Below, one piece after another: positions 1-54,840 of a stretch of DNA of 54,840 bases. Each line of letters opens with the position of its first letter. Positions within the stretch are counted from its first letter, which is position 1. The position numbers and the translations under genes are program-made. The notes beneath the pieces were generated by a model. The model worked only from the letters and a program-made list of their open reading frames with translations, was not told the DNA's origin and ran no database searches. The stretch comes from Parcubacteria bacterium C7867-007 (lineage in GTDB: Bacteria; Patescibacteriota; Minisyncoccia; Phycocordibacterales; Phycocordibacteraceae): NCBI GenBank assembly GCA_001189195.1, contig LFCQ01000006.1, positions 1 through 54,840 on the forward strand, written 5' to 3'.

Positions 1-270
1 GACATCCAGGTATCGATCTCTTAGAAGATTACGCCCATACATTCAGCTAAGAGAACCTGAGTGTATGAACGTCGCTAGGCGAACGTGCCGTTAGGCAGTC
101 GCGTAGGCGAACGCAAAGTCGTTCTTCGTGAAAAACGGAGAGACGAGGCTCTTTGCGCTTGCAACGGTTTTGTTTGCAAGTATTGGTTACCTCCGAGATT
201 TAGATGGTCTGCAGGCTTCCATCGCGTCGCACGTATCTCAAGGTTCAGACCGTCAAAGCCGGTCACCCCC
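1..270 (-). ncRNA. ssrA: tmRNA (ssrA), 5' portion; the 3' tRNA-like end lies beyond the window start
   Basis: The minus strand from 270 reads GGGGGTGACCGGCTTTGACGG, the canonical tmRNA 5' start (compare E. coli GGGGCTGATTCTGGATTCGACGG). It lies directly downstream of smpB on the same strand and contains an open tag frame ending in TAA. Confidence 0.8.
91..177 (-). other. Predicted tmRNA tag reading frame (ANKTVASAKSLVSPFFTKNDFAFAYATA-stop)
   Basis: A GCA codon 94 nt from the tmRNA 5' end (E. coli resumes at about nt 90) opens a frame that runs to TAA at 93..91. The hydrophobic tail ...FAFAYATA resembles known degradation tags. The resume codon is inferred, not proven. Confidence 0.4.
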
Positions 271-307
271 AGTCCGGACACTATCAGGAGATGGTGTCCG
301 GACTGGG
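268..307 (-). terminator. Perfect 14-bp hairpin between smpB stop and the tmRNA 5' end (terminator or processing stem)
   Basis: CCCAGTCCGGACAC (268-281) pairs with GTGTCCGGACTGGG (294-307). The 3' arm on the minus strand overlaps the first Gs of the tmRNA. Confidence 0.5.
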
Positions 308-316
308 AAAGGCCCG

Positions 317-763
317 CTAGCGCTTGTCTCGTATGACACGACCAATTTCTCGTTCGTCGTCACGGCGCTTGATGTCTTCACGTTTGTCCGCTTTATTCTT
401 TCCGCGGACAATCGCAATACGCATCTTTAAATATCTCCCACTATTATACACTTCAAAAGGCACTACTGTCAACCCTTTCTTTGATTCTGCCTCAAGGATT
501 TCTGCGATCTCTTTCTTGTTTAGAAGAAGACGGCGTAGGCGATCTGACTCATATCCTGCTGGGGTGTTCGCCACCTGATAGGGAGAGATGCTCATCCCCA
601 CAATGTATGCTTCGCCACCACGTACGAGCACACGAGCACCTTCAAGAGACCCTTGGCGAGCGCGGAGGGATTTAGTTTCGGCACCGGTGAGTTCAATACC
701 TGCTTGAAAAGACTTCAGGACTTCGAATCTCAAGCCAGCCTTTTTGTTTTCGATGAGATGCAT
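317..763 (-). CDS. smpB: SsrA-binding protein SmpB
   Basis: 148-aa ORF. The sequence NKKAGLRFEVLKSFQAGIELTGAETKSLR...GGEAYIVGMSISPY is typical SmpB. It is adjacent to tmRNA. Confidence 0.93.
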   Translation of the reverse strand: MHLIENKKAGLRFEVLKSFQAGIELTGAETKSLRARQGSLEGARVLVRGGEAYIVGMSISPYQVANTPAGYESDRLRRLLLNKKEIAEILEAESKKGLTVVPFEVYNSGRYLKMRIAIVRGKNKADKREDIKRRDDEREIGRVIRDKR

Positions 764-838
764 AAAGTGAAGGGGGTCTGAAGCGATTAACCTATAAAGG
801 TATCGCGCTCCAGCCTCCTATTGTATAGTGTGCTAGAT

Positions 839-2815
839 ATGGCACCTATCAGCAATACCACACCGCCGGAAGGCGAAAAGAAGCCCAAGAAGCAGTCTAT
901 TAAAAAGGTAATGGGCAAGAAGGATGAAAAGGGAAAGAAAGGCCCTGCGTCTTTCTTCTCGCCTGGCGGTTCAGGGTTCTTAATGAATCTGCTCACGACG
1001 ATCGTCATATTCTTGCTGCTCATCAGCGCATACTCTTTCATCACCGGCATGATGAAAGAGAAGCAGGAGATCTCACTCTCACAGGTTGCTGCGGATGTGC
1101 GTGCGGGCAGCGTGAAGGAGATTGAGGTTCAAGGAAACGATCTTGATCTCACATACACAGACGACACACACAAGAAGGCAATGAAAGAGCCGGGCACAGG
1201 CCTCTCTGAAACACTGACCACACTTGGCGCAACTCCCGAACAACTCTCAACAGTTTCTATAAAGATTGCAAATGAGTCGGGAGTTAAGTTCTGGGCAGTC
1301 ACGCTACTTCCCATCTTGCTTCCACTGATTCTCCTTGGTGTGCTGTTTATCTTCCTTGCGCGCCAAGTGAAGGGTGCAGGTATGCAGGCCTTCACCTTTG
1401 GACAATCGAAGGCAAAGATGACAGATCCGTCTGATGCCGCTACACGCGTAACATTTGCTGACGTTGCAGGTGCAAAGGAAGCAAAGGAAGAACTTCTTGA
1501 GATCGTTGACTTCTTGAAGAATCCTAAGAAGTTCTTGGACATTGGTGCACGTATTCCTAAGGGCATTATGCTCATGGGTGCTCCGGGTACCGGAAAGACC
1601 TTGCTTGCCCGTGCAGTGGCTGGTGAAGCAGGTGTCCCATTCTTCTCCATCTCAGGTTCTGAGTTCGTAGAAATGTTTGTGGGTGTGGGTGCATCACGCG
1701 TACGTGATCTCTTCCAGATGGCAAAGCGTGCAGCTCCTGCAATTATCTTCGTTGATGAGATTGATGCTGTGGGTCGTGTACGTGGTTCAGGCGTGGGTGG
1801 TGGTAACGATGAGCGTGAACAAACCCTCAACCAGATCCTTGTGGAGATGGATGGCTTTGAGCCAACAGAGAAAGTTATTGTTATGGCCGCAACCAACCGT
1901 CCTGACGTTCTTGATCCTGCGCTCATGCGTCCAGGACGTTTTGATCGTCGCGTAACGATTGATCTCCCAGACCGTAAGGATCGTCTTGAGATTCTCACCG
2001 TACATTCGCGTAAGAAGCCATTTGGTCCTGATGTGAATCTTGAGGTGGTTGCAGAGCGTACCCCAGGATTCTCTGGCGCAGAGCTGTACTCACTTATGAA
2101 CGAAGGTGCAATTCTTGCTGCACGTGAAAACCGTACAGAGATAGCACAGTACGATCTCATTCGTTCCATTGAGAAGGTGATGCTTGGTCCAGAGCGTCGC
2201 AGCCATCTCATGAATAAAGAAGAGAAGCGTCTCACTGCATATCATGAAGCAGGTCATGCACTTGTTGGTTCGGTACTTCAGTACGCAGACCCGGTGCACA
2301 AGATCTCAATCATTAGTCGTGGACGTGCAGGTGGATACACTCTCAAGCTTCCGTTCGAGGATCACAAGATGCAGTCTCGCAAGGAATTCCTTGATGACAT
2401 TGCAGGTACCCTTGGAGGGTTCGTTGCTGAAGAGATGATCTATGGGGACATCACCACCGGCCCATCGAATGACCTCGCGGTTGTTACGGCACTCGCACGA
2501 GACATGGTGTCTCGCTACGGCATGAGCGAAGTAGTGGGTCCTGTTGCATTTGCAACCGATCACAGCTATCGCAACGAAACATACTCACAAGAGATAGCCG
2601 CTAAGATTGATGCAGAGGTCACACGGATTATTGAAGAAGGGAAGGAGCGTGCACGGCAGGTTCTTATGGATCATCGAGGTGCCCTTGATGCAATTGCAAT
2701 GAAACTTGTAGAGGTTGAAACACTTGAACGCGAGGAGTTTGAGAAGGTTCTCATGGCTAACGGTATTACGCCAAAGAAAAAGAAAGAGGAAGAACCGGTG
2801 ACTGCAGCGGTATAA
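839..2815 (+). CDS. ftsH: ATP-dependent zinc metalloprotease FtsH
   Basis: Walker A GAPGTGKT, Walker B IIFVDEID, the SRH region, the HEAGH zinc motif and two N-terminal TM segments. The ORF opens at TTG 821; ATG 839 is preferred because TATAGT sits at 824-829. Confidence 0.95.
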
Positions 2816-2820
2816 AGCTC

Positions 2821-2846
2821 AAACGGCGGTCCTAGGACCGCCGTTT
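2821..2846. terminator. Bidirectional intrinsic terminator (perfect palindrome)
   Basis: AAACGGCGGTCCTAGGACCGCCGTTT lies between the convergent ftsH and the small minus-strand ORF. Confidence 0.75.
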
Positions 2847-2858
2847 CGCGCTCTTGTC

Positions 2859-3083
2859 TCAAGCAAGAGGGGAATTGTTGCTGAACTGGACTGCTCCGTT
2901 CTTCGTCACTTTCGACCTAAAGCCAGTTCCTTTGAACAGGCTATAACCACTCTTGCGAAGATGTGCCACTTTTCGAGGACCATCTTTCAGAATGTCCCTT
3001 GCGGCAGCCATGGTTAGAACACCGAAGAATGCGGTGACCAGTGCCCCGGCGAGGTACAGGATCTCTTTAACTAGTTCACTCAT
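2859..3083 (-). CDS. Small hypothetical membrane protein (74 aa)
   Basis: Internal ATG at 3083 preceded by AAGGAG 6 nt upstream. One hydrophobic helix (ILYLAGALVTAFFGVLTMAAA). No recognisable family. Confidence 0.45.
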   Translation of the reverse strand: MSELVKEILYLAGALVTAFFGVLTMAAARDILKDGPRKVAHLRKSGYSLFKGTGFRSKVTKNGAVQFSNNSPLA

Positions 3084-3192
3084 GTGCTGCTCCTTAATCA
3101 GTCTAGGTGAAAGTATAGTCCTGAAATATGTCTTGTCTACTATCAAAAATACAGCTGCACGAGAGCTGGAAAGAGTGTAGAGTATCAGGGAC

Positions 3193-3266
3193 GCATGCGT
3201 AGCTCAGTTGGTTAGAGCTCGGAGCTTATACCTCCGCGGTCCCTGGTTCGAGTCCAGGCGCATGCA
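3193..3266 (+). tRNA. tRNA-Ile, anticodon UAU
   Basis: Cloverleaf by hand: acceptor GCATGCG/CGCATGC, D arm GCTC-AGTTGGTTA-GAGC, anticodon stem CGGAG/CTCCG with loop CTTATAC, T arm CCTGG-TTCGAGT-CCAGG, discriminator A. No encoded CCA. Confidence 0.85.
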
Positions 3267-3274
3267 CTGATTAA

Positions 3275-3297
3275 GGGTTCGAATCCTAGTCTCCCAG
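3275..3297 (+). other. tRNA 3'-end remnant (T-loop, T-stem 3' half, acceptor 3' half)
   Basis: GGGTTCGAATCCTAGTCTCCCAG parses as T-loop TTCGAAT, then CCTAG, a 7-nt acceptor strand and a discriminator. No matching 5' half lies upstream. Confidence 0.5.
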
Positions 3298-3322
3298 CTC
3301 GCTAATTTGCTATCATCATGGA

Positions 3323-4060
3323 ATGAAATTGATTTCCTTAAATACTTGGGGAGGTAGGGTAACGCAAGACCTCATGGCCTTTATTGAAAGTCATAAAGAG
3401 GTTGATATTTTTTGCTTACAGGAAATTTATCACAACAGGCCAAATGATTTACCAGTTGAAGAGAAGATGTCTCAGTGTGCATTCAACCTGAATAGAGACA
3501 TAGCGGAAAGGTTACCGCATCATATAAATTACTTTAAACCACATATAAAGGACTGGTGGTATGGGCTTGCGGCCTTTATTAAAGAAGATATAGAAATTGT
3601 TAGAGAGGGTGATATTCCGATATACGATGTTCCAGAATATAACGGCGGAGGAAATCATGCCCGCAATCTTCAATATATTGAATTCAAAAAAGAAGGGAAA
3701 AATATAACAGTCATGAATGTACACGGTCTTTGGAACGGTAAAGGCAAGGGGGATTCAGAAGAAAGGCTGAAGCAATCAGACGCCATACTTGATTTCGTTA
3801 AAGGACTGAAGACACCGTATGTGCTTTGTGGCGACTTCAACCTGCGACCCGACACCCAGAGTCTTAAGAAATTTAAAGAGTTCGGCATGCGAGATCTTAT
3901 CGAGGAATACAATATTACCTCAACGAGAACTAGCCTATACGGAAAGGAGGAAGGGTATGCGGATTACGCTTTCATTAGTGAGGGAATTGAAGTAAGAGAT
4001 TTCAAGGTACTTCCTGATGAGGTTTCAGATCACGCGGCGCTATATCTAGATTTTGACTAA
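3323..4060 (+). CDS. Endonuclease/exonuclease/phosphatase (EEP) family protein
   Basis: 245 aa. Motifs: LNTWGG, FCLQE, GDFN, SDH near the C-terminus. Visibly more AT-rich than its neighbours. TATCAT lies 6 nt before the ATG. Confidence 0.8.
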   Translation: MKLISLNTWGGRVTQDLMAFIESHKEVDIFCLQEIYHNRPNDLPVEEKMSQCAFNLNRDIAERLPHHINYFKPHIKDWWYGLAAFIKEDIEIVREGDIPIYDVPEYNGGGNHARNLQYIEFKKEGKNITVMNVHGLWNGKGKGDSEERLKQSDAILDFVKGLKTPYVLCGDFNLRPDTQSLKKFKEFGMRDLIEEYNITSTRTSLYGKEEGYADYAFISEGIEVRDFKVLPDEVSDHAALYLDFD

Positions 4061-4064
4061 TAAA

Positions 4065-4083
4065 GTTCCCACGTCGTACCAAA
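4065..4083 (+). repeat. Direct repeat copy 1 (GTTCCCACGTCGTACCAAA)
   Basis: 19/19 identical to 4471-4489. Begins 5 nt after the EEP stop codon. Confidence 0.9.
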
Positions 4084-4109
4084 ACCCCAGCTCGACAAAT
4101 TTACACACA

Positions 4110-4360
4110 GTGCTACCGTATACGCAGATCGGAAATGCTGTCGCTCATATCACTGGCATGGTGCCCCACACGGGTACGGGCAGCAGAAAGGGATAAACCC
4201 TAACCAACAGCTAAGGTCCATAAATAATGGCTAAGTATTGCTTCTTCAAGCACTCCACGCGAGCGTTCTGGAAAGGCATGAGAACTAAGGAGTAAAGCCA
4301 TTTACCGAAGCTTTGGAGACACAATCTCTCGCCAGCGTTCTGTGAGACTCGTGGACGCGG
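4110..4360 (+). ncRNA. Orphan 23S rRNA (domain II)-like fragment
   Basis: No ORF. Plus-strand blocks resemble remembered E. coli 23S: AGGGATAAACCCTAACCAACAGCTAAGGTCCATAAATAATGGCTAAGT vs GGGAAACAGCCCAGACCGCCAGCUAAGGUCCCAAAGUCAUGGUUAAGU; TAAAGCCATTTACCGAAGCTTTGG vs CUAAACCAUGCACCGAAGCUGCGG; AGCGTTCTGTGAGAC vs AGCGUUCUGUAAGCC. Confidence 0.55.
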
Positions 4361-4429
4361 GTCCTCGAATCACCTCATAGACAAACGGAGAGATTTTAGT
4401 GAGCATCGCTCATGGTCTGGTACGATCCA

Positions 4430-4460
4430 GCCCGCCGCAAACTATCGCGGCGGGCTTTCT
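4430..4460 (+). terminator. Rho-independent terminator closing the 23S-like segment
   Basis: GCCCGCCGC-aaactatc-GCGGCGGGC followed by TTTCT. Confidence 0.75.
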
Positions 4461-4470
4461 ATATAGAAAG

Positions 4471-4489
4471 GTTCCCACGTCGTACCAAA
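4471..4489 (+). repeat. Direct repeat copy 2 (GTTCCCACGTCGTACCAAA)
   Basis: 19/19 identical to 4065-4083. Both copies are also preceded by AAAG, with a 1-nt indel. Confidence 0.9.
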
Positions 4490-4502
4490 CCTCCACTTTC
4501 AG

Positions 4503-5333
4503 CTACTTAGGCAATATATCGATCAATAGATCCGAGTTATAGAAGTCTTCAGCAAGACCACCGAAGGAAAAGGTTTTATCTCCTGCAGTGATAGCAGCAC
4601 CGCCAACCTTAGGATCTGGGTTTGGATTTGAGTGTGAGAAGCCAATGTTGTAGAGAGTGGAAAGTACCCCGATGTTCCCAGTGATAGGAAAACCTGCAGT
4701 CTTCCATTGAGCTTCAATCTGTTTTATATACAGACCTGCATAGAGATAGCTCCAGTAGTGATTGTGTTGGTCTGTCATGCGGGTGAAGCGCTCCTTCTCA
4801 ATATCAGTAGTCTGGAAATCTAGAAGATGCTCATACTGTGCTCCAGGATAGAAGGGAGAGGAAGGATCCTTAAGATGCTGCTCAACTTTAATAGCAGTAT
4901 CCTCTTTCATGCCCATAACACCCCATGAGAATTGTGTTTGTGAACCAAGAATCTTAAGAGGGTAGAAGAACTGCTTGTAGTATTCGCGCTCGGTAAAGAA
5001 GAGACGAAGCTGCTCTGCAACCAGGTTTGCAGTAATAAGTCGTGCAGAAACACCAGAATCTGTAGCAGCTTTGTTTAGTACGGCTTGGTCACGGGTGATT
5101 GCTGCTGAGAGTACCTGCCACTCTTCAGACTCTTTCCAAGGTACCTTTGGTCCAGCTTCCTTGGTTGGGACTACCTGTGCACCTAGGAATGCATCGCGTT
5201 GAATATCAATGATTCCAGTTTCATTAGTGAACCCAAGTTTCACTGCGAAATAGCCGACCATGAGGAATAGACCGATCGCAGCAAAGACATAGAGGAACAC
5301 ATTGAAGCCCACTTTAAAGAACTTTTTAGCCAT
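4503..5333 (-). CDS. Hypothetical membrane-anchored or secreted protein
   Basis: Start moved to the internal ATG (MAKKFFKVGFNVFLYVFAAIGLFLMVGYFAV, N-terminal TM anchor) to avoid overlap with the recG 3' end. No family recognised. Confidence 0.6.
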   Translation of the reverse strand: MAKKFFKVGFNVFLYVFAAIGLFLMVGYFAVKLGFTNETGIIDIQRDAFLGAQVVPTKEAGPKVPWKESEEWQVLSAAITRDQAVLNKAATDSGVSARLITANLVAEQLRLFFTEREYYKQFFYPLKILGSQTQFSWGVMGMKEDTAIKVEQHLKDPSSPFYPGAQYEHLLDFQTTDIEKERFTRMTDQHNHYWSYLYAGLYIKQIEAQWKTAGFPITGNIGVLSTLYNIGFSHSNPNPDPKVGGAAITAGDKTFSFGGLAEDFYNSDLLIDILPK

Positions 5334-5376
5334 AATTACCCGTACTGTATCGTGCGGGGGAGGGGATGTAAACAAA

Positions 5377-7551
5377 CTACTCCATATGGAGCCGTTCGTC
5401 TGAACGTATAACAATAGCCTTGAGAAGTGGGTACTTAGATAGTTCAGGATCCTCCTTAATTAGCCTTCCTGCTTCAGTACGAGCTGCCTCGACTAACCGC
5501 ATATTCTTGATAGCCTCCATGGCGATGTCAGAGATACCCCACTGGCGTCCTCCCACCAGTTCGCCTGCACCACGAAGCGCAAGATCATACTCAGCAAGCT
5601 CAAAACCATCTTTGGCAGTGGTGAGTGCTTTTAGACGATCTTTGGTTGCTGGCCCATATGATTCAGGAAGTGCGAAGCAGTATGCTTGATGATTTGAACG
5701 GATCACACGACCACGTAATTGATGGAGTTGAGCCAACCCAAATCGTTCTGATCCTTCGATAAGGATCACTGTTGCGTTCGGTACGTTCACTCCAACTTCC
5801 ACCACGGAGGTAGCAACAAGAATATCAACCTCTCCGCTACTAAATCGTTTCATAACATCCTCTTTTGCTGCAGGAGTCATCTTGCTGTGAAGGATGTCGA
5901 TAGTAGCGTCCTGAAAGACATGCTCCTTTAAACGTTCTGCTTCCGCTTTTACACTCTTTGCTTGCACCGCTAATTCCTTCGTTGGATCTGGTTCATTGAT
6001 ACGTGGGCAAATGACGTATGCTTGTCTTCCTTTTGCCATCTCCTCACGTACTCGTTTGTATGCCTCTTCACGCTTTTCTGGCCCAAGTATTTCAGTAATG
6101 ATTGGTTTGCGTCCCACCGGCATTTCATCAAGCAGAGAGACATCAAGATCTCCGTAAACAGTGAGTGCAAGGGTGCGGGGAATAGGCGTCGCCGTCATGG
6201 AAAGGAGGTGGGGAGAGGTATCACCCTTTCTTGTTAGTTTCTGACGGTGCATCTTTCCGAAACGATGCTGTTCATCGATGATTGCGTACGCGAGGTTCTG
6301 AAACTCTAAAGACTTATATATGAGCGCATGGGTACCGATAACAATAGGGATCTCTCCATTTGCTACCCATTTAGCAAACTGTGCGCGTGATACCTTTGCT
6401 GATTCTTCTCCACGAATCTTTGAAGGAAACTTCCTGCATTCACTACCCGTCATAAGACCAATCGGGATCGGATGATCTTTGAAATAGGAAACAAAAGTAG
6501 AGAAGTGCTGCTTAGCCAGGATTTCTGTGGGACACATGTATGCAACTTGAAGTGTCCCAGAGTTCCTTCCGGGTGGTTGTGAGGTTGCAACCATGTATGC
6601 GGTTGCTGCTGCAACTGCGGTCTTTCCGCTACCCACATCACCTTCCAGCAATCGACGCATGGGATGGGTCTGCTCAAAGTTCTGAATGATGCTTTCTATC
6701 GAACGCTGCTGTGCACCCGTTGGAGGGAAGGGGAATGAATCAATAAATGCACTCAGTGATTTTCGGTCCACATGTACCTGTAAGGCTTTCTCTTCAAGTG
6801 TTTGTGCACGCTCACGCTGCATAGCAAGTTGAATAGCAAACACTTCTTCAAAGGCAAATCGTTTGCGAGCGGCTTCCGAATCATTCTTCTTTAGTGGTGC
6901 ATGAACCCATACCAGTGCGGTTGCAAGAGTCGGCAGATTATATCTCTCAAGAATATCTGCAGGAATCGGATCTTCTATTGCCTCGTGTACGTGTGCCTCA
7001 AATAGTTTCTTCTGTGCATGCAGGAGCCACAAGCTAGAGATACCGCGACTCTCAGGATAGATCGCATAGAGTGCATCCTCAATAATTGCTGGCGTACCTT
7101 CTGTTTTCTTGAACAGAGTATCGTGAACATCTTCTGGTGCAGCAGGTGTTTTATCAATCTCAGGATTCGCTAGGTACATCTTCTTATCCGTACCCGCAAT
7201 GCGTCCTGTTGCTTTCACCACCATGCCGTCAGCGACCATCTTTGCCATGTATGGTTGGGAGAACCACATAAGCTTGATGCGACCACTCGCATCTTCAAGC
7301 CATGCCTCTGCCATGGGCCGCTTGCTCTTCCATGCTTTCTTTGTCTCTGGTTTCCGTATTGTTCCGTATAACGTCACCTCAGTTCCAGGGGTAACGGCGG
7401 CAACAGTACCTGTTGGACCAGCTGCCTCATAGCGTGCAGGGAAGTGATAGAGAAGATCACGAAGCGTGACGATACCAAGGCGCGTTAGGGCGGACTTCTG
7501 GTCTGCCCGTAGGCGGGTGAAGTGTTTGGTGACGAGATCGCTCGGGTGCAT
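5377..7551 (-). CDS. recG: ATP-dependent DNA helicase RecG
   Basis: GDVGSGKT, DEQHRFG, helicase motifs and an N-terminal wedge/OB region. Two adjacent ATGs (7554 and 7551); the second sits 6 nt after a TATAAT box. Confidence 0.93.
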   Translation of the reverse strand: MHPSDLVTKHFTRLRADQKSALTRLGIVTLRDLLYHFPARYEAAGPTGTVAAVTPGTEVTLYGTIRKPETKKAWKSKRPMAEAWLEDASGRIKLMWFSQPYMAKMVADGMVVKATGRIAGTDKKMYLANPEIDKTPAAPEDVHDTLFKKTEGTPAIIEDALYAIYPESRGISSLWLLHAQKKLFEAHVHEAIEDPIPADILERYNLPTLATALVWVHAPLKKNDSEAARKRFAFEEVFAIQLAMQRERAQTLEEKALQVHVDRKSLSAFIDSFPFPPTGAQQRSIESIIQNFEQTHPMRRLLEGDVGSGKTAVAAATAYMVATSQPPGRNSGTLQVAYMCPTEILAKQHFSTFVSYFKDHPIPIGLMTGSECRKFPSKIRGEESAKVSRAQFAKWVANGEIPIVIGTHALIYKSLEFQNLAYAIIDEQHRFGKMHRQKLTRKGDTSPHLLSMTATPIPRTLALTVYGDLDVSLLDEMPVGRKPIITEILGPEKREEAYKRVREEMAKGRQAYVICPRINEPDPTKELAVQAKSVKAEAERLKEHVFQDATIDILHSKMTPAAKEDVMKRFSSGEVDILVATSVVEVGVNVPNATVILIEGSERFGLAQLHQLRGRVIRSNHQAYCFALPESYGPATKDRLKALTTAKDGFELAEYDLALRGAGELVGGRQWGISDIAMEAIKNMRLVEAARTEAGRLIKEDPELSKYPLLKAIVIRSDERLHME

Positions 7552-7639
7552 CATCTAATTATATAGAGAAAAACCCAAGCTTGTTAGCGTACAGGATATA
7601 CTCATTAATAATTTACCTAGTTCGCTATACTATCAATAT

Positions 7640-8851
7640 ATGAAGCGAATAATTTTCTCTCTCACGCTCTTGTCGGTATTGTTTGCCGTTACTATCCCTG
7701 CATTAGCAAAAACCCCAACGGGTTTTGAATCGACCGTATCAACCGCAGATCTTCGTGAGGCATATACCACTGCTTCCATAGGAGAGAAAGTACATATTCT
7801 TGTGGTACCAGGTCATGAACCTATGTATGGCGGGGCTGTGTATCAAGGTATCTACGAGCGTGAACTAACGGTTGAGATTGCTGATTCACTTGCAAAACTA
7901 CTTGAACAGAACCCTCGTTATGAGGTGACCGTCGCACGCACCAATGATTCATGGAATGGCTCTCTAGAGAGATACTTCGATAGAAATATGAAATCCATAA
8001 AGAAGTTTGTGGATACCCAGAAGAAATTAATGAAGAAACTCGTACGAAAAGGTGACGTTGAGCAACGGGGTGATGAAGAACAAGTAGATCATGCTGCTGC
8101 GCCAACGGATGTTGCGCTCCGCCTCTATGGCATTAACAAATGGGCAAATGAGAATGGAGTAGACCTAGTGCTAAGCCTTCATATAAATGATGCACCTGAC
8201 CATGGAGAGAATACTCCTAGTGCATATGCAGGATTTGCTGCATATGTTCCTGACCCACAGTATGGCAATGCAGCACCATCACGGGCACTTGCTGAATCTA
8301 TCGCAGCACGTCTCAGCACCATGAACGCAACCTCAACGCTTCCAGGAGAATCAGTTGGAGTGGTTGAAGATCAAGAACTCATCGCCATTGGTGCGTATGG
8401 CACATTGCATGTACCAAGCGTGTTGCTTGAATATGGATATATCACTGAACCAAAGTTCTTGCATACAGAAGTGCGTAAAACGGTAACGGATGATTATGCG
8501 TATCAAACGTATCTTGGTGTACAAGACTTCTTTAAAGACCCGGTCACGGTGAAGTACTCAACGCGTGCGTTGCCAAGGTACTTCACTGAAACTCCGGGAG
8601 TGGGTAGCTCAAGTCCTGCAGTGTATTCACTTCAAGCTGGCCTTCACACCCTTGGCTTTTATCCCGCAGCAACTTCCACCTTTGCTATTGCCACTCACAC
8701 TCCTTCACTCGCACGCTGTACTATCTCAGGACTTATGGATGGCTGCACCATTGATGCAATTAAGGTATTTCAAAAGAAGCACATGTTAGAGCAGACAGGG
8801 GCACTGGGACCAAAGACTCGTGCACTTCTTAACTCATTGATTGGTATATAA
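7640..8851 (+). CDS. N-acetylmuramoyl-L-alanine amidase (Amidase_3) with C-terminal peptidoglycan-binding domain
   Basis: Signal peptide, HILVVPGHEP and LSLHIN amidase_3 motifs, and a C-terminal PG_binding_1-like repeat (VYSLQAGLHTLGFYP...IDAIKVFQKKHMLEQTGALGPKT). Confidence 0.85.
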   Translation: MKRIIFSLTLLSVLFAVTIPALAKTPTGFESTVSTADLREAYTTASIGEKVHILVVPGHEPMYGGAVYQGIYERELTVEIADSLAKLLEQNPRYEVTVARTNDSWNGSLERYFDRNMKSIKKFVDTQKKLMKKLVRKGDVEQRGDEEQVDHAAAPTDVALRLYGINKWANENGVDLVLSLHINDAPDHGENTPSAYAGFAAYVPDPQYGNAAPSRALAESIAARLSTMNATSTLPGESVGVVEDQELIAIGAYGTLHVPSVLLEYGYITEPKFLHTEVRKTVTDDYAYQTYLGVQDFFKDPVTVKYSTRALPRYFTETPGVGSSSPAVYSLQAGLHTLGFYPAATSTFAIATHTPSLARCTISGLMDGCTIDAIKVFQKKHMLEQTGALGPKTRALLNSLIGI

Positions 8852-8857
8852 ATTCAA

Positions 8858-8881
8858 AGCCCCCAACCGAAGTCGGGGGCT
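8858..8881. terminator. Hairpin shared by the convergent amidase and RTX-like genes
   Basis: AGCCCCC-aaccgaagtc-GGGGGCT. A second small hairpin, GACGCA-gga-TGCGTC, lies at 8885-8899. Confidence 0.6.
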
Positions 8882-8910
8882 CGTGACGCAGGATGCGTCG
8901 AAGAAGGTGC

Positions 8911-9486
8911 TTAGCCGAAGATCCAGTCGGCGCGGAAGGTGCTGCTGAGGATCACGACCTGATGGTCGCCCTCGTCTCCGAAGACCAGGGTGCGGCCGTT
9001 CAGCTGCACGACCCGATCGTCGTAGTAGAGGCCGGAGAGTTCGATGTAGTCGCCCTCGTCCGGATTGAAGTCCAGCAGCCTGATGATGCCGTGGTCGCCG
9101 TCGTTCAGCACGATGCTGAAGACGTCGGCACCAGGTCCGCCCATGGCGGTGTCGCCGAGACCGACTTCGATGAAGTCGTCGCCACGTCCACCGGAGAGGG
9201 AATCCCCGCCGAAGCCGCCGATCAGAGCATCATCACCGTTTCCGCCGACGAGGGTGTCATCACCGTCGTTGCCGAACAGGTTGTCGTTGTCGTCATCCCC
9301 GAACATCTGGTCGCGACCGGAACCGCCGATGGCGATGTCGTCACCCTCGTTGCCGAAGAAAACGGTGTCATTGTTGCGGCCGAGCTCGTTGAAATCGAAG
9401 TAGTCGTCCCGCACCCCGCCGTAGAACGCCACCTCGGCGAGGAACGGAGCGGGCGGGCTGATGGGTACGATGACGGATTGGCTCAT
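8911..9486 (-). CDS. RTX-type (hemolysin-type) calcium-binding repeat protein
   Basis: Tandem GGxGxD nonapeptides (GGSGRDQMFGDDDNDNLFGNDGDDTLVGGNGDDALIGGFGGDSLSGGRGDD). ATG at 9486 preceded by AAGGAG. Strikingly GC-rich compared with its flanks. Confidence 0.85.
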   Translation of the reverse strand: MSQSVIVPISPPAPFLAEVAFYGGVRDDYFDFNELGRNNDTVFFGNEGDDIAIGGSGRDQMFGDDDNDNLFGNDGDDTLVGGNGDDALIGGFGGDSLSGGRGDDFIEVGLGDTAMGGPGADVFSIVLNDGDHGIIRLLDFNPDEGDYIELSGLYYDDRVVQLNGRTLVFGDEGDHQVVILSSTFRADWIFG

Positions 9487-9555
9487 GGAAGCTCTCCTTG
9501 TTGTTCCGGCCATACAATAACACTATATCAATATAAAGTCAATAGCTGGGTAACA

Positions 9556-10725
9556 ATGCACTATACTGAGGTTTCTAGCCCTATTTCCATGAAACAGACC
9601 AAGAAACAGATCGTTGCAGCCTTTAAGAAAGCAGGAGCTCGTATTGAAACAAAAGGGCGTGTGAAGTTAAAGAATAAGGATGATATTTCCTTGTGGTATA
9701 CACCTGGCGTGGGAGCCGCTTCAGAACACTTGGCTGCACATCCAGAGGATGCGCGCAGTATGTCTGTGAAGAGAAACTCAGTTGCTGTTGTTTCTGATGG
9801 CTCTGCGGTACTTGGTCTTGGAAACATCGGACCCTATGGCGCACTTCCTGTTATGGAAGGGAAGGCACTGATCTTTAGAGAAATGGCAGGCATTGATGCG
9901 TGGCCTATCGTGCTTGATACACAGGATCCTGATGAAATCATTCGTACCGTTCTGGCTATCGCACCGTCATTCGGCGGAATCAATCTTGAAGACATTAAAG
10001 CCCCCCAGTGCTTTGCAATTGAGAAAGCACTCATTGAAAAACTCTCTATCCCGGTGATGCATGATGATCAGCACGGAACTGCAATCATCGTTCTTGCAGC
10101 TCTTATCAATGCGACAAAGGTTGTACAGAAGAAGCTTCCTTCACTACGCGTAATTATTTCAGGAGCAGGAGCCGCTGGCACCGCTGTTGCAATATTGCTT
10201 CGTGCTGCAGGTATTAGCGACATCATTGTGCTCGATCGTGCAGGCGCACTACACGTTGGTCGTGCGGGTATGAATACGGACAAACAAGCACTAGCGTTAG
10301 ACACAAACCCACGAAAGGTTGTGGGTGACCTAGCAACCGTACTCACAGGAGCTGATGTGTTTATCGGTCTTTCAGGTCCAGATCTTCTCACTGCTGATCA
10401 TGTTCGTCTTATGGCAAAGCATGCAATCGTTTTCGCACTCTCCAACCCTGTTCCTGAAATCATGCCAGATGAAGCAAAGAAAGGTGGTGCCGCTGTTATA
10501 GGGACAGGCCGTTCGGATTTTCCTAATCAGATAAACAACGCACTCGTGTTTCCAGGCATATTCCGAGGTGCCCTTGATAAAGGGGTATCAAGCATTACAC
10601 AGGAGACAAAGATACGTGCTGCAAAGGCAATTGCTGCGCTTGTCGCTAAGCCCACTGCAACCAAGATTGTTCCAGATATCTTTGATAGGCGCGTGGTCCC
10701 AGCGGTTGCCAAGGCCGTTCGCTAG
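9556..10725 (+). CDS. NAD(P)-dependent malic enzyme (short form)
   Basis: LWYTPGV, MHDDQHGTA, GAGAAG and NPVPE motifs. The start is ATG 9556 or 9589. The upstream part of the 610-aa ORF is antisense shadow of the RTX gene. Confidence 0.88.
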   Translation: MHYTEVSSPISMKQTKKQIVAAFKKAGARIETKGRVKLKNKDDISLWYTPGVGAASEHLAAHPEDARSMSVKRNSVAVVSDGSAVLGLGNIGPYGALPVMEGKALIFREMAGIDAWPIVLDTQDPDEIIRTVLAIAPSFGGINLEDIKAPQCFAIEKALIEKLSIPVMHDDQHGTAIIVLAALINATKVVQKKLPSLRVIISGAGAAGTAVAILLRAAGISDIIVLDRAGALHVGRAGMNTDKQALALDTNPRKVVGDLATVLTGADVFIGLSGPDLLTADHVRLMAKHAIVFALSNPVPEIMPDEAKKGGAAVIGTGRSDFPNQINNALVFPGIFRGALDKGVSSITQETKIRAAKAIAALVAKPTATKIVPDIFDRRVVPAVAKAVR

Positions 10726-10746
10726 TATCCGGTATACTGTGCGCAT

Positions 10747-11166
10747 ATGCACATCGCGCGTCGTGTCTACAACTTCTGCGTCAGGATTCCTGACCACCTA
10801 TATCCCTTTAGTGAGCTTATAGAAGGGAAGCGCGTACGCTGGAAGACCGCCTATGACTTAGCACTTGCACGTATAAACGAAGTTCAAGGGTTTGGACATT
10901 ATGGAGCAAGGCTCATTGCATACCGCAGCTTCTTCCACATTCTTGGTTCATTCCTGTTTATCTTCTTTGCAACACTTGTTTCGCAGGATTTATTTGGAAG
11001 TCAGATAGCGCTGTATGTGCTTCTCGGTATGGCAGCATTTGCACTTATCTATCAGGAGTTCTTCCTCCAACCCAAGACGTTTGGGCAGCTTCGTCTCCAT
11101 AGTGTTATTGATGTCCTTTCTTGGACGATTCCATTCGTGATCTACGTATCTTTAACGATTCACTAA
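10747..11166 (+). CDS. Hypothetical membrane protein
   Basis: 139 aa with three predicted TM helices in the C-terminal two thirds. TATACT lies 8 nt before the ATG. Confidence 0.5.
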   Translation: MHIARRVYNFCVRIPDHLYPFSELIEGKRVRWKTAYDLALARINEVQGFGHYGARLIAYRSFFHILGSFLFIFFATLVSQDLFGSQIALYVLLGMAAFALIYQEFFLQPKTFGQLRLHSVIDVLSWTIPFVIYVSLTIH

Positions 11167-11600
11167 TCTCGTTGCACGGCAAGACGTACTCGTTCAAACA
11201 CACTTACAAACCATGCACGATCTTTAGGGTCTTCCAGTGATGCACTAACGCGCGGTAGGGGGATCCATGCAGCTTCTTGTATCTCCATAGCAGGAGAAAG
11301 TTCGCTGTGTGGCTCAGTGGCAAAGAGGAACATGTGAATCTCTTTGGAGGTATTGGGATCGTATGTTCCATCAGCCAAAATACCTGGACGTATATACGAA
11401 CCAAGATCATCAATTACTTCCAGATTATCGAGTCCAGCTTCTTCTTCTATTTCTCTCCGTGCTGCCGCTTCATCGGTCTCACCGTCTTCAACTCCACCTT
11501 TAGGAAAGAACCATTGAGATTCCTTATTTCTGCGCACCATTGCTATGGTGCCGTGGTCTCCGAGAACAATGCCCCCTGCAGTTCTTCGAGTATTAGTCAT
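11163..11600 (-). CDS. NUDIX hydrolase
   Basis: Nudix box GGVEDGETDEAAARREIEEEAGL. Start placed at the internal ATG (MTNTRRTAGGIVLG). Confidence 0.85.
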   Translation of the reverse strand: MTNTRRTAGGIVLGDHGTIAMVRRNKESQWFFPKGGVEDGETDEAAARREIEEEAGLDNLEVIDDLGSYIRPGILADGTYDPNTSKEIHMFLFATEPHSELSPAMEIQEAAWIPLPRVSASLEDPKDRAWFVSVFERVRLAVQRD

Positions 11601-11958
11601 GAGAAGGCTTGGGAATAAATAGGAGTGCAAGAGCGGCAAGAGCTATGGACACATCCCGGAAGAGAATAGGGAATTGAGCACCATTGAACACCACGATTGC
11701 GAGAAGCAGTATGGCCGCAATGACTGAAGGAATGCGGATCTTCCATCCTGAAAGAATCCACAACCCTATGATCACTTCTAGTACGCCGAATCCATGGAGA
11801 AGAAGCATTGGATCAACAGGTACGGTGTTTATGAATGCAGGGAAGTATCCAATCCAAGAGTCTGGATTGGAAAGTGCATCAATGGGTGGATAGAGAAATG
11901 CGAACGCAACACCGATGCGCAACAGAAGATGCCCGATTGCTTCAGGGGTGCGGGGCAT
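11593..11958 (-). CDS. DoxX-like small membrane protein
   Basis: 121 aa with four hydrophobic helices in a DoxX-type arrangement. Weak call from pattern only. Confidence 0.45.
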   Translation of the reverse strand: MPRTPEAIGHLLLRIGVAFAFLYPPIDALSNPDSWIGYFPAFINTVPVDPMLLLHGFGVLEVIIGLWILSGWKIRIPSVIAAILLLAIVVFNGAQFPILFRDVSIALAALALLFIPKPSHD

Positions 11959-11959
11959 A

Positions 11960-12475
11960 CTACTGACTTACCACAACGGTACCTGCATCAGATGCACGCG
12001 CATGGTTGTGATAGTCGAAGGAACCTGCCTTGGTGAAGGTGAAGCTGTATGTGGTGCCTGCAGGTCCGCCAGAGCACTGATCAAAGGTTCCACCCGTCGC
12101 CTTACCATCGCTGCAGTGTTCTTGCGTGCTGGTACCGTCATATCCGGTGTGTGTTGGGTGTTCGTCCGCACCAACCCACATGCGGTTTGCTGAGTTGTTA
12201 ACAAACTTTACCGTGTCCCCAACCTTTACATTGATTGTTTTAGGAGAGAATCCCGCATCAGTGTATGAGACTGTAGCACCACCTGAGGTATTAACAGAAG
12301 AAGGTGCGCCGCCGTCACTGGGTGTCATTGCGCCCATAACACCAGTGGTGGTGGTTGAAACCACATCGGTAGCGGTGGGTACGGGTGCTGCTGCGGTATT
12401 TGTAAATGCAAAATAAGCTATTGCAGCAAGAACAATGAAAATGGCAATGGCGATAAGGGTTTTCTTTTGAGACAT
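11960..12475 (-). CDS. Secreted cupredoxin-fold protein
   Basis: N-terminal TM/signal, T-rich linker, and a C-terminal domain with KVGDTVKFVNNS...HPTH...FDYHNH resembling plastocyanin/cupredoxin-like domains. Confidence 0.5.
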   Translation of the reverse strand: MSQKKTLIAIAIFIVLAAIAYFAFTNTAAAPVPTATDVVSTTTTGVMGAMTPSDGGAPSSVNTSGGATVSYTDAGFSPKTINVKVGDTVKFVNNSANRMWVGADEHPTHTGYDGTSTQEHCSDGKATGGTFDQCSGGPAGTTYSFTFTKAGSFDYHNHARASDAGTVVVSQ

Positions 12476-12581
12476 ACAGAATGGATTAGCTTATACCTCT
12501 ATTCTACTACCAAGCTTCCACAGTCTTGATGGGAACAGTATAGGCAGAACAAGTGAGTATCGAATGAAACACTGGTTGAAT

Positions 12582-12672
12582 TGGCGGAGACGGAGGGATT
12601 CGAACCCTCGAGGGGCTATTAACCCCTGCCTCGTTAGCAGTGAGGTACTTTCGACCACTCAGCCACGTCTCC
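12582..12672 (-). tRNA. tRNA-Ser, anticodon GCU (CCA encoded)
   Basis: The reverse complement is GGAGACGTGGCTGAGTGGTCGAAAGTACCTCACTGCTAACGAGG-long variable arm-GAGGGTTCGAATCCCTCCGTCTCCGCCA. Anticodon loop CTGCTAA. Confidence 0.88.
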
Positions 12673-13260
12673 AATGTCGTATAGCGTTGCTCCTGAAGTA
12701 CGTACATCGTCCACTAATACATATATGGTATGTGTGCTCGGAGATCTGGAGGCTAGAAACGCACCCTCCATGTTGCTGCGGCGACCTGCAGCACCCAGAG
12801 ATGTTTGTGGTGGAGTGTCTTTGATTCGGCAAAGAAGGTTTCTTTCTATTGCCACGCATACCCCAAACTCCTTTTTAAGTACTTGTTGTGCGTGTACACA
12901 GATACGATCAACCTGATTGTATCCACGAGCGTGTAAACGAACTGCTGATAACGGAACGGGGATCAATACAATCTTGGTTGTATCGGGCTGTTGTGAAAGA
13001 TAGGTTGCAAGAATGGAACCAAGTATTCGTTGTGCGTGATGTGAATCGTTATATTTCGCTTCCGTTATTGCTGCCTGCACAAGAGGGTCCTTATAAGGAA
13101 GAAGAGATGTGCAGGTAAGGTGTTCATCCACGTATTCCTTAGGAGTAACTAGGGTGTGTAGCGCTTCGTATGAAAGAGATCGAGCGCGAAGTGCTCGATC
13201 TTTGGGAGGGAATACACTATCAAGAAGTACCGAAAAGAGCTGCATATATCTATACTGCAA
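12634..13260 (-). CDS. comF: ComF-family phosphoribosyltransferase-like protein; C-terminus runs into tRNA-Ser
   Basis: PRTase motif YVLVDDVRTSGATL near the C-terminus. The last ~13 codons overlap tRNA-Ser, and the usual C-terminal ~30 aa after the PRPP loop appear to be missing. Confidence 0.6.
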   Translation of the reverse strand: MQYRYMQLFSVLLDSVFPPKDRALRARSLSYEALHTLVTPKEYVDEHLTCTSLLPYKDPLVQAAITEAKYNDSHHAQRILGSILATYLSQQPDTTKIVLIPVPLSAVRLHARGYNQVDRICVHAQQVLKKEFGVCVAIERNLLCRIKDTPPQTSLGAAGRRSNMEGAFLASRSPSTHTIYVLVDDVRTSGATLYDIGDVAEWSKVPHC

Positions 13261-13365
13261 CCGAGATCCCTCTATAGCAGTGAACTACACCTGCACCACA
13301 TACCTGCTGTACAGGCATTCCTCTACGTTTTATTCAGTATTTCTTTAGACTGTGCACCGTAATGT

Positions 13366-13371
13366 TACAAT
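13366..13371 (+). promoter_or_regulatory. -10 box TACAAT (extended TGt) 6 nt upstream of the pilM ATG
   Basis: TTAGAC-15 nt-TACAAT-gcaggc-ATG with no SD. The geometry implies a leaderless transcript. Confidence 0.5.
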
Positions 13372-13377
13372 GCAGGC

Positions 13378-14463
13378 ATGTCGTTATTTGGAAATCTATT
13401 CGGCAGCAAGAAAAGCAGGAGTGTACTTGGAGTAGACATAGGCTCCTCTTCATTGAAAGTGGTACAGCTGCGCCGTGACGGAGAGACTGCGGTACTTGAA
13501 ACCTATGGAGAACTTGCACTCGGCCCCTACGCGGGTGGAGAAGTGGGGCAGGCGACAAACCTGCCAGCAGCAAAGATTGCAGAAACCCTCAAGGATCTTC
13601 TGGGTGAATCGAGTATCACCACTGCAGATGCAGGTATTTCTATTCCATTCTCCCGTTCACTTCTAACTCTCGTAGAGTTGCCATTCCGTGAGAATCCTGA
13701 GGAACAGAAGACCATGATAGAGCTCGAGGCGCGAAAGTATATCCCCGTACCTGTTTCTGAAGTTCAGTTGGACTGGTTCATCGTGCCCGAGCCTGCTGCA
13801 GAGGGTGCTCCAAATCCAACGAAGATGAAGGTGCTTATCGTTGCAGTCCATAACGATCAACTCGCACTCCTGCAAAGTGTTATCGCAGGAGCGAACCTCA
13901 CCGCGACATTTTATGAAATTGAGATCTTTAGCACTATTCGTTCAGTAGTTGATGAACCAGTTCTTCCGGTACTTGTTTTGGATATCGGTGCATCAGCAAC
14001 AAAGGTGTATGTGGTTGAGCACGGGGTGGTAGCACTTTCACATAACATTCCACAGGGAGGTCAGGATGTAACGCGCACCATTGCAACTGCTCATGGATAT
14101 TCAGTATCTAAAGCTGAAGCACTTAAAAAGGAGCATGGCTTTATCGAAGGGAAGGGGGTATATGATCGAAAGACGATTGAGCTTATCTTCTCGCGCATAT
14201 TTGACGAGGCAAAGCGTGTACTTACACAGTTTGAGACGAACCATCAAAAGACTATCTCAGCGATAGTACTCACTGGTGGTGGGGGTGTAACCCCAGAGCT
14301 AGTGAAGTACGCCAAGGAATTCTTCTCTCTCGATGTGAAACTTGCTGATCCTTTTGGAAAGACACAAGCGCCTGCCTTCATGCGCCCAGTACTTGAACAA
14401 ATTGGTCCAGAGTTTGCTGTTGCAGTGGGAGTTGCACTTCGTAAGCTTGAAGAAACAACCTAA
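13378..14463 (+). CDS. pilM: Type IV pilus assembly protein PilM (actin-like ATPase fold)
   Basis: 361 aa. VLGVDIGSSSLKVVQL and VLDIGASATKV phosphate-binding motifs. First gene of the pilus cluster. Confidence 0.88.
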   Translation: MSLFGNLFGSKKSRSVLGVDIGSSSLKVVQLRRDGETAVLETYGELALGPYAGGEVGQATNLPAAKIAETLKDLLGESSITTADAGISIPFSRSLLTLVELPFRENPEEQKTMIELEARKYIPVPVSEVQLDWFIVPEPAAEGAPNPTKMKVLIVAVHNDQLALLQSVIAGANLTATFYEIEIFSTIRSVVDEPVLPVLVLDIGASATKVYVVEHGVVALSHNIPQGGQDVTRTIATAHGYSVSKAEALKKEHGFIEGKGVYDRKTIELIFSRIFDEAKRVLTQFETNHQKTISAIVLTGGGGVTPELVKYAKEFFSLDVKLADPFGKTQAPAFMRPVLEQIGPEFAVAVGVALRKLEETT

Positions 14464-14511
14464 CTTCATCTCCTGTGCATAACCTCACGCGTAAAGACTG
14501 CATAAATACCG

Positions 14512-14517
14512 TATACT
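14512..14517 (+). promoter_or_regulatory. -10 box TATACT 6 nt upstream of the GTG start at 14524
   Basis: TATACT-cataac-GTG. Confidence 0.4.
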
Positions 14518-14523
14518 CATAAC

Positions 14524-15168
14524 GTGGCTATTTCTCCAGGCATCCCAACTTCATTTGTACCGAAGCTTCCGGTACAGGCACCAAAGCGTCGCATGAGTTT
14601 TGCGAACAACTTGTTCTTTTTAGTATCGATCGGTATTGCAGCATTTGCAGTGGTAGCATCTGGACTCGTACTTGGGTACAGCCAGTTCCTTATGCATATA
14701 GAAGACACTAAGGCCGCTGAACTTAAGAAGGAGCAAGAGGCAGTGGTTGCTGAAACATTGAAGGAATACGTTCGTCTCAAGGATCGTTTTAATGCTAGTG
14801 AACAACTTCTTGCGAACCACATCACCCTTTCACGATTCTTTGATGAGCTTGAATCATTAACACTTCAGAATGTGCAGTTCACAAACCTCCGTCTTTCTAT
14901 TGCGGGAGATGGTACTGCAAAGATCGATCTTGACGGTATTGCAAAGAACTTTAATGCGCTTGCGGTGCAGTCTAATCAGGTTGCAAGCAACAAGAATATT
15001 AAGCGAGCCATCTTCTCAGGTATTCGCTTTGATTCAGGAACAGAGAAAGGATCACGTATTCTCTTTAAACTCACAGCAGATCTTGAGGCAGACCTCGTGC
15101 ATGGAGCACAGCCAACCGTTGTTGCCCCTGCCCCTGTAGCACCGGTAGCTACCACCACAACACCATGA
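14524..15168 (+). CDS. PilN-like bitopic pilus assembly protein
   Basis: 214 aa. Single TM after a short cytoplasmic N-terminus, then a coiled-coil. Sits between pilM and the pilO-like gene. GTG start. Confidence 0.55.
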   Translation: MAISPGIPTSFVPKLPVQAPKRRMSFANNLFFLVSIGIAAFAVVASGLVLGYSQFLMHIEDTKAAELKKEQEAVVAETLKEYVRLKDRFNASEQLLANHITLSRFFDELESLTLQNVQFTNLRLSIAGDGTAKIDLDGIAKNFNALAVQSNQVASNKNIKRAIFSGIRFDSGTEKGSRILFKLTADLEADLVHGAQPTVVAPAPVAPVATTTTP

Positions 15169-15728
15169 TGACCCGACTCCTTCCATTTGCTGCATTGGTA
15201 CTCGCTGGAGCCTTGGTCTTTGGCTATATTGTCCCTACATATAAGAATACGATTAGCACCACACAGAGCCGTATTGATAGCTATGAAAGTGCTCTTGCGG
15301 CTGCAAAGCGCTTTTCTGCAAAGGAAGCAGATCTTGCACAGCAACGTGCAGCGATTGATCCTGCGAGTATTGCACGACTTGAAGCATTCTTGCCTGATGG
15401 TGTGAACAATGTGCAGCTAATCCTTGATCTTGATGGGCTTGCGGCACGTTCGGGTATGACTCTTTCAAACTTTAATATTGACGTTAGTTCAGTAACAAAT
15501 GGTGTCTCGGCTACCGACCCAACTGCTCTAGTGCTTGAAACTGGGGACCCTGTTGATTCTATTGAACTCTCCGTTGAAGCTACAGGCACCTACTCTGAAT
15601 TCCGTACGTTCATTGATGGAATTGAGCGAAGCCTACGACCGCTTGATATTGTGAACATTGAAGTATCTAACGGTGCAAATGGTATTTATCGGTACACTAT
15701 GACCATGCGTATCTACTGGCTCCACTAA
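15165..15728 (+). CDS. PilO-like pilus assembly protein
   Basis: 187 aa with N-terminal TM, coiled-coil and a C-terminal ferredoxin-like part. ATGATGA overlap with the upstream gene. Confidence 0.6.
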   Translation: MMTRLLPFAALVLAGALVFGYIVPTYKNTISTTQSRIDSYESALAAAKRFSAKEADLAQQRAAIDPASIARLEAFLPDGVNNVQLILDLDGLAARSGMTLSNFNIDVSSVTNGVSATDPTALVLETGDPVDSIELSVEATGTYSEFRTFIDGIERSLRPLDIVNIEVSNGANGIYRYTMTMRIYWLH

Positions 15729-15734
15729 ACACAT

Positions 15735-16040
15735 ATGCACCTCACCAAAAGCAACATCATACTCGCTATAGCTGCAGGCCTCACGTTTGTTGCGGCAGTG
15801 TATTACTACTTCTTCTATAACCGCGACACCGGACCAGCAGTGGTTGCAACCGCACCCGCGAGTGCTGCAGAGCTCGACTTCTTGAACCTGGTGGTACAGA
15901 TCGATAGCATCTCATTCAACACAGCAATCTTCTCCGATCCTCGTTTTACCTCCCTTACGGATATCCATACCATTGTTGTTCCAGAGGCTGCAGGACGTCG
16001 TGATCCCTTTGCAGCGCTTCCTGGTGCAGCAGTGCAGTAA
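15735..16040 (+). CDS. Small bitopic protein of the pilus cluster (PilP-position)
   Basis: 101 aa with one N-terminal TM. No motif recognised. Confidence 0.45.
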   Translation: MHLTKSNIILAIAAGLTFVAAVYYYFFYNRDTGPAVVATAPASAAELDFLNLVVQIDSISFNTAIFSDPRFTSLTDIHTIVVPEAAGRRDPFAALPGAAVQ

Positions 16041-16081
16041 TGTTTCTGGGTACGTCACGTACGTACGGGGTGAGGTATATG

Positions 16082-16087
16082 TATAAT
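16082..16087 (+). promoter_or_regulatory. TATAAT box of the pilB promoter cassette (GTATAATGGGTTTA)
   Basis: The 14-nt string GTATAATGGGTTTA is identical to 21828-21841 upstream of the third pilin. An ATG follows 6 nt after the box. Confidence 0.5.
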
Positions 16088-16093
16088 GGGTTT

Positions 16094-16126
16094 ATGATGC
16101 GCACGCGTTCCACTATTGTCGTATGA
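16094..16126 (+). other. 10-codon upstream ORF (MMRTRSTIVV) overlapping the pilB start by ATGA
   Basis: It starts 6 nt after TATAAT, and its TGA stop (16124-16126) overlaps the pilB ATG (16123-16125). Confidence 0.35.
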
Positions 16127-17892
16127 ACGTACTTTCTATACTCACTGATGCGGGCGTACTTAAAGCAGAAGAAGCAACCGCAATTGCGGAAGAGTCTCGC
16201 ACTACCCAAACTCCTGTTACCACAATTCTTGAAAAGCGCGGTATCACCTCGGAACAGATTCTTGCAAAAGAAAGTGAACGATTTGGTATCCCAGTACGGG
16301 CAGTCCCAAATAGTGCACGGGGAAGAGAGATCCTAGACCGCATTCCGGAGGAATCTGCACGCCACTATGGATTTGTACCACTCTCCGTTGTTGATGGTGC
16401 CCTAGAAGTCGGAATCATTGATCCAGACAACATTGAAGCACTTGATGCACTCCAATTCATATCAAGTCGTGTCGGGCTTCCGTACAAGCTGTTCCTTATA
16501 AGTCAGGTTGATTTCGACCGTGTACTTGAAGAGTACGGCAGTCTTTCTGAAGAAGTGGGTACCGCTCTTTCTGAACTTGAGCCGGCAGCAGAAACAGAGG
16601 AATCAAAAGGCAAGGATGGTGAGGTTGAAACCGTCATTAAGGAAGATGCTCCGGTCACAAAGATTGTGGCAACGATCCTTCGGTATGCAGTGGAAGGAGG
16701 GGCAAGTGATATTCATATTGAACCAACCATAGAGAAGACACATGTGCGATTCCGTATGGACGGCGATCTGCACACCTCCCTCGAGCTTCCAGTTAAAGTA
16801 CATCCTGCGGTTGTTGCGCGTATTAAGATTCTTTCGCAGATGCGTTTGGATGAAAAGCGTAAGCCACAAGACGGTCGTTTCTCTGCACAGGTGGAAGGAC
16901 GTCGTATCGACTTCCGTGTATCAACATTCCCTACGCAGGGAGGAGAGAAGGTGGTGATGCGTATTTTGGATCGATCGAAGTCGGTAGCAACACTAGAGAG
17001 CCTCGGGTTCTCTGCACAAGACTTTGCAACTATTAAAGAATCACTCGATCGACCATATGGCATCATTCTGATTTCAGGACCAACTGGTTCGGGTAAGTCG
17101 ACAACGCTCTTTGCCATGCTTTCTGCTATTGATCGCGAAACACAGAATGTGGTTTCACTTGAAGATCCGGTTGAGTATGAGGTGCCTGGAGTAGCGCAGT
17201 CTCAAGTACATCCTGAAATCGGCTATACCTTCGCTTCAGGACTGCGCTCTATCTTGCGTCAGGACCCTGATGTGATCATGGTGGGAGAGATCCGTGATAA
17301 GGAGACAGCACAGCTTGCTATCCAGGCAGCCCTTACCGGTCACTTGGTGTTCTCAACCATTCACACCAACACAGCAGCTGGTGTTATTCCACGTCTCGTA
17401 GATATGGGTGTTGATCCGTATCTTATTGCGCCAACACTTATTGCAGCTATTGGTCAGCGCCTTGTGCGTAAGTTGTGTCCTGGGGCAGGGGTGCCTCAGC
17501 CGATTAGCCCGAGCATCAAGCTACTTTTGGAAAAGGAGTTTTCTGATATGCCTGCAGAATTCCGTCAGAATCTTCCTGCATTTGATACCTACTATGAAGC
17601 AACCACAACACCAGACTGTCCAAACGGTACCCGTGGTCGTCTAGCAGTGTTCGAGATTCTGCGTATGGATAAGGACCTCGAGCGCGTAGTTCTTGAGGAT
17701 CCTGTTGAAGAGAAGGTATACGCAGCAGCACGCGCAAAAGGCATGTTTACGATGCGCGAGGATGCTATCATGAAAGCACTCGCCGGTCAGATTCCGTTCG
17801 AGGAAGTGAATACGCTTGGCGGTGCGCTGCTTGCGGAGAGTGAACCGGAAACGGAAGAGAATCCAGAAGCAGCAGCTGCCGAAGCATCCTAG
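16123..17892 (+). CDS. pilB: Type IV pilus assembly ATPase PilB (GspE family)
   Basis: 589 aa. N-terminal MshEN/T2SSE_N-like domain, Walker A GPTGSGKST, Asp and His boxes, and a tetracysteine-region remnant. Confidence 0.93.
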   Translation: MNVLSILTDAGVLKAEEATAIAEESRTTQTPVTTILEKRGITSEQILAKESERFGIPVRAVPNSARGREILDRIPEESARHYGFVPLSVVDGALEVGIIDPDNIEALDALQFISSRVGLPYKLFLISQVDFDRVLEEYGSLSEEVGTALSELEPAAETEESKGKDGEVETVIKEDAPVTKIVATILRYAVEGGASDIHIEPTIEKTHVRFRMDGDLHTSLELPVKVHPAVVARIKILSQMRLDEKRKPQDGRFSAQVEGRRIDFRVSTFPTQGGEKVVMRILDRSKSVATLESLGFSAQDFATIKESLDRPYGIILISGPTGSGKSTTLFAMLSAIDRETQNVVSLEDPVEYEVPGVAQSQVHPEIGYTFASGLRSILRQDPDVIMVGEIRDKETAQLAIQAALTGHLVFSTIHTNTAAGVIPRLVDMGVDPYLIAPTLIAAIGQRLVRKLCPGAGVPQPISPSIKLLLEKEFSDMPAEFRQNLPAFDTYYEATTTPDCPNGTRGRLAVFEILRMDKDLERVVLEDPVEEKVYAAARAKGMFTMREDAIMKALAGQIPFEEVNTLGGALLAESEPETEENPEAAAAEAS

Positions 17893-17912
17893 CAATTTTC
17901 ATATTAATTCTT

Positions 17913-18299
17913 ATGGCATCCCCGTACCGTATCTATCTCGTCGATGACGATCGTTTCCTACTCGACATGTATGCCGTGAAGTTCAAGGCAGCCGGCCATG
18001 AAGTTACTGCTTTCCAGGGCGGAGCACTAGCACTCGATGCACTTCGTACCGGTACTGCACCTGATGCGCTTCTTCTTGATATTGTTATGCCGGAAATTGA
18101 TGGTTTCGGTGTACTTGAGACCATTCGTAAAGAGAATCTTATACCAAGCACAAAAGTTATCGTTCTTTCTAATCAGGGGCAGGAGTCTGATATTGAGCGT
18201 GCAAATAAGCTGGGTGTTGCAGGATACATTATTAAGGCGTCAGCAATTCCTTCAGAAGTGTTCTCTGAAACTATTCGCATAATCGAGAAGACAGCATGA
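17913..18299 (+). CDS. Single-domain response regulator (CheY-like receiver)
   Basis: 128 aa. YLVDDD, LLLDIVMPEIDG, and K in YIIKA. Embedded between pilB and pilT. Confidence 0.88.
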   Translation: MASPYRIYLVDDDRFLLDMYAVKFKAAGHEVTAFQGGALALDALRTGTAPDALLLDIVMPEIDGFGVLETIRKENLIPSTKVIVLSNQGQESDIERANKLGVAGYIIKASAIPSEVFSETIRIIEKTA

Positions 18300-19360
18300 G
18301 TGCAGCTACTGCAAAAATAGGACCACTTCTCGATACGGTTATCAGCGAAGGAGGATCAGACCTTCACCTTTCTGTTGGGTCACACCCGATCATTCGTGTG
18401 TCTGGTTCACTCGTACCATTGCTCCAGCATCCAATTCTCACCAATGAGGACACCATGGACATGCTTAAAGTTATGGTGCCTGCAGAACGTCTTGAGACGT
18501 TTGCTAAGGTGCAGTCTGTTGACTTCTCATACTCACATAACGAGCAGTCTCGTTTCCGTGTGAACGGATATGTCGTACAGGGCCGCGTCACTATGGCGCT
18601 GCGTCTTATCCCGCACGAAACATTTACATTCGCAAATCTAAACCTACCTCCAATTCTTGAGGTATTCACCCAACGCACCCAAGGATTCTTCCTTATTGTG
18701 GGACCGGTGGGGCAGGGAAAGTCCACAACCATGGCCGCAATCATTGACCGTATCAATGAAACACGTGCCGAACACATTCTCACCATTGAAGACCCGGTTG
18801 AGTATCTCTTCGAGCAAAAGAAGTCTCTTATTCATCAGCGCGAAGTGCATGTTGATGCACCAGACTTCCAAACCGCCCTTCAAGCAGCGTTCCGTGAAGA
18901 CATGAACGTGATCATGGTGGGTGAGATGCGTGACCAAGAAACTATCTCTTCTGCAGTTACTGCAGCTGAAACGGGACACCTTGTGCTTTCAACACTGCAC
19001 ACCAACAACGCTGCTCAGACCATCGATCGTATTATCGACATGTTCCCAGCAACACAGCAGGATCAAGTGCGCGTGCAGCTTGCAGGCTCACTTGCAGGTA
19101 TATTCTCGCAGCGTCTCGTACCGCGTATTCAGGGTGGTCTTATCCCTGCGTATGAACTTCTCATCAACAACAACGCGGTTGCAAACCTTATTCGTGAGGG
19201 ACGCACCCATGAAATCACCACGGTCGTGCAGACTAGCTCACAAGAGGGAATGGTGGATATGGACCGTTCGCTTGCTGAACTCGTACGTCGAGGTGAAGTG
19301 ACTATCGAGCACGCATACGAACGATCGCTCGACCCTAAGACGTTCGAACGCTACCTATAG
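18296..19360 (+). CDS. pilT: Twitching-motility (retraction) ATPase PilT
   Basis: 354 aa. Walker A GPVGQGKST, the AIRNLIRE-like motif ANLIREG, and the HLVLSTLHTN His box. Confidence 0.92.
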   Translation: MSAATAKIGPLLDTVISEGGSDLHLSVGSHPIIRVSGSLVPLLQHPILTNEDTMDMLKVMVPAERLETFAKVQSVDFSYSHNEQSRFRVNGYVVQGRVTMALRLIPHETFTFANLNLPPILEVFTQRTQGFFLIVGPVGQGKSTTMAAIIDRINETRAEHILTIEDPVEYLFEQKKSLIHQREVHVDAPDFQTALQAAFREDMNVIMVGEMRDQETISSAVTAAETGHLVLSTLHTNNAAQTIDRIIDMFPATQQDQVRVQLAGSLAGIFSQRLVPRIQGGLIPAYELLINNNAVANLIREGRTHEITTVVQTSSQEGMVDMDRSLAELVRRGEVTIEHAYERSLDPKTFERYL

Positions 19361-19363
19361 TCT

Positions 19364-20575
19364 ATGCTTTTTGCCTACCGCGCTCTTGATGCAGATGGAC
19401 ATGAACGCTCAGGAAGCGTGGAGGCTCTTTCTCAGGATGTTGCAGTCTCAACCCTGCAGCGACGTAACCTGATTGTTTCGTCTATTGAACCCCTGGTTAA
19501 GGAGAAGGGGCTTTCAATGAACTTGGATTTCATCTTTAATCACGTCTCAAATAAAGAGGTGGTGATTCTTTCACGCCAGATTGCAACACTCTTCGAAGCG
19601 CAGGTCTCTGCACTTCGTATCTTCCGTCTCCTCGCCACTGAAGTGGATAACAAAGTACTGGGTGAGATCATGACGCAAGTTGCAGATGATCTGCAGGGAG
19701 GAAGTCCTATTTCTAAAGCACTGGCACGACACCCTAAGGTTTTCACTGGTTTCTACGTAAACATGGTTCGTTCTGGCGAGGAATCTGGAAAGCTTTCTGA
19801 AACATTTGGGTACCTTGCAGACTATCTTGATCGTACCTATGAAGTGATGAGCAAGGCTCAGAACGCCCTGATATACCCAGCGTTCGTGATTGGTGTGTTC
19901 TTTGTGGTTATGGCTCTTATGCTCACGGTGGTGATCCCTAAGATCAGTGTGATTCTTATTGAATCTGGCCAGGAAATCCCACTCTACACAAAGATTGTTA
20001 TTGCTGTATCGAGTTTCCTTGTGCAATACGGATTCCTATTCATTATTGGAATGATTGCTGCAGTCTTTGTGGCATACAGAATGCTTCAAACAGAGAGCGG
20101 CAAACTATTCTTTGATAGCCTTAAACTAGATCTTCCGTATGTGGGTGATCTATATTCCAAACTGTATCTTTCACGTATTGCAGACAACTTTGCAACAATG
20201 CTTGTGTCAGGTGTTCCACCTGTTGAAGCAGTGGAAACAACGGCTGCAGTGGTGGGGAGTGCAACCTTTGAAGATCTCCTTCGTGAAGCAGCTGAAGAGG
20301 TTAAGGGAGGCGTGCCGATATCAGAGGCATTGGGCAAGCACCCTGAGATTCCGGGTATCATGGTTGCCATGATTCGTGTGGGTGAAGAAACAGGAGAGCT
20401 GGGTAACATCCTAAACACGCTTGGTAAGTTCTATCGTCGTGAAGTATCAAACGCAGTGGACACACTGGTGGGTCTTATTGAGCCGCTCATGATCGTATTC
20501 CTCGGTCTTGGTGTGGGAACACTCCTTGCGTCAGTGATGATTCCTATCTACAACCTCGCAGGTGCTATTAACTAA
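19364..20575 (+). CDS. pilC: Type IV pilus platform protein PilC (GspF family)
   Basis: 403 aa with two T2SSF repeats and three TM segments. Confidence 0.92.
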   Translation: MLFAYRALDADGHERSGSVEALSQDVAVSTLQRRNLIVSSIEPLVKEKGLSMNLDFIFNHVSNKEVVILSRQIATLFEAQVSALRIFRLLATEVDNKVLGEIMTQVADDLQGGSPISKALARHPKVFTGFYVNMVRSGEESGKLSETFGYLADYLDRTYEVMSKAQNALIYPAFVIGVFFVVMALMLTVVIPKISVILIESGQEIPLYTKIVIAVSSFLVQYGFLFIIGMIAAVFVAYRMLQTESGKLFFDSLKLDLPYVGDLYSKLYLSRIADNFATMLVSGVPPVEAVETTAAVVGSATFEDLLREAAEEVKGGVPISEALGKHPEIPGIMVAMIRVGEETGELGNILNTLGKFYRREVSNAVDTLVGLIEPLMIVFLGLGVGTLLASVMIPIYNLAGAIN

Positions 20576-20678
20576 AAAGCGTTCTTATCCACACGGTACC
20601 GCAGCTGCAGGTATTCTTCACGTACAATACAGAGAGCGGAACATTACTCGTAACCCGCATAACTTACTTAATCACACT

Positions 20679-21185
20679 ATGACATCTGTATCTTCTGCGG
20701 CACGACGCGGTTTCACTCTCATCGAGCTCCTCGTCGTTATCGCAATCATCGGCATTCTCTCGTCCGTAGTGCTCGCTTCTTTGAATACTGCACGTAACAA
20801 GGGAGCTGACGCATCGGTTAAATCAAACCTCGGCGAAGCACGCGCTCAGGCTGAACTCTTCTATGATGCAAACGGCAACCGTTATGTTGTTACTGCTGGA
20901 GGTACCACAGACGTTTGTTCCACTACTGCTCTCGTAGGAGGCGTTAAAGGTATTGCTGCATCTGTAAGCGCGGCAGCTTCTGCAGCAGGAGCTTCGTACA
21001 CAGGTACACTTACTAGCCCTAGTTCTGCTACGGTTGCTGCATGTCATGCAGCAGCTGACGGAAGCGCATGGGCAGCGTCAGCACCTCTTAAGGCGACTAC
21101 AGGTACCTACTACTGTGTAGACAGTACTGGTAACGCTACTAGCACCACTTCAGTTCTTGCAGCAAGTGCTACTGTTTGCAGCTAG
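20679..21185 (+). CDS. Type IV major pilin paralog 1
   Basis: Prepilin leader MTSVSSAARRG followed by FTLIELLVVIAIIGIL. C-terminal Cys pair. CTTAAT lies 6 nt before the ATG. Confidence 0.9.
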   Translation: MTSVSSAARRGFTLIELLVVIAIIGILSSVVLASLNTARNKGADASVKSNLGEARAQAELFYDANGNRYVVTAGGTTDVCSTTALVGGVKGIAASVSAAASAAGASYTGTLTSPSSATVAACHAAADGSAWAASAPLKATTGTYYCVDSTGNATSTTSVLAASATVCS

Positions 21186-21206
21186 TCTCTCACTAGTAAT
21201 TGTTTG

Positions 21207-21235
21207 GAAGAAAGCGCCCCTCGGGCGCTTTCTTC
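21207..21235 (+). terminator. Rho-independent terminator after pilin 1
   Basis: GAAGAAAGCGCCC-ctc-GGGCGCTTTCTTC (13-bp perfect stem). Confidence 0.8.
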
Positions 21236-21291
21236 ATTTGTATCCCCATGTATGCGTACAAAAGAATGTAAGTATCGGTATACTAGAGCCT

Positions 21292-21792
21292 ATGACCTTT
21301 CCTCGCGCAACTAAGCGCGGTTTCACCCTCATTGAACTTCTTGTAGTCATCGCAATCATCGGTATTCTCTCTTCAGTTGTACTTGCGTCACTAAACACTG
21401 CACGCAACAAGGGCATTGATGCAGCTGTAAAGACAAACCTCGGCGAAGCACGCGCTCAGGCTGAACTCTTTTACGATGCAAATGGGTATCACTATGTGGT
21501 AACAGAAGGCACTGTTACCGATGTGTGTAATGAAGCTGCATCAGTTAATGGAGTACGCGGAATCTATGGTTCTGTATCATACTCAGGAACCTCGAGCGGC
21601 GGATCACCAACTGTAGCACTGAATGCATCACCGAGTTCTCCAACTGAAGCAGCCTGTCATGCAGACATGAACGCATGGGCAGCATCAGCGCCGCTGCGCC
21701 AGGAAATTAATATGTATTACTGCGTAGACAGCACTGGACTTGCCACCGTTACCCCAAACGTCCTTCCTGCAAGCCAGATGTACTGCAGCTAA
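21292..21792 (+). CDS. Type IV major pilin paralog 2
   Basis: MTFPRATKRG followed by FTLIELLVVIAIIGIL. TATACT lies 7 nt before the ATG. Shares long identical nucleotide blocks with paralog 1. Confidence 0.9.
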   Translation: MTFPRATKRGFTLIELLVVIAIIGILSSVVLASLNTARNKGIDAAVKTNLGEARAQAELFYDANGYHYVVTEGTVTDVCNEAASVNGVRGIYGSVSYSGTSSGGSPTVALNASPSSPTEAACHADMNAWAASAPLRQEINMYYCVDSTGLATVTPNVLPASQMYCS

Positions 21793-21828
21793 TCCACATA
21801 GTTCCCAGACGTAACGTACATATCTACG

Positions 21829-21834
21829 TATAAT
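21829..21834 (+). promoter_or_regulatory. TATAAT box of the pilin-3 promoter cassette (GTATAATGGGTTTA)
   Basis: Same 14-mer as upstream of pilB. ATG 21842 follows 7 nt after the box. The ORF-track ATG at 21833 lies inside the box itself. Confidence 0.5.
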
Positions 21835-21841
21835 GGGTTTA

Positions 21842-22384
21842 ATGATCTCTTCTCGCGCATCCAAGCGCGGCTTCACCCTCATTGAGCTTCTTGTAGTCAT
21901 CGCAATTATTGGTGTGCTTTCGAGTATTGTCCTTTCGTCATTGAATCGAGCACGTAGCAAGGGTAGTGATGCTGCAGCGAAGTCTAATCTTGATAACGCA
22001 CGCGCTCAGGCACAACTGTTCTATGATTCCAATAATAATCGCTTTGTTATAACTCCTGGTTCTGCAACAGATGTATGTTCTGTATCAGGATCGGTAGGGT
22101 CACCTGCAGTTAAAGGGGTGTTTGGTTTTGTTGCTGAGGCAGCACGAGCCTCCGGGTACTCTGCGGTGAACAATACAATAACCGTTACGGGAGGAGCTGG
22201 TGTGGTAACGTGCCATGCGTGCTTCACTGGCCAGGCAAGTACGGATTGCACCACAGAAGGACGTTGGGCTGCAGAAGTGCCTCTGCGTGGGACCCCGGGA
22301 TTCGTGTATTGTGTGGATTCTTCCGGTACTGCCAGCACCACTACTACGACCCTGGGGTCGGGTGATACTCGTTGCGCAGGCTGA
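21842..22384 (+). CDS. Type IV major pilin paralog 3
   Basis: MISSRASKRG followed by FTLIELLVVIAIIGVL. The C-terminal domain has four Cys. Confidence 0.88.
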   Translation: MISSRASKRGFTLIELLVVIAIIGVLSSIVLSSLNRARSKGSDAAAKSNLDNARAQAQLFYDSNNNRFVITPGSATDVCSVSGSVGSPAVKGVFGFVAEAARASGYSAVNNTITVTGGAGVVTCHACFTGQASTDCTTEGRWAAEVPLRGTPGFVYCVDSSGTASTTTTTLGSGDTRCAG

Positions 22385-22390
22385 TTCTCC

Positions 22391-23152
22391 GTGATTTCTC
22401 CTCCACTTATTTCTTTTTCTCTGTTTGTACTAGGTGCACTCTGCGCCAGCTTTACGGGTGTTATTGCAGAACGCATTCATACAGGACAGTCGTGGGTTAG
22501 TGGCCGTTCTCGCTGCAACTCGTGTAGGGCACTGCTTGATTTCAGAGATCTCCTCCCAATTGTCTCTTGGTTTGTTCATGTGGGACGTTGTCGTGTATGT
22601 CGTGCACGGATACCGGCTGCATATGCGATCGCAGAGCTTATCTTAGGTACGGCATTTGTACTTGCGTATCATGCGCTCGGACTGGTATCTGCACTGCCAT
22701 TTTTCCTTGTTGCACTTGTGGTGCTTTTATTTATTGTTCTCTACGACCTCAGGCACATGGTCGTACCCACCAATGCATCAAATGTGTTGATTGTACTTGG
22801 ACTCATTGTTGCCTTTCTTCGTGCACCCTCTGTTAAAGAGTTTGGACTAGTGCTTGCTACTGCTGGCATAATTGCACTCTTCTTTTTCCTCATGCACGTA
22901 CTTTCGAAGGGTAGGGCAATGGGCCTGGGTGATGCACCTATTGCACTTGCGCTCTCCTTGTTGGTTGGGATCTATGCATTCGCAGGCCTCCTGTTTTCAT
23001 TCTGGATTGGAGCGTTGTACGGCATAGCTGTATTGAGTACGAGGCGTGGAGGGCCTAGAATGGGTATAGAGGTCCCGTTCGTGCCTTTCTTGGCACTCGG
23101 CTATCTCCTCGCCTTTTTCTCTACATGGAATCCTTTCGTATTCGTACTCTAG
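22391..23152 (+). CDS. pilD: Prepilin peptidase (A24 family) PilD
   Basis: 253 aa. N-terminal CxxC...CxxC zinc motif (CNSC...CRVC), multiple TM segments, and a catalytic Asp in GLGDAP. GTG start. Confidence 0.88.
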   Translation: MISPPLISFSLFVLGALCASFTGVIAERIHTGQSWVSGRSRCNSCRALLDFRDLLPIVSWFVHVGRCRVCRARIPAAYAIAELILGTAFVLAYHALGLVSALPFFLVALVVLLFIVLYDLRHMVVPTNASNVLIVLGLIVAFLRAPSVKEFGLVLATAGIIALFFFLMHVLSKGRAMGLGDAPIALALSLLVGIYAFAGLLFSFWIGALYGIAVLSTRRGGPRMGIEVPFVPFLALGYLLAFFSTWNPFVFVL

Positions 23153-23805
23153 TACCGCATCCTCGCAAGCAGGGCTTTACGCTTATTGAGCTTCTGGTAT
23201 CGATGGGTATCATCTTTCTCATCTCAGCCATCGCCATTACGGGACAGTCCACATTCAATCAGACAATTCTTTTGAATGACACCGCATACAGTCTTGCTCT
23301 CTCGACTCGTCAGGCACAGTCCCTTGGTCTTTCAAGCAGAAAGTTTGCTGGAGTTCAAAATGGTGGCTACGGTATTTATGTCACAGACACCAACCCAACT
23401 ACGTCGTATACGATCTTTGCTGATGTGAGTACCCTCACATCAGCACCAAGCTGGTGCACCGCCATGGCGAGTACCACTCCAGAATCAAAAGCAGGCAACT
23501 GCTTATATGATGGGGTGGGGGAGACATTTCAAACGTACTCACTCACGCGGGGGTTCACTATTGGTGATTTCTGCGGCAAAACAAGCTCAGGTTTGCAGTG
23601 TGCAAGTACTGATGACATCTCTGCGCTGCATGCCGTATTCCTTCGTCCTAACACCAGTTCTATTCTCACAGGGATAACACCAGGAGGAAGTAGGGTGCAG
23701 TTCTCGTGCGTACACATGTCCGTGCGGGCACCGGGGGGGACAGCAGTACAAACGGTACGCATCTCACAGATTGGTGAGATATCCGTTGGCCAAGTATGCT
23801 CATAA
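23125..23805 (+). CDS. Minor pilin / pseudopilin (FimT/GspH-like)
   Basis: Leader ...RKQG followed by FTLIELLVSMGIIF. 226 aa. Confidence 0.75.
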   Translation: MESFRIRTLVPHPRKQGFTLIELLVSMGIIFLISAIAITGQSTFNQTILLNDTAYSLALSTRQAQSLGLSSRKFAGVQNGGYGIYVTDTNPTTSYTIFADVSTLTSAPSWCTAMASTTPESKAGNCLYDGVGETFQTYSLTRGFTIGDFCGKTSSGLQCASTDDISALHAVFLRPNTSSILTGITPGGSRVQFSCVHMSVRAPGGTAVQTVRISQIGEISVGQVCS

Positions 23806-24353
23806 GTATGAAGAACACACGTAAAGGATTCTCACTTATAGAACTCGTAGTATCCGTTGGCCTCTTTGCCGTGGTGATGCTGCTTTCAACAGGTGCATAT
23901 CTTTCATTGATTAGTCTTGATCGTAAGGCGCGTGCCACAAATGATCTCGTAACCAATCTCTCCTTTGCTATCGATACTATGGAGCGATCGCTCCGTACCG
24001 GTTCTGAATTCACGTGTGGTGGGGAAGATGTTGGCGGATCAACATCAGACTGTCTTTCAGGAAGAGAGTCTATTTCTTTCGTAAATGAACAAAACCAAAC
24101 TATTACGTATAAGCAAATTGAAACAACGCTTCAGCAGTGCACCGGTCTTGTGTGTGATTCGCTAACCGATCCGCGTATCACTATTGAAGATGTGAGGTTT
24201 TTCGTTCGTGGAACAGGCACTACGGGACCTGCTGCCACACAACAACCATGGGTCACATTCAGTATAAAAGGAACTATCACCCCTGATTCAACGAACGGAC
24301 CGATTACCTTTACTATTCAGAGCACCGCCTCACAGCGTAAAATAGATCTATGA
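23796..24353 (+). CDS. Minor pilin (PilW/PulJ-like)
   Basis: Leader ...TRKG followed by FSLIELVVSVGLFAVVML. 185 aa. Confidence 0.75.
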   Translation: MLISMKNTRKGFSLIELVVSVGLFAVVMLLSTGAYLSLISLDRKARATNDLVTNLSFAIDTMERSLRTGSEFTCGGEDVGGSTSDCLSGRESISFVNEQNQTITYKQIETTLQQCTGLVCDSLTDPRITIEDVRFFVRGTGTTGPAATQQPWVTFSIKGTITPDSTNGPITFTIQSTASQRKIDL

Positions 24354-24868
24354 TCAAGGCCCGCCCAGGATTCACGCTTGTTGAAACACTTGTTGCAATT
24401 GCAATACTTACTATAAGTATTGCGGGGCCGTACTACTCCATATATAAGGCCGTGCAAACTACATACATTGCCCGCGATAAGCTGATCGCCACCTCACTTG
24501 CACAAGAAGGTGCGGAGTATGTTCGAAACGTACGTGATAGTAATTTTCTCTATAATATTGCGAATATATCATCTCCAGTGAACTGGATGTACACCCTTAC
24601 TCCGTGTAGGGGTGTAGGAGTGAAATGCACTATTGATGTTACCGGATTCGAGCCACCTACCGTATGTGCCTCAACCTGTGCACCGCTCAATCTCACTACC
24701 TCAAATCTCTATAGCTACAACACGGGCACTCCAACCCGATATACCCGCAGCGTGAATATTACTGATGTAAGTGCTGCAGAGGTTACGGTTACCGTCACCG
24801 TTACCTGGAAAACAGCCAGTGTCGATAATTCACTTGTGGTGACACAGCATTTATATAACTGGTTATGA
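24350..24868 (+). CDS. Minor pilin (PilV/GspI-like)
   Basis: MIKARPG followed by FTLVETLVAIAILTISI. 172 aa. Confidence 0.75.
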   Translation: MIKARPGFTLVETLVAIAILTISIAGPYYSIYKAVQTTYIARDKLIATSLAQEGAEYVRNVRDSNFLYNIANISSPVNWMYTLTPCRGVGVKCTIDVTGFEPPTVCASTCAPLNLTTSNLYSYNTGTPTRYTRSVNITDVSAAEVTVTVTVTWKTASVDNSLVVTQHLYNWL

Positions 24869-26076
24869 TTCACACACCTTCACCACGAGGCTTCACGCTT
24901 CTCATAGCTATCATTCTTTCCACCGTCGTTCTTACGGTTGGTCTCTCTCTACTTGATGTTGCGTATAAGCAGGTGATTCTTGCATCCACCGCCAAACAAT
25001 CACAAGCAGCATTCTATAACGCAGATTCTGCTCTTGAATGTGCGCTGTATTACGACCAGAAGTTTAATGCGTTCGCTGCTGGTTCTGGATTTCCTGCAGC
25101 CTCAGTTACCTGCAGCAGTACTCCGGTAACAAATTACACGACAGATGTGAGTGACCCAACAAAGCGAATTACCATATTCACCCTGCCGTGTGCTGAGGGT
25201 GGTGTCTATGCGACCACTACCATATATAAATACCCTAGTGGTGCCACAGCACTGTATGCGAACGGTTTTAATACGTGTAACGTAAATGATCCTGCACGCA
25301 TTGAGCGTGGATTGAAGGCAACCTATGGTGACCCCGCAGCTGCAGCGCTACCAGGACCAGGAGGGAACGTCAGTTATCTCATCGTTGGAGGCGGCGGAGG
25401 TGGAGGCACCACTGGCGGAGGCGGCGGAGGTGGAGGTGAAGTAAGTACGGGCTCAATAGCGCTTCCTGGAGGCACTACCTATCCGATAGTGGTTGGTACA
25501 GGAGGATTAACGGGCGTTTCTGGAGGTGTTGCTGCAAACGGCACATTTAGCTCTGCATTCTCTATAACAGGCCTTGGTGGACGTGGCGGAAGCTTGGTAG
25601 ATAGAGATGGAGGTGCTTCTGGTTCTGGTAATGCTGGGGGTCTAACGGGTCCAATAGGAAGTGGTGCAGGTGGTGGCGGTCAAGGTGGGGTGGGCCAAGA
25701 TGGGCCAGTATTTGGTGCAGGTAACGGTGGTCCAGGAATCACCAGCTCACTCTCTGGTTCCTCGGTTGGATATGGAGGCGGGGGTGGAGGTGGAACGGGT
25801 GCTGGAGGTGGTTCGGGCGGATCAGCAACGCACGGAGGAGGTTCAGGCGGTGCTGGTGCAGTATTTGGTCTTCCTGGCACTGCAAACACTGGAGGAGGTG
25901 GTGGTGGTGGTGGTGGAAGTTTTGGCTCTGGAGCAGGAGGTACCGGAGGAACGGGTGTTGTTATTGTGAGCTACCCAACAGGCTCACTTATCGGTGCAAC
26001 GGGTGGCATCATGAGTACCTCTGGTGGAAACACCATCCATCGTTTCACCACAAGCGGATCATTCATCGTGCCATAA
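24865..26076 (+). CDS. PilX-like minor pilin fused to a long glycine-rich C-terminal domain
   Basis: N-terminus PSPRGFTLLIAIILSTVVLTVGL. The C-terminal ~230 aa is dominated by G-runs (GGGGGGTTGGGGGGG..., GGGGGGGGGS). Confidence 0.7.
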   Translation: MIHTPSPRGFTLLIAIILSTVVLTVGLSLLDVAYKQVILASTAKQSQAAFYNADSALECALYYDQKFNAFAAGSGFPAASVTCSSTPVTNYTTDVSDPTKRITIFTLPCAEGGVYATTTIYKYPSGATALYANGFNTCNVNDPARIERGLKATYGDPAAAALPGPGGNVSYLIVGGGGGGGTTGGGGGGGGEVSTGSIALPGGTTYPIVVGTGGLTGVSGGVAANGTFSSAFSITGLGGRGGSLVDRDGGASGSGNAGGLTGPIGSGAGGGGQGGVGQDGPVFGAGNGGPGITSSLSGSSVGYGGGGGGGTGAGGGSGGSATHGGGSGGAGAVFGLPGTANTGGGGGGGGGSFGSGAGGTGGTGVVIVSYPTGSLIGATGGIMSTSGGNTIHRFTTSGSFIVP

Positions 26077-26099
26077 TTTCCTGATTTAGCATTTACGCA

Positions 26100-26105
26100 T
26101 ACAAT
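26100..26105 (+). promoter_or_regulatory. -10 box TACAAT 6 nt upstream of the ligA ATG
   Basis: TACAAT-gagtag-ATG with no SD. Confidence 0.45.
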
Positions 26106-26111
26106 GAGTAG

Positions 26112-28127
<2,016 letters not shown>

Positions 28128-28133
28128 TAGAGT
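28128..28133 (+). promoter_or_regulatory. -10-like TAGAGT 6 nt upstream of the gatC ATG
   Basis: TAGAGT-acccgc-ATG, immediately after the ligA stop. Confidence 0.35.
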
Positions 28134-28139
28134 ACCCGC

Positions 28140-28436
28140 ATGACCGCGCATGCAACTCCTGACGAGGTAAAGAAGCTAGCTGCACTGGCACGCCTCACTG
28201 TTTCAGAAGAAGAACTCCCTGTGTTTGTTGCAGAGTTTGAGGCTATTCTTGGGTACATGGGGCAGCTTGAAACGCTGGATATTGCTGCGGGTACCGACAT
28301 CCTTCCCTATGCAAACACCTTTCGTACTGAGGGTGCACCACATGAAAAGGGTGCGTGGACTCGAGACATAGTGAAAGCATTTCCCAACAAGGAAGGGGAC
28401 TCACTTTCTGTGAAGAAGATTCTCTCCAATGATTAA
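28140..28436 (+). CDS. gatC: Asp/Glu-tRNA amidotransferase subunit C
   Basis: 98 aa. VKKLAALARLTVSEEEL... is typical GatC. Overlaps gatA. Confidence 0.88.
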   Translation: MTAHATPDEVKKLAALARLTVSEEELPVFVAEFEAILGYMGQLETLDIAAGTDILPYANTFRTEGAPHEKGAWTRDIVKAFPNKEGDSLSVKKILSND

Positions 28437-29856
28437 TATGGAATCAACTCTTGCATCACTTTCTATAACAGAGGCAGCACACAAACTTCGTACAAGGGAG
28501 TGTACGGTGCGTGAGCTTTGGGATGCATGTCATACGGCAGCACAGAGCGATGCGCTGCATGCATACCTAGAAGTATTTGCTGCAGACGAGGCTGCAATAG
28601 TATCAGCGCAAGCACGTATTGATGCAGAAGGAGAGAATGCTCCGCTGCTTTGCGGTATCCCACTCGCCATCAAAGACAACATTCTTATCAAAGGAAAGAT
28701 TGCGAGTGCGGCATCAAAGATGCTAGAGAACTATGAAGCAACGTATGATGCAACCGCAATAAAGAAACTACGTGATGCAGGCGCACTGTTTGTTGGTCGT
28801 ACCAATATGGATGAGTTTGCTCTTGGTGGTTCAACCGAGAACTCTGCCTTTGGTCCAACCATGAACCCGCATGATGCAGGACGTGTGGCAGGAGGTACGT
28901 CAGGTGGTTCTGCTGCAGCTGTTGCAGCAAACATTGCTATTGCATCACTTGGTTCTGATACTGGTGGTTCTGTTCGCAACCCAGCCAGTTATTGTGGTGT
29001 GGTGGGATTCAAGCCAACGTATGGAAGTATTTCACGCTCCGGTCTTATCGCTGCAGCATCTTCTTTTGATCAAATTGGTCCAATTACAAAAACGGTTGCA
29101 GATGCAAAAACACTGTTTGATGTATTAAAGGGAACCGATACACTCGACTCAAGCACTGCTCCAGAAGGGAGCTACCCAACGTTTTCCAAAGAAGTATCTA
29201 CTATCGGTGTACCGCGTACTCTTCTTGAACAGGGTCTTGATCCTGATGTGGTACAGGCATTTAATGCAGCACTTGAGGCAACAGGCTGCAAGATTGTTGA
29301 CATTGAGATTCCTTCCAACAAGCCAGCACTTGCCGCCTACTACATCATTAACTTCGCAGAAGTATCAACGAATCTTTCACGTCTCGATGGAATGCGCTAT
29401 GGGCACGCAGCACGTGGTGCCACACTCCTTGATGACTACGTTCTCTCTCGCACTGAAGGGTTTGGAAAGGAAACAAAGCGCCGTATCCTTCTTGGCACCT
29501 TTGTACTTTCTGCCGGTTATATTGATGCGTATTATCGAAAAGCCGTTGCAGCACGAAGTGCACTCATACATGAGTTTGATGAAGCGTTTAAGCAGGTAGA
29601 TGTTATTGCCACTCCAACCATGCCTACCCCGGCATTCAAGATGGGGGAGAAGTCTGATCCGCTATCGCTGTACCTTGAAGATGTGTTTACCGTTACCGCC
29701 AATCTCACGGGTATGCCTGCTATCTCTGTACCCATGGGAACCGTTGATCGTGAGGGAACCAAGCTCCCCATAGGTATACAGTTCACAGCACCCCGTGGCG
29801 CCGATGAACGTCTGTTTACAATCGGTGCGGCAGTGACCGGTGAGCAGCTATACTAA
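28429..29856 (+). CDS. gatA: Asp/Glu-tRNA amidotransferase subunit A
   Basis: 475 aa. Amidase signature GGTSGGSAAAVAA and GSDTGGSVRNPA. Confidence 0.93.
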   Translation: MINMESTLASLSITEAAHKLRTRECTVRELWDACHTAAQSDALHAYLEVFAADEAAIVSAQARIDAEGENAPLLCGIPLAIKDNILIKGKIASAASKMLENYEATYDATAIKKLRDAGALFVGRTNMDEFALGGSTENSAFGPTMNPHDAGRVAGGTSGGSAAAVAANIAIASLGSDTGGSVRNPASYCGVVGFKPTYGSISRSGLIAAASSFDQIGPITKTVADAKTLFDVLKGTDTLDSSTAPEGSYPTFSKEVSTIGVPRTLLEQGLDPDVVQAFNAALEATGCKIVDIEIPSNKPALAAYYIINFAEVSTNLSRLDGMRYGHAARGATLLDDYVLSRTEGFGKETKRRILLGTFVLSAGYIDAYYRKAVAARSALIHEFDEAFKQVDVIATPTMPTPAFKMGEKSDPLSLYLEDVFTVTANLTGMPAISVPMGTVDREGTKLPIGIQFTAPRGADERLFTIGAAVTGEQLY

Positions 29857-29860
29857 GTAA

Positions 29861-30472
29861 ATGGAGAATAGCGGACCTGCAGTCCATTTCATTAACGTAG
29901 AGTATTTCTTCCGTCTACTCTACGATCTTATCTTTGGCACCCACACGGTATCAGGAGTGAATGTAAGTGTGGGGAATGTAAGCGGACTGGTTACCCTTGC
30001 TGGCCAGATCTGGCTACTGGTAAGTATTATTTCTTGGATTGCAGTATTCGCTGCCTGTTGGGCCATCATCTACTACACCACCCGCTATTGGCAGGTGCTT
30101 GCAGAAGATGACGAACGATATAAGACCGTTTCTGCAGAACAAGAACATAGAGAAACTGAGCAGTCTCGTTGGACATACATTAAACAACTTATTGAAAGTG
30201 CTCAGCAAAGTGACTGGCGTCAGGCAATTATTGAAGCAGACATTATGCTTGATGAGATACTGATTCGACATGGATACCCGGGGGAGACACTGGGTGAACG
30301 CCTTAAGGCGGGTAACCCTGCACGATTCATGACACTCAATAACGCATGGGAAGCACATAAGGTGCGAAATGATATTGCACACCAAGGATCTGCATTCCAA
30401 CTCACTAACCATATTGCATACCGTACGATCCAGAACTATGAAGCGGTGTTTAGGGAGTTTAATGAAATCTAA
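29861..30472 (+). CDS. Hypothetical membrane protein
   Basis: 203 aa. One or two N-terminal TM helices and a soluble helical C-terminal domain. No family recognised. Confidence 0.55.
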   Translation: MENSGPAVHFINVEYFFRLLYDLIFGTHTVSGVNVSVGNVSGLVTLAGQIWLLVSIISWIAVFAACWAIIYYTTRYWQVLAEDDERYKTVSAEQEHRETEQSRWTYIKQLIESAQQSDWRQAIIEADIMLDEILIRHGYPGETLGERLKAGNPARFMTLNNAWEAHKVRNDIAHQGSAFQLTNHIAYRTIQNYEAVFREFNEI

Positions 30473-30509
30473 GTTGCAATCTTCATACCTTCCTATATAA
30501 TCCCAAAAT

Positions 30510-30796
30510 AGCGGGGTAGAGGAGTGGTACCTCGGGAGGCTTGAATTATTCGGGCGTGCGTAGAAGCAATTTTACGTAAGATCATCTGCCAAATTCGGTG
30601 AAACCCTCACGTCAGAAATGACGAAAGGCAATGCCGAGCCAAGCCTGCTTCGGCAGGAAGGTGTAGAGACTAGACGGTAGACATCCCTATGGGATGAAGG
30701 CATAGTCCAGACCACAAATTCGTCCTCGGACGAAGCAACGAAAGTTGTAGCGGCAAGCATAACCTCCAGACGCCGGTTCAATTCCGGCCCCCGCAA
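30510..30796 (+). tRNA. Intron-containing tRNA, spliced anticodon CAU (Met or lysidine-Ile2)
   Basis: 5' exon (A)GCGGGG-TA-GAGG-AGTGGTA-CCTC-G-GGAGG-CT. 3' exon CATAA-CCTCC-AGAC-GCCGG-TTCAATT-CCGGC-CCCCGC(A). The joined anticodon loop is CTCATAA. A normal cloverleaf forms only after 30542-30757 is removed. Confidence 0.8.
30542..30757 (+). ncRNA. Group I intron, IC3 (tRNA-intron) type
   Basis: Core strings AAATTCGGTGAAACC, GGCAATGCCGAGCCAAGC and GAAGGTGTAGAGACTAGACGG match the remembered Azoarcus tRNA-Ile / cyanobacterial tRNA-Leu intron core. P1 gives a U-G wobble at the 5' splice site, the terminal G serves as omega-G, and P10 can form as ATAA/TTAT. Confidence 0.75.
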
Positions 30797-30804
30797 CACG
30801 ATTA

Positions 30805-30838
30805 AACACAAAAGCGCGATTACTCGCGCTTTTGTGTT
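30805..30838 (+). terminator. Rho-independent terminator after the split tRNA
   Basis: AACACAAAAGCGCG-attact-CGCGCTTTTGTGTT followed by TC. Confidence 0.75.
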
Positions 30839-30900
30839 TCTAGGCTAAATTTAAATACTGTGCTTAAGTGACTCTAGAATTCGAAACAAGGAGAATCACC

Positions 30901-31176
30901 ATGAACACAGGCAGGAAGGGTCCTGTTGCTAGGGATCTGCACGGTCTCCCCATTACTGTCGATGATCTACCCAGTCCTGATACGAGGAGATGGGTTCCAA
31001 ACCGAAAGGCCATCGTCGTGAATGCTGTTCGTGGCGGCCTGATCTCTCTGGAGGAGGTCTTGATTCGCTACAACATGACCGAACGAGAATTTCGTATCTG
31101 GGAACAGGGGCTTGAAGATGCGGGCGCAGAGGGACTTAAGACTACGAAGTTCCAAAAGCGAAAGCGGAGAGCATAG
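30901..31176 (+). CDS. SciP-like / DUF1153-family small transcriptional regulator
   Basis: 91 aa. DLPSPDTRRWVPNRKAIVVNAVRGGLISLEEVLIRYNMTEREFRIWEQ...GLKTTKFQ follows the Caulobacter SciP pattern (DLPxPxTxRWVxxRKAxVVxAVRGGLxSLEE). AAGGAG lies 7 nt upstream. Confidence 0.7.
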   Translation: MNTGRKGPVARDLHGLPITVDDLPSPDTRRWVPNRKAIVVNAVRGGLISLEEVLIRYNMTEREFRIWEQGLEDAGAEGLKTTKFQKRKRRA

Positions 31177-31200
31177 AACAACTAAAATGGCGGAAAAGAA

Positions 31201-31233
31201 AATGGCCCGGTCGTCGCAAGACGCCGGGCCATT
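31201..31233. terminator. Bidirectional terminator between the SciP-like and CtrA-like genes
   Basis: AATGGCCCGG(t)CGTC-gcaa-GACGCCGGGCCATT flanked by A-rich and T-rich tracts. Confidence 0.75.
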
Positions 31234-31258
31234 GAATTTTGCTTTTAGGGAACGCTCG

Positions 31259-32169
31259 TTAAACAGCAGTTTGTACAGGTGGTTCTTGACGCTGCGTCTC
31301 AAGAAAACTCTCAATTGCCTCCCGGATCAGCAGCGAAACTGTTGTGCCCTGGTTATCCGCGAGCTTTTTCAGTCTTGCCTTGTCCGTGGTGCGGAATGTG
31401 AGAACTTCATTCAGTTCTGTGTCCGTTGCTTCAGATTCTTCAGGGAGCTCAAGAGTTTGCGAGCGATTTTGTGCATCCCCATCAATAATCTGGTAGCCAC
31501 GCCCCCAGACAGTTTCGATGACCCGACCCGCATCCGGATGAATCTCATCGAGCTTCTTGCGGATCTTGCAGACGAAGACGTCGATGATCTTGATCTCCGC
31601 CTCGTCCTCAATGGCCGAGTACAGATTCCCAAGAATCATCTCTTTCGACTGCGTACGCCCTCGATTGGATGCGAGCAGTGAAAGAATGAGCATCTCCTTT
31701 CCGGTGAAGTGAACGAACTGACCGTTCACGCTCACCGTTTGTGTGGAGAGGTTCATGCGAATCAGAGCGTCGCCGATCTTCAACTCGCGAACGTCAAGTA
31801 CGAGACCTTTCCCTCGGCGTGTCGTTGCCCGAAGGGAAGCCGCAAGTTCTCGCGGGTTTGCCGGACTGCGGATAAAATCGTCGCCCCCATTCTCAAGGAA
31901 CGACGCACGCTGTTCCGACCATGATCCCTCCCGGTTCCCATTGGAGAGTCCGATGACCGATGTAAGCACGTTCTTGCTCCGCAGGTAGCGGACCGCGAAG
32001 ATGCCCCAATTGGTCTTGTCGAGATCGACCACGATTGCGTCGTAATCGCCATCGACAATCCATTCGTATAGGTCTTCAGGTGTCTCCACCTCATCTGTGA
32101 CCGTCAAGAATCCCTTGCCTCTCAAGAAGGCCAGGGTGGTCTCATCGACCCCACTTCAAAGATCTTCAT
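31259..32169 (-). CDS. CtrA-like OmpR-family response regulator with C-terminal RHH-like extension; 5' end frameshifted
   Basis: wHTH motif KIIDVFVCKIRKKL...IETVWGRGY (CtrA: KIIDVFICKLRKKL...IETVWGRGY). Receiver D in VVDLD. Tail LTFRTTDKARLKKLADNQGTTVSLLIREAIESFL. The SD+ATG at 32169 is out of frame with the body, which is open from 32155. The track ORF starts at TTG 32125. Confidence 0.7.
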
Positions 32170-32250
32170 TCCAGCCTCCTCTCAATGCATTCGTTGGTTG
32201 GATTACTTGAAGTAAACTGTTAAAGGTATTTTCTGTCAAATAAAAGAATT

Positions 32251-32274
32251 AGGACCCTCCTGGAGGAGGGCCCT
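32251..32274 (-). terminator. Terminator downstream of the parB-like gene
   Basis: AGGACCCTCC-tgga-GGAGGGCCCT (one mismatch), followed on the minus strand by a T-rich run. Confidence 0.6.
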
Positions 32275-32290
32275 AAACAAGATATCCTGT

Positions 32291-33208
32291 TTACTGTTTT
32301 TCGTTGATCTTGTCGCGGAGCTTCTCAAGCACGGAGATGATGGCATTGATTGTTATAGTATCGTTCTTTCGATCCTGCTCATCATCGTTGCGGTGTAGAT
32401 AGAGATCGTCGATGTCGAGGTCGTTGAGCATGCGGCCGGCTGTCGTGCGAGCACGTCCCAGGAACGAGGTGAAGACATTGTAGTCGTCGCTGGGTTTCCT
32501 GAAACGGCCGCCAGCACGATAGCCGCTGCTACCAGACCGATGTTCTATCAGTGCGCGCGTTTCCACCACACCGAGATTCCGTTCGATTGCTTCCTGCGCA
32601 ACAGTAATCCGAAGATCTGGTGCGCTTTCAGGAATTCCCCGAACGATGTCGATGGCTTGCGTCACTGTCAGTTGGGTGTCCTTCGAACGATTCGGATCCA
32701 TCAAGGTCTTCGCCTTGTCGGGCAAGGTGTTGAGCTTCAGGTAGTTCTCGACATACGTCCTCGACTTGCCACGAAGGCGCATTAGGTCTTCGATAGTTTC
32801 GCCATCTTCGCGAAGTCGATGATAGGCCGCCGCTTCGTCCAATGGCGACAGGTCTTCACGGTGAAGGTTTGCGAGAGTGGATTTCCTGAAGTGCTGCTTT
32901 AGGTCTTTCACCACCTCCACGAAAGCATCGATTATGGGCTCTTTACCTGTACGCTCGAAGATAAGTCCAAAGGCTCGGAGACGTCGTTCACCGTCGATCA
33001 GGATGAACGCGCCGGGCTCTCCCGGCTTCGTAGTCACTTTGATTGGTTGCTCCTGACCATCAGTCTCGATGCTGTCCGCAAGGGCTATGATACCCGACTC
33101 GATGAAGAAGGTCCGGGGCTGACCCTCGAACCGTTCGATGCGGCTGAACCGGATTGGCAGAGGCCTGCCAAGGTTTTCTTCAGCCACAGCTGCTGCTGCG
33201 TGTGCCAT
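32291..33208 (-). CDS. ParB/Spo0J-family (ParB N-terminal domain) protein
   Basis: 305 aa. QPIKV...LIDGERRLRAF arginine-patch motif and HTH GKSRTYVENYLKL. AAGGAG lies 5 nt upstream. No parA alongside. Confidence 0.75.
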   Translation of the reverse strand: MAHAAAAVAEENLGRPLPIRFSRIERFEGQPRTFFIESGIIALADSIETDGQEQPIKVTTKPGEPGAFILIDGERRLRAFGLIFERTGKEPIIDAFVEVVKDLKQHFRKSTLANLHREDLSPLDEAAAYHRLREDGETIEDLMRLRGKSRTYVENYLKLNTLPDKAKTLMDPNRSKDTQLTVTQAIDIVRGIPESAPDLRITVAQEAIERNLGVVETRALIEHRSGSSGYRAGGRFRKPSDDYNVFTSFLGRARTTAGRMLNDLDIDDLYLHRNDDEQDRKNDTITINAIISVLEKLRDKINEKQ

Positions 33209-33384
33209 GGTAACTCCTTGGCTAGGTGTTTGAGATCAAGGTACACAACTGGCGTGATAATGCCGCAAATCTGTAATTTAAGCAAACCGTATCCTACCAA
33301 TTATATTTCCTCGTCATTTATGGCGATCGATCCTTAAAATATTCAAATAATCGTGTCAGATTATGTTTCTTTTTCACGAGACGT

Positions 33385-33948
33385 ATGCGCCTTAATACCG
33401 TACACTTAACTCCAATGACCCCTTTCAACTCGACCGTAATCATTGTGGTTGCGCTCCTGGCCCTCTTCCTGATCAGTATTACGGTCTCTAAGTACGCTAT
33501 GCATGATAACTTCCTGCGTACGCGCTTCATCATGAGTGCATTATTTGGATTTATTGTCCTTACGCTAACCATCTCTTTCTGGAAGTTTGCCCTGATGACA
33601 CTGCCTTTCACTGTCCCTTCAATGCTTGTTGGTATTGGTCTCGGATACCTTATCGGTGTTCGTACTGAACAACAGAAGATTCTCACGCATGGCATCGAGC
33701 ACTATATGGAACGCTTTGCTCGTATTGAACACAAAGATGTGAAGAACCTCACGTGGTGGAGTCTCATTAACTTCTATTCAATTATGTGCGGTCTTATCCT
33801 GATCAACCTTATCGGTTTCACCAACGTCATCCTTCAAGGATCTCCAGGCTTTATTATCGCCACCAGTGTTGTGGGGGCAGCTTTCATTGGTTCGATCCTT
33901 CCATACCTGTACCACCTCTGGACTCTTCCTTGTGGTGAACGCTGTTAA
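33385..33948 (+). CDS. Hypothetical polytopic membrane protein
   Basis: 187 aa with 5-6 hydrophobic helices. Start uncertain (33385 or 33409). Confidence 0.5.
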   Translation: MRLNTVHLTPMTPFNSTVIIVVALLALFLISITVSKYAMHDNFLRTRFIMSALFGFIVLTLTISFWKFALMTLPFTVPSMLVGIGLGYLIGVRTEQQKILTHGIEHYMERFARIEHKDVKNLTWWSLINFYSIMCGLILINLIGFTNVILQGSPGFIIATSVVGAAFIGSILPYLYHLWTLPCGERC

Positions 33949-34784
33949 GAGAGTGCGAGGGAGATACTAAACACAACAAGGAGGATAAGTGAGTACAAGA
34001 AGGTTTTGCGTGCCCACCGTGTTTCATTTTGTACAAAGAACCCTGCAGCTGACATAAGGACCCAGACAATGGTGAGGATCGTCATGGGGATGGTGTACAT
34101 CAGACCAAGATTATTCACTAGGTACAATGCGTAGATTGCCACAGCGAAGAGAAGAGTGTATACGAGCATCAACACCTTGGTGAGAAGCATACCTTTAGAC
34201 ACCGGCATCACAGGAAGATTCGCGTTGCGATAGTCCTCAAGACGGAATATTGCTATAGCAAAGAAGTGCGTCATCTGCCACGTAACTAGTATAAGAAAGA
34301 GGAGAATTGCTGTTTCATTAACAGTGTTCACCACTGCCACATACCCCACAACAGGAGGTACTGCTCCTGCAACAGCACCAATAATGGTGCTGTGTGATGT
34401 TATGCGTTTAGCTGGCGTATAGAGCGCTATGTATGCAAACACTCCAAAGAGGGTAACGAGGAAAGTGAGTAGGTTGGTGAATAGGTAGTGGGTACCAAGA
34501 CCAACAGCTATTAGAGCAATACCAAAGATGAGAGCGGTACGAACGGGAATCTGTCCTGTGGGAATAGCACGTCCTTGAGTACGCTTCATGCGCGCATCAA
34601 TATCTCTATCAATAACGTTGTTTATCACGCACGCACCAGCGATAGAAAGCGAGAGACCAATAATAGTGGCGGCAAGAAGAGGGAAGGATACTGAGAAGCC
34701 TGCAGCAAACACAAAGGCAGCAAGCGCTGTCATCGCATTGCCGTATACCATCCCTGGCTTGGTGAGTTGGTAGTACGCGTTCAT
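33945..34784 (-). CDS. cyoE: Protoheme IX farnesyltransferase (heme O synthase)
   Basis: 279 aa. UbiA-family motif NNVIDRDIDARMKRTQGRAIPTG. Last gene of the cyo operon. Confidence 0.9.
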   Translation of the reverse strand: MNAYYQLTKPGMVYGNAMTALAAFVFAAGFSVSFPLLAATIIGLSLSIAGACVINNVIDRDIDARMKRTQGRAIPTGQIPVRTALIFGIALIAVGLGTHYLFTNLLTFLVTLFGVFAYIALYTPAKRITSHSTIIGAVAGAVPPVVGYVAVVNTVNETAILLFLILVTWQMTHFFAIAIFRLEDYRNANLPVMPVSKGMLLTKVLMLVYTLLFAVAIYALYLVNNLGLMYTIPMTILTIVWVLMSAAGFFVQNETRWARKTFLYSLILLVVFSISLALS

Positions 34785-35152
34785 TAGTGTAGTTCGTGCT
34801 CCGGTGATACCACGCCACCCTCATAGAACTCTGTAGAGCCATGCATATGAAGTTCTTCCAGGTTACTCATGATCCAAAGGGTACCCACAATAACGATCGC
34901 CATAATCACACCGGTGAGTACGAAGATAAGAAGATTCCATCGTGGCTTTGATTCACTTCCCATGTGAAGGAAGAATATGAGTTGTACGAATAACTGAATG
35001 AGTGCGGTGATAACAATTGCAGGAACTGCGAGGAGGCCCAGGGTTGGTGCAACCCAGAAGGCAAGAAGAGTGAGTCCTATGGAAAGGATAAAGCCGATCA
35101 CGTATGAGCTAAGAGTTCCGTGCGGAATGATGTCGTGAGTGGGTGTGGTCAT
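34784..35152 (-). CDS. cyoD: Cytochrome o quinol oxidase subunit IV
   Basis: Start at the internal ATG (MTTPTHDIIPHGTLSSYVIGFILS...), which overlaps the cyoC stop as ATGA. Three TM helices. Confidence 0.8.
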   Translation of the reverse strand: MTTPTHDIIPHGTLSSYVIGFILSIGLTLLAFWVAPTLGLLAVPAIVITALIQLFVQLIFFLHMGSESKPRWNLLIFVLTGVIMAIVIVGTLWIMSNLEELHMHGSTEFYEGGVVSPEHELH

Positions 35153-35718
35153 AGAGAGCCGAGTAAGTATACGAGAGAGAACAGACAGATCCACACGATG
35201 TCGAGGAAGTGCCAGAAGAGGGAGAAGTATACGATTCGCTGCATGGTCTTTTCGGTAAGGCCACGCACACCTAGATAGATAAAGAGTGCTATAAGCCAGA
35301 GAAGACCAACGGCAATGTGTAGTCCATGTGTGCCAACAAGGGTGAAGAATGCAGAGAGGAAGGCACTGGTTGCCCAACTATGTCCTTCTGCAACTAACAT
35401 ACTGAACTCGCTCAGCTCCATACCAAGGAACACAGCTCCAAGTGCGAAGGTGGCTAGAAGAGAGAGCCAGACCCCAACGCTATTCTTAGCGCGTGCCGCC
35501 AAGAGCGCTAACCCACACGTAAAACTGCTCGTAAGCAGGATAAGTGTTTCAACTAATACAAATGAGCGATCAAAGAGTTCCATACCACTCGGTCCTCCCG
35601 CTGTTTGTGTATGGAGTACTGCATATGCAGCAAACAGGGAAGCGAACAGAATACAGTCGCTCATGATGTATACCCAGAGACCAAAGTGAACCTGTTCGTG
35701 TGAGTGGTGCTTTTTCAT
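35149..35718 (-). CDS. cyoC: Cytochrome o quinol oxidase subunit III
   Basis: 189 aa with five TM helices. FGLWVYIMSDCILFASLF and FWHFLDIVWI motifs. Confidence 0.9.
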   Translation of the reverse strand: MKKHHSHEQVHFGLWVYIMSDCILFASLFAAYAVLHTQTAGGPSGMELFDRSFVLVETLILLTSSFTCGLALLAARAKNSVGVWLSLLATFALGAVFLGMELSEFSMLVAEGHSWATSAFLSAFFTLVGTHGLHIAVGLLWLIALFIYLGVRGLTEKTMQRIVYFSLFWHFLDIVWICLFSLVYLLGSL

Positions 35719-35720
35719 AG

Positions 35721-37673
35721 CTATTTTCGTAGACGTTGCTCCGTTGCTTTCACCACCTGTGCTGGCACCACATATTCAATTTCGTCATTAAAGGAACGAA
35801 GGATAATAGTGACGAATACTCCAATCAAAGAGACAGGAAGGAGCCACCAAATATGCCAGACAGTTCCAAATCCAAAGAGGAACGCAAAGGCAGCAATGAA
35901 CAGACCAACGCTACTATTCTTTGGAAGAAGAATATCTTCATAATGGGTTTCTTGTGTCTGCTTCTTTTCTTTCATCGTCCACCATGCATCCCGACCAACC
36001 ACTTTAGGGATATGTGCAAAGTTATAGAACGGAGCAGGGGATGGTACCGACCATTCCAGAGTACGGCCGTTCCAGTAATCACCCGTGCGATCGCGTCTTT
36101 GTTTTCTCTGAAGCACGCTCACAACATAGCAGAGCAATTGTACGGCAACTCCAAGGGCAATGATGCCAGCACCAACGCCTGCCAGCACTAGCAGGGGATG
36201 GAATCCACTTGCCGCTTCAACGAAGTTCACGCGGCGTGTCATTCCCATGAAGCCCAGAACATAGAGAGGAATGAATGCTGCTGCAAAGCCAACAATCCAG
36301 AACCAGTATGATACTTTGCCAAGCATCTCATTGAGACCAAAGCCAAAGATCTTTGGGAACCAATACACAAAACCGCAGAAGTATCCAAAGAGTACACCGC
36401 CGATCACCATGTTATGGAAGTGAGCCACGAGGAATAGACTATTGTGCAGTTGGAAGTCCACTGCAGGTACAGAAAGAAGTACCCCAGTCATACCCCCAAT
36501 CGTGAAGCTAAAGAGGAATCCCATGAACCAAAGCATAGGAACAGAATACTTAATGCGTCCACGGAACATGGTAAAGATCCAGTTAAATACTTTTACGCCT
36601 GTTGGAATCGCAATCACCATCGTTGCAATACCAAAGAAAGCATTCACATTTGCTCCTGCACCCATGGTGAAGAAGTGATGCACCCATACACCAAAAGAGA
36701 GGAAAACAATTGCCATAGTTGCCACCACCATGGACGTGTATCCAAACAGTCTCTTTTGTGCGAATACAGGAACAATTTCAGAGAAGATACCAAAGGCAGG
36801 AAGGATAAGAATATATACCTCTGGATGTCCCCATGCCCAGATTAGATTCACATACATCATCACGTTGCCGCCAAGATCGGTGGTGAAGAAGTGCATACCG
36901 AGTACGCGATCCAAAGAAAGCATGGCGAGGGTACCGGTGAGGATTGGGAAGGCAAAGAGCACCAGAAGCATTGAACCAAGTACCGTCCATACAAAGATTG
37001 GCATACGCATAAGGGTCATACCGGGAGCACGCTCTTTAATGATCGTCACAATGAAGTTCACCGCAGCGAGCAAGGTACCGATACCAGAGATCTGCAGTGC
37101 CCATATGTAGTAATCAACACCAACACCCGGACTGTATTCAATACCTGAGAGAGGTGGATAGGCCAACCATCCGGTTGCTGCGAATGATCCCACGACCAGT
37201 GATAGATTCACTAATACTGCACCGGTAGCAGTGAGCCAGAAGCTAATTGAGTTAAGGAGGGGAAAGGAAACATCACGGGTACCAATCATTAGTGGCAGAA
37301 TGCAGTTGATGAGACCGAACATAAATGCCATCGCCACAAAGAAGATCATGATCACTCCATGTGCAGTGAACACTTGTGCGTAGTGGTCAGGTGAGAGATA
37401 TCCCGCACCCTCTCCCACTGCCACTGCTTGCTGAGCACGCATCATGAGTGCATCGATACCTCCACGCACGAGCATGAGGCCCGCAAGAATGAGATACATG
37501 ATGCCGATCTTCTTAGCATCAAGAGTAGTGAGCCACTCGGTCCAGAGCCACTTCCAACGTTTAGTTATGGTGAGGAGGAGTATTACAGAAAGCGCACCAC
37601 CCACCACCACAATCTGTGCACCAGTCTCTACTGGACCGTGTATGAATGCTTCAGGTGTAAGAAGACCAAACAT
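35721..37673 (-). CDS. cyoB: Cytochrome o quinol oxidase subunit I (heme-copper oxidase)
   Basis: 650 aa. [24 protein letters not shown] and VAHFHNV-like motifs. Confidence 0.95.
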
Positions 37674-37674
37674 A

Positions 37675-38550
37675 TTAGTGAGGGTGCTCTGCCTTTGATG
37701 CAGGCTTGAGATAGGACTGGATGATCGCTGAGAATGGCATGGTTACGCTTCCATAATAGCGTACCGGGCCTGCGTTGCTTGGTGCTGAAAGTGCCTCATA
37801 GCTTTCTGGTGTGAGTGCAGTACCTGTTTCTTTTGCGTCTGACACCCAATTCTCAAAGTCTTCACTACTCATGGCGCGTGCCGCGAAGGTCATTTGTGCA
37901 AAGCCGTCACCACTGTAGTTTGCAGAACGTCCAGCAAATACCCCCGGCTCAGGGGAAATAAGATGTAGCTTGGTACTCATGCCAGTCATGGCGTACATTT
38001 GTCCGCCAAGTGACGGAATCCAGAATGAGTTCATAGGCGCATCCGCGGTGATACGGAATTCAATGGAGCGATCTGCCGGGAATGCCACTTCATTTACACT
38101 GGCAATTCCTTCCTCTGGATATATAAACAGCCACTTCCATGGCAGAGCCACCACCTCCACCACAACAGGAGGTTCGGAATGATTCAGTGCACGCATAGGA
38201 TCTAATTCATGAGTGCTGCTCCAGGTGAGGGCAGCAAGTACCAAAACAATTTCTAAAGGAACAGACCACCAAATTAACTCCTCCATCGCAGAGTTCTCCC
38301 AATTTGGCGTGTACTTTGCTTTTGTATTTTCTGCACGATAGTACCAACCAATGAAAATGATCAGTATGAATACCGGTATGACGACAATAAGCATTAGGAG
38401 GGTGGTACGTATCATCAGATCACGTTCCAACACAGCAATAGTCCCCGCTGGATCAAGCACAGGGAATGATCCACCACTTGCCAGTGCAGCAACAAGTACG
38501 ATGAATCCAATAACACTGAGAGCTATAAGTGCGAGGAGATAAGGCTTCAT
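37675..38550 (-). CDS. cyoA: Cytochrome o quinol oxidase subunit II (quinol type, no CuA ligands)
   Basis: 291 aa. [34 protein letters not shown] parallels E. coli CyoA [34 protein letters not shown]. The CuA Cys motif is absent. Confidence 0.9.
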
Positions 38551-38596
38551 TGCAGGCTTTTATGAAGTATAGCAAATACCGCACCGTATTTGCTTC

Positions 38597-39439
38597 TTAT
38601 TTCGCTAGAGTATTGAGAAACGCACTAAATTGCTTTCCACTTTGAGTACTAGCTTCCATGATCTCTGCTTTCTTGTAGGTGAGGTCGTATGCGGTGCGCG
38701 TATCCTCTTTAGAATCATTCACTTTTTCAATAAACCCCTCCTTCATGAGATATAGGTCTGAATAACCCGTTAGATTCCAAGAGATGTCATAGGGAAGAGT
38801 GCCAGGCGCAAGATCGTTCACTATATGTGCTAGCGCATTAGTGCAGTTCTCCGTTAGGGTGTTATAGAATCTCGGTTTAGCTGCAACTTCATTTGTTTGC
38901 TCGATACTTCCACGAAACAGTGCCTCTGCGGTAGTAGAACTTATGGAGAGGGGGAAGCGACGAACAGGATGGTCTAGATAGATAAGACGACGTGAAATGA
39001 AGTCTCGTTCCGTACCCCATTGATTCGCAAGTTCGTAGTTGTTGAAGAGTCCGCGAATAGCCGAGTAGTCTTCTCCCTGTTCACGACGTGCCTCTATAGA
39101 GAAGGAGAGTGCTGTGCCGTCCTTAAATTCAAAAGTCAGGAACGTATGCCCAACCGCTTTCCAGTCTGAGAAGGGTTCTGTTATAAACCACACCTTGGTG
39201 ATGGAGTTTGGATCAACTTCAACCGTGCGCCAATCCTTTGAAACTATAGAGCTGCCTTCATAGGTCCAATCGCGAACGTTTGAGATAAGGATAGTGTCTC
39301 GTGATGTATTTGTGGCTACTACAGTACGAGAGAATTCCTCAGACCACGTACGATCAGTGCGAGGCTGCTGAAAGATAACGACCAGTAAGCTAGCAAAGAT
39401 AATGAATGCAACGAGTCCCGCAAGTACCTTTAGATACAT
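38597..39439 (-). CDS. DUF4105-like membrane-anchored protein
   Basis: 280 aa. N-terminal TM, then RTDRTWSEEF...ISNVRDWTY, which resembles DUF4105/Lnb N-terminal domain proteins. Confidence 0.55.
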   Translation of the reverse strand: MYLKVLAGLVAFIIFASLLVVIFQQPRTDRTWSEEFSRTVVATNTSRDTILISNVRDWTYEGSSIVSKDWRTVEVDPNSITKVWFITEPFSDWKAVGHTFLTFEFKDGTALSFSIEARREQGEDYSAIRGLFNNYELANQWGTERDFISRRLIYLDHPVRRFPLSISSTTAEALFRGSIEQTNEVAAKPRFYNTLTENCTNALAHIVNDLAPGTLPYDISWNLTGYSDLYLMKEGFIEKVNDSKEDTRTAYDLTYKKAEIMEASTQSGKQFSAFLNTLAK

Positions 39440-39457
39440 ATATAGGTATTGTACCTG

Positions 39458-41209
39458 CTACAGATTCTGCTTTTCCCAGAGCTCATAGAATCGACCTTTC
39501 TTTTTATGTAGCTGATCAAAGCTTCCGGACTCCAGGATCTTTCCACCCTCCATAACAATGATGCGATCCATTTCACGAATAGTGGTAAGACGATGTGCAA
39601 TAACTACTGCGGTAACACTCTGGAAAAACTCATGCAGCGAGGAGCGAATCTTTTCTTCAGACTCAATGTCTAGGTGTGATGTTGCTTCATCTAGGAGTAG
39701 AAGCTGAGGGTTCTTAAATACAGCACGCGCAATGCCAACACGCTGGCGCTCACCACCAGATAGACGAACACCTTTCTCGCCAATAGGTGTCTCTATGCCA
39801 AGAGGTAGGCGGCTCATAAAGTCTTTCACATGAGCAACACGGATTGCCTTCTCTAAGAGGTGTTGATTATCTCGTTCTGCACTATTGGCAAGAACTACGT
39901 TCTCTCGAAGACTTAAGTTAAATACTTCAGTATCTTGCAGCACTACTGCTGAGTAGTTGAAGTAGTCTTGTCGGGAGATATTAGAAAGCAGCACGTCATC
40001 AATACGGATAGAACCCTCGTACGACTCATACTCCTTAAGAAGTAATTTAAAGAGAGTGGATTTACCAGCACCAGAAAGTCCAACGATACCAATCTTCTCA
40101 CCGCGATTAATTTCAAAGGAAACATCCTTTAGTACTTGTGAATCACCGTATCCAAAGGATACGTTCTCAAAGGTAATTTTCTTCCAGTCACTTGGGAAGG
40201 GGAGCTTATTATCCGTACGATCGATATTCACTTCCTCGTGTAACACCTGGAATAAACGACCCACGCTCAATCGTGCCACTACGTAATCCTGTGCAATATC
40301 TGCAAGCTCACCTATAGATTGAATAAGGTTTCCAAAGTATCCGGCAAAGAGCACTAGGAATCCAACCTCGTACTCTCCCTTAATAATTCCCCAAACAATA
40401 AAGCCAAGGATGATGGTTTGGAAAAGATATGCAAAGAATCCGCGTGAATAACCGCTCGTTTGGAACCAGAAGATACGAGTGAGTACCTTCTTATATAGTT
40501 CATTAGATTCTCGATTCACGAGCTTCATGAGTGCAGGCGCCATGCCTAACACTTTTACAGTGCGTACGTTATTAAGTGATTCAAACAAGGTCCCTTGTAA
40601 CTGTTCGTCCTGAAGATTGGCCGCAACCGCTGCACGGGCACTTTGTTTTCGCATCGTATGCGCAAAGCCATAGTACAAACAGATGAATACTGCGGTAACA
40701 AAGGCAATACCAGTATCAAACTGCCAAAGCACTATTACGATACCAATGAGGTTAATCGCGATTGGCACGAAGTTGTTGATCCAAATGCGTAGCACGCGAT
40801 CCATGCTGTCACCACCACGAGAGATTCTCTTTAACTTATTTCCTGTGTTTTCTGCTTCATGCCAGCCTATGTCTAACTCAAACATGTGAGCGATACCTGC
40901 ACGTTGAGAATCAAGTGCAATTCTCTCACTTATGGAGAACATGATTGATTTTGCCCAGTACCCACCACCGAAGCGTAGAACACTCGCGCCTACGAATGTT
41001 GAGAACACTACCAGTACTGGTTCAATAGAAGTACCTGGCTGGTATGCCGTGAGGTAGTTCACAAGGAGGGACATACCGTATGCCGGATATAGCCACGCAA
41101 CATCGCCAATAATGCGAAGTAGAGTAGCGAAAAGAAATCGCCACTTGTAGTCCTTCAGGAAGGAGTACATGTCTTTTATGAGTTCAAAGGTGGAGTATTT
41201 CTGATCCAT
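39458..41209 (-). CDS. ABC transporter, fused permease/ATPase (exporter type)
   Basis: 583 aa. Six-TM domain, Walker A GLSGAGKST, signature LSGGERQR and Walker B LLLLDEATS. Confidence 0.92.
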   Translation of the reverse strand: MDQKYSTFELIKDMYSFLKDYKWRFLFATLLRIIGDVAWLYPAYGMSLLVNYLTAYQPGTSIEPVLVVFSTFVGASVLRFGGGYWAKSIMFSISERIALDSQRAGIAHMFELDIGWHEAENTGNKLKRISRGGDSMDRVLRIWINNFVPIAINLIGIVIVLWQFDTGIAFVTAVFICLYYGFAHTMRKQSARAAVAANLQDEQLQGTLFESLNNVRTVKVLGMAPALMKLVNRESNELYKKVLTRIFWFQTSGYSRGFFAYLFQTIILGFIVWGIIKGEYEVGFLVLFAGYFGNLIQSIGELADIAQDYVVARLSVGRLFQVLHEEVNIDRTDNKLPFPSDWKKITFENVSFGYGDSQVLKDVSFEINRGEKIGIVGLSGAGKSTLFKLLLKEYESYEGSIRIDDVLLSNISRQDYFNYSAVVLQDTEVFNLSLRENVVLANSAERDNQHLLEKAIRVAHVKDFMSRLPLGIETPIGEKGVRLSGGERQRVGIARAVFKNPQLLLLDEATSHLDIESEEKIRSSLHEFFQSVTAVVIAHRLTTIREMDRIIVMEGGKILESGSFDQLHKKKGRFYELWEKQNL

Positions 41210-41245
41210 TAGGAAACTTTAGCACGCCATATATACTTACTTTAT

Positions 41246-41632
41246 ATGGCTGAATACATTCCGGGCGTTTGTAACATTGGGGAAGAGGAGATCAGGGGTC
41301 GCGTAGTGTCTGGTTGGTTTGGGCTCGTCCTTACTATTATCGTTGCTGCACTTCTAATCTATCTTCAGGCGTCAAAGTGGATGTATTTTATATTGTTCTT
41401 CCCAGCATTTATTGGTGCACTCGGTTTCCTCCAAGCGGCGTTTCACTTCTGCGTTGCATTCGGTACGCAAGGCCTATTTAATGTTTCCCAAGAGGGAGGA
41501 CGAGTGGAATCAGTTTCTCAAGCGGAGTTTCGTATTAAAGATCAAAAGAAGGCTGTTTTGATTTTGGTCTATTCGGTAGTGGTTGGATTTGCGGTTACAA
41601 GTTGTGCCGCACTATTCACCCTGTTTGTTTAA
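41246..41632 (+). CDS. Small hypothetical membrane protein
   Basis: 128 aa with three TM helices. TATACT lies 8 nt before the ATG. Confidence 0.5.
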   Translation: MAEYIPGVCNIGEEEIRGRVVSGWFGLVLTIIVAALLIYLQASKWMYFILFFPAFIGALGFLQAAFHFCVAFGTQGLFNVSQEGGRVESVSQAEFRIKDQKKAVLILVYSVVVGFAVTSCAALFTLFV

Positions 41633-41633
41633 T

Positions 41634-41658
41634 GGTTCGAGTCCCAGACAGCCAGCCA
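41634..41658 (+). other. tRNA 3'-end remnant (GG-TTCGAGT-CCCAG-ACAGCCA-G-CCA)
   Basis: Parses as T-loop, T-stem 3' half, 7-nt acceptor strand, discriminator and CCA. No 5' half upstream. Marks the left edge of the AT-rich segment. Confidence 0.55.
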
Positions 41659-41735
41659 ACAACAGCTAGCACGAGTCCGTCGCCCTTCTCGGGCGCACGA
41701 GACCGTTCAGAATAATCGAATTAAGATCCACAAAG

Positions 41736-41780
41736 ATTGTCTTTTTGAATTGTTCTATAACACAATCTTCATGATACAAT
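41736..41780 (+). promoter_or_regulatory. Nested dyad (ATTGT..ATTGT..ACAAT..ACAAT) overlapping the TACAAT -10 of the controller gene
   Basis: ATTGT at 41736 and 41749 mirrors ACAAT at 41762 and 41776 around a common centre near 41758. The outer ACAAT lies within TACAAT at 41775-41780. Confidence 0.4.
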
Positions 41781-41795
41781 GTGACTGTCTCGCAT

Positions 41796-42002
41796 ATGAA
41801 TAATTCCGCGAAAAAATTAGGTGAGAATATTCGCAGGATCAGAGAAGAAAAGCAGATGATGCAAATCGATCTTTGTCGAAAGCTTAATGTCGACGGTGCA
41901 TATATAAGCAATATAGAAAATGGAAAGAGTAATCCAACGCTCTCAACCATTGAACGTATCGCAAGGGCGCTTGATGTATCTGTGGAGGATTTGATGAAAT
42001 AG
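41796..42002 (+). CDS. XRE-family HTH protein (R-M controller-like)
   Basis: 68 aa. LGENIRRIREEKQMMQIDLCRKLNVDGAYISNIENGKSNPTLSTIERIARALDV. Directly upstream of mod and res. Confidence 0.85.
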   Translation: MNNSAKKLGENIRRIREEKQMMQIDLCRKLNVDGAYISNIENGKSNPTLSTIERIARALDVSVEDLMK

Positions 42003-42006
42003 TTTT

Positions 42007-43701
42007 ATGAAGAAAGATTATTCACAACTTAGTAAAGAGGAACTGGTAAAGCTTGTTGAAAAGCTTGAATCTCGTAAAAAATACGGGTTGATTTGGGATG
42101 AAGAAAAAGTCCAGGAAGAGTTTGAAAAAGAGGCACAGAACGCCCTACCTATCCTCAAGGAAATAAAGTCAAAAGAAATAACCGATCGTAAGCCTGCTCC
42201 TAACCACATCCTCATCGAGGGTGATAACTATCACGCTCTTTCTGTTTTGAACTTTACCCATCAGGGAAAGATTGACCTCATTTACATAGATCCTCCATAC
42301 AACACAGGTAATAAGAGCTGGAAATACAACAACGATTACGTAGAGAAAGAGGACTCATATAGGCACAGCAAGTGGATCTCTTTCATGAGCAAGCGTCTAC
42401 GGCTTGCAAAAAATCTCCTCAAAGAAGGCGGAACGTTGATGTGTGCAATCGACGAGAACGAGCAGGCGCAGCTAGGTATGCTGCTCGAAGAGATATTTCC
42501 GTATCCGACGCACGAAGTGCACTGTATTGTCATCATCCACAATCCTGGTGGCGTGCAAGGAAAGAACTTCTCCTATTCACACGAGTATGTGTATTTTGTT
42601 ATTCCAGGAGGGAAGACGGCAATTGGCTTGCAGAATAGAGACGAAAATCCAGACGTTCGTCCTCTAAGAGATGTTTCGACAGGGAACCATTTGCGAGTTG
42701 ATGCAAAAAATTGCTTCTATCCTATCTATGTTAAAGATGGAGAAATTATTGGATTTGGAGACGTTTGCCCAGACTCTTTCCATCCAAAATCTGCAAACAT
42801 ACAGAGAAAGGATGGTGTTCTTGAGATCTATCCAATCGACACACAGGGTAATGAGCGTAAATGGGTATTTGCTCGACAGACTGTTGAGTCTATTCACGGT
42901 GAGCTTTCTATAGAGTATAACCGACAGAGAAAAATCTGGGATGTGATCAGAAAGAAGACTCGTTTTACCTATAAAACTGTTTGGGATGATAAGCGTTTCA
43001 ACGCAAATATTTTTGGTACTAAATTGCTGAGTCAAATCATCGATATCAAATTCCCGTTTCCTAAATCAATGTACGCAGTCAAAGAGTGTATACAGGCTGT
43101 TATTCATTCAAAGGATGCAATTGTCCTCGATTTCTTTGCAGGATCTGGTACTACAGCACACGCTGTTCTTGATTTAAATAGTGAAGATGGCGGACAGAGA
43201 AGTTTTATTCTAACGACGAATAATGAGAGTAATATCTGCGAAGAGGTAACCTATCCTCGGGTTAAGAATATTATTAAGGGCTACACAAACCGTATTTCAG
43301 GGAAGCCTGTAGACGGCTACGGTGGTAACTTAAAATACTTCAAGACAAAGTTTGTAAAAATGTCAGCCGCTAAGGATGAATTAAATATTCGCCTTGCAAA
43401 CGAGTGTACTGAAATGCTTTGTTTGAGAGAGGGAGTGTTTGAAGAAGCAAAGAGTACTTCTGACTATAAGATTTTCAAACAAGGAGATAGAATTCTTGCC
43501 GCTTACTATTCATTAGATCGAGATGCACTAAAAGATCTCAAGAAGGATCTTGATAAGATTGAAGGTGAAAAAATCCTTTATTGCTTCACCCTCGATCCTC
43601 TGGGACTAAGTAAGAGTGATTTTATTGGCTGGAGCAAAGTGAGACTTGAACCGATTCCGCAAAAGATCCTAGATGTGTATAAACAAATTTATGAGTATTA
43701 A
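42007..43701 (+). CDS. mod: Type III restriction-modification DNA methyltransferase (Mod; beta-class N6A/N4C)
   Basis: 564 aa. Motif IV IYIDPPYNTGN at the N-terminus, motif I DFFAGSGTTAHAV at the C-terminus, and a variable region between them. Confidence 0.88.
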   Translation: MKKDYSQLSKEELVKLVEKLESRKKYGLIWDEEKVQEEFEKEAQNALPILKEIKSKEITDRKPAPNHILIEGDNYHALSVLNFTHQGKIDLIYIDPPYNTGNKSWKYNNDYVEKEDSYRHSKWISFMSKRLRLAKNLLKEGGTLMCAIDENEQAQLGMLLEEIFPYPTHEVHCIVIIHNPGGVQGKNFSYSHEYVYFVIPGGKTAIGLQNRDENPDVRPLRDVSTGNHLRVDAKNCFYPIYVKDGEIIGFGDVCPDSFHPKSANIQRKDGVLEIYPIDTQGNERKWVFARQTVESIHGELSIEYNRQRKIWDVIRKKTRFTYKTVWDDKRFNANIFGTKLLSQIIDIKFPFPKSMYAVKECIQAVIHSKDAIVLDFFAGSGTTAHAVLDLNSEDGGQRSFILTTNNESNICEEVTYPRVKNIIKGYTNRISGKPVDGYGGNLKYFKTKFVKMSAAKDELNIRLANECTEMLCLREGVFEEAKSTSDYKIFKQGDRILAAYYSLDRDALKDLKKDLDKIEGEKILYCFTLDPLGLSKSDFIGWSKVRLEPIPQKILDVYKQIYEY

Positions 43702-46015
43702 TCTTAAGCAATACCAAGAAGATGCAGTAAACCGCTTAATTGAGACGGCGGTCAAACTATTGGACTACGATGGTCCCGGTGAGGTCTGCGTATTCCAATC
43801 TCCTACAGGTAGTGGGAAGACGGCGATGGTTGCTAAATTTATCGAGGGATTAATCAAGGAACTTCCTGACGAGGATCTATGTTTCGTCTGGATTACCCTC
43901 GGAAAGGGGGATCTCCATCTCCAAAGTAGACATAGTCTCAATAAGATTTTTGGAGGAGCTCCGAGAGTTTCTCTTGTTGAAGAAGAATTTACTGGTGGGC
44001 GCGAACGTATCGTTCAAAACGAGGTTGTTGTCGCTAACTGGGAGAAGCTTCGCAACAAGGATCGTTCAGGTGATTGGAAGAATCTTTTGATGAAAGATGG
44101 TGAGAAACTTAATTTCAGGGATGTACTCGAAGAGACGAAGGAGCAGCGGAAAATAATTCTCATAATTGATGAAAGCCATGTAAACGCAGATACAGCGCGT
44201 GCTAATGAGCTCCGTGAACTTATTGGGGCAGATATTGTGCTCGAAATGAGTGCAACTCCGCGTCGTCCTCAACAGGAAATTGGGTTTGCGCGCGACTTGG
44301 CTACTGGTGGTGCTGGATACATTGTTGTTGATCCAAAGGACGTGATCGAAGAAGGAATGATTAAAAAAGAATTAATCATCAACGAAGAAATTGAAAAGAT
44401 AGCTACATCTGAAAGCGATTCGCAGCAGGTGGTGCTTGAAGCGGCATACAATAAGCGCCTAGAACTTAAAAAAGCCTTTGAGAAGGAGGGGGCACCAATA
44501 AATCCCCTAGTCCTAGTACAAATTCCCACCGCCGAAGCGGGAGAAGTAAAGATTGAAGCAGTCAAAAAATTTTTGTCCGAAAAGGGTATTACAGAGAAGA
44601 ACGGCAAGCTTGCTATTTGGCTCGCAGAACAAAAGTCAGACACGATTGATTGGATAGCCGAACCTGATAACGAGATCGAATTCCTTATTTTCAAACAAGC
44701 AATCGATACTGGCTGGGACTGCCCGCGAGCACATATCCTCGTTAAGTTCCGTGAGACCACAAGTGTGGTGTTTGAGATCCAAACTGTTGGGCGTATTTTA
44801 CGCATGCCCGAACAAAAACACTACGCAACTGAGATCCTCAATAAGGGGTACATCTACACCAACCTTAAGTCTATTGAGGTAAAGAAGGAAGAATACAACC
44901 CCAACATAATCAAGCACCTGAAGGCAGAACGAATTGAGGCATACAAGCCGATCAAGCTTAAGTCATACTACAAATCTCGTGTTGATTACGGGGACGTAAC
45001 TTCGAGTTTTGCCAAGGTATTTGCTGATGTGGCAAACCAAGAATTCACCATCAAAGGCACTAAGGTTGCTGATAACCGGAAGTCGGCTACTGCCCGCGGT
45101 ATTGATCTTGATATCAAGAAGTATCAACAGGAACTAATCGCCGATACTGCAATTGATGCCAAGGATCTTGATGACTTGAGCAAGATCAGCCCTGATGCGA
45201 TGGCTAAACTGAGTGTGGCCGCAGACGAACTCCAGGTATTTTTCGAACAATTTATTAAATCAAACCTTGGATCGTTTAGAAACGTAAAGCGTTCAATTCC
45301 AAGCGTGAAGTCTGCTATTTACCAATGGTTCAGGAAGTACCTAGGTTCTGAGGAGTGGGCAGAAGAGATCTTGCTCATCCAACGAGTGTTTTTGCATGCA
45401 AAGAATCAGGTGCTATTTAAGCGAGTTCTTGAACGGGCTATCGAGCAATACCGTATTGTGAAGGAGGCTGAGGTACGAGAGAGGGTGGAAGAGAGTGAGC
45501 AGTGGACTGACTTCGAGCTTCCTGTCGAGCAGTTCTATAACGAGCACGCTGATGAGAAAATGAAAGCGCGCAACTATGCTTACGAGCCTTGTTATCTTAA
45601 TCGTGACCGATCAAAGCCCGAAGAAGATTTTGAGGATTTCTTGAACTCAAACAGTTCAGAGGTTTTGTGGTGGTGGAAGAATGGAGAGAATAAACTCGAG
45701 TATTTTGGCATCAAATACGAGTATGAAGGACAGATTTTTACGTTCTACCCTGACTACCTTGTTCAATTCAAGGACGGCCGCCTTGGTATTTTTGAGACAA
45801 AAGATTCAGGTGATCGTGACGGCAGAACATATACCAAAGCAAAAGCGGAGGCGCTTCAGAAATACATTCTGGATTCGAAGAACAAGAAAGTGTTTGGAGG
45901 TATTGCGATCAAGAAAGGTTCTGATTGGTATCTGAATCAAGACCCTCAGTACGAGTGGTCTGATGTTGAGAGAGGGAACTGGGATAACTGGACTCTCCTG
46001 GAGAAGATAATTTAA
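43691..46015 (+). CDS. res: Type III restriction enzyme Res subunit (SF2 helicase + PD-ExK nuclease)
   Basis: SPTGSGKT, DESH, SATP and QTVGRILR helicase motifs. C-terminal YPDYLVQF...GIFETK nuclease motif. Overlaps the mod 3' end. Confidence 0.85.
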   Translation: MSINLKQYQEDAVNRLIETAVKLLDYDGPGEVCVFQSPTGSGKTAMVAKFIEGLIKELPDEDLCFVWITLGKGDLHLQSRHSLNKIFGGAPRVSLVEEEFTGGRERIVQNEVVVANWEKLRNKDRSGDWKNLLMKDGEKLNFRDVLEETKEQRKIILIIDESHVNADTARANELRELIGADIVLEMSATPRRPQQEIGFARDLATGGAGYIVVDPKDVIEEGMIKKELIINEEIEKIATSESDSQQVVLEAAYNKRLELKKAFEKEGAPINPLVLVQIPTAEAGEVKIEAVKKFLSEKGITEKNGKLAIWLAEQKSDTIDWIAEPDNEIEFLIFKQAIDTGWDCPRAHILVKFRETTSVVFEIQTVGRILRMPEQKHYATEILNKGYIYTNLKSIEVKKEEYNPNIIKHLKAERIEAYKPIKLKSYYKSRVDYGDVTSSFAKVFADVANQEFTIKGTKVADNRKSATARGIDLDIKKYQQELIADTAIDAKDLDDLSKISPDAMAKLSVAADELQVFFEQFIKSNLGSFRNVKRSIPSVKSAIYQWFRKYLGSEEWAEEILLIQRVFLHAKNQVLFKRVLERAIEQYRIVKEAEVRERVEESEQWTDFELPVEQFYNEHADEKMKARNYAYEPCYLNRDRSKPEEDFEDFLNSNSSEVLWWWKNGENKLEYFGIKYEYEGQIFTFYPDYLVQFKDGRLGIFETKDSGDRDGRTYTKAKAEALQKYILDSKNKKVFGGIAIKKGSDWYLNQDPQYEWSDVERGNWDNWTLLEKII

Positions 46016-46019
46016 TCTT

Positions 46020-46550
46020 CTTTTTACACAACTCAATTTTCCCGGTAAGGCATCCTAAAAGTTCTCGCTTCTCAAGCTCGGTGCCTTCTTGAAGGAGAAA
46101 TTTCGCATAGTTTCGTATATCGATCTGCTCTACGTTCACCTCTGTACTGCTGCCTATTAGCATTTGCTGAAATTTCTTGAAACGCTCAACCTCAGATCAA
46201 ATTTTTGATCTTGTGCCGATTTCATCAATTGAGATATCGTCAAACATCTGAGTTAGCTGACTGATTAGGCTGGTCTCGTTTATGTAGCCGCACTCGCAAT
46301 TGCGGTCTCGAACCTTTGTGCATCCGTAGTATATATGGGTGTTTGTTTGTCCGTTCTTTAACTTTTTGTACTTTTCGTCAGCTGTAATTCCTGATCCGCA
46401 CAAACCGCAGATCATCAAGCGCGCAAACGCAAAGTCTTTCTTCTCGCCTCTATGAGTATCACGCTGAGAATCCATTTTCTCCTGAACCCGTTTGAATAGC
46501 TCTGTAGAAATAATTGCTTCGTGCCTTCCAGCGGTACCATTTGCCCGCAA
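46020..46550 (-). pseudogene. Large serine recombinase remnant (C-terminal recombinase/zinc-ribbon/coiled-coil part only)
   Basis: GRHEAIISTELFKRVQ...CGLCGSGITADEKY...YYGCTKVRDRNCECGYI (zinc ribbon). Interrupted by a stop at 46197 and continues in another frame (46163 downward). The N-terminal resolvase catalytic domain is absent. Confidence 0.7.
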
Positions 46551-46560
46551 ATAAAGTAGA

Positions 46561-46594
46561 AAGTCACCAGCAGAATGTTATCTGTTGGTGACTT
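46561..46594 (-). terminator. Terminator of the minus-strand three-gene operon
   Basis: A 13-bp stem AAGTCACCAGCAG / CTGTTGGTGACTT (one G-T pair), followed on the minus strand by TTCTACTTTATTT. Confidence 0.7.
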
Positions 46595-46615
46595 GGTGTG
46601 CTTTCGTAATTGATT

Positions 46616-47332
46616 CTATCTTGGATCCGAAGCTATGAGTGCTCCGTAATCACGGCTCTCAATATCTGGCATATATTTGTTAACAACTCTCAATAAACCA
46701 ATTGGACTTCCTTTAGAATGGAATTTAAATACCGGATCAGGCTTTAAGATGTTTGGTAGTTTCAGAGAGGGTTGTTTTGGGCAGTCTTCCCAAACTCTCA
46801 ATGAAAGAAGTTTTGAATTCTCATGCGCATACCACAGAGCAATCTGGTCCTGTGAATAAGGAAGACCTCCATACATGCTTTCAAGCATAGTTAGGTACTC
46901 ATTCAGGCCATTTAGACGCGTAAAGCCAATGCATAATTTAATATTATTCACTGCCCAGATCTGCTGAGCATGAATACTCATAGCCATACCTAGTCCTGGA
47001 ACCGTAGATACTGTTGATACGCCAAAGAAAGTTTTAGCATTATCGCTATGACGACGTCGGCCATGTACCGAGTCACTGGCAATCCGTTCACTCGCTATGA
47101 AGTCTTCCGTATCTTTAGAGGAAAAATTTATAAAACGTCCAAAGTAGTATCCAGAAACTTGGCCTTTATATTCTCCGACTAGAAACAATGGTGACTGTTC
47201 TTCGTACCAGATTGCTAATTCAGAGCGTGAAAGTATAACCGCACCCTGAGATTTCCAAACCTCTGCTTCAATCTGTGCAAGGCGTTCAAGATCATTTGAG
47301 GTTACTGGACGAATATGGATTGGCGAATTCAT
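46616..47332 (-). CDS. GNAT-like acyltransferase (divergent)
   Basis: 238 aa. N-terminus IHIRPVTSNDLERLAQIE and a possible motif-A-like VPGLGMAMSI. Assignment from pattern only. Confidence 0.45.
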   Translation of the reverse strand: MNSPIHIRPVTSNDLERLAQIEAEVWKSQGAVILSRSELAIWYEEQSPLFLVGEYKGQVSGYYFGRFINFSSKDTEDFIASERIASDSVHGRRRHSDNAKTFFGVSTVSTVPGLGMAMSIHAQQIWAVNNIKLCIGFTRLNGLNEYLTMLESMYGGLPYSQDQIALWYAHENSKLLSLRVWEDCPKQPSLKLPNILKPDPVFKFHSKGSPIGLLRVVNKYMPDIESRDYGALIASDPR

Positions 47333-47358
47333 TTACGTGCACCCTAAGTTGATTAAGA

Positions 47359-47760
47359 TCATTCTGACCTAAACCTTGCTGGTGAGGTCAATCTATTAAA
47401 GTTTCTACCACGAACAAGTGTTTGTGTCTCGAAGAATTCAACTTGGAATGCTTTTTGTAAAAGAGAAGCCGCGAGCTCTGTATTAAAATCTTTGCAAGAA
47501 TATATATCAATCGTCACAAAACCCCTCTCGCTGTATGTATGTATGCTAATGTGAGACTCCATAATAAAAGTAAAGCCAGATATTCCTGCTATACCTGGTT
47601 CGTCTACAGAGACAATATGAGGCTTGCCTAGTGCGCGCATTCCTATCGCAGGAGGTAAATCTTGAAGCAGTTTGTATAAAAAGTCTTTATTGTAAGTTAT
47701 TTCCGTTGGGGAACCATAGCCATCAAAAGTGAGTAAAAGTCCGTATGGAATTTCAGACAT
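47359..47760 (-). CDS. Pyruvoyl-dependent S-adenosylmethionine decarboxylase-like proenzyme (SpeH class)
   Basis: GISGFTFIMESHISIHTYSERGFVTIDIYSCKDF parallels B. subtilis SpeD [33 protein letters not shown], including the self-cleavage ES site. Start placed at the ATG just after the upstream stop. Confidence 0.75.
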   Translation of the reverse strand: MSEIPYGLLLTFDGYGSPTEITYNKDFLYKLLQDLPPAIGMRALGKPHIVSVDEPGIAGISGFTFIMESHISIHTYSERGFVTIDIYSCKDFNTELAASLLQKAFQVEFFETQTLVRGRNFNRLTSPARFRSE

Positions 47761-47762
47761 AT

Positions 47763-48455
47763 TTATTTTCTTATTACTGGAACCATAAGTGTGTTGCTGT
47801 TCCAATATTTACAGTTTAACGGAGGTTCAACATCACAAATAGATTTGTCAATTTGTTTAAATCCTGCAGCACGTAATTTTTCTGTATGTTCATCACTGAA
47901 ATCTTGAATTTCGTCTGAATAATATGTTAAGACTCCACCTGAAACCAATAACCTATATGCATCAGAAAAGAAAGAAAAATGATTCTTATGAATTTCTTTT
48001 TCTGAGAGTGGATATGTATCAAATAATATTCCATTAATTGAATTATCTGGAATATTAGTAATACATTCTTCCCAAAAACCAAAAATAGTATCAGTTGTTA
48101 CTTTTGAATTACGACTAAAATCTAAAAGACGCTCATACACATCTCTATTTGCTTCGATAATTATATGCTTATCAATATGCTCTTTTTGAATATATGACGC
48201 TGATATACCCATTCCATAGCCCACCTCTAAAATAATGCCACCTTGCGAGCAAGCAACCTTTGCAAGTTGCTGCATGTAATTATCTTCCCAGTCCTCCATG
48301 ACTGGATGTCCTTGTATTTGAAGTGTGTGATCATCAAAAATGGCAGATGAATCCTTCCAAGTTTCTCTTTCTTTAAAGCCAATAGTAATGCGAGATTCAA
48401 CGGTATCTCTTTTTGACGATAAATCTTCTTTATTGCTAATCGCTAAATTCGGCAT
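47763..48455 (-). CDS. Guanidinoacetate N-methyltransferase (GAMT/RMT2)-family methyltransferase-like protein
   Basis: ILEVGYGMGISAS (SAM motif I), GILFDTYPLSEKE, LLVSGGVLTYYS and PPLNCKYW parallel remembered human GAMT VLEVGFGMAIAAS, GILYDTYPLSEE, LLKPGGVLTYCN and PPADCRYY. Confidence 0.7.
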   Translation of the reverse strand: MPNLAISNKEDLSSKRDTVESRITIGFKERETWKDSSAIFDDHTLQIQGHPVMEDWEDNYMQQLAKVACSQGGIILEVGYGMGISASYIQKEHIDKHIIIEANRDVYERLLDFSRNSKVTTDTIFGFWEECITNIPDNSINGILFDTYPLSEKEIHKNHFSFFSDAYRLLVSGGVLTYYSDEIQDFSDEHTEKLRAAGFKQIDKSICDVEPPLNCKYWNSNTLMVPVIRK

Positions 48456-48476
48456 CTTTAGTTAAATTAAATTTTC

Positions 48477-48968
48477 TTATTTATTTAGTTTATGATGCAC
48501 CACAACCCGCCACTCTCTCCAAATGAAATACATCACCACAATATCAAAGATGGTTATCGCAATAACCGCTAATGAACCCTGCGTGGCAATTTGATAAAAC
48601 TGATACACCAAGAATAGTGAAAGTACGATAAGGGATGCTGGATACGCCCACAACCAATTCTTTAGAAGGGCACCAATAAGTACGCTCTTAATAAGTCCAC
48701 GAGAAAGCAGATACACTGCAAGAAATACTGCTGTACCTGCGCCATACGCTCCAGCTTCCTCAACTAAGTGCTCGTGGATGAAAGGGAAAGGGGCTGTGGC
48801 ATCAATAAGCATGGTGAGTAGGGAAAGAAACAGACTCACCGGAATAATGAGGATGATAATGCCCACAATCACCTCTGCAACCGATATCGCACCCTTTAAA
48901 AGGACGCTAATAAGGAAGAATTCGTAGATCTGTTTCTCCTCTGCGGGGGTCTCAACATGCGGCTCCAT
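48477..48968 (-). CDS. DUF2127-like membrane protein
   Basis: 163 aa with four TM helices. Weak family call. Confidence 0.45.
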   Translation of the reverse strand: MEPHVETPAEEKQIYEFFLISVLLKGAISVAEVIVGIIILIIPVSLFLSLLTMLIDATAPFPFIHEHLVEEAGAYGAGTAVFLAVYLLSRGLIKSVLIGALLKNWLWAYPASLIVLSLFLVYQFYQIATQGSLAVIAITIFDIVVMYFIWREWRVVVHHKLNK

Positions 48969-48976
48969 GGCTGAAG

Positions 48977-48982
48977 TATACT
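48977..48982 (+). promoter_or_regulatory. -10 box TATACT 6 nt upstream of the histidine kinase ATG
   Basis: TATACT-gtactc-ATG. Confidence 0.45.
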
Positions 48983-48988
48983 GTACTC

Positions 48989-50332
48989 ATGCTTCTTCCA
49001 ACCCGAAGTACCAAGTCCCGCCCATACTTCTGGCTAACAATGTTGCTTATTATCGCTGCGGGTATCGCAGTTTCTCTATATGTGTACGCGCAGGTAGATC
49101 GGACTGGTCGTCAGCACATTATTGAACGTACTCTCACGCTCGCCACCGCTATTCCGGTTGGCCATGTACAGACACTTAGTGGCACAGAAGAAGATCTAAC
49201 ACGTCCGGAATACATTGCGCTTAAGTCACTCCTTATGCAGGAGCGTGAAGTGAATCCGGACATTCGCTTTGTCTATATCATCGGTCAGGCACCCGATGGA
49301 GAACTTTTCTTCTACATTGATTCAGAAGATTCTTCCTCTGATGACTATTCACCTCCAGGCGAGTTGTATCCAGAGGCAACACCCGCCATGTATACGTTCT
49401 TCGATAATGGCATCAGTCTCGCAGAGGGTCCCGATCGTGATCGTTGGGGGCTTTGGATTTCTGGCTACGCGCCCGTACGTGATGCCGATGGAAATCTCAT
49501 TGCAATGTTGGGTATGGATATGCCTGCCGGCCCCTATATCACCGACCTCATAGTGTATGCGTCACTGCCACTTTTATTCACACTCCTCCTCATCATTCTT
49601 TTGGTACTAGACCGTACCCGCCGCAGACGCAAGGAAGATGCATTGGCTCAGCGTGCAGAGTTTCTATCAATCGCATCGCATCAGATCCGAACCCCTTTAA
49701 CCGGTATGCGCTGGGCGCTGGAGCAACTTCTTGCCTCAAAGACTTCAACACTTAGCGAAGCAGATCGTCACATTCTTTCCCTTACTCACGAAAGTAGCTC
49801 GGACCTTATCGCACGCGTTAACAACCTGCTTGATGTAACAACCATCGAGCATCGTGGGGGAGTGAATGAACCAAATCAGTCGGTACTGATGCGCCCACTA
49901 TTTGAATCAATTAAAGATAGCTTGATGCTCAGTGCAAAGCGCAAGAACATAACTATCGTTCTTGACGACACTCTGCCAAACGATCTCGAACTAGTATGTG
50001 ATCGTCAGGCAATGCAGCATGTCTTCTTCAATCTTATTGGAAATGCCGTGAAATATACTCATCCAGATACTGACGTTACCGTCTCATACGGCTGGACTCC
50101 AGAAGGGCATACGTTCTGTATACGGGATCGTGGGTTGGGTATTGCTCCATCAGAACAGGAACTTATCTTTGCAGGATACCATCGTACACAGCAAGCGATG
50201 GATAGCGGAGAGGCAGGTAGCGGACTTGGTCTCTATCTCACCAAGCAACTCATTGAGCTGCAGCACGGCAGCATCAGGGTGCATTCAAAAGTAGGGGAAG
50301 GATCAACCTTCACCGTTACACTTCCGAACTAA
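48989..50332 (+). CDS. Sensor histidine kinase with extracytoplasmic sensor domain
   Basis: 447 aa with two TM helices flanking a ~170-aa outside domain. H-box SIASHQIRTPL, N-box NLIGNAVKYT and G-box GSGLGL. Confidence 0.9.
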   Translation: MLLPTRSTKSRPYFWLTMLLIIAAGIAVSLYVYAQVDRTGRQHIIERTLTLATAIPVGHVQTLSGTEEDLTRPEYIALKSLLMQEREVNPDIRFVYIIGQAPDGELFFYIDSEDSSSDDYSPPGELYPEATPAMYTFFDNGISLAEGPDRDRWGLWISGYAPVRDADGNLIAMLGMDMPAGPYITDLIVYASLPLLFTLLLIILLVLDRTRRRRKEDALAQRAEFLSIASHQIRTPLTGMRWALEQLLASKTSTLSEADRHILSLTHESSSDLIARVNNLLDVTTIEHRGGVNEPNQSVLMRPLFESIKDSLMLSAKRKNITIVLDDTLPNDLELVCDRQAMQHVFFNLIGNAVKYTHPDTDVTVSYGWTPEGHTFCIRDRGLGIAPSEQELIFAGYHRTQQAMDSGEAGSGLGLYLTKQLIELQHGSIRVHSKVGEGSTFTVTLPN

Positions 50333-50709
50333 ACTGGCTTCGCTTTGTTGAGGTGTTCGTTTATAAGATTCACCACCGCAGTGATCTGAGGATCAGACTT
50401 TATAAGGTATGCGATAACCCCACTGTCTGCAGCACGTGCAACATGCTCAAGTTCATTTGAGTTGCTCAATATAACAAAAGGAGTAGTGGCAAGGGGAGCC
50501 ATGGCGCGGATCTCTTCCATCATTTCAAGACCACTTTTCTTTGGCATCATCACATCCAGTACCACCGCATCTGGCTTCTCTGAGAAGTACATCTCCACAC
50601 CTTCCTCACCATTCTGCGCCGTAACGACTTCAAATCCAGAAAGGGCGAACTGGTTAGCCAGTACCGTCCTTAGAAGGGTATCGTCTTCAGCAATGAGGAC
50701 CTTTTTCAT
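50329..50709 (-). CDS. Single-domain response regulator (receiver only)
   Basis: MKKVLIAEDD..., VVLDVMMPKKSG, YLIKS. The internal ATG at 50709 sits 6 nt after TGCTATACT on the minus strand. Confidence 0.88.
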   Translation of the reverse strand: MKKVLIAEDDTLLRTVLANQFALSGFEVVTAQNGEEGVEMYFSEKPDAVVLDVMMPKKSGLEMMEEIRAMAPLATTPFVILSNSNELEHVARAADSGVIAYLIKSDPQITAVVNLINEHLNKAKPV

Positions 50710-50775
50710 GGAGTGAGTATAGCACCAGAGAGCCTTCAAATTCATGAAGAGGGGCATTAAAGAGACTTGCCAAAT

Positions 50776-50796
50776 ATACTATATGTGATATAGTAT
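50776..50796. promoter_or_regulatory. Perfect 9-bp inverted repeat ATACTATAT-gtg-ATATAGTAT in the divergent intergenic region
   Basis: Seen directly. It overlaps a TATACT hexamer on the plus strand. Confidence 0.4.
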
Positions 50797-50869
50797 TATC
50801 AGATTGTTGAGGGGTCAGAAATGGCTCAACGGCAACGTTTTTTGATTCTCACCTCAAAAGGAGGCTGCA

Positions 50870-51469
50870 ATGGTACTCACAGGAATTATCCTGGCCCTTG
50901 CAGTCGCCTTCACGGCTGCAGGTTTCATAATCTATCTCGCTGATCTCCGGAAGGATAGCAACAAACCAAATCGGTGGTCGTGGCTTATCTGGAGTGTAAG
51001 CGCGTGGGTAGAAGCCCTGACCTACCAAGCAGAGAATACTGACTGGATCAAAAGTTCGGTCTTGTTTATCTCTGCAGTGGCGTGTATGTACATTGCACGT
51101 GCCATCTGGAAGGGTGGTAAATGGGAAACGCCCGACATAACCGAAGGGTTCTCGGTCGTGGCTTCACTCGTAGCGCTGGTACTGTGGCTCTACTATGGTG
51201 AGACCCTTTGGGCACACATCATGATGGTGGTTGCTCTTCCCATCGCATTTCTGCCGACTTGGCAGAAAGCATGGAAAGATCCAGCGTGTGAAGATTCCCA
51301 TGCCTGGTGGGTTTGGACCGTTGGAGATTGCTTCACTCTGGCACTCGTGTTCACGAACTACGAGTCGCCGACGGAACTTCCGTACATGGTGATGGAGCTC
51401 GTCTGCCACGCAGCCGTCTGGGGTGTGATTGCACGCAAAAATATCGCGCGCGTCGTTGCTCGCATCTGA
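50870..51469 (+). CDS. Hypothetical polytopic membrane protein (SD-led)
   Basis: 199 aa with about six TM helices. AGGAGG lies 5 nt upstream. Codon choice (CTG, GCC, CGG) differs from neighbouring genes. Confidence 0.6.
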   Translation: MVLTGIILALAVAFTAAGFIIYLADLRKDSNKPNRWSWLIWSVSAWVEALTYQAENTDWIKSSVLFISAVACMYIARAIWKGGKWETPDITEGFSVVASLVALVLWLYYGETLWAHIMMVVALPIAFLPTWQKAWKDPACEDSHAWWVWTVGDCFTLALVFTNYESPTELPYMVMELVCHAAVWGVIARKNIARVVARI

Positions 51470-51470
51470 A

Positions 51471-51495
51471 GGGGGGAGGCCACGGCTATCCCCCT
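51471..51495 (+). terminator. Rho-independent terminator
   Basis: GGGGGGA-ggccacggcta-TCCCCCT followed by TTCTTCTTT. Confidence 0.65.
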
Positions 51496-51527
51496 TTCTT
51501 CTTTAGCTACGTATTTAGTCATATAAA

Positions 51528-52112
51528 ATGAATACAACCGTAACAAAAAAGACTATGAAAGTTCTTGTACTAAATAACTTTGCTGTAGGGCAGACCCACC
51601 TCGGTCAGTCTGTATTTGCTGCGCGTTCATTTCGTGTTGGTGATGTGATTACACAGTTCACGGGAGAAACTTTTCATAAATCAGAAATACCGAAACGCTA
51701 TAAAGGAGAGGATGATCGTTTTGTGCAGATTGGGCAAGATCAATTTATGGGTCCTTCAGGAGGGGTAGATGACCTTATAAATCATTCGTGCGACCCTAAT
51801 TCAGGACTTAAATTCAATTCCGAGAATATATACCTTGTTGCCCTTAAGGATATTGCGGAAGGGGATGAGATTACCTGGGACTATTCAACCACGATGTTTG
51901 AGAATAATTGGAAAATGAAGTGTGACTGTAAGAGCGGTAGCTGTCGGAAGATTATTGGAGACTTTTCACTCCTTGATCGAGAGCTCCAGCAAAAGTATAA
52001 GGAATTGAATGTTATACCCCAGTACATCAAAGACTATATGGATAGTCCTGAATATCCTGTATATACTGAAGCTATCGAACAGATGAAGCTTCATGGAAAA
52101 ACGAAACGATAG
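51528..52112 (+). CDS. SET-domain protein (putative lysine methyltransferase)
   Basis: 194 aa. INHSCDPN, EITWDY and a post-SET-like CDCKSGSCRK. Confidence 0.85.
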   Translation: MNTTVTKKTMKVLVLNNFAVGQTHLGQSVFAARSFRVGDVITQFTGETFHKSEIPKRYKGEDDRFVQIGQDQFMGPSGGVDDLINHSCDPNSGLKFNSENIYLVALKDIAEGDEITWDYSTTMFENNWKMKCDCKSGSCRKIIGDFSLLDRELQQKYKELNVIPQYIKDYMDSPEYPVYTEAIEQMKLHGKTKR

Positions 52113-52272
52113 ACTCTTCTTTGCCGTCATCGGCATCAGCTACACTCTTGTAGTTCTTCTTTCGTTTCTTCGAATTTATGTATTTGAGGCATATCCAATA
52201 TATACGGATATGGAGAACATGCCGTCTCTCACTACCGAGCTCTTTAATGTCCCTAATTTCTTACATCCATGA
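52093..52272 (+). CDS. Small TM protein (59 aa) bridging the SET gene and the histidine kinase
   Basis: Absent from the ORF track, which appears to list only ORFs of 60 aa or more. MEKRNDRLFFAVIGISYTLVVLLSFLRIYVF... Overlaps the SET 3' end by 20 nt, and its TGA overlaps the kinase ATG (ATGA). Confidence 0.4.
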   Translation: MEKRNDRLFFAVIGISYTLVVLLSFLRIYVFEAYPIYTDMENMPSLTTELFNVPNFLHP

Positions 52273-53885
52273 TTTGCGAATGGGACATCGCTCAATACCT
52301 TATTTTCTCCGGTAACGGTGAACCATTGATCTATTACTCGCACCTCACCTCAATTGCGATATTCATAGGACTACTTGGTTTTACGTTTCTAAAACTGCGA
52401 CAGTGGCCGAAGAACACATTCCGTTTAATGGCGCTGGCATATATTGTGTGGCTGTTCTGTGACCTCGTACTTTGGGCAAATGAAGGTATTTCAAACGTTA
52501 TGTTCTTCTGGACAATCATTAACTTGGTTGAGCCACTCATATTCGTATTTGCATACGCATACTTTGTCCAGTTCGTAGAAGGGCGTTCTATCTCAATGAA
52601 AGGTAGATGGCTTATTTTCTTATTGCTTGTGCCTACCTTAATAATGGCGCCAATTGGTCTTTCTGTGATCGGTTTCGATTACACCGATTGTGACCGTAAT
52701 GTGGTTGAAGGTATTGCTGCGTACTATAACTACTTCCTCGAGGCCCTTTTCCTTACACTAACTGTAGTTAAGACAGTGAATCTCTTCCTTACCAAGAAAG
52801 TGGTAGCTCAGCGAAATAAACTACTTGCTGTATCTGTTGGTACGACACTCCTTATGTTCTCGTTCCTTGTTGCAAACTATCTCGGTACGGTCACGGGTGA
52901 TTACGTAACAAGTCAGTATGGTCATATTGCCGTGCCTTTCTTTGCTGCCTTCCTTGCCTTTATCACTATCAAATATGAATCATTTGAGCCGCGTATTTTG
53001 CTTATTGATACGCTCGTAGTCGCACTCTTCATTGACCTACTATCACTCTTCTTTGTACGTGTTGAGAACTACCAAATCTACGCAAACGTAGTGGCTATTC
53101 TCATCATGATTCCACTTGGCTACACCCTCCTTACGGGTATACGAAGAGAGGTACGTGCGCGAAAAGAGATTCAGCAGCTTGCGGAAAACCTTGAGATCGC
53201 CAACAAACAGCAGGTAACCCTCATTCACTTCATCACACACCAGATTAAGGGCTTCGTAACAAAGTCACGCAACATCTTCTCCATGACCCTGGAAGGAGAC
53301 TTTGGACCTATTTCGGATCAACTCCGTCCTATGATTGAGGAAGGATTCCGTTCAGATACTAAAGGTGTGACGACTATTCAGGAAATTCTAAACGCAGCGA
53401 ACATCAAGAGTGGCAAGGTGACGTATCAACAGGTACCTTTTGATCTCAAAGAGCTGATTGAAGAGATTGTTAAAGATATTAAATCAGCAGCTGACGCAAA
53501 GGGTCTCGCACTTACCTTTGAAGCAGCAGGTGATTCATTCACATTCAACGGGGACCGCCAGCACATGCTCAACGCACTTAAGAACCTTATCGATAACTCA
53601 ATTAAGTACACACCAACAGGTACCGTGGCAGTAACCCTTACAAAGGAGGGAAGCATCTTCCGCTTCACAATCAAAGATACGGGTATCGGTATCACTCCTG
53701 AGGATATGGCACACCTCTTCACTGAAGGTGGTCATGGAAAGGAATCCATAAAAGTGAATGTTGAATCAACTGGATTTGGTCTGTACATCGTGAAGAACAT
53801 CATTGATGCCCATAAGGGAACGGTACGTGCAGAATCTGAAGGTGCAGGAAAGGGTTCAACCTTTATCGTAGAGCTTCCGGCATAA
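52269..53885 (+). CDS. Multi-TM sensor histidine kinase
   Basis: 538 aa with about eight TM helices. H-box FITHQIKGF, N-box NLIDNSIKYT and G-box STGFGLY. Confidence 0.9.
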   Translation: MICEWDIAQYLIFSGNGEPLIYYSHLTSIAIFIGLLGFTFLKLRQWPKNTFRLMALAYIVWLFCDLVLWANEGISNVMFFWTIINLVEPLIFVFAYAYFVQFVEGRSISMKGRWLIFLLLVPTLIMAPIGLSVIGFDYTDCDRNVVEGIAAYYNYFLEALFLTLTVVKTVNLFLTKKVVAQRNKLLAVSVGTTLLMFSFLVANYLGTVTGDYVTSQYGHIAVPFFAAFLAFITIKYESFEPRILLIDTLVVALFIDLLSLFFVRVENYQIYANVVAILIMIPLGYTLLTGIRREVRARKEIQQLAENLEIANKQQVTLIHFITHQIKGFVTKSRNIFSMTLEGDFGPISDQLRPMIEEGFRSDTKGVTTIQEILNAANIKSGKVTYQQVPFDLKELIEEIVKDIKSAADAKGLALTFEAAGDSFTFNGDRQHMLNALKNLIDNSIKYTPTGTVAVTLTKEGSIFRFTIKDTGIGITPEDMAHLFTEGGHGKESIKVNVESTGFGLYIVKNIIDAHKGTVRAESEGAGKGSTFIVELPA

Positions 53886-53911
53886 CGAATAGAGAAAGAA
53901 GATTTACGAAA

Positions 53912-53931
53912 ACCATAATATGTATTATGGT
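53912..53931 (+). terminator. AT-rich hairpin after the histidine kinase
   Basis: ACCATAAT-atgt-ATTATGGT followed by GTTCT. A weak terminator. Confidence 0.4.
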
Positions 53932-54017
53932 GTTCTAGCACTCCGGGTCGCAAAAGGTGGAGATATTCGTAATCGAATTCTTGCATCTATTAATCGAGTT
54001 TCGGAGGTTATGTCGAT

Positions 54018-54094
54018 GCCGGCGTAGCTCAGCTGGTTAGAGCGTAGGAATCATAACCCTAAGGTCGCAGGATCGTCCCCTGCCGCCGGCACCA
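54018..54094 (+). tRNA. tRNA with CAU anticodon (elongator Met or Ile2), CCA encoded
   Basis: Acceptor GCCGGCG/CGCCGGC, D arm GCTC-AGCTGGTTA-GAGC, anticodon loop ATCATAA, T arm GCAGG-ATCGTCC-CCTGC, then A-CCA. Confidence 0.8.
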
Positions 54095-54112
54095 CTATAT
54101 TTTCACGTTGAT

Positions 54113-54811
54113 ATGCAAGTAATCATCCTCGCAGCCGGACGCGGCACCCGTATGGGCACCCTCACAGACTCTGTTCCAAAACCCATGCTTAAGGTGCACG
54201 GTAAAACGTTGCTTGAACATAAGTTCGATATCCTTCCTGCAGACTGTGAGGAGATTATCCTTGTAGTAGGGTATAAGGCAGAAGTAATCCGTGACGCGTA
54301 CGGAGATTCGTATAAGGGTATCCCCGTCCGATATATTGAACAGGAAACACTTGATGGTACCGGTGGAGCGGTGTGGCTCGCACGACCGTTCATCAAAGAT
54401 CGATTTGCCGTTCTTATGGGGGACGACATCTATGGTGCAGAAGATCTCGCCGCTACTCTCGCAGCGCCAGATTGGGCCCTTCTTGTGGAGCGTACAAAGA
54501 ATATGGCTGAGGGAGGAATCATGGTGGTGGATGAAAACAACCATGTGCTCGGTATTGAAGAGGGAGATCATCGTGGCAAGGCAGGTGTGATGAATACCAA
54601 TCTCTTCGTGCTTGATACTCGTGTGTTTGAATTTCCACTTGTTCCAAAAGCAGCAGGCAGCTCTGAATTTGGTCTTCCGCAGACCGTTGTTGAGGCCTCT
54701 AAAGCCTTTGGTATCCCAGTTCATGCTATAGATTCAACCTCATGGGTTCAGGTCACTGCCCCTGAGGATATAGCGCGTGCAGAATTGCTGGTACCCGCTC
54801 CCTTGAACTAG
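54113..54811 (+). CDS. Sugar-phosphate nucleotidyltransferase (NTP_transferase family)
   Basis: 232 aa. N-terminal MQVIILAAGRGTRMG signature and an LDGTGGAV-type motif. Confidence 0.85.
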   Translation: MQVIILAAGRGTRMGTLTDSVPKPMLKVHGKTLLEHKFDILPADCEEIILVVGYKAEVIRDAYGDSYKGIPVRYIEQETLDGTGGAVWLARPFIKDRFAVLMGDDIYGAEDLAATLAAPDWALLVERTKNMAEGGIMVVDENNHVLGIEEGDHRGKAGVMNTNLFVLDTRVFEFPLVPKAAGSSEFGLPQTVVEASKAFGIPVHAIDSTSWVQVTAPEDIARAELLVPAPLN

Positions 54812-54840
54812 CAGAGAAAACAGGCTATATTCGATGAGTT

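Follow-up and report, generated by a model that had tools for sequence, protein, structure and literature searches.

The question raised by this locus is why a short intergenic gap should hold what looks like a piece of 23S rRNA. The window, i.e., the whole analyzed stretch of 54,840 nt (Parcubacteria bacterium C7867-007, contig LFCQ01000006.1), is Parcubacteria/Paceibacteria chromosome, and its gap 4061–4502 had been described in a sequence-only reading as an orphan 23S-like segment bracketed by perfect direct repeats and closed by its own terminator, for which a fossil rRNA operon, a mobile cassette with att-like repeats, or an expressed rRNA mimic or decoy was proposed.

Conserved neighborhood and the inserted block

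The gene order smpB–ftsH–tRNA-Ile(UAU)–276-aa gene–recG is conserved among relatives. The tRNA-Ile(UAU) gene (3193–3267, plus strand) was identified by ARAGORN and Rfam, and the 276-aa gene, conserved in Paceibacteria, lies at 4503–5333 on the minus strand. In the loci L090, L091/L092, and L093, which encode a 276-aa protein with 78–82% identity, no bases separate the tRNA from the stop codon of that gene, and in most of the 48 syntenic loci the two are 2–60 bp apart; similarity of the window to the relatives' loci stops at position 3268. Since the tRNA abuts the stop codon in close relatives, the 1234 bp from tRNA-Ile to that stop codon (3269–4502) are a lineage-specific insertion, bounded on the left by the 3′ end of the tRNA and on the right by the stop codon, and the ancestral site was empty. 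Thus, the search of related genomes for an empty site, which had been suggested earlier, gave a positive result, and the block resembles an integrative element in that it adjoins the 3′ end of a tRNA gene and is missing at the corresponding site of relatives. In other relatives, the same junction is occupied by different, unrelated inserts, and it is consequently an insertion hot spot.

The block consists of a scrap resembling a tRNA 3′ end, a gene of the EEP (endonuclease/exonuclease/phosphatase) family, and the 442-bp gap 4061–4502; its neighbors are ftsH, a 95-aa ORF, the 276-aa gene, and recG. The EEP gene (3323–4060, plus strand; Pfam PF03372, E-value = 1 × 10−16) has a G+C content of 0.37–0.44 vs. 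approximately 0.48–0.50 in the flanks, and its nearest homologue is 59% identical and located in other contexts. Homologues of the EEP gene were found near tRNAs in L084 and L094, and in the Parcubacteria locus L084, a perfect 17-nt duplication of the tRNA-Tyr 3′ end surrounds a 157-bp insert. A linkage of the gap RNA to the EEP gene was considered and rejected, as the homologues examined (57–59% identical) had no such RNA downstream.

The gap contains two ORFs only, of 47 aa each, in agreement with the earlier statement that it lacks a substantial ORF. A decayed protein gene was also considered, and tblastx against all related loci returned nothing below E = 0.9. Among known RNAs, tmRNA was sought because smpB is 3.3 kb from the gap; none was identified by ARAGORN, and there was no Rfam tmRNA match even at E ≤ 10, nor any match of either program to RNase P or another known RNA. 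The possibility that the segment is an assembly artefact, raised earlier, is contradicted by JGI 3300001199 and Logan SRR2043728, two further assemblies that are 100% identical across the region.

According to one of the earlier proposals, the gap is the relic of an rRNA operon once resident here, whose spacer tRNA was tRNA-Ile. A tRNA-Ile is indeed located 800 bp upstream, and a 23S-like patch is present, but the tRNA-Ile of rRNA spacers is of the GAU type, and the anticodon here is UAU, so that the tRNA had been wrongly taken for one typical of 16S–23S spacers. In addition, approximately 45 related Paceibacteria loci have this tRNA flanked by ftsH and the 276-aa gene, with rRNA nearby in none of them, and the close relatives that keep the junction show an empty site, which contradicts such an origin. 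The window itself contains no rRNA gene and no 16S, 5S, or further 23S signal; the absence of an rRNA operon had been noted correctly, and a fossil operon is extremely improbable and was rejected.

The 23S-derived patch

The search with the Rfam model of bacterial LSU rRNA (LSU_rRNA_bacteria, RF02541) aligned 4204–4316 (plus strand) with model positions 1032–1205 (26.2 bits, E-value = 1.3 × 10−6, obtained in a local search of 186 nt and below the gathering score of 50 bits). The covariance test proposed earlier therefore yielded a significant match, which nevertheless stays below the score of a bacterial LSU rRNA gene and disappears once the query is enlarged to 651 nt or to the whole window. 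The reciprocal covariance model R1, built from the module in the window, identified E. coli 23S 972–1167 (36 bits) and, over 817 kb of related-locus DNA, matched true 23S H40–H41 only (four matches, E-values from 1 × 10−7 to 6 × 10−4 in 1.6 Mb). The patch, including AGCGTTCTGT, was also aligned to real 23S by nhmmer, and every BLAST match to E. coli lay within 23S. All 94 of 94 BLAST matches to plasmids fell on query positions 126–176 (window 4186–4236); PLSDB shows no RNA genes beneath them, and they were taken to be plasmid-borne rRNA operons. Thus, the likeness to 23S H40–H41 is significant, reciprocal, and collinear in both sequence and structure, as is to be expected of a fragment derived from rRNA.

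The same comparisons bear on whether the resemblance could have arisen by chance, without rRNA ancestry, or by a mis-join of contigs. The Rfam score below gathering and the loss of the match in queries of 651 nt or more would fit chance, and a chain of short HSPs against E. coli 23S was equalled by 2 of 150 shuffles. An ungapped 29-nt block, however, had a score of 17 against E. coli 23S, where neither the 150 shuffles nor the 244 genomic controls gave more than 13, and none of the genomic controls reached the score of the HSP or of the chain; the Rfam E-value, which combines sequence and structure, and the reciprocal model also stand against chance. A chimera is at odds with three identical assemblies, and a genuine rRNA joined in error would give a far higher score and run on into the remaining 23S. 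Both origins are very improbable. A homology of the whole gap to E. coli 23S 886–1322, covering the repeats and equating the terminator with H47, is attractive by eye and in a permissive alignment, but this gapped alignment is not significant (4 of the 300 shuffles did as well, as did 3 of the 244 genomic controls) and was discarded.

The rRNA-like stretch is confined to approximately 4186–4349 and includes H40, H41, what is left of H42, and the beginning of H46. An H40-like hairpin (AGGG-AUAAA-CCCU, 4189–4201, plus strand) was found in the minimum free energy fold of 4186–4320 and in the R1 alignment to E. coli H40. It is followed by the H41-like helix of 23S domain II (4204–4316, plus strand; RF02541 and R1), in which H42–44 are missing: in the Rfam LSU alignment, 99 model positions (H42–44) are replaced by 38 nt, and the collapse of the L11/GTPase-center region suspected earlier is therefore real. 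The apex that takes their place (4238–4293, plus strand) faintly resembles the 3′ strand of H42 according to nhmmer alignments to L087 and L089. The approximate 3′ limit is set by AGCGTTCTGT (4334–4343, plus strand), an exact collinear match to E. coli 23S 1194–1203, which we take to be the start of H46 in the helix numbering. Of the four 23S blocks originally named, the second and third (H40 and both strands of H41) were confirmed and the fourth is this exact 10-mer, whereas the first, CACACGGGTACGGG, carries no rRNA signal, nor does the remaining sequence between the repeats. No signal of other LSU domains or of the GTPase-associated center (H42–44) was detected, LSU signal being lacking in 4040–4215 and 4300–4502, and Rfam found none in the flanks inside the repeats. 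The 23S resemblance is thus genuine but much smaller than claimed, and since no more than approximately 165 of the 387 nt that the repeats enclose are rRNA-like, they are not the tight brackets of an rRNA segment that they had been thought to be.

Comparison with 23S H40–H41 (RF02541) shows that 4186–4320 corresponds to E. coli 972–1167 in sequence, structure, and order of elements, with the H40 hairpin and an H41 stem containing conserved internal loops. In contrast to 23S, the patch represents approximately 165 nt of a 2.9-kb molecule, lacks the H42 5′ strand, H43, H44, and most of H45, lies outside an rRNA operon, and cannot work as rRNA. All 17 of the 17 modelled H41 pairs are canonical, with none flagged as non-canonical in the Rfam alignment, and in 7 of the 17, as read by eye from the alignment, both sides differ from the Rfam consensus (G-C to A-U). 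The conserved unpaired nucleotides UAAGGUCC and ACCGAAGC are retained in the H40–H41 module. The patch is consequently either young or under constraint, because a long-decayed pseudogene would show broken pairs. In comparison with shuffles, the H40–H41 module alone folds better (z = −2.3), whereas the values are +1.0 (worse) for the 5′ flank, −1.5 for the 3′ flank, and +0.2 for the apex, none of which was judged better than shuffles. On its two sides, the patch is bordered by approximately 100 nt and 80 nt of sequence that is neither related nor structured, and a GC-rich hairpin comes next.

Bacterial genomes contain orphan or partial fragments of rRNA genes (rRNA pseudogenes), and the patch resembles them as a short, isolated stretch of rRNA outside an operon with internal deletions; it differs from them in its location in a dated, lineage-specific tRNA 3′-end insertion, in the att-like repeats, and in the fully paired helix. 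The internal deletion might also be explained if the patch were a reverse-transcribed (cDNA) fragment of 23S, in which H42–H44 were lost when the polymerase skipped the base of the three-way junction and which was then captured as filler DNA. A shortened H41 apex was seen in just three metagenome contigs (L087–L089), all of them 23S sequences lacking the same H42–44, so this class of deletion arises readily; L088 is plainly chimeric, carrying an ORF for a eukaryote-like pyrophosphatase, in the manner expected for cDNA artefacts. The annotated genes, however, include no reverse transcriptase, the apex deletion is not clean (56 weakly H42-like nucleotides are left), and slippage of DNA replication could give the same outcome; a cDNA origin is therefore unlikely.

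Direct repeats and junction motifs

The sequence GTTCCCACGTCGTACCAAA is present exactly at 4065–4083 and 4471–4489, in two copies in total. No further copy was found in the window even with three mismatches allowed, and 0 of 100 shuffles reached two copies, so that the perfect 19-nt direct repeats reported earlier are exact and unique in the window. The repeat widens to 28 nt with 25/28 identity (4062–4089 vs. 4468–4495). A near-copy of the 19-mer with three mismatches occurs in L090, in opposite orientation within the ORF of a small membrane protein, which is compatible with chance (approximately 0.16 expected by our own estimate).

Three junction motifs, all on the plus strand, can be distinguished in the block. 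X1 combines a tRNA 3′-end-like left arm with arm "a". The left arm (3275–3297), recognized by reading the sequence, contains the T-arm GGTTCGAATCC and the acceptor-like TCTCCCAG; it matches the T-arm of tRNA-Ile at 10 of 11 positions, which was equalled by 20 of 2000 shuffles, and is the sole T-arm-like scrap, from a tRNA other than tRNA-Ile. The first copy of arm "a", CCCAGCTCGCTAATTT (3293–3308), was revealed by a repeat search, and its alignment with 4086–4101 had a score of 22 (shuffles 11.3 ± 1.9; 2 of 2000 reached 22; p ≈ 0.001). X2 (4062–4101, GTTCCCACGTCGTACCAAAACCCCAGCTCGACAAATT) consists of arm "b" (4062–4089, exact core 4065–4083) followed by the second copy of arm "a" (4086–4101), and X3 is the second copy of arm "b" (4468–4495, exact core 4471–4489). 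The candidate crossover core is approximately 4 nt, (C/T)CCA. The X1 tRNA-like arm is absent from the empty sites of relatives, which makes an extra step necessary, i.e., a lost second tRNA gene or the import of the whole array from a donor.

Among known systems, the block comes close to tandem arrays of integrative elements or cassettes at tRNA 3′ ends (attL–element–hybrid att–element–attR) and to integron cassette arrays. Points of likeness are the exact insertion at a tRNA 3′ end, the empty sites of relatives, the pairwise sharing of arms among three junction motifs (order B–P′, P–P′, P–B′), and small promoter-less cargo units. The block differs in having no integrase within or beside it, in the size of its units (only approximately 0.8 and 0.4 kb), and in repeats that are unlike the 3′ end of the resident tRNA-Ile, with a shared core of approximately 4 nt; the "b" repeat is unrelated to that end and hence no duplication of it. 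It also lacks, by our own reading of the sequence, the integron core site GTTRRRY. The EEP gene is the only gene of the block, which thus encodes no integrase, and no recombinase was found among the genes identified within approximately 3 kb to the left and 6.7 kb to the right. No further copy of the gap sequence was detected in the window or in relatives. The earlier proposal of a mobile cassette with att-like repeats accordingly holds in outline (empty sites, tRNA 3′-end insertion, arm pattern), whereas neither a recombinase nor a second copy was found.

Other kinds of mobile DNA were also considered. A MITE or IS-type element was rejected because the ends lack inverted repeats, the repeat is 19–28 nt, and a single copy is present in the window and relatives. 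Comparison with phages gave only a tRNA match and that with plasmids only plasmid-borne 23S matches, so that a phage or plasmid origin was dismissed; the repeat and the gapped pattern were not found in viral contigs.

We infer a tandem-integration origin of the block. The 1234 bp, which in this lineage alone separate the 3′ end of tRNA-Ile(UAU) from the convergent 276-aa gene and its stop codon, would represent a pair of small non-autonomous cassettes joined by tandem site-specific recombination at the tRNA 3′ end, in the order X1, EEP gene (the putative cargo of the first cassette), X2, non-coding cassette, and X3. The 19-bp direct repeats would then be the shared "b" arms of two att-like junction sites. 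The putative non-coding cassette carries an approximately 165-nt descendant of bacterial 23S domain II that has kept H40, H41, the remnant of the H42 3′ strand, and the opening bases of H46; the H42 5′ strand, H43, H44 (GTPase-associated center), and most of H45 are deleted.

Passenger or working RNA

The patch is followed by a terminator-like structure (4429–4470, plus strand) that consists of a GC-rich hairpin (4429–4456; 10 bp, nine of them G-C pairs) overlapping the palindrome CTTTCTATATAGAAAG (4455–4470). The strong intrinsic terminator described earlier stands as far as the hairpin is concerned; the U-tract that forms its tail, TTTCTATATAG, is weak and belongs to the perfect 16-nt palindrome 4455–4470. 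No sigma-70-like promoter was found in 4061–4200, promoters of CPR being poorly known. Searches of 817 kb of related loci and of viral contigs returned no homologue of the RNA. The scan of metagenomes with a pattern also gave no homologue, which is weak evidence given that the collection lacks even this organism's own contig, and the three contigs matching the gapped pattern (L087–L089) were 23S sequences with H42–44 deleted, at least one of them chimeric, and none of the three a homologue. Because there is no homologue, there is no covariation, and in these incomplete collections, the patch does not have the profile of a conserved structured ncRNA.

It should be noted that the L20 operators mimic the junction of 23S H40/H41 (PMC1865079). 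The patch might therefore be a functional rRNA mimic, the H40–H41 module of which, transcribed as the EEP 3′ UTR or released by processing, would regulate a protein that binds H40/H41, with L20 as the known example, or sequester it as a decoy or sponge. The intact H40 hairpin, junction, and H41 helix with its canonical pairs, the retained unpaired nucleotides, the folding of the module by itself better than shuffles, the hairpin that closes the unit, and the binding of L20 to H40/H41 mimics in mRNA leaders (PMC1865079) are consistent with this. The module shares the H40/H41 junction with the L20 operators (E. coli rpmI–rplT; Bacillus L20_leader, RF00558), but these are only structural look-alikes located upstream of infC/rpmI/rplT, whereas the patch is rRNA-derived sequence itself, lies downstream of EEP away from infC–rpmI–rplT and from any r-protein gene, and is followed by a convergent gene. 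Moreover, there was no L20_leader match in Rfam, tblastn detected no L20, L13, L21, L10, or L11 in the window, the patch is restricted to a single lineage within a recent insertion and has neither homologue nor covariation, and no sigma-70-like promoter was seen in the gap, with no structure signal in the rest of the 387 nt. A functional mimic is accordingly unlikely. Distinctly unlikely, as a further step, is a non-autonomous cassette of approximately 400 bp mobilized in trans between CPR tRNA 3′ ends, the payload of which would be a minimized H40–H41 with its own terminator and the RNA of which would be a decoy for an H40/H41 factor, e.g., titrating L20 or shielding the ribosome from a factor directed at this site. 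For the decoy reading, nothing was found beyond the intact helix.

The searches for homologues and a promoter and the folding of the flanks gave no indication that the patch has been selected as an RNA gene, and it is most likely an inert passenger, i.e., a functionless rRNA pseudogene fragment, rather than a working RNA gene. The hairpin would merely stop read-through transcription from tRNA-Ile/EEP, in which case the patch would at most be part of the EEP 3′ UTR. Taken as a whole, the explanation by insertion of tandem cassettes with a functionless 23S-derived passenger is given somewhat better than an even chance of being correct. Set against it are the fully paired H41 helix, the lack of a recombinase among the genes identified beside the block, the crossover core of just approximately 4 nt, the extra step that the X1 tRNA-like arm calls for, and the limited reach of the metagenome scan for homologues.

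For searches of this kind, the locus provides a practical warning: a real rRNA-derived patch was missed by Rfam at default settings and by a permissive search of 651 nt, and its detection required a search confined to approximately 190 nt. On the reading favored here, insertions recur at the 3′ flank of tRNA-Ile(UAU) in Paceibacteria, a hot spot at which very small promoter-less units can stack, and scraps derived from rRNA can ride as passengers in the streamlined genomes of CPR. A mobile expressed H40–H41 decoy, if real, would add a novel type of RNA payload and connect mobile DNA with ribosome assembly in a new way.

Gene order and the insertion at the tRNA-Ile junction

The gap (non-coding positions 4061-4502) lies between a gene of the endonuclease/exonuclease/phosphatase (EEP) family and a convergent gene encoding a 276-aa protein. 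When the ORFs on either side were scanned with Pfam and PHROG, the gene order proved to be smpB (317-763, - strand), ftsH (821-2815, + strand), tRNA-Ile with anticodon UAU (3193-3267, + strand), the EEP-family gene (3323-4060, + strand), the hypothetical 276-aa gene (4503-5333, - strand) and recG (5377-7554, - strand), with an amidase and then a malic enzyme beyond recG. The 276-aa protein had more than 1000 homologues, and those with names belonged to Parcubacteria, Paceibacterota or Patescibacteria (best: Parcubacteria bacterium C7867-008, 84% identity); therefore, the window is a CPR bacterial chromosome and not a phage. A tRNA was the sole match of the phage collection to the window. At Rfam gathering thresholds, the whole window contained three tRNAs, one group I intron and no rRNA. 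The intron (RF00028, 51 bits, 30533-30750) splits a tRNA gene in the anticodon loop (30508-30795, + strand), with exons legible on both sides (GCGGGGTAGAGGAGTGGTACCTCGGGAGGCTTGAA ... CCTCCAGACGCCGGTTCAATTCCGGCCCCCGCA); this tRNA was not called by ARAGORN.

Eighty genomic loci were retrieved with the 276-aa protein profile. Across Paceibacteria, tblastn and ARAGORN revealed a syntenic group of recG, the 276-aa gene, tRNA-Ile(UAU), ftsH and smpB. The tRNA was present in 45 of the 49 intervals from ftsH to the 276-aa gene, this conservation across about 45 related loci being seen in either orientation, and in most loci a stretch of 2-60 bp separated it from the stop codon of that gene. Where close relatives keep the junction (L090, L091/L092 and L093; 276-aa protein 78-82% identical), the tRNA 3' end abuts that stop codon, and homology to the window stops at 3268 and restarts at 4503. 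Since the two are contiguous in these relatives, the 1234 bp of 3269-4502 were inserted in this lineage only. In the closest relative (84% identical), the region is rearranged and the 1234-bp block is also absent; nothing like 4061-4502 was found in the relatives. Other relatives had unrelated inserts at the same junction, mostly a single ORF and some with extra tRNA-like scraps, and the junction is therefore a hot spot. Such pieces follow tRNA-Ile directly in, for example, L057 (more than 100 nt between two tRNA-like ends) and L017 (a tRNA 3'-half), which may be a sign that the hot spot once held, or in some cases still holds, a second tRNA gene.

The G+C content of the EEP gene (0.37-0.44) is below that of its surroundings, and the nearest EEP homologue shares only 59% identity, compared with 95% for RecG and its counterpart in the nearest genome. 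EEP homologues occurred in varied contexts without the RNA of the gap, and two of the three examined were near tRNA genes. It should be noted that a block of about 700 bp (8852-9590; G+C 0.62 versus about 0.48 for the genome), located between the amidase and malic-enzyme genes, encodes a 200-aa RTX calcium-binding-repeat protein (8911-9513, - strand). It looks like a second lineage-specific insertion because it is apparently missing beside the malic-enzyme gene in L090 (spacing 47 bp) and L093. The ORF called as a 610-aa 'malic enzyme' is probably too long.

Homology of the gap to 23S rRNA

The description of the gap as 23S-like held for about 165 nt (4186-4349), whereas no rRNA likeness was detectable in the first block proposed or in the other ~220 nt enclosed by the repeats. 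With Rfam, the outcome depended on the region searched: no LSU match was obtained at gathering thresholds or in 3950-4600 under permissive settings, but in a search limited to 4165-4350 the LSU_rRNA_bacteria model aligned positions 1032-1205 with window 4204-4316 (26.2 bits, E = 1.3e-6; below the gathering score of 50). No rRNA signal was given by Rfam in 4040-4215 and 4300-4502. The match comprises complete helix 41 (H41) of domain II and 38 nt in place of the 99 model positions of H42-H44, and the GTPase-associated centre is indeed collapsed, as had been supposed. No non-canonical pair was flagged; in the alignment read by eye, all 17 H41 pairs were canonical, and in seven of them both bases deviated from the consensus (G-C to A-U).

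A reciprocal covariance model was built from window 4186-4320 with its MFE structure, which independently shows an H40-like hairpin and the H41 stem. In the 817 kb searched, this model matched only true 23S H40-H41 regions, namely those of E. coli 23S (positions 972-1167; 36 bits, E = 2e-5) and of three 23S contigs from metagenomes (30-45 bits), and it detected no second copy of the module in the window or any related locus. In nhmmer comparison with real 23S, homology reached window 4349, with AGCGTTCTGT (E. coli 1194-1203); the alignment suggests that the 'replaced' apex is a remnant of the H42 3' strand. Single-sequence searches gave weaker scores: BLAST against 5426 E. coli genomes matched only 23S genes (48-51 nt, E about 5), nhmmer with the whole gap against ~1.6 Mb matched E. 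coli 23S in a single block of 47 nt (E = 0.14), and the reverse search of E. coli 23S against the window returned nothing at E <= 1. All 94 plasmid BLAST matches fell on query 126-176 (window 4186-4236) and were taken to be plasmid-borne rRNA operons, although PLSDB gave no RNA genes beneath them. A gapped alignment extending over the entire gap was not significant against E. coli 23S and was discarded.

That the resemblance arose by chance is very improbable: an ungapped 29-nt block scored 17, against a maximum of 13 in 150 dinucleotide shuffles and 244 other 442-nt window pieces, and a collinear chain score of 36 was reached in two of 150 shuffles and in no genomic control. Thus, about 165 nt (4186-4349) derive from 23S: H40 and H41 with a portion of H42 and the first part of H46. 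An assembly artefact is likewise hardly credible. Identity to the window across the region was 100% for a JGI contig (3300001199; over 6872 bp) and a Logan contig (SRR2043728; 1524 bp), these contigs, perhaps from the same or related samples, being independent by assembler and not necessarily by reads; a mis-join to a genuine rRNA operon was excluded because the score is low and further rRNA is absent. The module is homologous to 23S H40-H41, yet it fails every test of an rRNA gene, and a fossil rRNA operon is a most unlikely source.

Repeats, hairpin and junction motifs

As claimed from the sequence, the gap has no substantial ORF (longest <=47 aa) and an exact 19-bp direct repeat, GTTCCCACGTCGTACCAAA, is located at 4065-4083 and 4471-4489. 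No further copy occurs in the window, even at three mismatches, and two copies were found in 0 of 100 shuffles; with its flanks, the repeat extends to 28 nt (identity 25/28). A near-copy, GTTCATACGTCGTACCAAG (three mismatches, opposite orientation), lies at 6212-6230 of L090 within a 94-aa membrane-protein ORF adjoining tRNA-Ile, and F-x-R-R-T-K would be encoded by either sequence; as a true homologue it was rejected, being judged compatible with chance. At the proposed terminator lies a hairpin (4429-4456; 10 pairs, nine of them G-C), but its U-tract tail, TTTCTATATAG, is only modest. This tail is part of a perfect 16-nt palindrome, CTTTCTATATAGAAAG (4455-4470), directly adjoining the GC-rich hairpin on one side and the second repeat copy on the other; the palindrome could be a protein-binding or recombination site instead of a terminator tail.

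Three junction motifs were identified in the 1234-bp insertion. In X1 (3275-3308), a tRNA T-arm/acceptor-like scrap, GGGTTCGAATCCTAGTCTCCCAG, runs into arm 'a', CCCAGCTCGCTAATTT, with an overlap of 5 nt; in X2 (4062-4101), arm 'b', AAAGTTCCCACGTCGTACCAAAACCCCA, runs into arm 'a', CCCAGCTCGACAAATT; X3 (4468-4495) contains arm 'b' alone. The b-b similarity of X2 and X3 is the 19-bp repeat, and the a-a similarity was significant (2 of 2000 shuffles, for two pre-chosen 55-nt regions). Read in order, the arms are (foreign arm + a), (b + a), (b + foreign arm), as would result if site-specific recombination had placed two units in tandem at one site (B-O-P', P-O-P', P-O-B'), with a putative switch point at (C/T)CCA. 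We infer this origin with reserve, because the core is very short, because no recombinase gene lies within or beside the 3269-4502 block, and because the tRNA-like arm of X1 is missing from the relatives' empty sites; consequently, either the site formerly had a second tRNA gene or the whole array was brought in as one block. In the Parcubacteria locus with the nearest EEP homologue (L084, 3017-3276), tRNA-Tyr is followed by a 157-bp insert containing an inverted partial tRNA copy and bracketed by a perfect 17-nt duplication of the tRNA-Tyr 3' end, TCCAACCCGGCGCACAA. The structure is an att-like scar left by a tiny insert, and the duplication supports the tandem-integration reading.

Origin of the rRNA-like module

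The most likely account, held with moderate confidence, is that a small tandem insertion at the tRNA-Ile 3' end would have the gap as its second unit, a non-coding one, in which the rRNA-like core, presumably captured from a 23S gene or from its cDNA and having lost H42-44, rides as a passenger, and the hairpin at 4429-4456 would stop transcription coming from tRNA-Ile/EEP. The insertion behaves like tRNA-targeted integrative DNA but has no integrase and no repeats derived from the target tRNA. Specifically a cDNA origin is doubtful, at a low probability; it is suggested by the metagenome contigs, since the only ones in which the H41 apex is shortened are 23S sequences that lack this H42-44 region too, and one is an evident chimera. 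These three contigs (L087, L088 and L089) lack roughly E. coli 1040-1125; in L088, E. coli-like 23S is joined to a eukaryote-like inorganic pyrophosphatase ORF, and in L087 the 23S 3' end is fused directly to the 23S 5' end. They are probably cDNA or assembly artefacts, and they indicate that this deletion class arises repeatedly.

The main rival is a functional mimic of the H40/H41 junction, where r-protein L20 binds (PMC1865079) and which L20 operators imitate. The perfectly paired helix and the conserved loops agree with it, whereas conservation, a promoter, structured flanks and linked r-protein genes are all lacking, and neither by position nor by Rfam is the module an L20 leader; we regard such a mimic as unlikely. 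As a whole, the gap has a more stable fold than its shuffles (z = -3.5, + strand), and sub-region folding traced this to the H40-H41 module (z = -2.3) and the GC hairpin, the values for the 5' flank (4084-4189), 3' flank (4317-4428) and apex (4238-4293) being +1.0, -1.5 and +0.2, respectively. No sigma-70-like promoter was found in the gap; therefore, nothing points to a structured RNA of ~380 nt.

Present in a single organism and with no positive sign of function, the module is an orphan rRNA-derived fragment within a tRNA-adjacent insertion, slightly odd in that its helix is intact and its repeats are neat.

Follow-up and report, generated by a model that had tools for sequence, protein, structure and literature searches.

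Within the 54,840-nt stretch of DNA analysed here (referred to as the window), positions 30510 to 30796 of the plus strand very probably carry an initiator tRNA(fMet) gene, belonging to a probable member of the Saccharibacteria, that is interrupted between U33 and C34 by an endonuclease-less group I intron of the fMet.2Ug class (subgroup IC3). Our data establish the family membership and the boundaries of the intron, as well as the conservation and covariation of its structure. They also show that the ligated exons make a valid tRNA and that related organisms have intron-less alleles at this locus. The original prediction for this locus, a tRNA(CAU) gene split by a 216-nt group I intron, had the right coordinates.

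The split gene and its ligated product

The gene, its two exons, the intron and the putative signals on either side are arranged as follows.

30474-30501, plus strand: sigma-70-like promoter candidate, TTGCAA-16 nt-TATAAT, matching 10 of 12 consensus positions and ending 9 nt before the tRNA
30510-30796, plus strand: tRNA(CAU) gene with its intron, starting at A30510 (A1) and ending at the discriminator A30796
30510-30541, plus strand: 5' exon of tRNA-fMet, positions 1-33 (AGCGGGGTAGAGGAGTGGTACCTCGGGAGGCT, ending GGAGGCT), as called by ARAGORN on the spliced sequence; it contains the acceptor 5' strand, the D arm, the 5' strand of the anticodon stem, C32 and U33
30542-30757, plus strand: group I intron, 216 nt, IC3-like and assigned to the fMet.2Ug class, without an ORF or homing endonuclease gene
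30758-30796, plus strand: 3' exon of tRNA-fMet, running from C34 A35 U36 to A72 and A73 (CATAACCTCCAGACGCCGGTTCAATTCCGGCCCCCGCAA, beginning CATAACC)
30804-30839, no strand assigned: terminator-like hairpin after the tRNA, formed by a perfect inverted repeat of 16 bp around a 4-nt loop, then TTTTGTGTTT (T-rich tail)

The search suggested along with the original prediction, application of the Rfam model RF00028 (Intron_gpI), returned a plus-strand match at 30533-30750 that covers the full length of the model (1-253) and is the sole Intron_gpI match within the 54.8-kb window. Its score of 51.0 bits lies above the gathering score of 50 (E 4.2e-10, computed for the whole window), exceeding it by 1 bit only. 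A score barely over threshold could be held in favour of a mere chance resemblance, in which the tRNA halves and the Rfam match would fit together with no intron between them. Such a coincidence has practically no probability left: it is opposed by the E value of 4e-10 and by more than 100 homologs at the same site of the same gene, and is already refuted by the exact empty site and the strong covariation presented below.

When run with default parameters on the unspliced window, ARAGORN called three tRNAs elsewhere and none at 30510-30796. Joining 30541 to 30758 in silico produced a clean cloverleaf, called by the same program as a tRNA-Met(CAT) starting at 30510. The ligated tRNA is 71 nt long and has the 7-nt anticodon loop CUCAUAA, with the CAU anticodon present after splicing; its 3' exon encodes no CCA and its discriminator is A73 (30796). 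The outer ends, 30510 and 30796, had been correctly predicted, but the two halves quoted at that time (30511-30541 and 30758-30795) are each one base short. In its intron mode ARAGORN proposed a tRNA-Ser(UGA), a spurious call in which the intron is forced to the canonical 37/38 (archaeal/eukaryal) position. We rejected it because only the 33/34 junction combines a U at -1, an omega-G and the 7-nt CUCAUAA loop, and because the empty site found in a metagenome contig (see below) shows this exact junction. The intron folds more stably than shuffled versions of it (MFE -70.3 kcal/mol, z = -3.5, with 0 of 200 shuffles as good). An antisense ORF at 30572-30811 (79 aa, TTG start) spans the ribozyme core and was disregarded.

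The original prediction had left the identity of the tRNA open. Two hallmarks of bacterial initiator tRNAs are a position 1:72 that is not a Watson-Crick pair and A11:U24. In the ligated tRNA, A1 faces A72, so that no Watson-Crick pair forms at 1:72, and the D stem GAGG/CCUC gives A11:U24; we conclude from these two features that the split gene is that of the initiator tRNA-fMet. The E. coli initiator is of the C1 x A72 type, position 1 in the tRNAs of relatives is A, C or U, and the ligated tRNA as a whole is close to E. coli tRNA-fMet when judged by eye. Three consecutive G:C pairs (29-31:39-41) are typical of bacterial initiators, and the anticodon stem GGAGG/CCUCC of the window has two, not three (A29:U41, G30:C40, G31:C39). 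This looks like a lineage trait and not like evidence against initiator identity, because many CPR initiator genes likewise have a two-G:C stem (GGAGG, CAAGG, CCAGG) and the GGAGG/CCUCC stem itself is shared by at least 120 uninterrupted metagenome copies. No second initiator-like tRNA was found within the 54.8-kb window, where a CAU tRNA at 54018 has G1:C72 and C11:G24 and is of the elongator type; ARAGORN also detects a tRNA-Ile(UAU) in the window.

As for the flanking signals, the match of 30474-30501 to the consensus suggests that it may act as a promoter. The hairpin at 30804-30839 gave weak matches to sRNA terminator regions and was not listed by a terminator scan of the plus strand.

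Conservation and covariation of the intron structure

All group I elements from P1 to P9 could be assigned in the intron of the window, as listed below.

30539-30544 and 30550-30555, plus strand: P1, formed by exon GCU and intron UGA with the internal guide UCGGGC, read in the sequence
30557-30578, plus strand: P2 hairpin from the MFE fold, 9 bp, with the GNRA loop GCAA (30566-30569)
30585-30590, plus strand: P3 5' strand, UCUGCC, pairing with 30676-30681
30595-30637, plus strand: P4 (30595-30599/30633-30637), enclosing J4/5, P5 and the P5a hairpin (GAAA loop)
30638-30662, plus strand: P6 (GCC/GGU) and the P6a hairpin (UUCG loop)
30666-30672, plus strand: P7 5' strand, G-(bulged A)-GACUA, pairing with 30703-30708 (UAGUCC)
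30676-30681, plus strand: P3 3' strand, GGUAGA
30682-30696, plus strand: P8 hairpin, 6 bp, with a UAU loop
30697-30708, plus strand: J8/7 (AAGGCA) followed by the P7 3' strand (UAGUCC)
30712-30753, plus strand: P9 (CCAC/GCGG, with one A.C), P9a hairpin and P9b hairpin (GAAA tetraloop)
30757, plus strand: omega-G, the last intron nucleotide, read directly in the sequence

Homologs were collected from species-representative genomes with a search pattern composed of the J6/7-P7 core, the P7 3' strand and the start of the 3' exon, and 72 non-identical short copies were aligned with the window by MAFFT (73 sequences). At each of the 94 columns where the other 72 sequences are at least 90% conserved, the window carries their majority base. 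Standard pairs occupy 88.5% of the cells of the proposed helices, as against 77.2% in column shuffles and 31-48% when the pairing partners were slid; 48 of 67 pairs change on both sides, and none of 500 shuffles reached the observed values. Covariation thus supports helices P3 to P9. P3 is paired in 100% of cases, with four of its six pairs changed on both sides, and P4 also in 100%, followed by P9b (98%), P6 (97%), P9 (96%), P5 (94%), P8 (93%), P6a (89%) and P9a (86%). All five P6a pairs and all six P8 pairs covary, and compensatory changes occur in each of P9, P9a and P9b. The closing pair of P5 is G.U in 56 sequences vs A.C in 10, the window being among the latter. P7 is likewise 100% paired; five of its pairs are invariant over the 73 sequences and the outermost one occurs as AU (33), UA (21), GC (15) and CG (4). 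P7 with its bulged A would be the guanosine-binding helix, and the invariant alignment positions of the J8/7-P7 region are A169, A171, G172, T173, C174 and C175. The P2 stems were put out of register by MAFFT (45% paired), and P2 rests on single-sequence folds together with its conserved GNRA loop, in which alignment positions G33, A35 and A36 are invariant or nearly so.

At the 5' splice site, the pairing of GCU|UGA with UCGGGC and the U.G wobble that the original prediction had placed there are borne out: U33 (30541) faces G (30553) in the sequence, and the G-C, C-G and U.G pairs of P1 are invariant in 72 of 72 homologs. The omega-G foreseen at the other end is G30757, a boundary confirmed by the empty site described below; its alignment position (G224) is invariant among the homologs by construction, as the search pattern required that G.

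A P10 pairing between AUAA of the 3' exon and UUAU of the P1 loop had also been proposed. It can be drawn in the window, where L1 is AUUAU (30759-30762 with 30546-30549), but in a shifted register only; it is not conserved, and it is impossible in the three closest relatives, which have L1 = CAA. Cyanobacterial copies form P10 as CAUA/UAUG in the canonical register, which is removed in the window because its first intron base is U (a U.G in the P1 extension), vs C in 62 of 72 homologs. P10 is a frequent but not obligatory group I element, and the pairing proposed here should carry no weight as evidence.

Empty sites, host and distribution of the intron

Among the matches listed, the closest intron (locus L033, CAYITJ010000002.1, uncultured Candidatus Saccharibacteria) shows 80.8% identity in a BLAST comparison and 85% over aligned columns, and the next closest are those of loci L046 (83%) and L055 (78%, again over aligned columns). 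The exons are nearly identical among the window and these three loci. L046 and L055 share with the window the gene order ligA-gatC-gatA-203-aa ORF-tRNA, and the L033 locus, which reaches back only into gatA, shows gatA-203-aa ORF-tRNA. Identity to the proteins of the window is 64-65% for GatA at each of the three loci and 64% for LigA at L046. Because the nearest intron loci are labelled as Saccharibacteria or syntenic with the window, and the exons, GatA and LigA are similar, the host probably belongs to the Saccharibacteria (CPR/Patescibacteria); the CPR host assumed by the original prediction holds.

The boundaries of the intron were also fixed independently. A metagenome contig (L211) is collinear with the window through ligA, gatA and the tRNA and on to the cyo operon, with 82% amino-acid identity in cyoB. 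Window 30508-30541 corresponds to positions 4290-4323 of the reverse-complemented contig, window 30758-30817 corresponds to positions 4324-4380, and the two blocks abut. As the two exon blocks are contiguous in this contig, its allele is an exact empty site, which places the intron at precisely 30542-30757. In an independent assembly (L002) there is a break 5 nt ahead of the intron, for which strain heterogeneity at the intron site could account.

Intron-less alleles are not confined to this contig. When metagenome contigs were searched for the uninterrupted anticodon arm (CCTCGGGAGGCTCATAACCTCCAGA), at least 120 matches were obtained, and at least 29 uninterrupted metagenome tRNA-fMet genes differ from the ligated exons at only 2 of 71 positions (69/71 identical). 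The 203-aa ORF adjoins the tRNA in 94 of 120 intron-less contigs among the matches listed, and does so in at least 19 intron-bearing CPR loci. The window is no more distant from intron-less relatives (GatA up to 69% identical) than from intron-bearing ones, so the intron is present or absent at one conserved locus.

Comparison with contig L211 also bears on the foreign island that had been predicted to begin right after the gene. Beyond the hairpin the window has genes for a DUF1153 protein, an OmpR-type regulator and a ParB-like protein and a 125-aa ORF, after which come cyoE and the cyo operon. About 2.6 kb of the window (30818-33448) is missing from L211: there, 87 nt lie between the tRNA region and the sequence homologous to position 33449 onward, and the cyo region beyond 33448 is common to both. 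A variable segment therefore does begin where the island was placed, but its G+C (0.47-0.53) is not distinctive, a Pfam analysis of 20 larger ORFs between 24.9 and 53.9 kb revealed no integrase or transposase, and a search of the window for att-like repeats of the tRNA 3' end (up to 3 mismatches) returned only the gene itself. With neither integrase nor att repeat, and with the cyo operon conserved in L211, the idea of a tRNA-integrated island was dropped, and an indel of that size remains.

The scan of species-representative genomes yielded at least 120 loci, and among the matches listed about 30 are from Patescibacteria and at least 9 from Saccharibacteria. Other hosts among these matches are cyanobacteria (Nostoc, Oscillatoria and others), Nitrospirales, Saprospiraceae, Rhodothermales, Chloroflexota, Planctomycetia, Omnitrophota and proteobacteria. 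Splicing at CU|CAUAA yields a tRNA(CAT) for 106 of the 120 loci listed; most of the spliced tRNAs are of the initiator type, and a second group resembles elongator Met or Ile2. The original prediction regarded a tRNA-borne group I intron as unusual in CPR bacteria. The counts above contradict this, as does the survey by Williams (bioRxiv 10.1101/2020.01.27.920355), in which 5292 such introns were found in ~80,000 genomes, with cyanobacteria ranking highest (0.69 per genome) and metagenomic assemblies of unnamed phyla next (0.49). Over 16 intron-bearing CPR loci, identity of the intron to that of the window goes with identity of GatA (Spearman 0.62, p 0.01, a rough value from non-independent loci), and vertical descent with losses would fit better than frequent recent transfer.

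Longer members of the family bear on its mobility. The matches listed include 28 homolog introns of 500-800 nt, of which 13 have an ORF of 80 codons or more; in 11 of these 13 the ORF has 147-185 codons and starts in L1. The sole ORF tested, from a Patescibacteria intron (L017), proved to be a homolog (PDB 2OST, E 1e-51) of I-Ssp6803I, the homing endonuclease of the Synechocystis tRNA-fMet intron. Since longer members carry such a homolog, the family is mobile, and the intron of the window is probably an endonuclease-less derivative of it. Having no endonuclease, this copy would presumably persist by vertical descent with occasional loss.

The frequency of uninterrupted alleles in related organisms might suggest instead an intron decayed into a relic that no longer splices, at a locus that is a tRNA pseudogene, with an uninterrupted initiator gene elsewhere doing the work. 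The weak P10 and the A.C mismatches in P5 and P9 could be cited to the same effect, as could a view confined to 54.8 kb of the genome. We regard this as quite improbable. The consensus base is kept throughout the highly conserved columns (94/94) and every core helix can form; the A.C of P5, which replaces G.U in 10 homologs, is an isosteric swap and not decay. In addition, the exons match the uninterrupted genes of relatives at 69 of 71 positions, the promoter-like and terminator-like signals are intact, and the window holds no other initiator-like tRNA, the one at 54018 being of G1:C72, C11:G24 type. Finally, CPR genomes usually carry single-copy tRNA genes.

Proposed splicing, significance and comparison with known introns

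In the proposed mechanism, transcription of the gene from its own promoter would give a precursor of about 290 nt, in which the intron would fold into the P1-P9 group I core. Exogenous guanosine, for which P7 is the predicted binding pocket, would attack the phosphate after U33, a site marked by the P1 U.G wobble. The omega-G (30757) would then occupy the same pocket, the freed 3'-OH of U33 would attack the 3' splice site, and the exons would be ligated to yield the 71-nt tRNA with the anticodon loop CUCAUAA. We infer that the window intron would be capable of self-splicing and that the locus would act as the working initiator gene of the organism.

It is conceivable, though improbable, that this true group I intron is inefficient alone and needs a host protein, such as a chaperone or a maturase-like factor, for splicing in vivo. 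In favour of this, P10 is weak if present at all, and with 6 bp and a 3-nt loop P8 is short, so that the L2-P8 tertiary contact known from the Azoarcus intron may be weaker; moreover, a conserved 203-aa ORF lies directly upstream of the tRNA. However, the association of this ORF with intron-less alleles in 94 of the 120 contigs listed indicates that it is not intron-linked, and GNRA loops for tertiary contacts are present in L2 (GCAA), L5a (GAAA) and L9b (GAAA). The small IC3 tRNA introns of Azoarcus, Anabaena and Synechocystis self-splice in vitro, a property of such introns that Biniszkiewicz and co-workers reportedly described in 1994.

A more far-reaching idea, to which we attach very little credence, is that in a nucleotide-auxotrophic CPR bacterium the sole initiator tRNA may need a guanosine-dependent ribozyme reaction to mature, the intron being kept as a gate that couples the capacity for translation initiation to the supply of guanosine nucleotides. 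If true, it would explain the persistence of the endonuclease-less intron at one syntenic locus in several CPR classes, with a divergence that roughly parallels that of the adjacent gatA gene.

Earlier work has already recorded the site, the host gene and the subgroup of this intron, and also the presence of such introns in candidate phyla, and the current understanding of group I introns is unchanged by this locus. Its main value is practical and concerns annotation, since standard tRNA finders miss the gene: because ARAGORN misses it by default and calls a false tRNA-Ser in intron mode, an unannotated genome of this kind appears to be without an initiator tRNA. Beyond that, the classical cyanobacterial tRNA-fMet intron family is seen to extend widely through CPR/Patescibacteria, and the filled and empty alleles at one conserved locus, together with the coexistence of intron versions that have or lack I-Ssp6803I, fit the usual cycle of invasion, endonuclease loss and intron loss.

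Four classical classes of bacterial tRNA introns, Leu.3Ug, Arg.5Ug, fMet.2Ug and Ile2.5Ug, are distinguished by Williams (2020), where fMet.2Ug denotes CU|CAUAA and where it is noted that none of the Rfam Intron_gpI seeds is bacterial; GISSD catalogues all four classes as IC3. According to the tRNAscan-SE 2.0 paper, group I introns account for 36 fMet or Ile2 genes that seemed to be missing; it cites the tRNA-fMet introns of Synechocystis and Gloeobacter and states that the program is not designed for the detection of such introns. Lui et al. (2021) remark on tRNAs with group I introns in genomes circularised from metagenomes. A full-text literature search turned up no study with tRNA group I introns of CPR bacteria as its subject, the only mentions found being those of Williams (2020) and the remark of Lui et al. 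(2021).

The original prediction described insertion after U33 as different from the Azoarcus and cyanobacterial sites. With the classical site taken from Williams (2020) and from the cyanobacterial loci compared here, it turns out to be that of fMet.2Ug, and Nostoc and other cyanobacteria have their introns in the same place. The CU|CAUAA site, the U at -1, the omega-G and homology to members of the class place the intron of the window in fMet.2Ug, and a helix-for-helix match to the Azoarcus-type seed (72.5% identity) assigns it to subgroup IC3, with an architecture that includes no P2.1, no P5abc-type extension and a compact P9.

The cyanobacterial tRNA-fMet intron (Synechocystis PCC 6803, Dermocarpa, Scytonema, Gloeobacter) has the same host gene and CU|CAUAA site as the intron of the window, and both have the U.G wobble, an omega-G and homologous P3-P9 cores. 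The window aligns with the copies of Nostoc, Oscillatoria and other cyanobacteria, the 94 conserved columns (94/94) being common to them, and the seed Tpc1.fMet.2Ug is 74% identical. In the introns of cyanobacteria and Nitrospirales, L1 contains a long hairpin and P5 is short, whereas the copies of the window and other CPR bacteria have an L1 of 3-5 nt and an extra P5a hairpin; the CPR copies appear in these respects as a recognisable variant within the family (short L1, added P5a hairpin). The Synechocystis copy is 655 nt long and contains the I-Ssp6803I gene, in contrast to the 216 nt of the window copy, which has no ORF.

The intron in the pre-tRNA-Ile(CAU) of Azoarcus sp. BH72 (Ile2.5Ug), the crystal structure of which is known, is likewise a small IC3 intron (~200 nt), and the resemblance of the core motifs to Azoarcus and cyanobacterial introns that the original prediction pointed out is real: identity to the Azoarcus-type seed is 72.5% over 182 aligned nt, and J3/4-P4, J6/7-P7 and J8/7 are nearly identical (CAAAUUCGG.GAAACC, GCAA.GCCGAGCCAAGC, GAAGGUGUAGAGACUAGACGG, GAAGGCAUAGUCCAG). 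The Azoarcus intron is inserted after U36 (position 5) and that of the window after U33 (position 2), and their internal guide sequences differ because of it; the host tRNAs (Ile2 vs fMet), P8 and P9 differ as well. Closest among the matches listed are other Saccharibacteria/Patescibacteria copies (L033, L046, L055 and L062, for example), with the same gene, site and flanking order and introns of 214-226 nt that are 73-85% identical to that of the window over aligned columns; they differ from it in sequence divergence only, as in L1, which is CAA in the three closest copies vs AUUAU in the window.

Surroundings of the interrupted tRNA-fMet gene

The intron-bearing initiator tRNA gene (30510-30796, plus strand) is flanked by two features:

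29861-30472: 203-aa ORF without Pfam match, between gatA and tRNA-fMet
30818-33448: segment of ~2.6 kb missing from L211, a collinear metagenome contig with an uninterrupted tRNA-fMet gene

The 203-aa ORF adjoins the tRNA gene at no fewer than 19 genome loci that carry the intron and, among the matches listed, in 94 of 120 metagenome contigs that lack it. It is a conserved CPR gene whose occurrence is not tied to that of the intron. The downstream segment begins directly after the terminator-like hairpin of the tRNA and encodes a DUF1153 protein, an OmpR-type regulator whose receiver domain matches poorly, a ParB-like protein and a 125-aa ORF; neither an integrase nor an att repeat accompanies it. 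L002, an independently assembled Logan contig (SRR2043728) identical to the window, terminates at 30536, 5 nt upstream of the 5' splice site of the intron. This break could result from a mixture of intron-plus and intron-minus strains, or from variation in the downstream segment.

Gene clusters further downstream

33945-38550: cytochrome bo3-type quinol oxidase operon (cyoA, cyoB, COX4_pro subunit, UbiA/heme O synthase)
42007-48968: type III restriction-modification genes (N6/N4 DNA methylase, ResIII helicase)

The oxidase operon, whose host genome is probably that of a member of the Saccharibacteria, is also kept in L211 (cyoB 82% identical). The restriction-modification stretch, which includes several ORFs without Pfam match, has the lowest G+C of the window (0.38-0.45 versus ~0.48 elsewhere) and may be acquired DNA.

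Other tRNA genes

3193-3267: tRNA-Ile, anticodon UAU (68 bits)
54018-54094: tRNA-Met(CAU), the second CAU tRNA of the window

The tRNA-Met carries the pairs G1:C72 and C11:G24 and is therefore a non-initiator. With the tRNA-Ile(UAU), AUA may be decoded in this organism without a lysidine-modified tRNA-Ile2(CAU), which would agree with one of the two CAU tRNAs of the window serving as initiator and the other as elongator tRNA-Met. The T-loop of the tRNA-Met at 54018-54094, AUCGUCC (A54), is unusual, and its anticodon stem contains the mismatch A31.C39.

The intron core and ORF-bearing relatives

In an alignment of the intron with 72 short homologues, the P5 closing pair (30603/30629; columns 214/271) is G.U in 56 sequences versus A.C in 10, the latter all CPR-type and including the window. 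The alternation is an isosteric wobble swap, which suggests selection on closing-pair geometry and not on Watson-Crick stability.

Longer homologous introns, of 635-662 nt, occur among the matches listed at eleven loci (L017, L027, L028, L038, L064, L065, L067, L077, L093, L101 and L106), in Patescibacteria, Nitrospiria, Chloroflexota, Planctomycetia, Saprospiraceae and gammaproteobacteria. They hold ORFs of 147-185 codons starting in L1, and that of L017 is a homolog of the PD-(D/E)XK homing endonuclease I-Ssp6803I (PDB 2OST, E 1e-51).

Follow-up and report, generated by a model that had tools for sequence, protein, structure and literature searches.

A conserved gene cassette of CPR bacteria encoding SciP-like, CtrA-like and ParB-like proteins, located beside an intron-bearing tRNA-fMet gene

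The window analysed here, a 54,840-nucleotide stretch of Parcubacteria bacterium C7867-007, contains a cluster of three genes whose left neighbor is a tRNA-fMet(CAU) gene on the plus strand (30510..30798). An earlier note, made from the sequence alone, had described this tRNA as split, and it is indeed interrupted by a group I intron (Rfam RF00028, 51 bits; exons 30510-30541 and 30758-30798, intron 30542-30757). ARAGORN did not detect the intron-bearing tRNA-fMet. Its exons match the intronless tRNA-Met of a related genome, L194, and the same intron-bearing tRNA-fMet occurs in L269 with 80% nucleotide identity. A terminator hairpin with 16-nt, 100% complementary arms follows the tRNA (30804..30839, plus strand).

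Beyond this hairpin lie the sciP-like gene (30901..31176, plus strand), which has the Shine-Dalgarno sequence AAGGAG, the ctrA-like gene (31259..32169, minus strand) and the parB-like gene (32291..33208, minus strand). All three identities proposed in the earlier note were confirmed by Pfam, NCBIfam, PDB and Foldseek matches; the trio is present, but not in the single direction that had been implied, as only the sciP-like gene is on the plus strand. The convergent sciP-like and ctrA-like genes are separated by a bidirectional terminator hairpin that serves both (31194..31240), and most orthologous loci that were examined have an equivalent hairpin. Upstream of the ctrA-like gene is a promoter-like element (32211..32239, minus strand) consisting of TTGACA, 17 nt and then (TG)nTTTACT, the position of which is conserved in 13 loci. 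When the window was scanned with a pattern derived from this promoter, no other intergenic match and no regulon were detectable. The parB-like gene ends in a terminator hairpin with a 12-bp stem followed by a T-run (32249..32276, minus strand), which is kept in most orthologous loci, and its promoter region (33257..33288, minus strand) has the extended -10 sequence TGCGGCATTAT and the -35-like sequence TTTGCT. Each gene of the cluster has its own predicted promoter and terminator.

The sciP-like gene encodes a 91-aa protein with the fold and sequence of the DUF1153 family (Pfam, E=8e-27), and it matched PDB entries 2jrt (E=3e-15) and 2oa4 (E=5e-12). Against the NCBIfam “CtrA inhibitor SciP” equivalog (NF051866) it scored 97.6 bits, marginally missing the cut-off of 100, and we classify it from these matches as a putative, near-threshold SciP. 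A word-indexed search with this protein gave just seven relatives and its taxonomic profile was therefore taken from the loci instead.

The ctrA-like product has the complete OmpR/PhoB architecture, with a pseudo-receiver, a CtrA-type winged-helix DNA-binding domain and, in addition, a C-terminal RHH-like tail (~31298-31381, minus strand). The winged-helix domain (Trans_reg_C, E=2.5e-16) has a CtrA-type recognition helix and wing, and it includes the strings KIIDVFVCKIRKKL and IETVWGRGY on which the earlier note had based its assignment. The best NCBIfam model was CtrA (NF045991) at 141 bits, against an equivalog cut-off of 350, while the next, PhoP, reached 75 bits. Overall identity to true alphaproteobacterial CtrA is ~40%. 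The DNA-binding domain, at 50-58%, is as near to true CtrA as to distant CPR members of its own family, and the receiver is 26-30% identical to that of true CtrA. The best 12 of >5000 plasmid tblastn matches (PLSDB) were all alphaproteobacterial and 11 of the 12 were annotated as CtrA; those listed were just true CtrA, at ~39%. By these comparisons the closest characterised relative of the ctrA-like product is true CtrA; for the sciP-like product it is SciP. The T168/T170 residues of CtrA (PMC6847485) were considered as a marker of membership and dropped, the [ST]-K/R-E motif being common across the OmpR family.

The receiver scored 20.6 bits against PF00072, below the cut-off of 30.2. It retains the phospho-Asp position (VVDLD) and the Ser, while EDD has become G-V/L-D and K-P has become S/G/H-P, so that the receiver is missing the conserved Lys and one Asp of the acidic pocket. 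The predicted fold is still (beta-alpha)5, and the string FLENGGDD is a signature of the receivers of this CtrA-like CPR family. The residue pattern is that of a degenerate, remodelled pseudo-receiver.

The frame of the ctrA-like gene is broken near the 5' end. The uninterrupted open reading frame spans 31259-32125 and the real start is an ATG at 32169 (MKIFEVG...); between them, after codon 7, a 1-nt deletion has shifted the frame within a run of four Gs (32149..32152, minus strand) that lacks the fifth base found in all homologues (GTG GGG GTC). L001 and L002 have the identical frameshifted sequence. The canonical MKIFEVGVDETT would be recovered by a -1 slip on G_GGG. The frameshift could mark a gene that has been inactivated, a site of slippage or an error of sequencing, and the copy in this genome may be non-functional. 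Neither the frameshift nor the RHH-like tail had been noticed in the earlier note. RHH domains are fused to the CtrA-like protein in some genomes and to the SciP-like protein in another, and these alternative fusions suggest that the two proteins may act on DNA together.

The parB-like gene encodes a protein of 305 aa with a ParB/Noc-type CTP-binding N-domain (ParB_N, 26.8 bits, cut-off 26.3), an HTH domain (HTH_ParB, E=6.5e-11) and a family-specific C-terminus. CTP-binding boxes I (QPR) and II (GERRxRA) are invariant (Q30, P31, R32, G73, E74, R75, and R76). In most aligned members of the subfamily, box III reads (A/D)NLHR and not ENLxR: its Asn is invariant and its Arg nearly so, with the Glu replaced by Ala or Asp, a change that may give the ParB-like protein a different CTPase behaviour. 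An AF2 model (pLDDT 85) had M. xanthus ParB-CDP, Noc, Caulobacter ParB, and KorB as its best Foldseek matches. The C-terminus is unique and comprises GGRxRKPSDDY plus helices. The family consists of ~52 clusters at 41-84% identity, with taxon names known for few members, followed by a sharp drop to generic ParB (E 1e-65 to 1e-31).

The earlier note had remarked on a ParB protein without ParA, and this description stands: the GERRLRA motif is present and there is no ParA-type Walker A motif (KGGxGK[ST]) in any of the six frames of the window. The searches for CtrA boxes and parS sites that it had suggested gave little. TTAA-N7-TTAA occurred once in the 54.8-kb window, within a coding region, against 0.89 expected, which is no enrichment, and TTAACCAT did not occur, against 1.85 expected. 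No sequence in the window was within two mismatches of the parS consensus, and the matches with three mismatches were not near the cassette. The histidine kinases encoded in the window are generic ones only.

The relatives of these genes are found in CPR bacteria. The best matches to the CtrA-like protein were >100 clusters with 50-89% identity, named as Ca. Paceibacterota or Kaiserbacteria. When GTDB genomes were searched with a degenerate DNA pattern for FLENGGDD, 13 of the 97 matches were true family members and all 13 were from CPR, the remainder being chance matches. The parB-like gene is directly upstream of the ctrA-like gene in 16 of 17 non-redundant loci. The sciP-like gene adjoins the ctrA-like gene in 10 of 17 CPR loci, usually convergently, and is not next to it in five complete loci; L269 lacks the sciP-like gene and has the CtrA-type DNA-binding domain swapped as well. 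Together with the adjacency and the alternative RHH fusions, this joint change hints indirectly that the SciP-like protein may bind the regulator. Most loci examined share the order parB-like, ctrA-like and convergent sciP-like. The backbone of the window is itself CPR, with PilM, PilB, and RR sequences 66-67% identical to those of a Kaiserbacteria MAG. From these matches and this synteny, the trio is best described as a conserved cassette of a CPR clade (Paceibacteria/Kaiserbacteria-type), and not as alphaproteobacterial DNA. The earlier note had regarded the genes as alien to CPR and had named best matches within Patescibacteria, with conserved synteny, as the finding that would speak against this; that finding was obtained. 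A literature search on CtrA in Patescibacteria, CPR or Parcubacteria found no relevant publication.

Within this genome the cassette differs from its surroundings, and here the earlier note's remark on unusual codon usage was borne out. GC3 is 0.54, 0.61, and 0.61 for the sciP-like, ctrA-like and parB-like genes, respectively, compared to a window mean of 0.44 (sd 0.07; z = 1.5-2.6), and among the 58 open reading frames of the window the ctrA-like and parB-like genes rank highest and the sciP-like gene fourth. The value of 0.61 compares with a backbone range of 0.36-0.53 and matches the genome GC3 of L269 and L106. An empty site next to the tRNA, which the earlier note had thought worth seeking in related genomes, was found in L194, where the same backbone runs from the tRNA-fMet terminator directly into the w187-cyo genes. 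The block thus shows the empty site and the foreign composition of a genomic island, and the place it occupies, between tRNA-fMet and w187-cyo, is variable. In L269 and L106, which are independent metagenomes, the cassette adjoins tRNA-fMet/w203.

At 4-fold sites the cassette is identical to L269 at 96/177 positions (54%) and the backbone at 291/1015 (29%; p=1e-10); with L106 the figures are 55% and 33% (p=0.001). This contrast is partly inflated, as the two backbones differ in GC3. Synonymous sites are thus unsaturated in the cassette and saturated in the backbone. Across the cassette, intergenic DNA included, nucleotide identity is 79-82%; most of the backbone segments that could be aligned reach 65-70%, and cyoB reaches 75%. 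On the right, the similarity to L106 and L269 stops at the parB-like promoter region, and on the other side it stops ~50 nt inside the sciP-like gene, with no terminal sequences beyond. Because of the empty site, the GC3 anomaly and the contrasts between cassette and backbone in 4-fold-site and nucleotide identity, these sequence comparisons indicate a recent lateral exchange between CPR lineages, and the copy in this genome was most likely acquired recently from a related one.

Several other origins for the block were considered. The earlier note had envisaged the remnant of a mobile element with the tRNA as its att site, and an integrase-type island or prophage of this kind appears improbable to us. 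The block does lie directly after the tRNA, with foreign composition and an empty site in L194, and in 5 of 18 loci one end of the cassette is no more than ~150 nt from a tRNA (p ~0.006). However, the tRNAs flanking the cassettes vary in identity and orientation, and the limits of similarity given above speak against such an element. As that note had observed, there are no integrase, capsid or replication genes in 30840-33310; the only direct or inverted repeats that might serve as att sites or element ends are short and at chance level, none repeating the tRNA 3' end, and the window contains no trace of a recombinase apart from a fragment at 46197-46550, 13 kb from the cassette. A tblastn search of phage GenBank entries gave generic OmpR and ParB matches only, PHROGs gave generic families only, PADLOC gave no meaningful match, and none of 80 IMG/VR loci with CtrA-like genes was of CPR type or had a ParB-like neighbor. 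No phage or plasmid link of the cassette was found and no transfer mechanism was identified. Recent capture straight from an alphaproteobacterial host or neighbor, which the earlier note had also raised, is very improbable. CtrA and SciP are hallmark proteins of that group, and the identity of the DNA-binding domain and the near-threshold SciP score could be read in this sense, but capture is unsupported because true CtrA is just ~40% identical overall, against 50-89% for the CPR proteins; alphaproteobacterial CtrAs have 74% mean identity among themselves (PMC9437464). Moreover, the CtrA-like protein has the CPR-specific type of receiver, the search with the ParB-like protein gave no close relatives outside the family of ~52 clusters that accompanies the CPR cassette (few members of which are taxon-named), and at the nucleotide level the cassette has its relatives in CPR contigs. 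As for a mis-joined contig, the abrupt change in GC3 might be taken as a sign of an assembly chimera, but we regard this as extremely unlikely: overlaps of 20.9 kb (JGI) and 12.4 kb (Logan) in two other assemblies are identical to the window, although the same reads are possibly behind them, backbone synteny runs on both sides of the cassette as in L194 and L269, and the independent metagenomes share the cassette/tRNA-fMet/w203 neighborhood, in L269 with the intron-bearing tRNA.

It is also conceivable, if unlikely, that the cassette was inherited vertically in the sub-lineage of the window, L269 and L106 and lost from L194, with the similarity maintained by strong constraint that extends to codon choice. 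The tRNA-fMet/w203 neighborhood is the same in the three genomes, no mobility genes were found, and the cassette behaves vertically in other lineages: cassette and flanks are equally diverged in the pairs L005/L107 and L003/L082, and in most other genomes cassette GC3 is within or near the host range, L045 and L085 deviating. Against this stands cyoB, which has 81% protein identity with 4-fold sites saturated at 30.5%, while parB-like, with 84%, has 52.7%. The intergenic DNA of the cassette is alignable at ~80%, and its GC3 resembles the genomes of L269 and L106 and not the backbone in which it resides. A different reading, which we find distinctly doubtful, is that the three genes are functionally unrelated, the ParB-like protein serving as a ParB for chromosome partition or condensin loading and the regulator pair controlling, for example, type IV pili. 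An N-terminal LG(R/Q)PL motif in the ParB-like protein resembles the ParA-interaction peptide, its closest structures are chromosomal ParB and Noc, each gene has a separate promoter and terminator, and in L030 the cassette adjoins a pilus operon. On the other hand, although their flanks are scrambled, the parB-like and ctrA-like genes are neighbors in 16 of 17 loci and move together, the parB-like family is sharply apart from generic ParB, and neither ParA nor parS is visible nearby.

We consider it probable that ~30850-33290 is one copy of a three-gene CPR cassette with the following mechanism and history. The CtrA-like protein would be a transcription factor that is phosphorylation-free or atypically controlled. 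Its SciP-like partner would modulate its activity at promoters, as SciP does for CtrA, and the ParB-like protein would act as a CTP-dependent clamp on DNA, with an organising or silencing role. The ctrA DNA-binding domain and sciP probably have an ancient common origin with the alphaproteobacterial pair, through an old inter-phylum transfer. In this genome the cassette would have been introduced or replaced recently, via recombination with DNA of a related, higher-GC CPR lineage, and the incoming copy would have landed in the variable spot between tRNA-fMet and w187-cyo.

It could be speculated, as a tentative extension, that this CPR clade runs a CtrA/SciP-type switch on a pseudo-receiver and couples it to a CTP-binding ParB clamp. 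The whole would form a self-contained cassette that is exchanged by recombination, often near tRNAs, and controls the cell cycle, pilus or chromosome organisation; its DNA-binding domain and SciP would have been captured anciently from Alphaproteobacteria, possibly former hosts. If true, a control circuit thought unique to Alphaproteobacteria also serves CPR episymbionts. A conserved pair of CtrA-type DNA-binding domain and SciP was unexpected in CPR, the more so on a different type of receiver and with its own ParB paralogue. Little is known about how division, pili and the chromosome are regulated in ultra-small, host-dependent bacteria, and the cassette offers a concrete handle, with parts that are small soluble proteins amenable to in vitro work. 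Apparently this module of regulators passes from genome to genome with no recognisable mobility gene. The cassette provides no evidence for an alphaproteobacterial host, and a tempting over-interpretation is corrected.

Among known systems, the CtrA homologues of alphaproteobacterial phages (PMC9437464) resemble the present case in that CtrA-like genes lie outside the core alphaproteobacterial chromosome. The viral genes in IMG/VR differ, however, in being <=40% identical near full length, and none has the FLENGGD pseudo-receiver or a ParB-like neighbor. The H. pylori orphan HP1043, a phosphorylation-independent OmpR protein, likewise has an orphan context and a receiver whose fold is complete and whose phosphorylation-site residues are degenerate, and its structure (PDB 2hqr) was among the sequence and fold matches of the CtrA-like protein. 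The two have no close sequence relationship, and the CtrA-like protein retains the phospho-acceptor Asp position, so phosphorylation is possible. The parB-like gene product shares the N-domain and HTH fold and the QPR and GERRxRA boxes of the ParB/Spo0J, Noc and KorB clamps, and its gene lies next to one for a small HTH protein, as in the KorB-KorA pair of RK2. In contrast to these proteins, the ParB-like protein belongs to a distinct subfamily with the box III sequence (A/D)NLHR and a unique C-terminus, and in contrast to ParB partition systems it has no ParA or parS in the window.

The last comparison is with CtrA and SciP, the textbook cell-cycle regulators of Alphaproteobacteria, whose genes are adjacent in many members of that group. 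As in Caulobacter crescentus, the OmpR-type regulator of the cassette has the CtrA-type helix and wing (KIIDVFVCK.RKKL, ETVWGRGY); its partner is a DUF1153 HTH protein of ~90 aa like alphaproteobacterial SciP (RRWV..RKA..V.AV..GLIS), and the two genes are adjacent here too. Both proteins nevertheless fall below the equivalog cut-offs, and no CtrA boxes, CckA or ChpT are visible in the window. The host is a CPR bacterium, the receiver is 26-30% identical to that of CtrA and lacks the conserved Lys and an Asp of the acidic pocket, and a dedicated ParB paralogue, in some cases also an RHH domain, accompanies the pair.

The segment downstream of the tRNA gene carries three genes that the earlier note had described as SciP-like, CtrA-like and ParB-like, and matches in Pfam, NCBIfam and the PDB agree with these assignments. 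The sciP-like gene (30901-31176, plus strand) encodes a 91-aa DUF1153 protein (Pfam E=8e-27) that scored 97.6 bits against the NCBIfam equivalog “CtrA inhibitor SciP” (cut-off 100) and matched the alphaproteobacterial DUF1153 structures 2jrt and 2oa4 by sequence. The product of the ctrA-like gene (ORF 31259-32125, homologue-type start at ATG 32169, minus strand) has a Trans_reg_C domain (Pfam E=2.5e-16), a receiver that was sub-threshold in Pfam (20.6 bits versus a cut-off of 30.2) and a weak RHH_1 tail at its C-terminus; its PDB sequence matches were OmpR-family regulators. The NCBIfam CtrA equivalog gave 141 bits (cut-off 350) when scored on a full-length orthologue of this regulator, with PhoP as the runner-up at 75 bits. 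The parB-like gene (32291-33208, minus strand) encodes ParB_N and HTH_ParB domains (Pfam) and matched ParB/Spo0J/Noc/KorB in the PDB. It stands without ParA, as the note had also stated: no ParA-type Walker A motif was found in the entire window. One hairpin follows the tRNA (30804-30839) and another follows the parB-like gene (32249-32276); a third separates the sciP-like and ctrA-like genes (31194-31240), which are convergent.

The closest relatives of the CtrA-like protein comprised >100 cluster representatives at 50-89% identity, and all of those with a taxon name were Candidatus Paceibacterota or Kaiserbacteria. Relatives with a canonical receiver, that is, true alphaproteobacterial CtrA, came in only at E ~1e-30 and 40% identity. 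The CPR proteins have a common pseudo-receiver in which G-[VL]-D replaces EDD, K-P has lost its Lys, four residues are inserted and FLENGGDD is almost invariant. An exhaustive profile search returned 236 representatives at E<=1e-30; this signature was present in ~70 of the best 100, some of which have other OmpR-type DNA-binding domains. In the AlphaFold model (pLDDT 83) the (beta-alpha)5 receiver fold is intact and is followed by a winged helix, and the fold matches were OmpR/PhoB regulators, the atypical HP1043 among them. When plasmids were searched by tblastn, the best 12 of >5000 response regulators were alphaproteobacterial and 11 of these 12 were annotated as CtrA; JGI automatic annotation already tags some members of the CPR family “CtrA”. 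Four proteins from the profile search (P0268, P0269, P0298 and P0337; 1041-1182 aa) each contain 5-7 separate CtrA-like matches with a KI[IV]DVFIC helix, and look like arrays built from winged-helix domains of the CtrA type.

The ParB-like family is clearly delimited, with ~52 clusters at 41-84% identity before E drops sharply from 1e-65 to 1e-31. The QPR and GERRxRA boxes are invariant, Box III reads (A/D)NLHR, not ENLxR, in most aligned members, and the C-terminus is family-specific. The predicted structure (pLDDT 85) is similar to those of M. xanthus ParB-CDP, Noc, Caulobacter ParB and KorB. A conserved (C/T)TGATCT(T/C) element lies ~25 nt 5' of the parB-like start codon in several genomes, including the window (~33225-33240), L065, L030, L021, L028 and L007.

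To compare gene order we assembled 17 non-redundant loci from homologue look-ups and from GTDB species genomes scanned for a DNA pattern encoding FLENGGDD; the scan yielded 13 true family members, every one in a CPR MAG. The parB-like gene lies directly 5' of the ctrA-like gene in 16 of the 17 loci, and a sciP-like gene adjoins them, mostly in convergent orientation, in 10. The parB-like/ctrA-like spacer of most loci holds a terminator, together with a promoter-like element that is conserved (TTGACA, 17 nt, TGnTTTACT). The genes flanking the cassette vary between genomes; where flanks are shared (L005/L107 and L003/L082), the cassette has diverged about as much as they have. Its GC3 ranges from ~0.35 to 0.81 and is within or near the range of the host flanking genes in most genomes, with L045 and L085 as exceptions. 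The backbone of the window is itself CPR-like (type IV pilus operon, LigA, GatCA, cyo operon), and its PilM, PilB and response regulator are 66-67% identical to those of a Kaiserbacteria MAG. The best relatives and the conserved synteny are both CPR, which is the outcome that the earlier note had named as refuting its reading. The cassette is thus a native gene set of a CPR clade, and the note's view that a SciP-CtrA pair is not expected in a CPR-type genome does not hold. A second OmpR-type regulator gene adjoins the cassette in L069 (~1647-2222, upstream of the sciP-like gene) and in L045 (~7496-7981, upstream of the parB-like gene). The cytochrome o-type oxidase operon of the window (cyoABCDE-like, 33945-38550), part of this CPR backbone, is kept in the related contigs L194 and L269.

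The copy in this genome nevertheless appears to be a recent arrival. In keeping with the codon usage that the earlier note had called unlike the backbone, the three genes have GC3 values (0.54, 0.61 and 0.61) at the top of the range in the window (mean 0.44, sd 0.07), with the ctrA-like and parB-like genes highest and the sciP-like gene fourth; they suit the genomes of L269 and L106, in which the cassette occupies the same neighbourhood, but not that of the window. A scan of metagenome contigs with w203, the gene upstream of the tRNA, showed that the order PilD-pilins-LigA-GatCA-w203-tRNA-fMet is widely conserved while the DNA beyond the tRNA is variable. The empty site that the note had proposed to look for beside this tRNA in relatives is seen in L194: its tRNA-fMet terminator is followed within ~70 nt by cyoE/D/B and an orthologue of the 187-aa gene, so that L194 shows the window backbone without the cassette. 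DNA identity to L269 is 65-70% for backbone genes (cyoB 75%) whereas it is 81.7% for 31836-33268 (parB-like promoter, parB-like gene, spacer and receiver half of the ctrA-like gene). At 4-fold sites of identical residues, identity to L269 was 54% in the cassette (96/177) and 29% in the backbone (291/1015; Fisher p=1e-10), the latter including cyoB (81% protein identity). Similarly, the whole cassette (30952-33288) aligned with L106 at 78.6%, with 4-fold identities of 55% in the cassette and 33% in the backbone (p=0.001). Because of the GC3 anomaly, the empty site in L194 and the lower divergence of the cassette than of the backbone, we infer from these sequence comparisons that this copy arose by lateral exchange between related CPR lineages.

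The route was probably recombination. On the parB-like side, similarity to the relatives breaks off at the promoter of the cassette itself, and on the other side it does so ~50 nt into the sciP-like gene. Neither an integrase nor an att-like repeat was found with the cassette; the earlier proposal of a remnant mobile element that used the tRNA as an att site is not supported. Of 18 loci, 5 have a tRNA, facing either way, within ~150 nt of an end of the cassette (binomial p ~0.006 at a generous background), and we speculate that conserved tRNA genes may serve as homology anchors for recombination. The Kaiserbacteria MAG locus L030 (29-3125) has the cassette between tRNA-Ser(GCT) and comF-like/pilM, and in the window (12582-13378) these genes are immediate neighbours, which gives a reciprocal “empty site”. 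In L107, tRNAs flank the cassette on both sides, and in L100 a tRNA-His lies between the parB-like and ctrA-like genes.

Other origins were considered. It is possible that inheritance was purely vertical and that L194 lost the cassette; however, this leaves the unsaturated synonymous sites and the GC3 anomaly unexplained. A mis-joined contig, which the earlier note had raised, is unlikely since L269, from an independent JGI metagenome, has the cassette in the same neighbourhood. Direct alphaproteobacterial origin, including capture from a host of that class, is not supported: the relatives of the cassette at the nucleotide level are CPR, and the 40% identity of the CtrA-like protein to true CtrA compares with a mean of 74% among alphaproteobacterial CtrAs (PMC9437464). 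Searches for a phage, plasmid or defence-system origin gave no support.

The “split tRNA” (30510-30798) is a tRNA-fMet(CAU) gene whose anticodon loop is interrupted by a group I intron of 216 nt (Rfam 51 bits). The exons correspond to tRNA-Met genes that lack the intron in relatives, and the interrupted gene was missed by ARAGORN. The intron also occurs in L269 (~10838-11147, 80% nt identity) and L200 (1389-1704, Rfam 84 bits) but not in the orthologous tRNA of L194 (1336-1407), L190, L192, L195, L196, L198, L199, L202 and L106, a patchy distribution that suggests a mobile intron. At the tRNA-fMet position of relatives, L197 (10561-11268) and L204 (10468-11256) have an opposite-strand gene for a 235-262 aa HTH protein, and ARAGORN found no tRNA there; the protein may be intron-encoded, inside the tRNA gene. 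What looks like a separate island remnant (46197-48455) lies 13 kb away from the cassette, directly after a type III restriction-modification pair (42007-46015). It holds a truncated fragment of a serine recombinase (Zn_ribbon_recom) beside a low-GC stretch (GC 0.33-0.41) with an AdoMet-decarboxylase-like gene.

All CtrA-like homologues begin with MK[IV][FL]..G[VL]D.TT..FL. In the window the long ORF does not share the frame of this canonical start (ATG 32169, with a good SD): after a four-G run (32149-32152, minus strand) a fifth base is absent, a 1-nt frameshift seven codons in that the earlier note had not reported (GTGGGGTC versus GTAGGGGTC in the closest homologue). The sequence is identical in the window and in the JGI and Logan assemblies, which may share reads with it. 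A -1 slip on G_GGG would produce exactly the canonical N-terminus and protein. The frameshift could be a sequencing error, a real inactivation (pseudogene) or a -1 slippage site.

With respect to function, the CtrA-type recognition helix, the SciP core (RRWV..RKA) and the CTP-binding boxes are conserved, and the cassette genes co-occur tightly. An RHH (CopG-like) domain is fused to the CtrA-like C-terminus in the window (~31298-31381) and L106 (5638-6540), and to the SciP-like N-terminus in L107 (10758-11132). In L269 (8963-11245; JGI 3300059830) the ctrA-like gene has a receiver with 80-84% identity to the window clade, its CtrA-type DNA-binding domain is replaced by a different OmpR type (36% identity) with a recombination breakpoint within the gene near window 31836, and sciP-like is absent. 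These fusions, and the joint domain swap and loss of sciP-like, are suggestive of a functional link between the CtrA-like and SciP-like proteins. The CtrA-like protein would be a transcription factor that is phosphorylation-independent or atypically controlled, the SciP-like protein would modulate it, and the ParB-like protein may act as a ParB-type clamp on DNA sites. Searches of the window gave no support for CtrA boxes or parS, and the pattern of the ctrA-like promoter was not found at any second intergenic site.

A full-text literature search returned nothing on CtrA in CPR/Patescibacteria lineages. Compared to the true CtrA of alphaproteobacteria, the CtrA-like protein is 50-58% identical in the DNA-binding domain and only 26-30% in the receiver. 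Here, the CtrA DNA-binding domain/SciP pair sits on a CPR-specific pseudo-receiver and comes with a ParB paralogue of its own; the set behaves as an exchangeable cassette.
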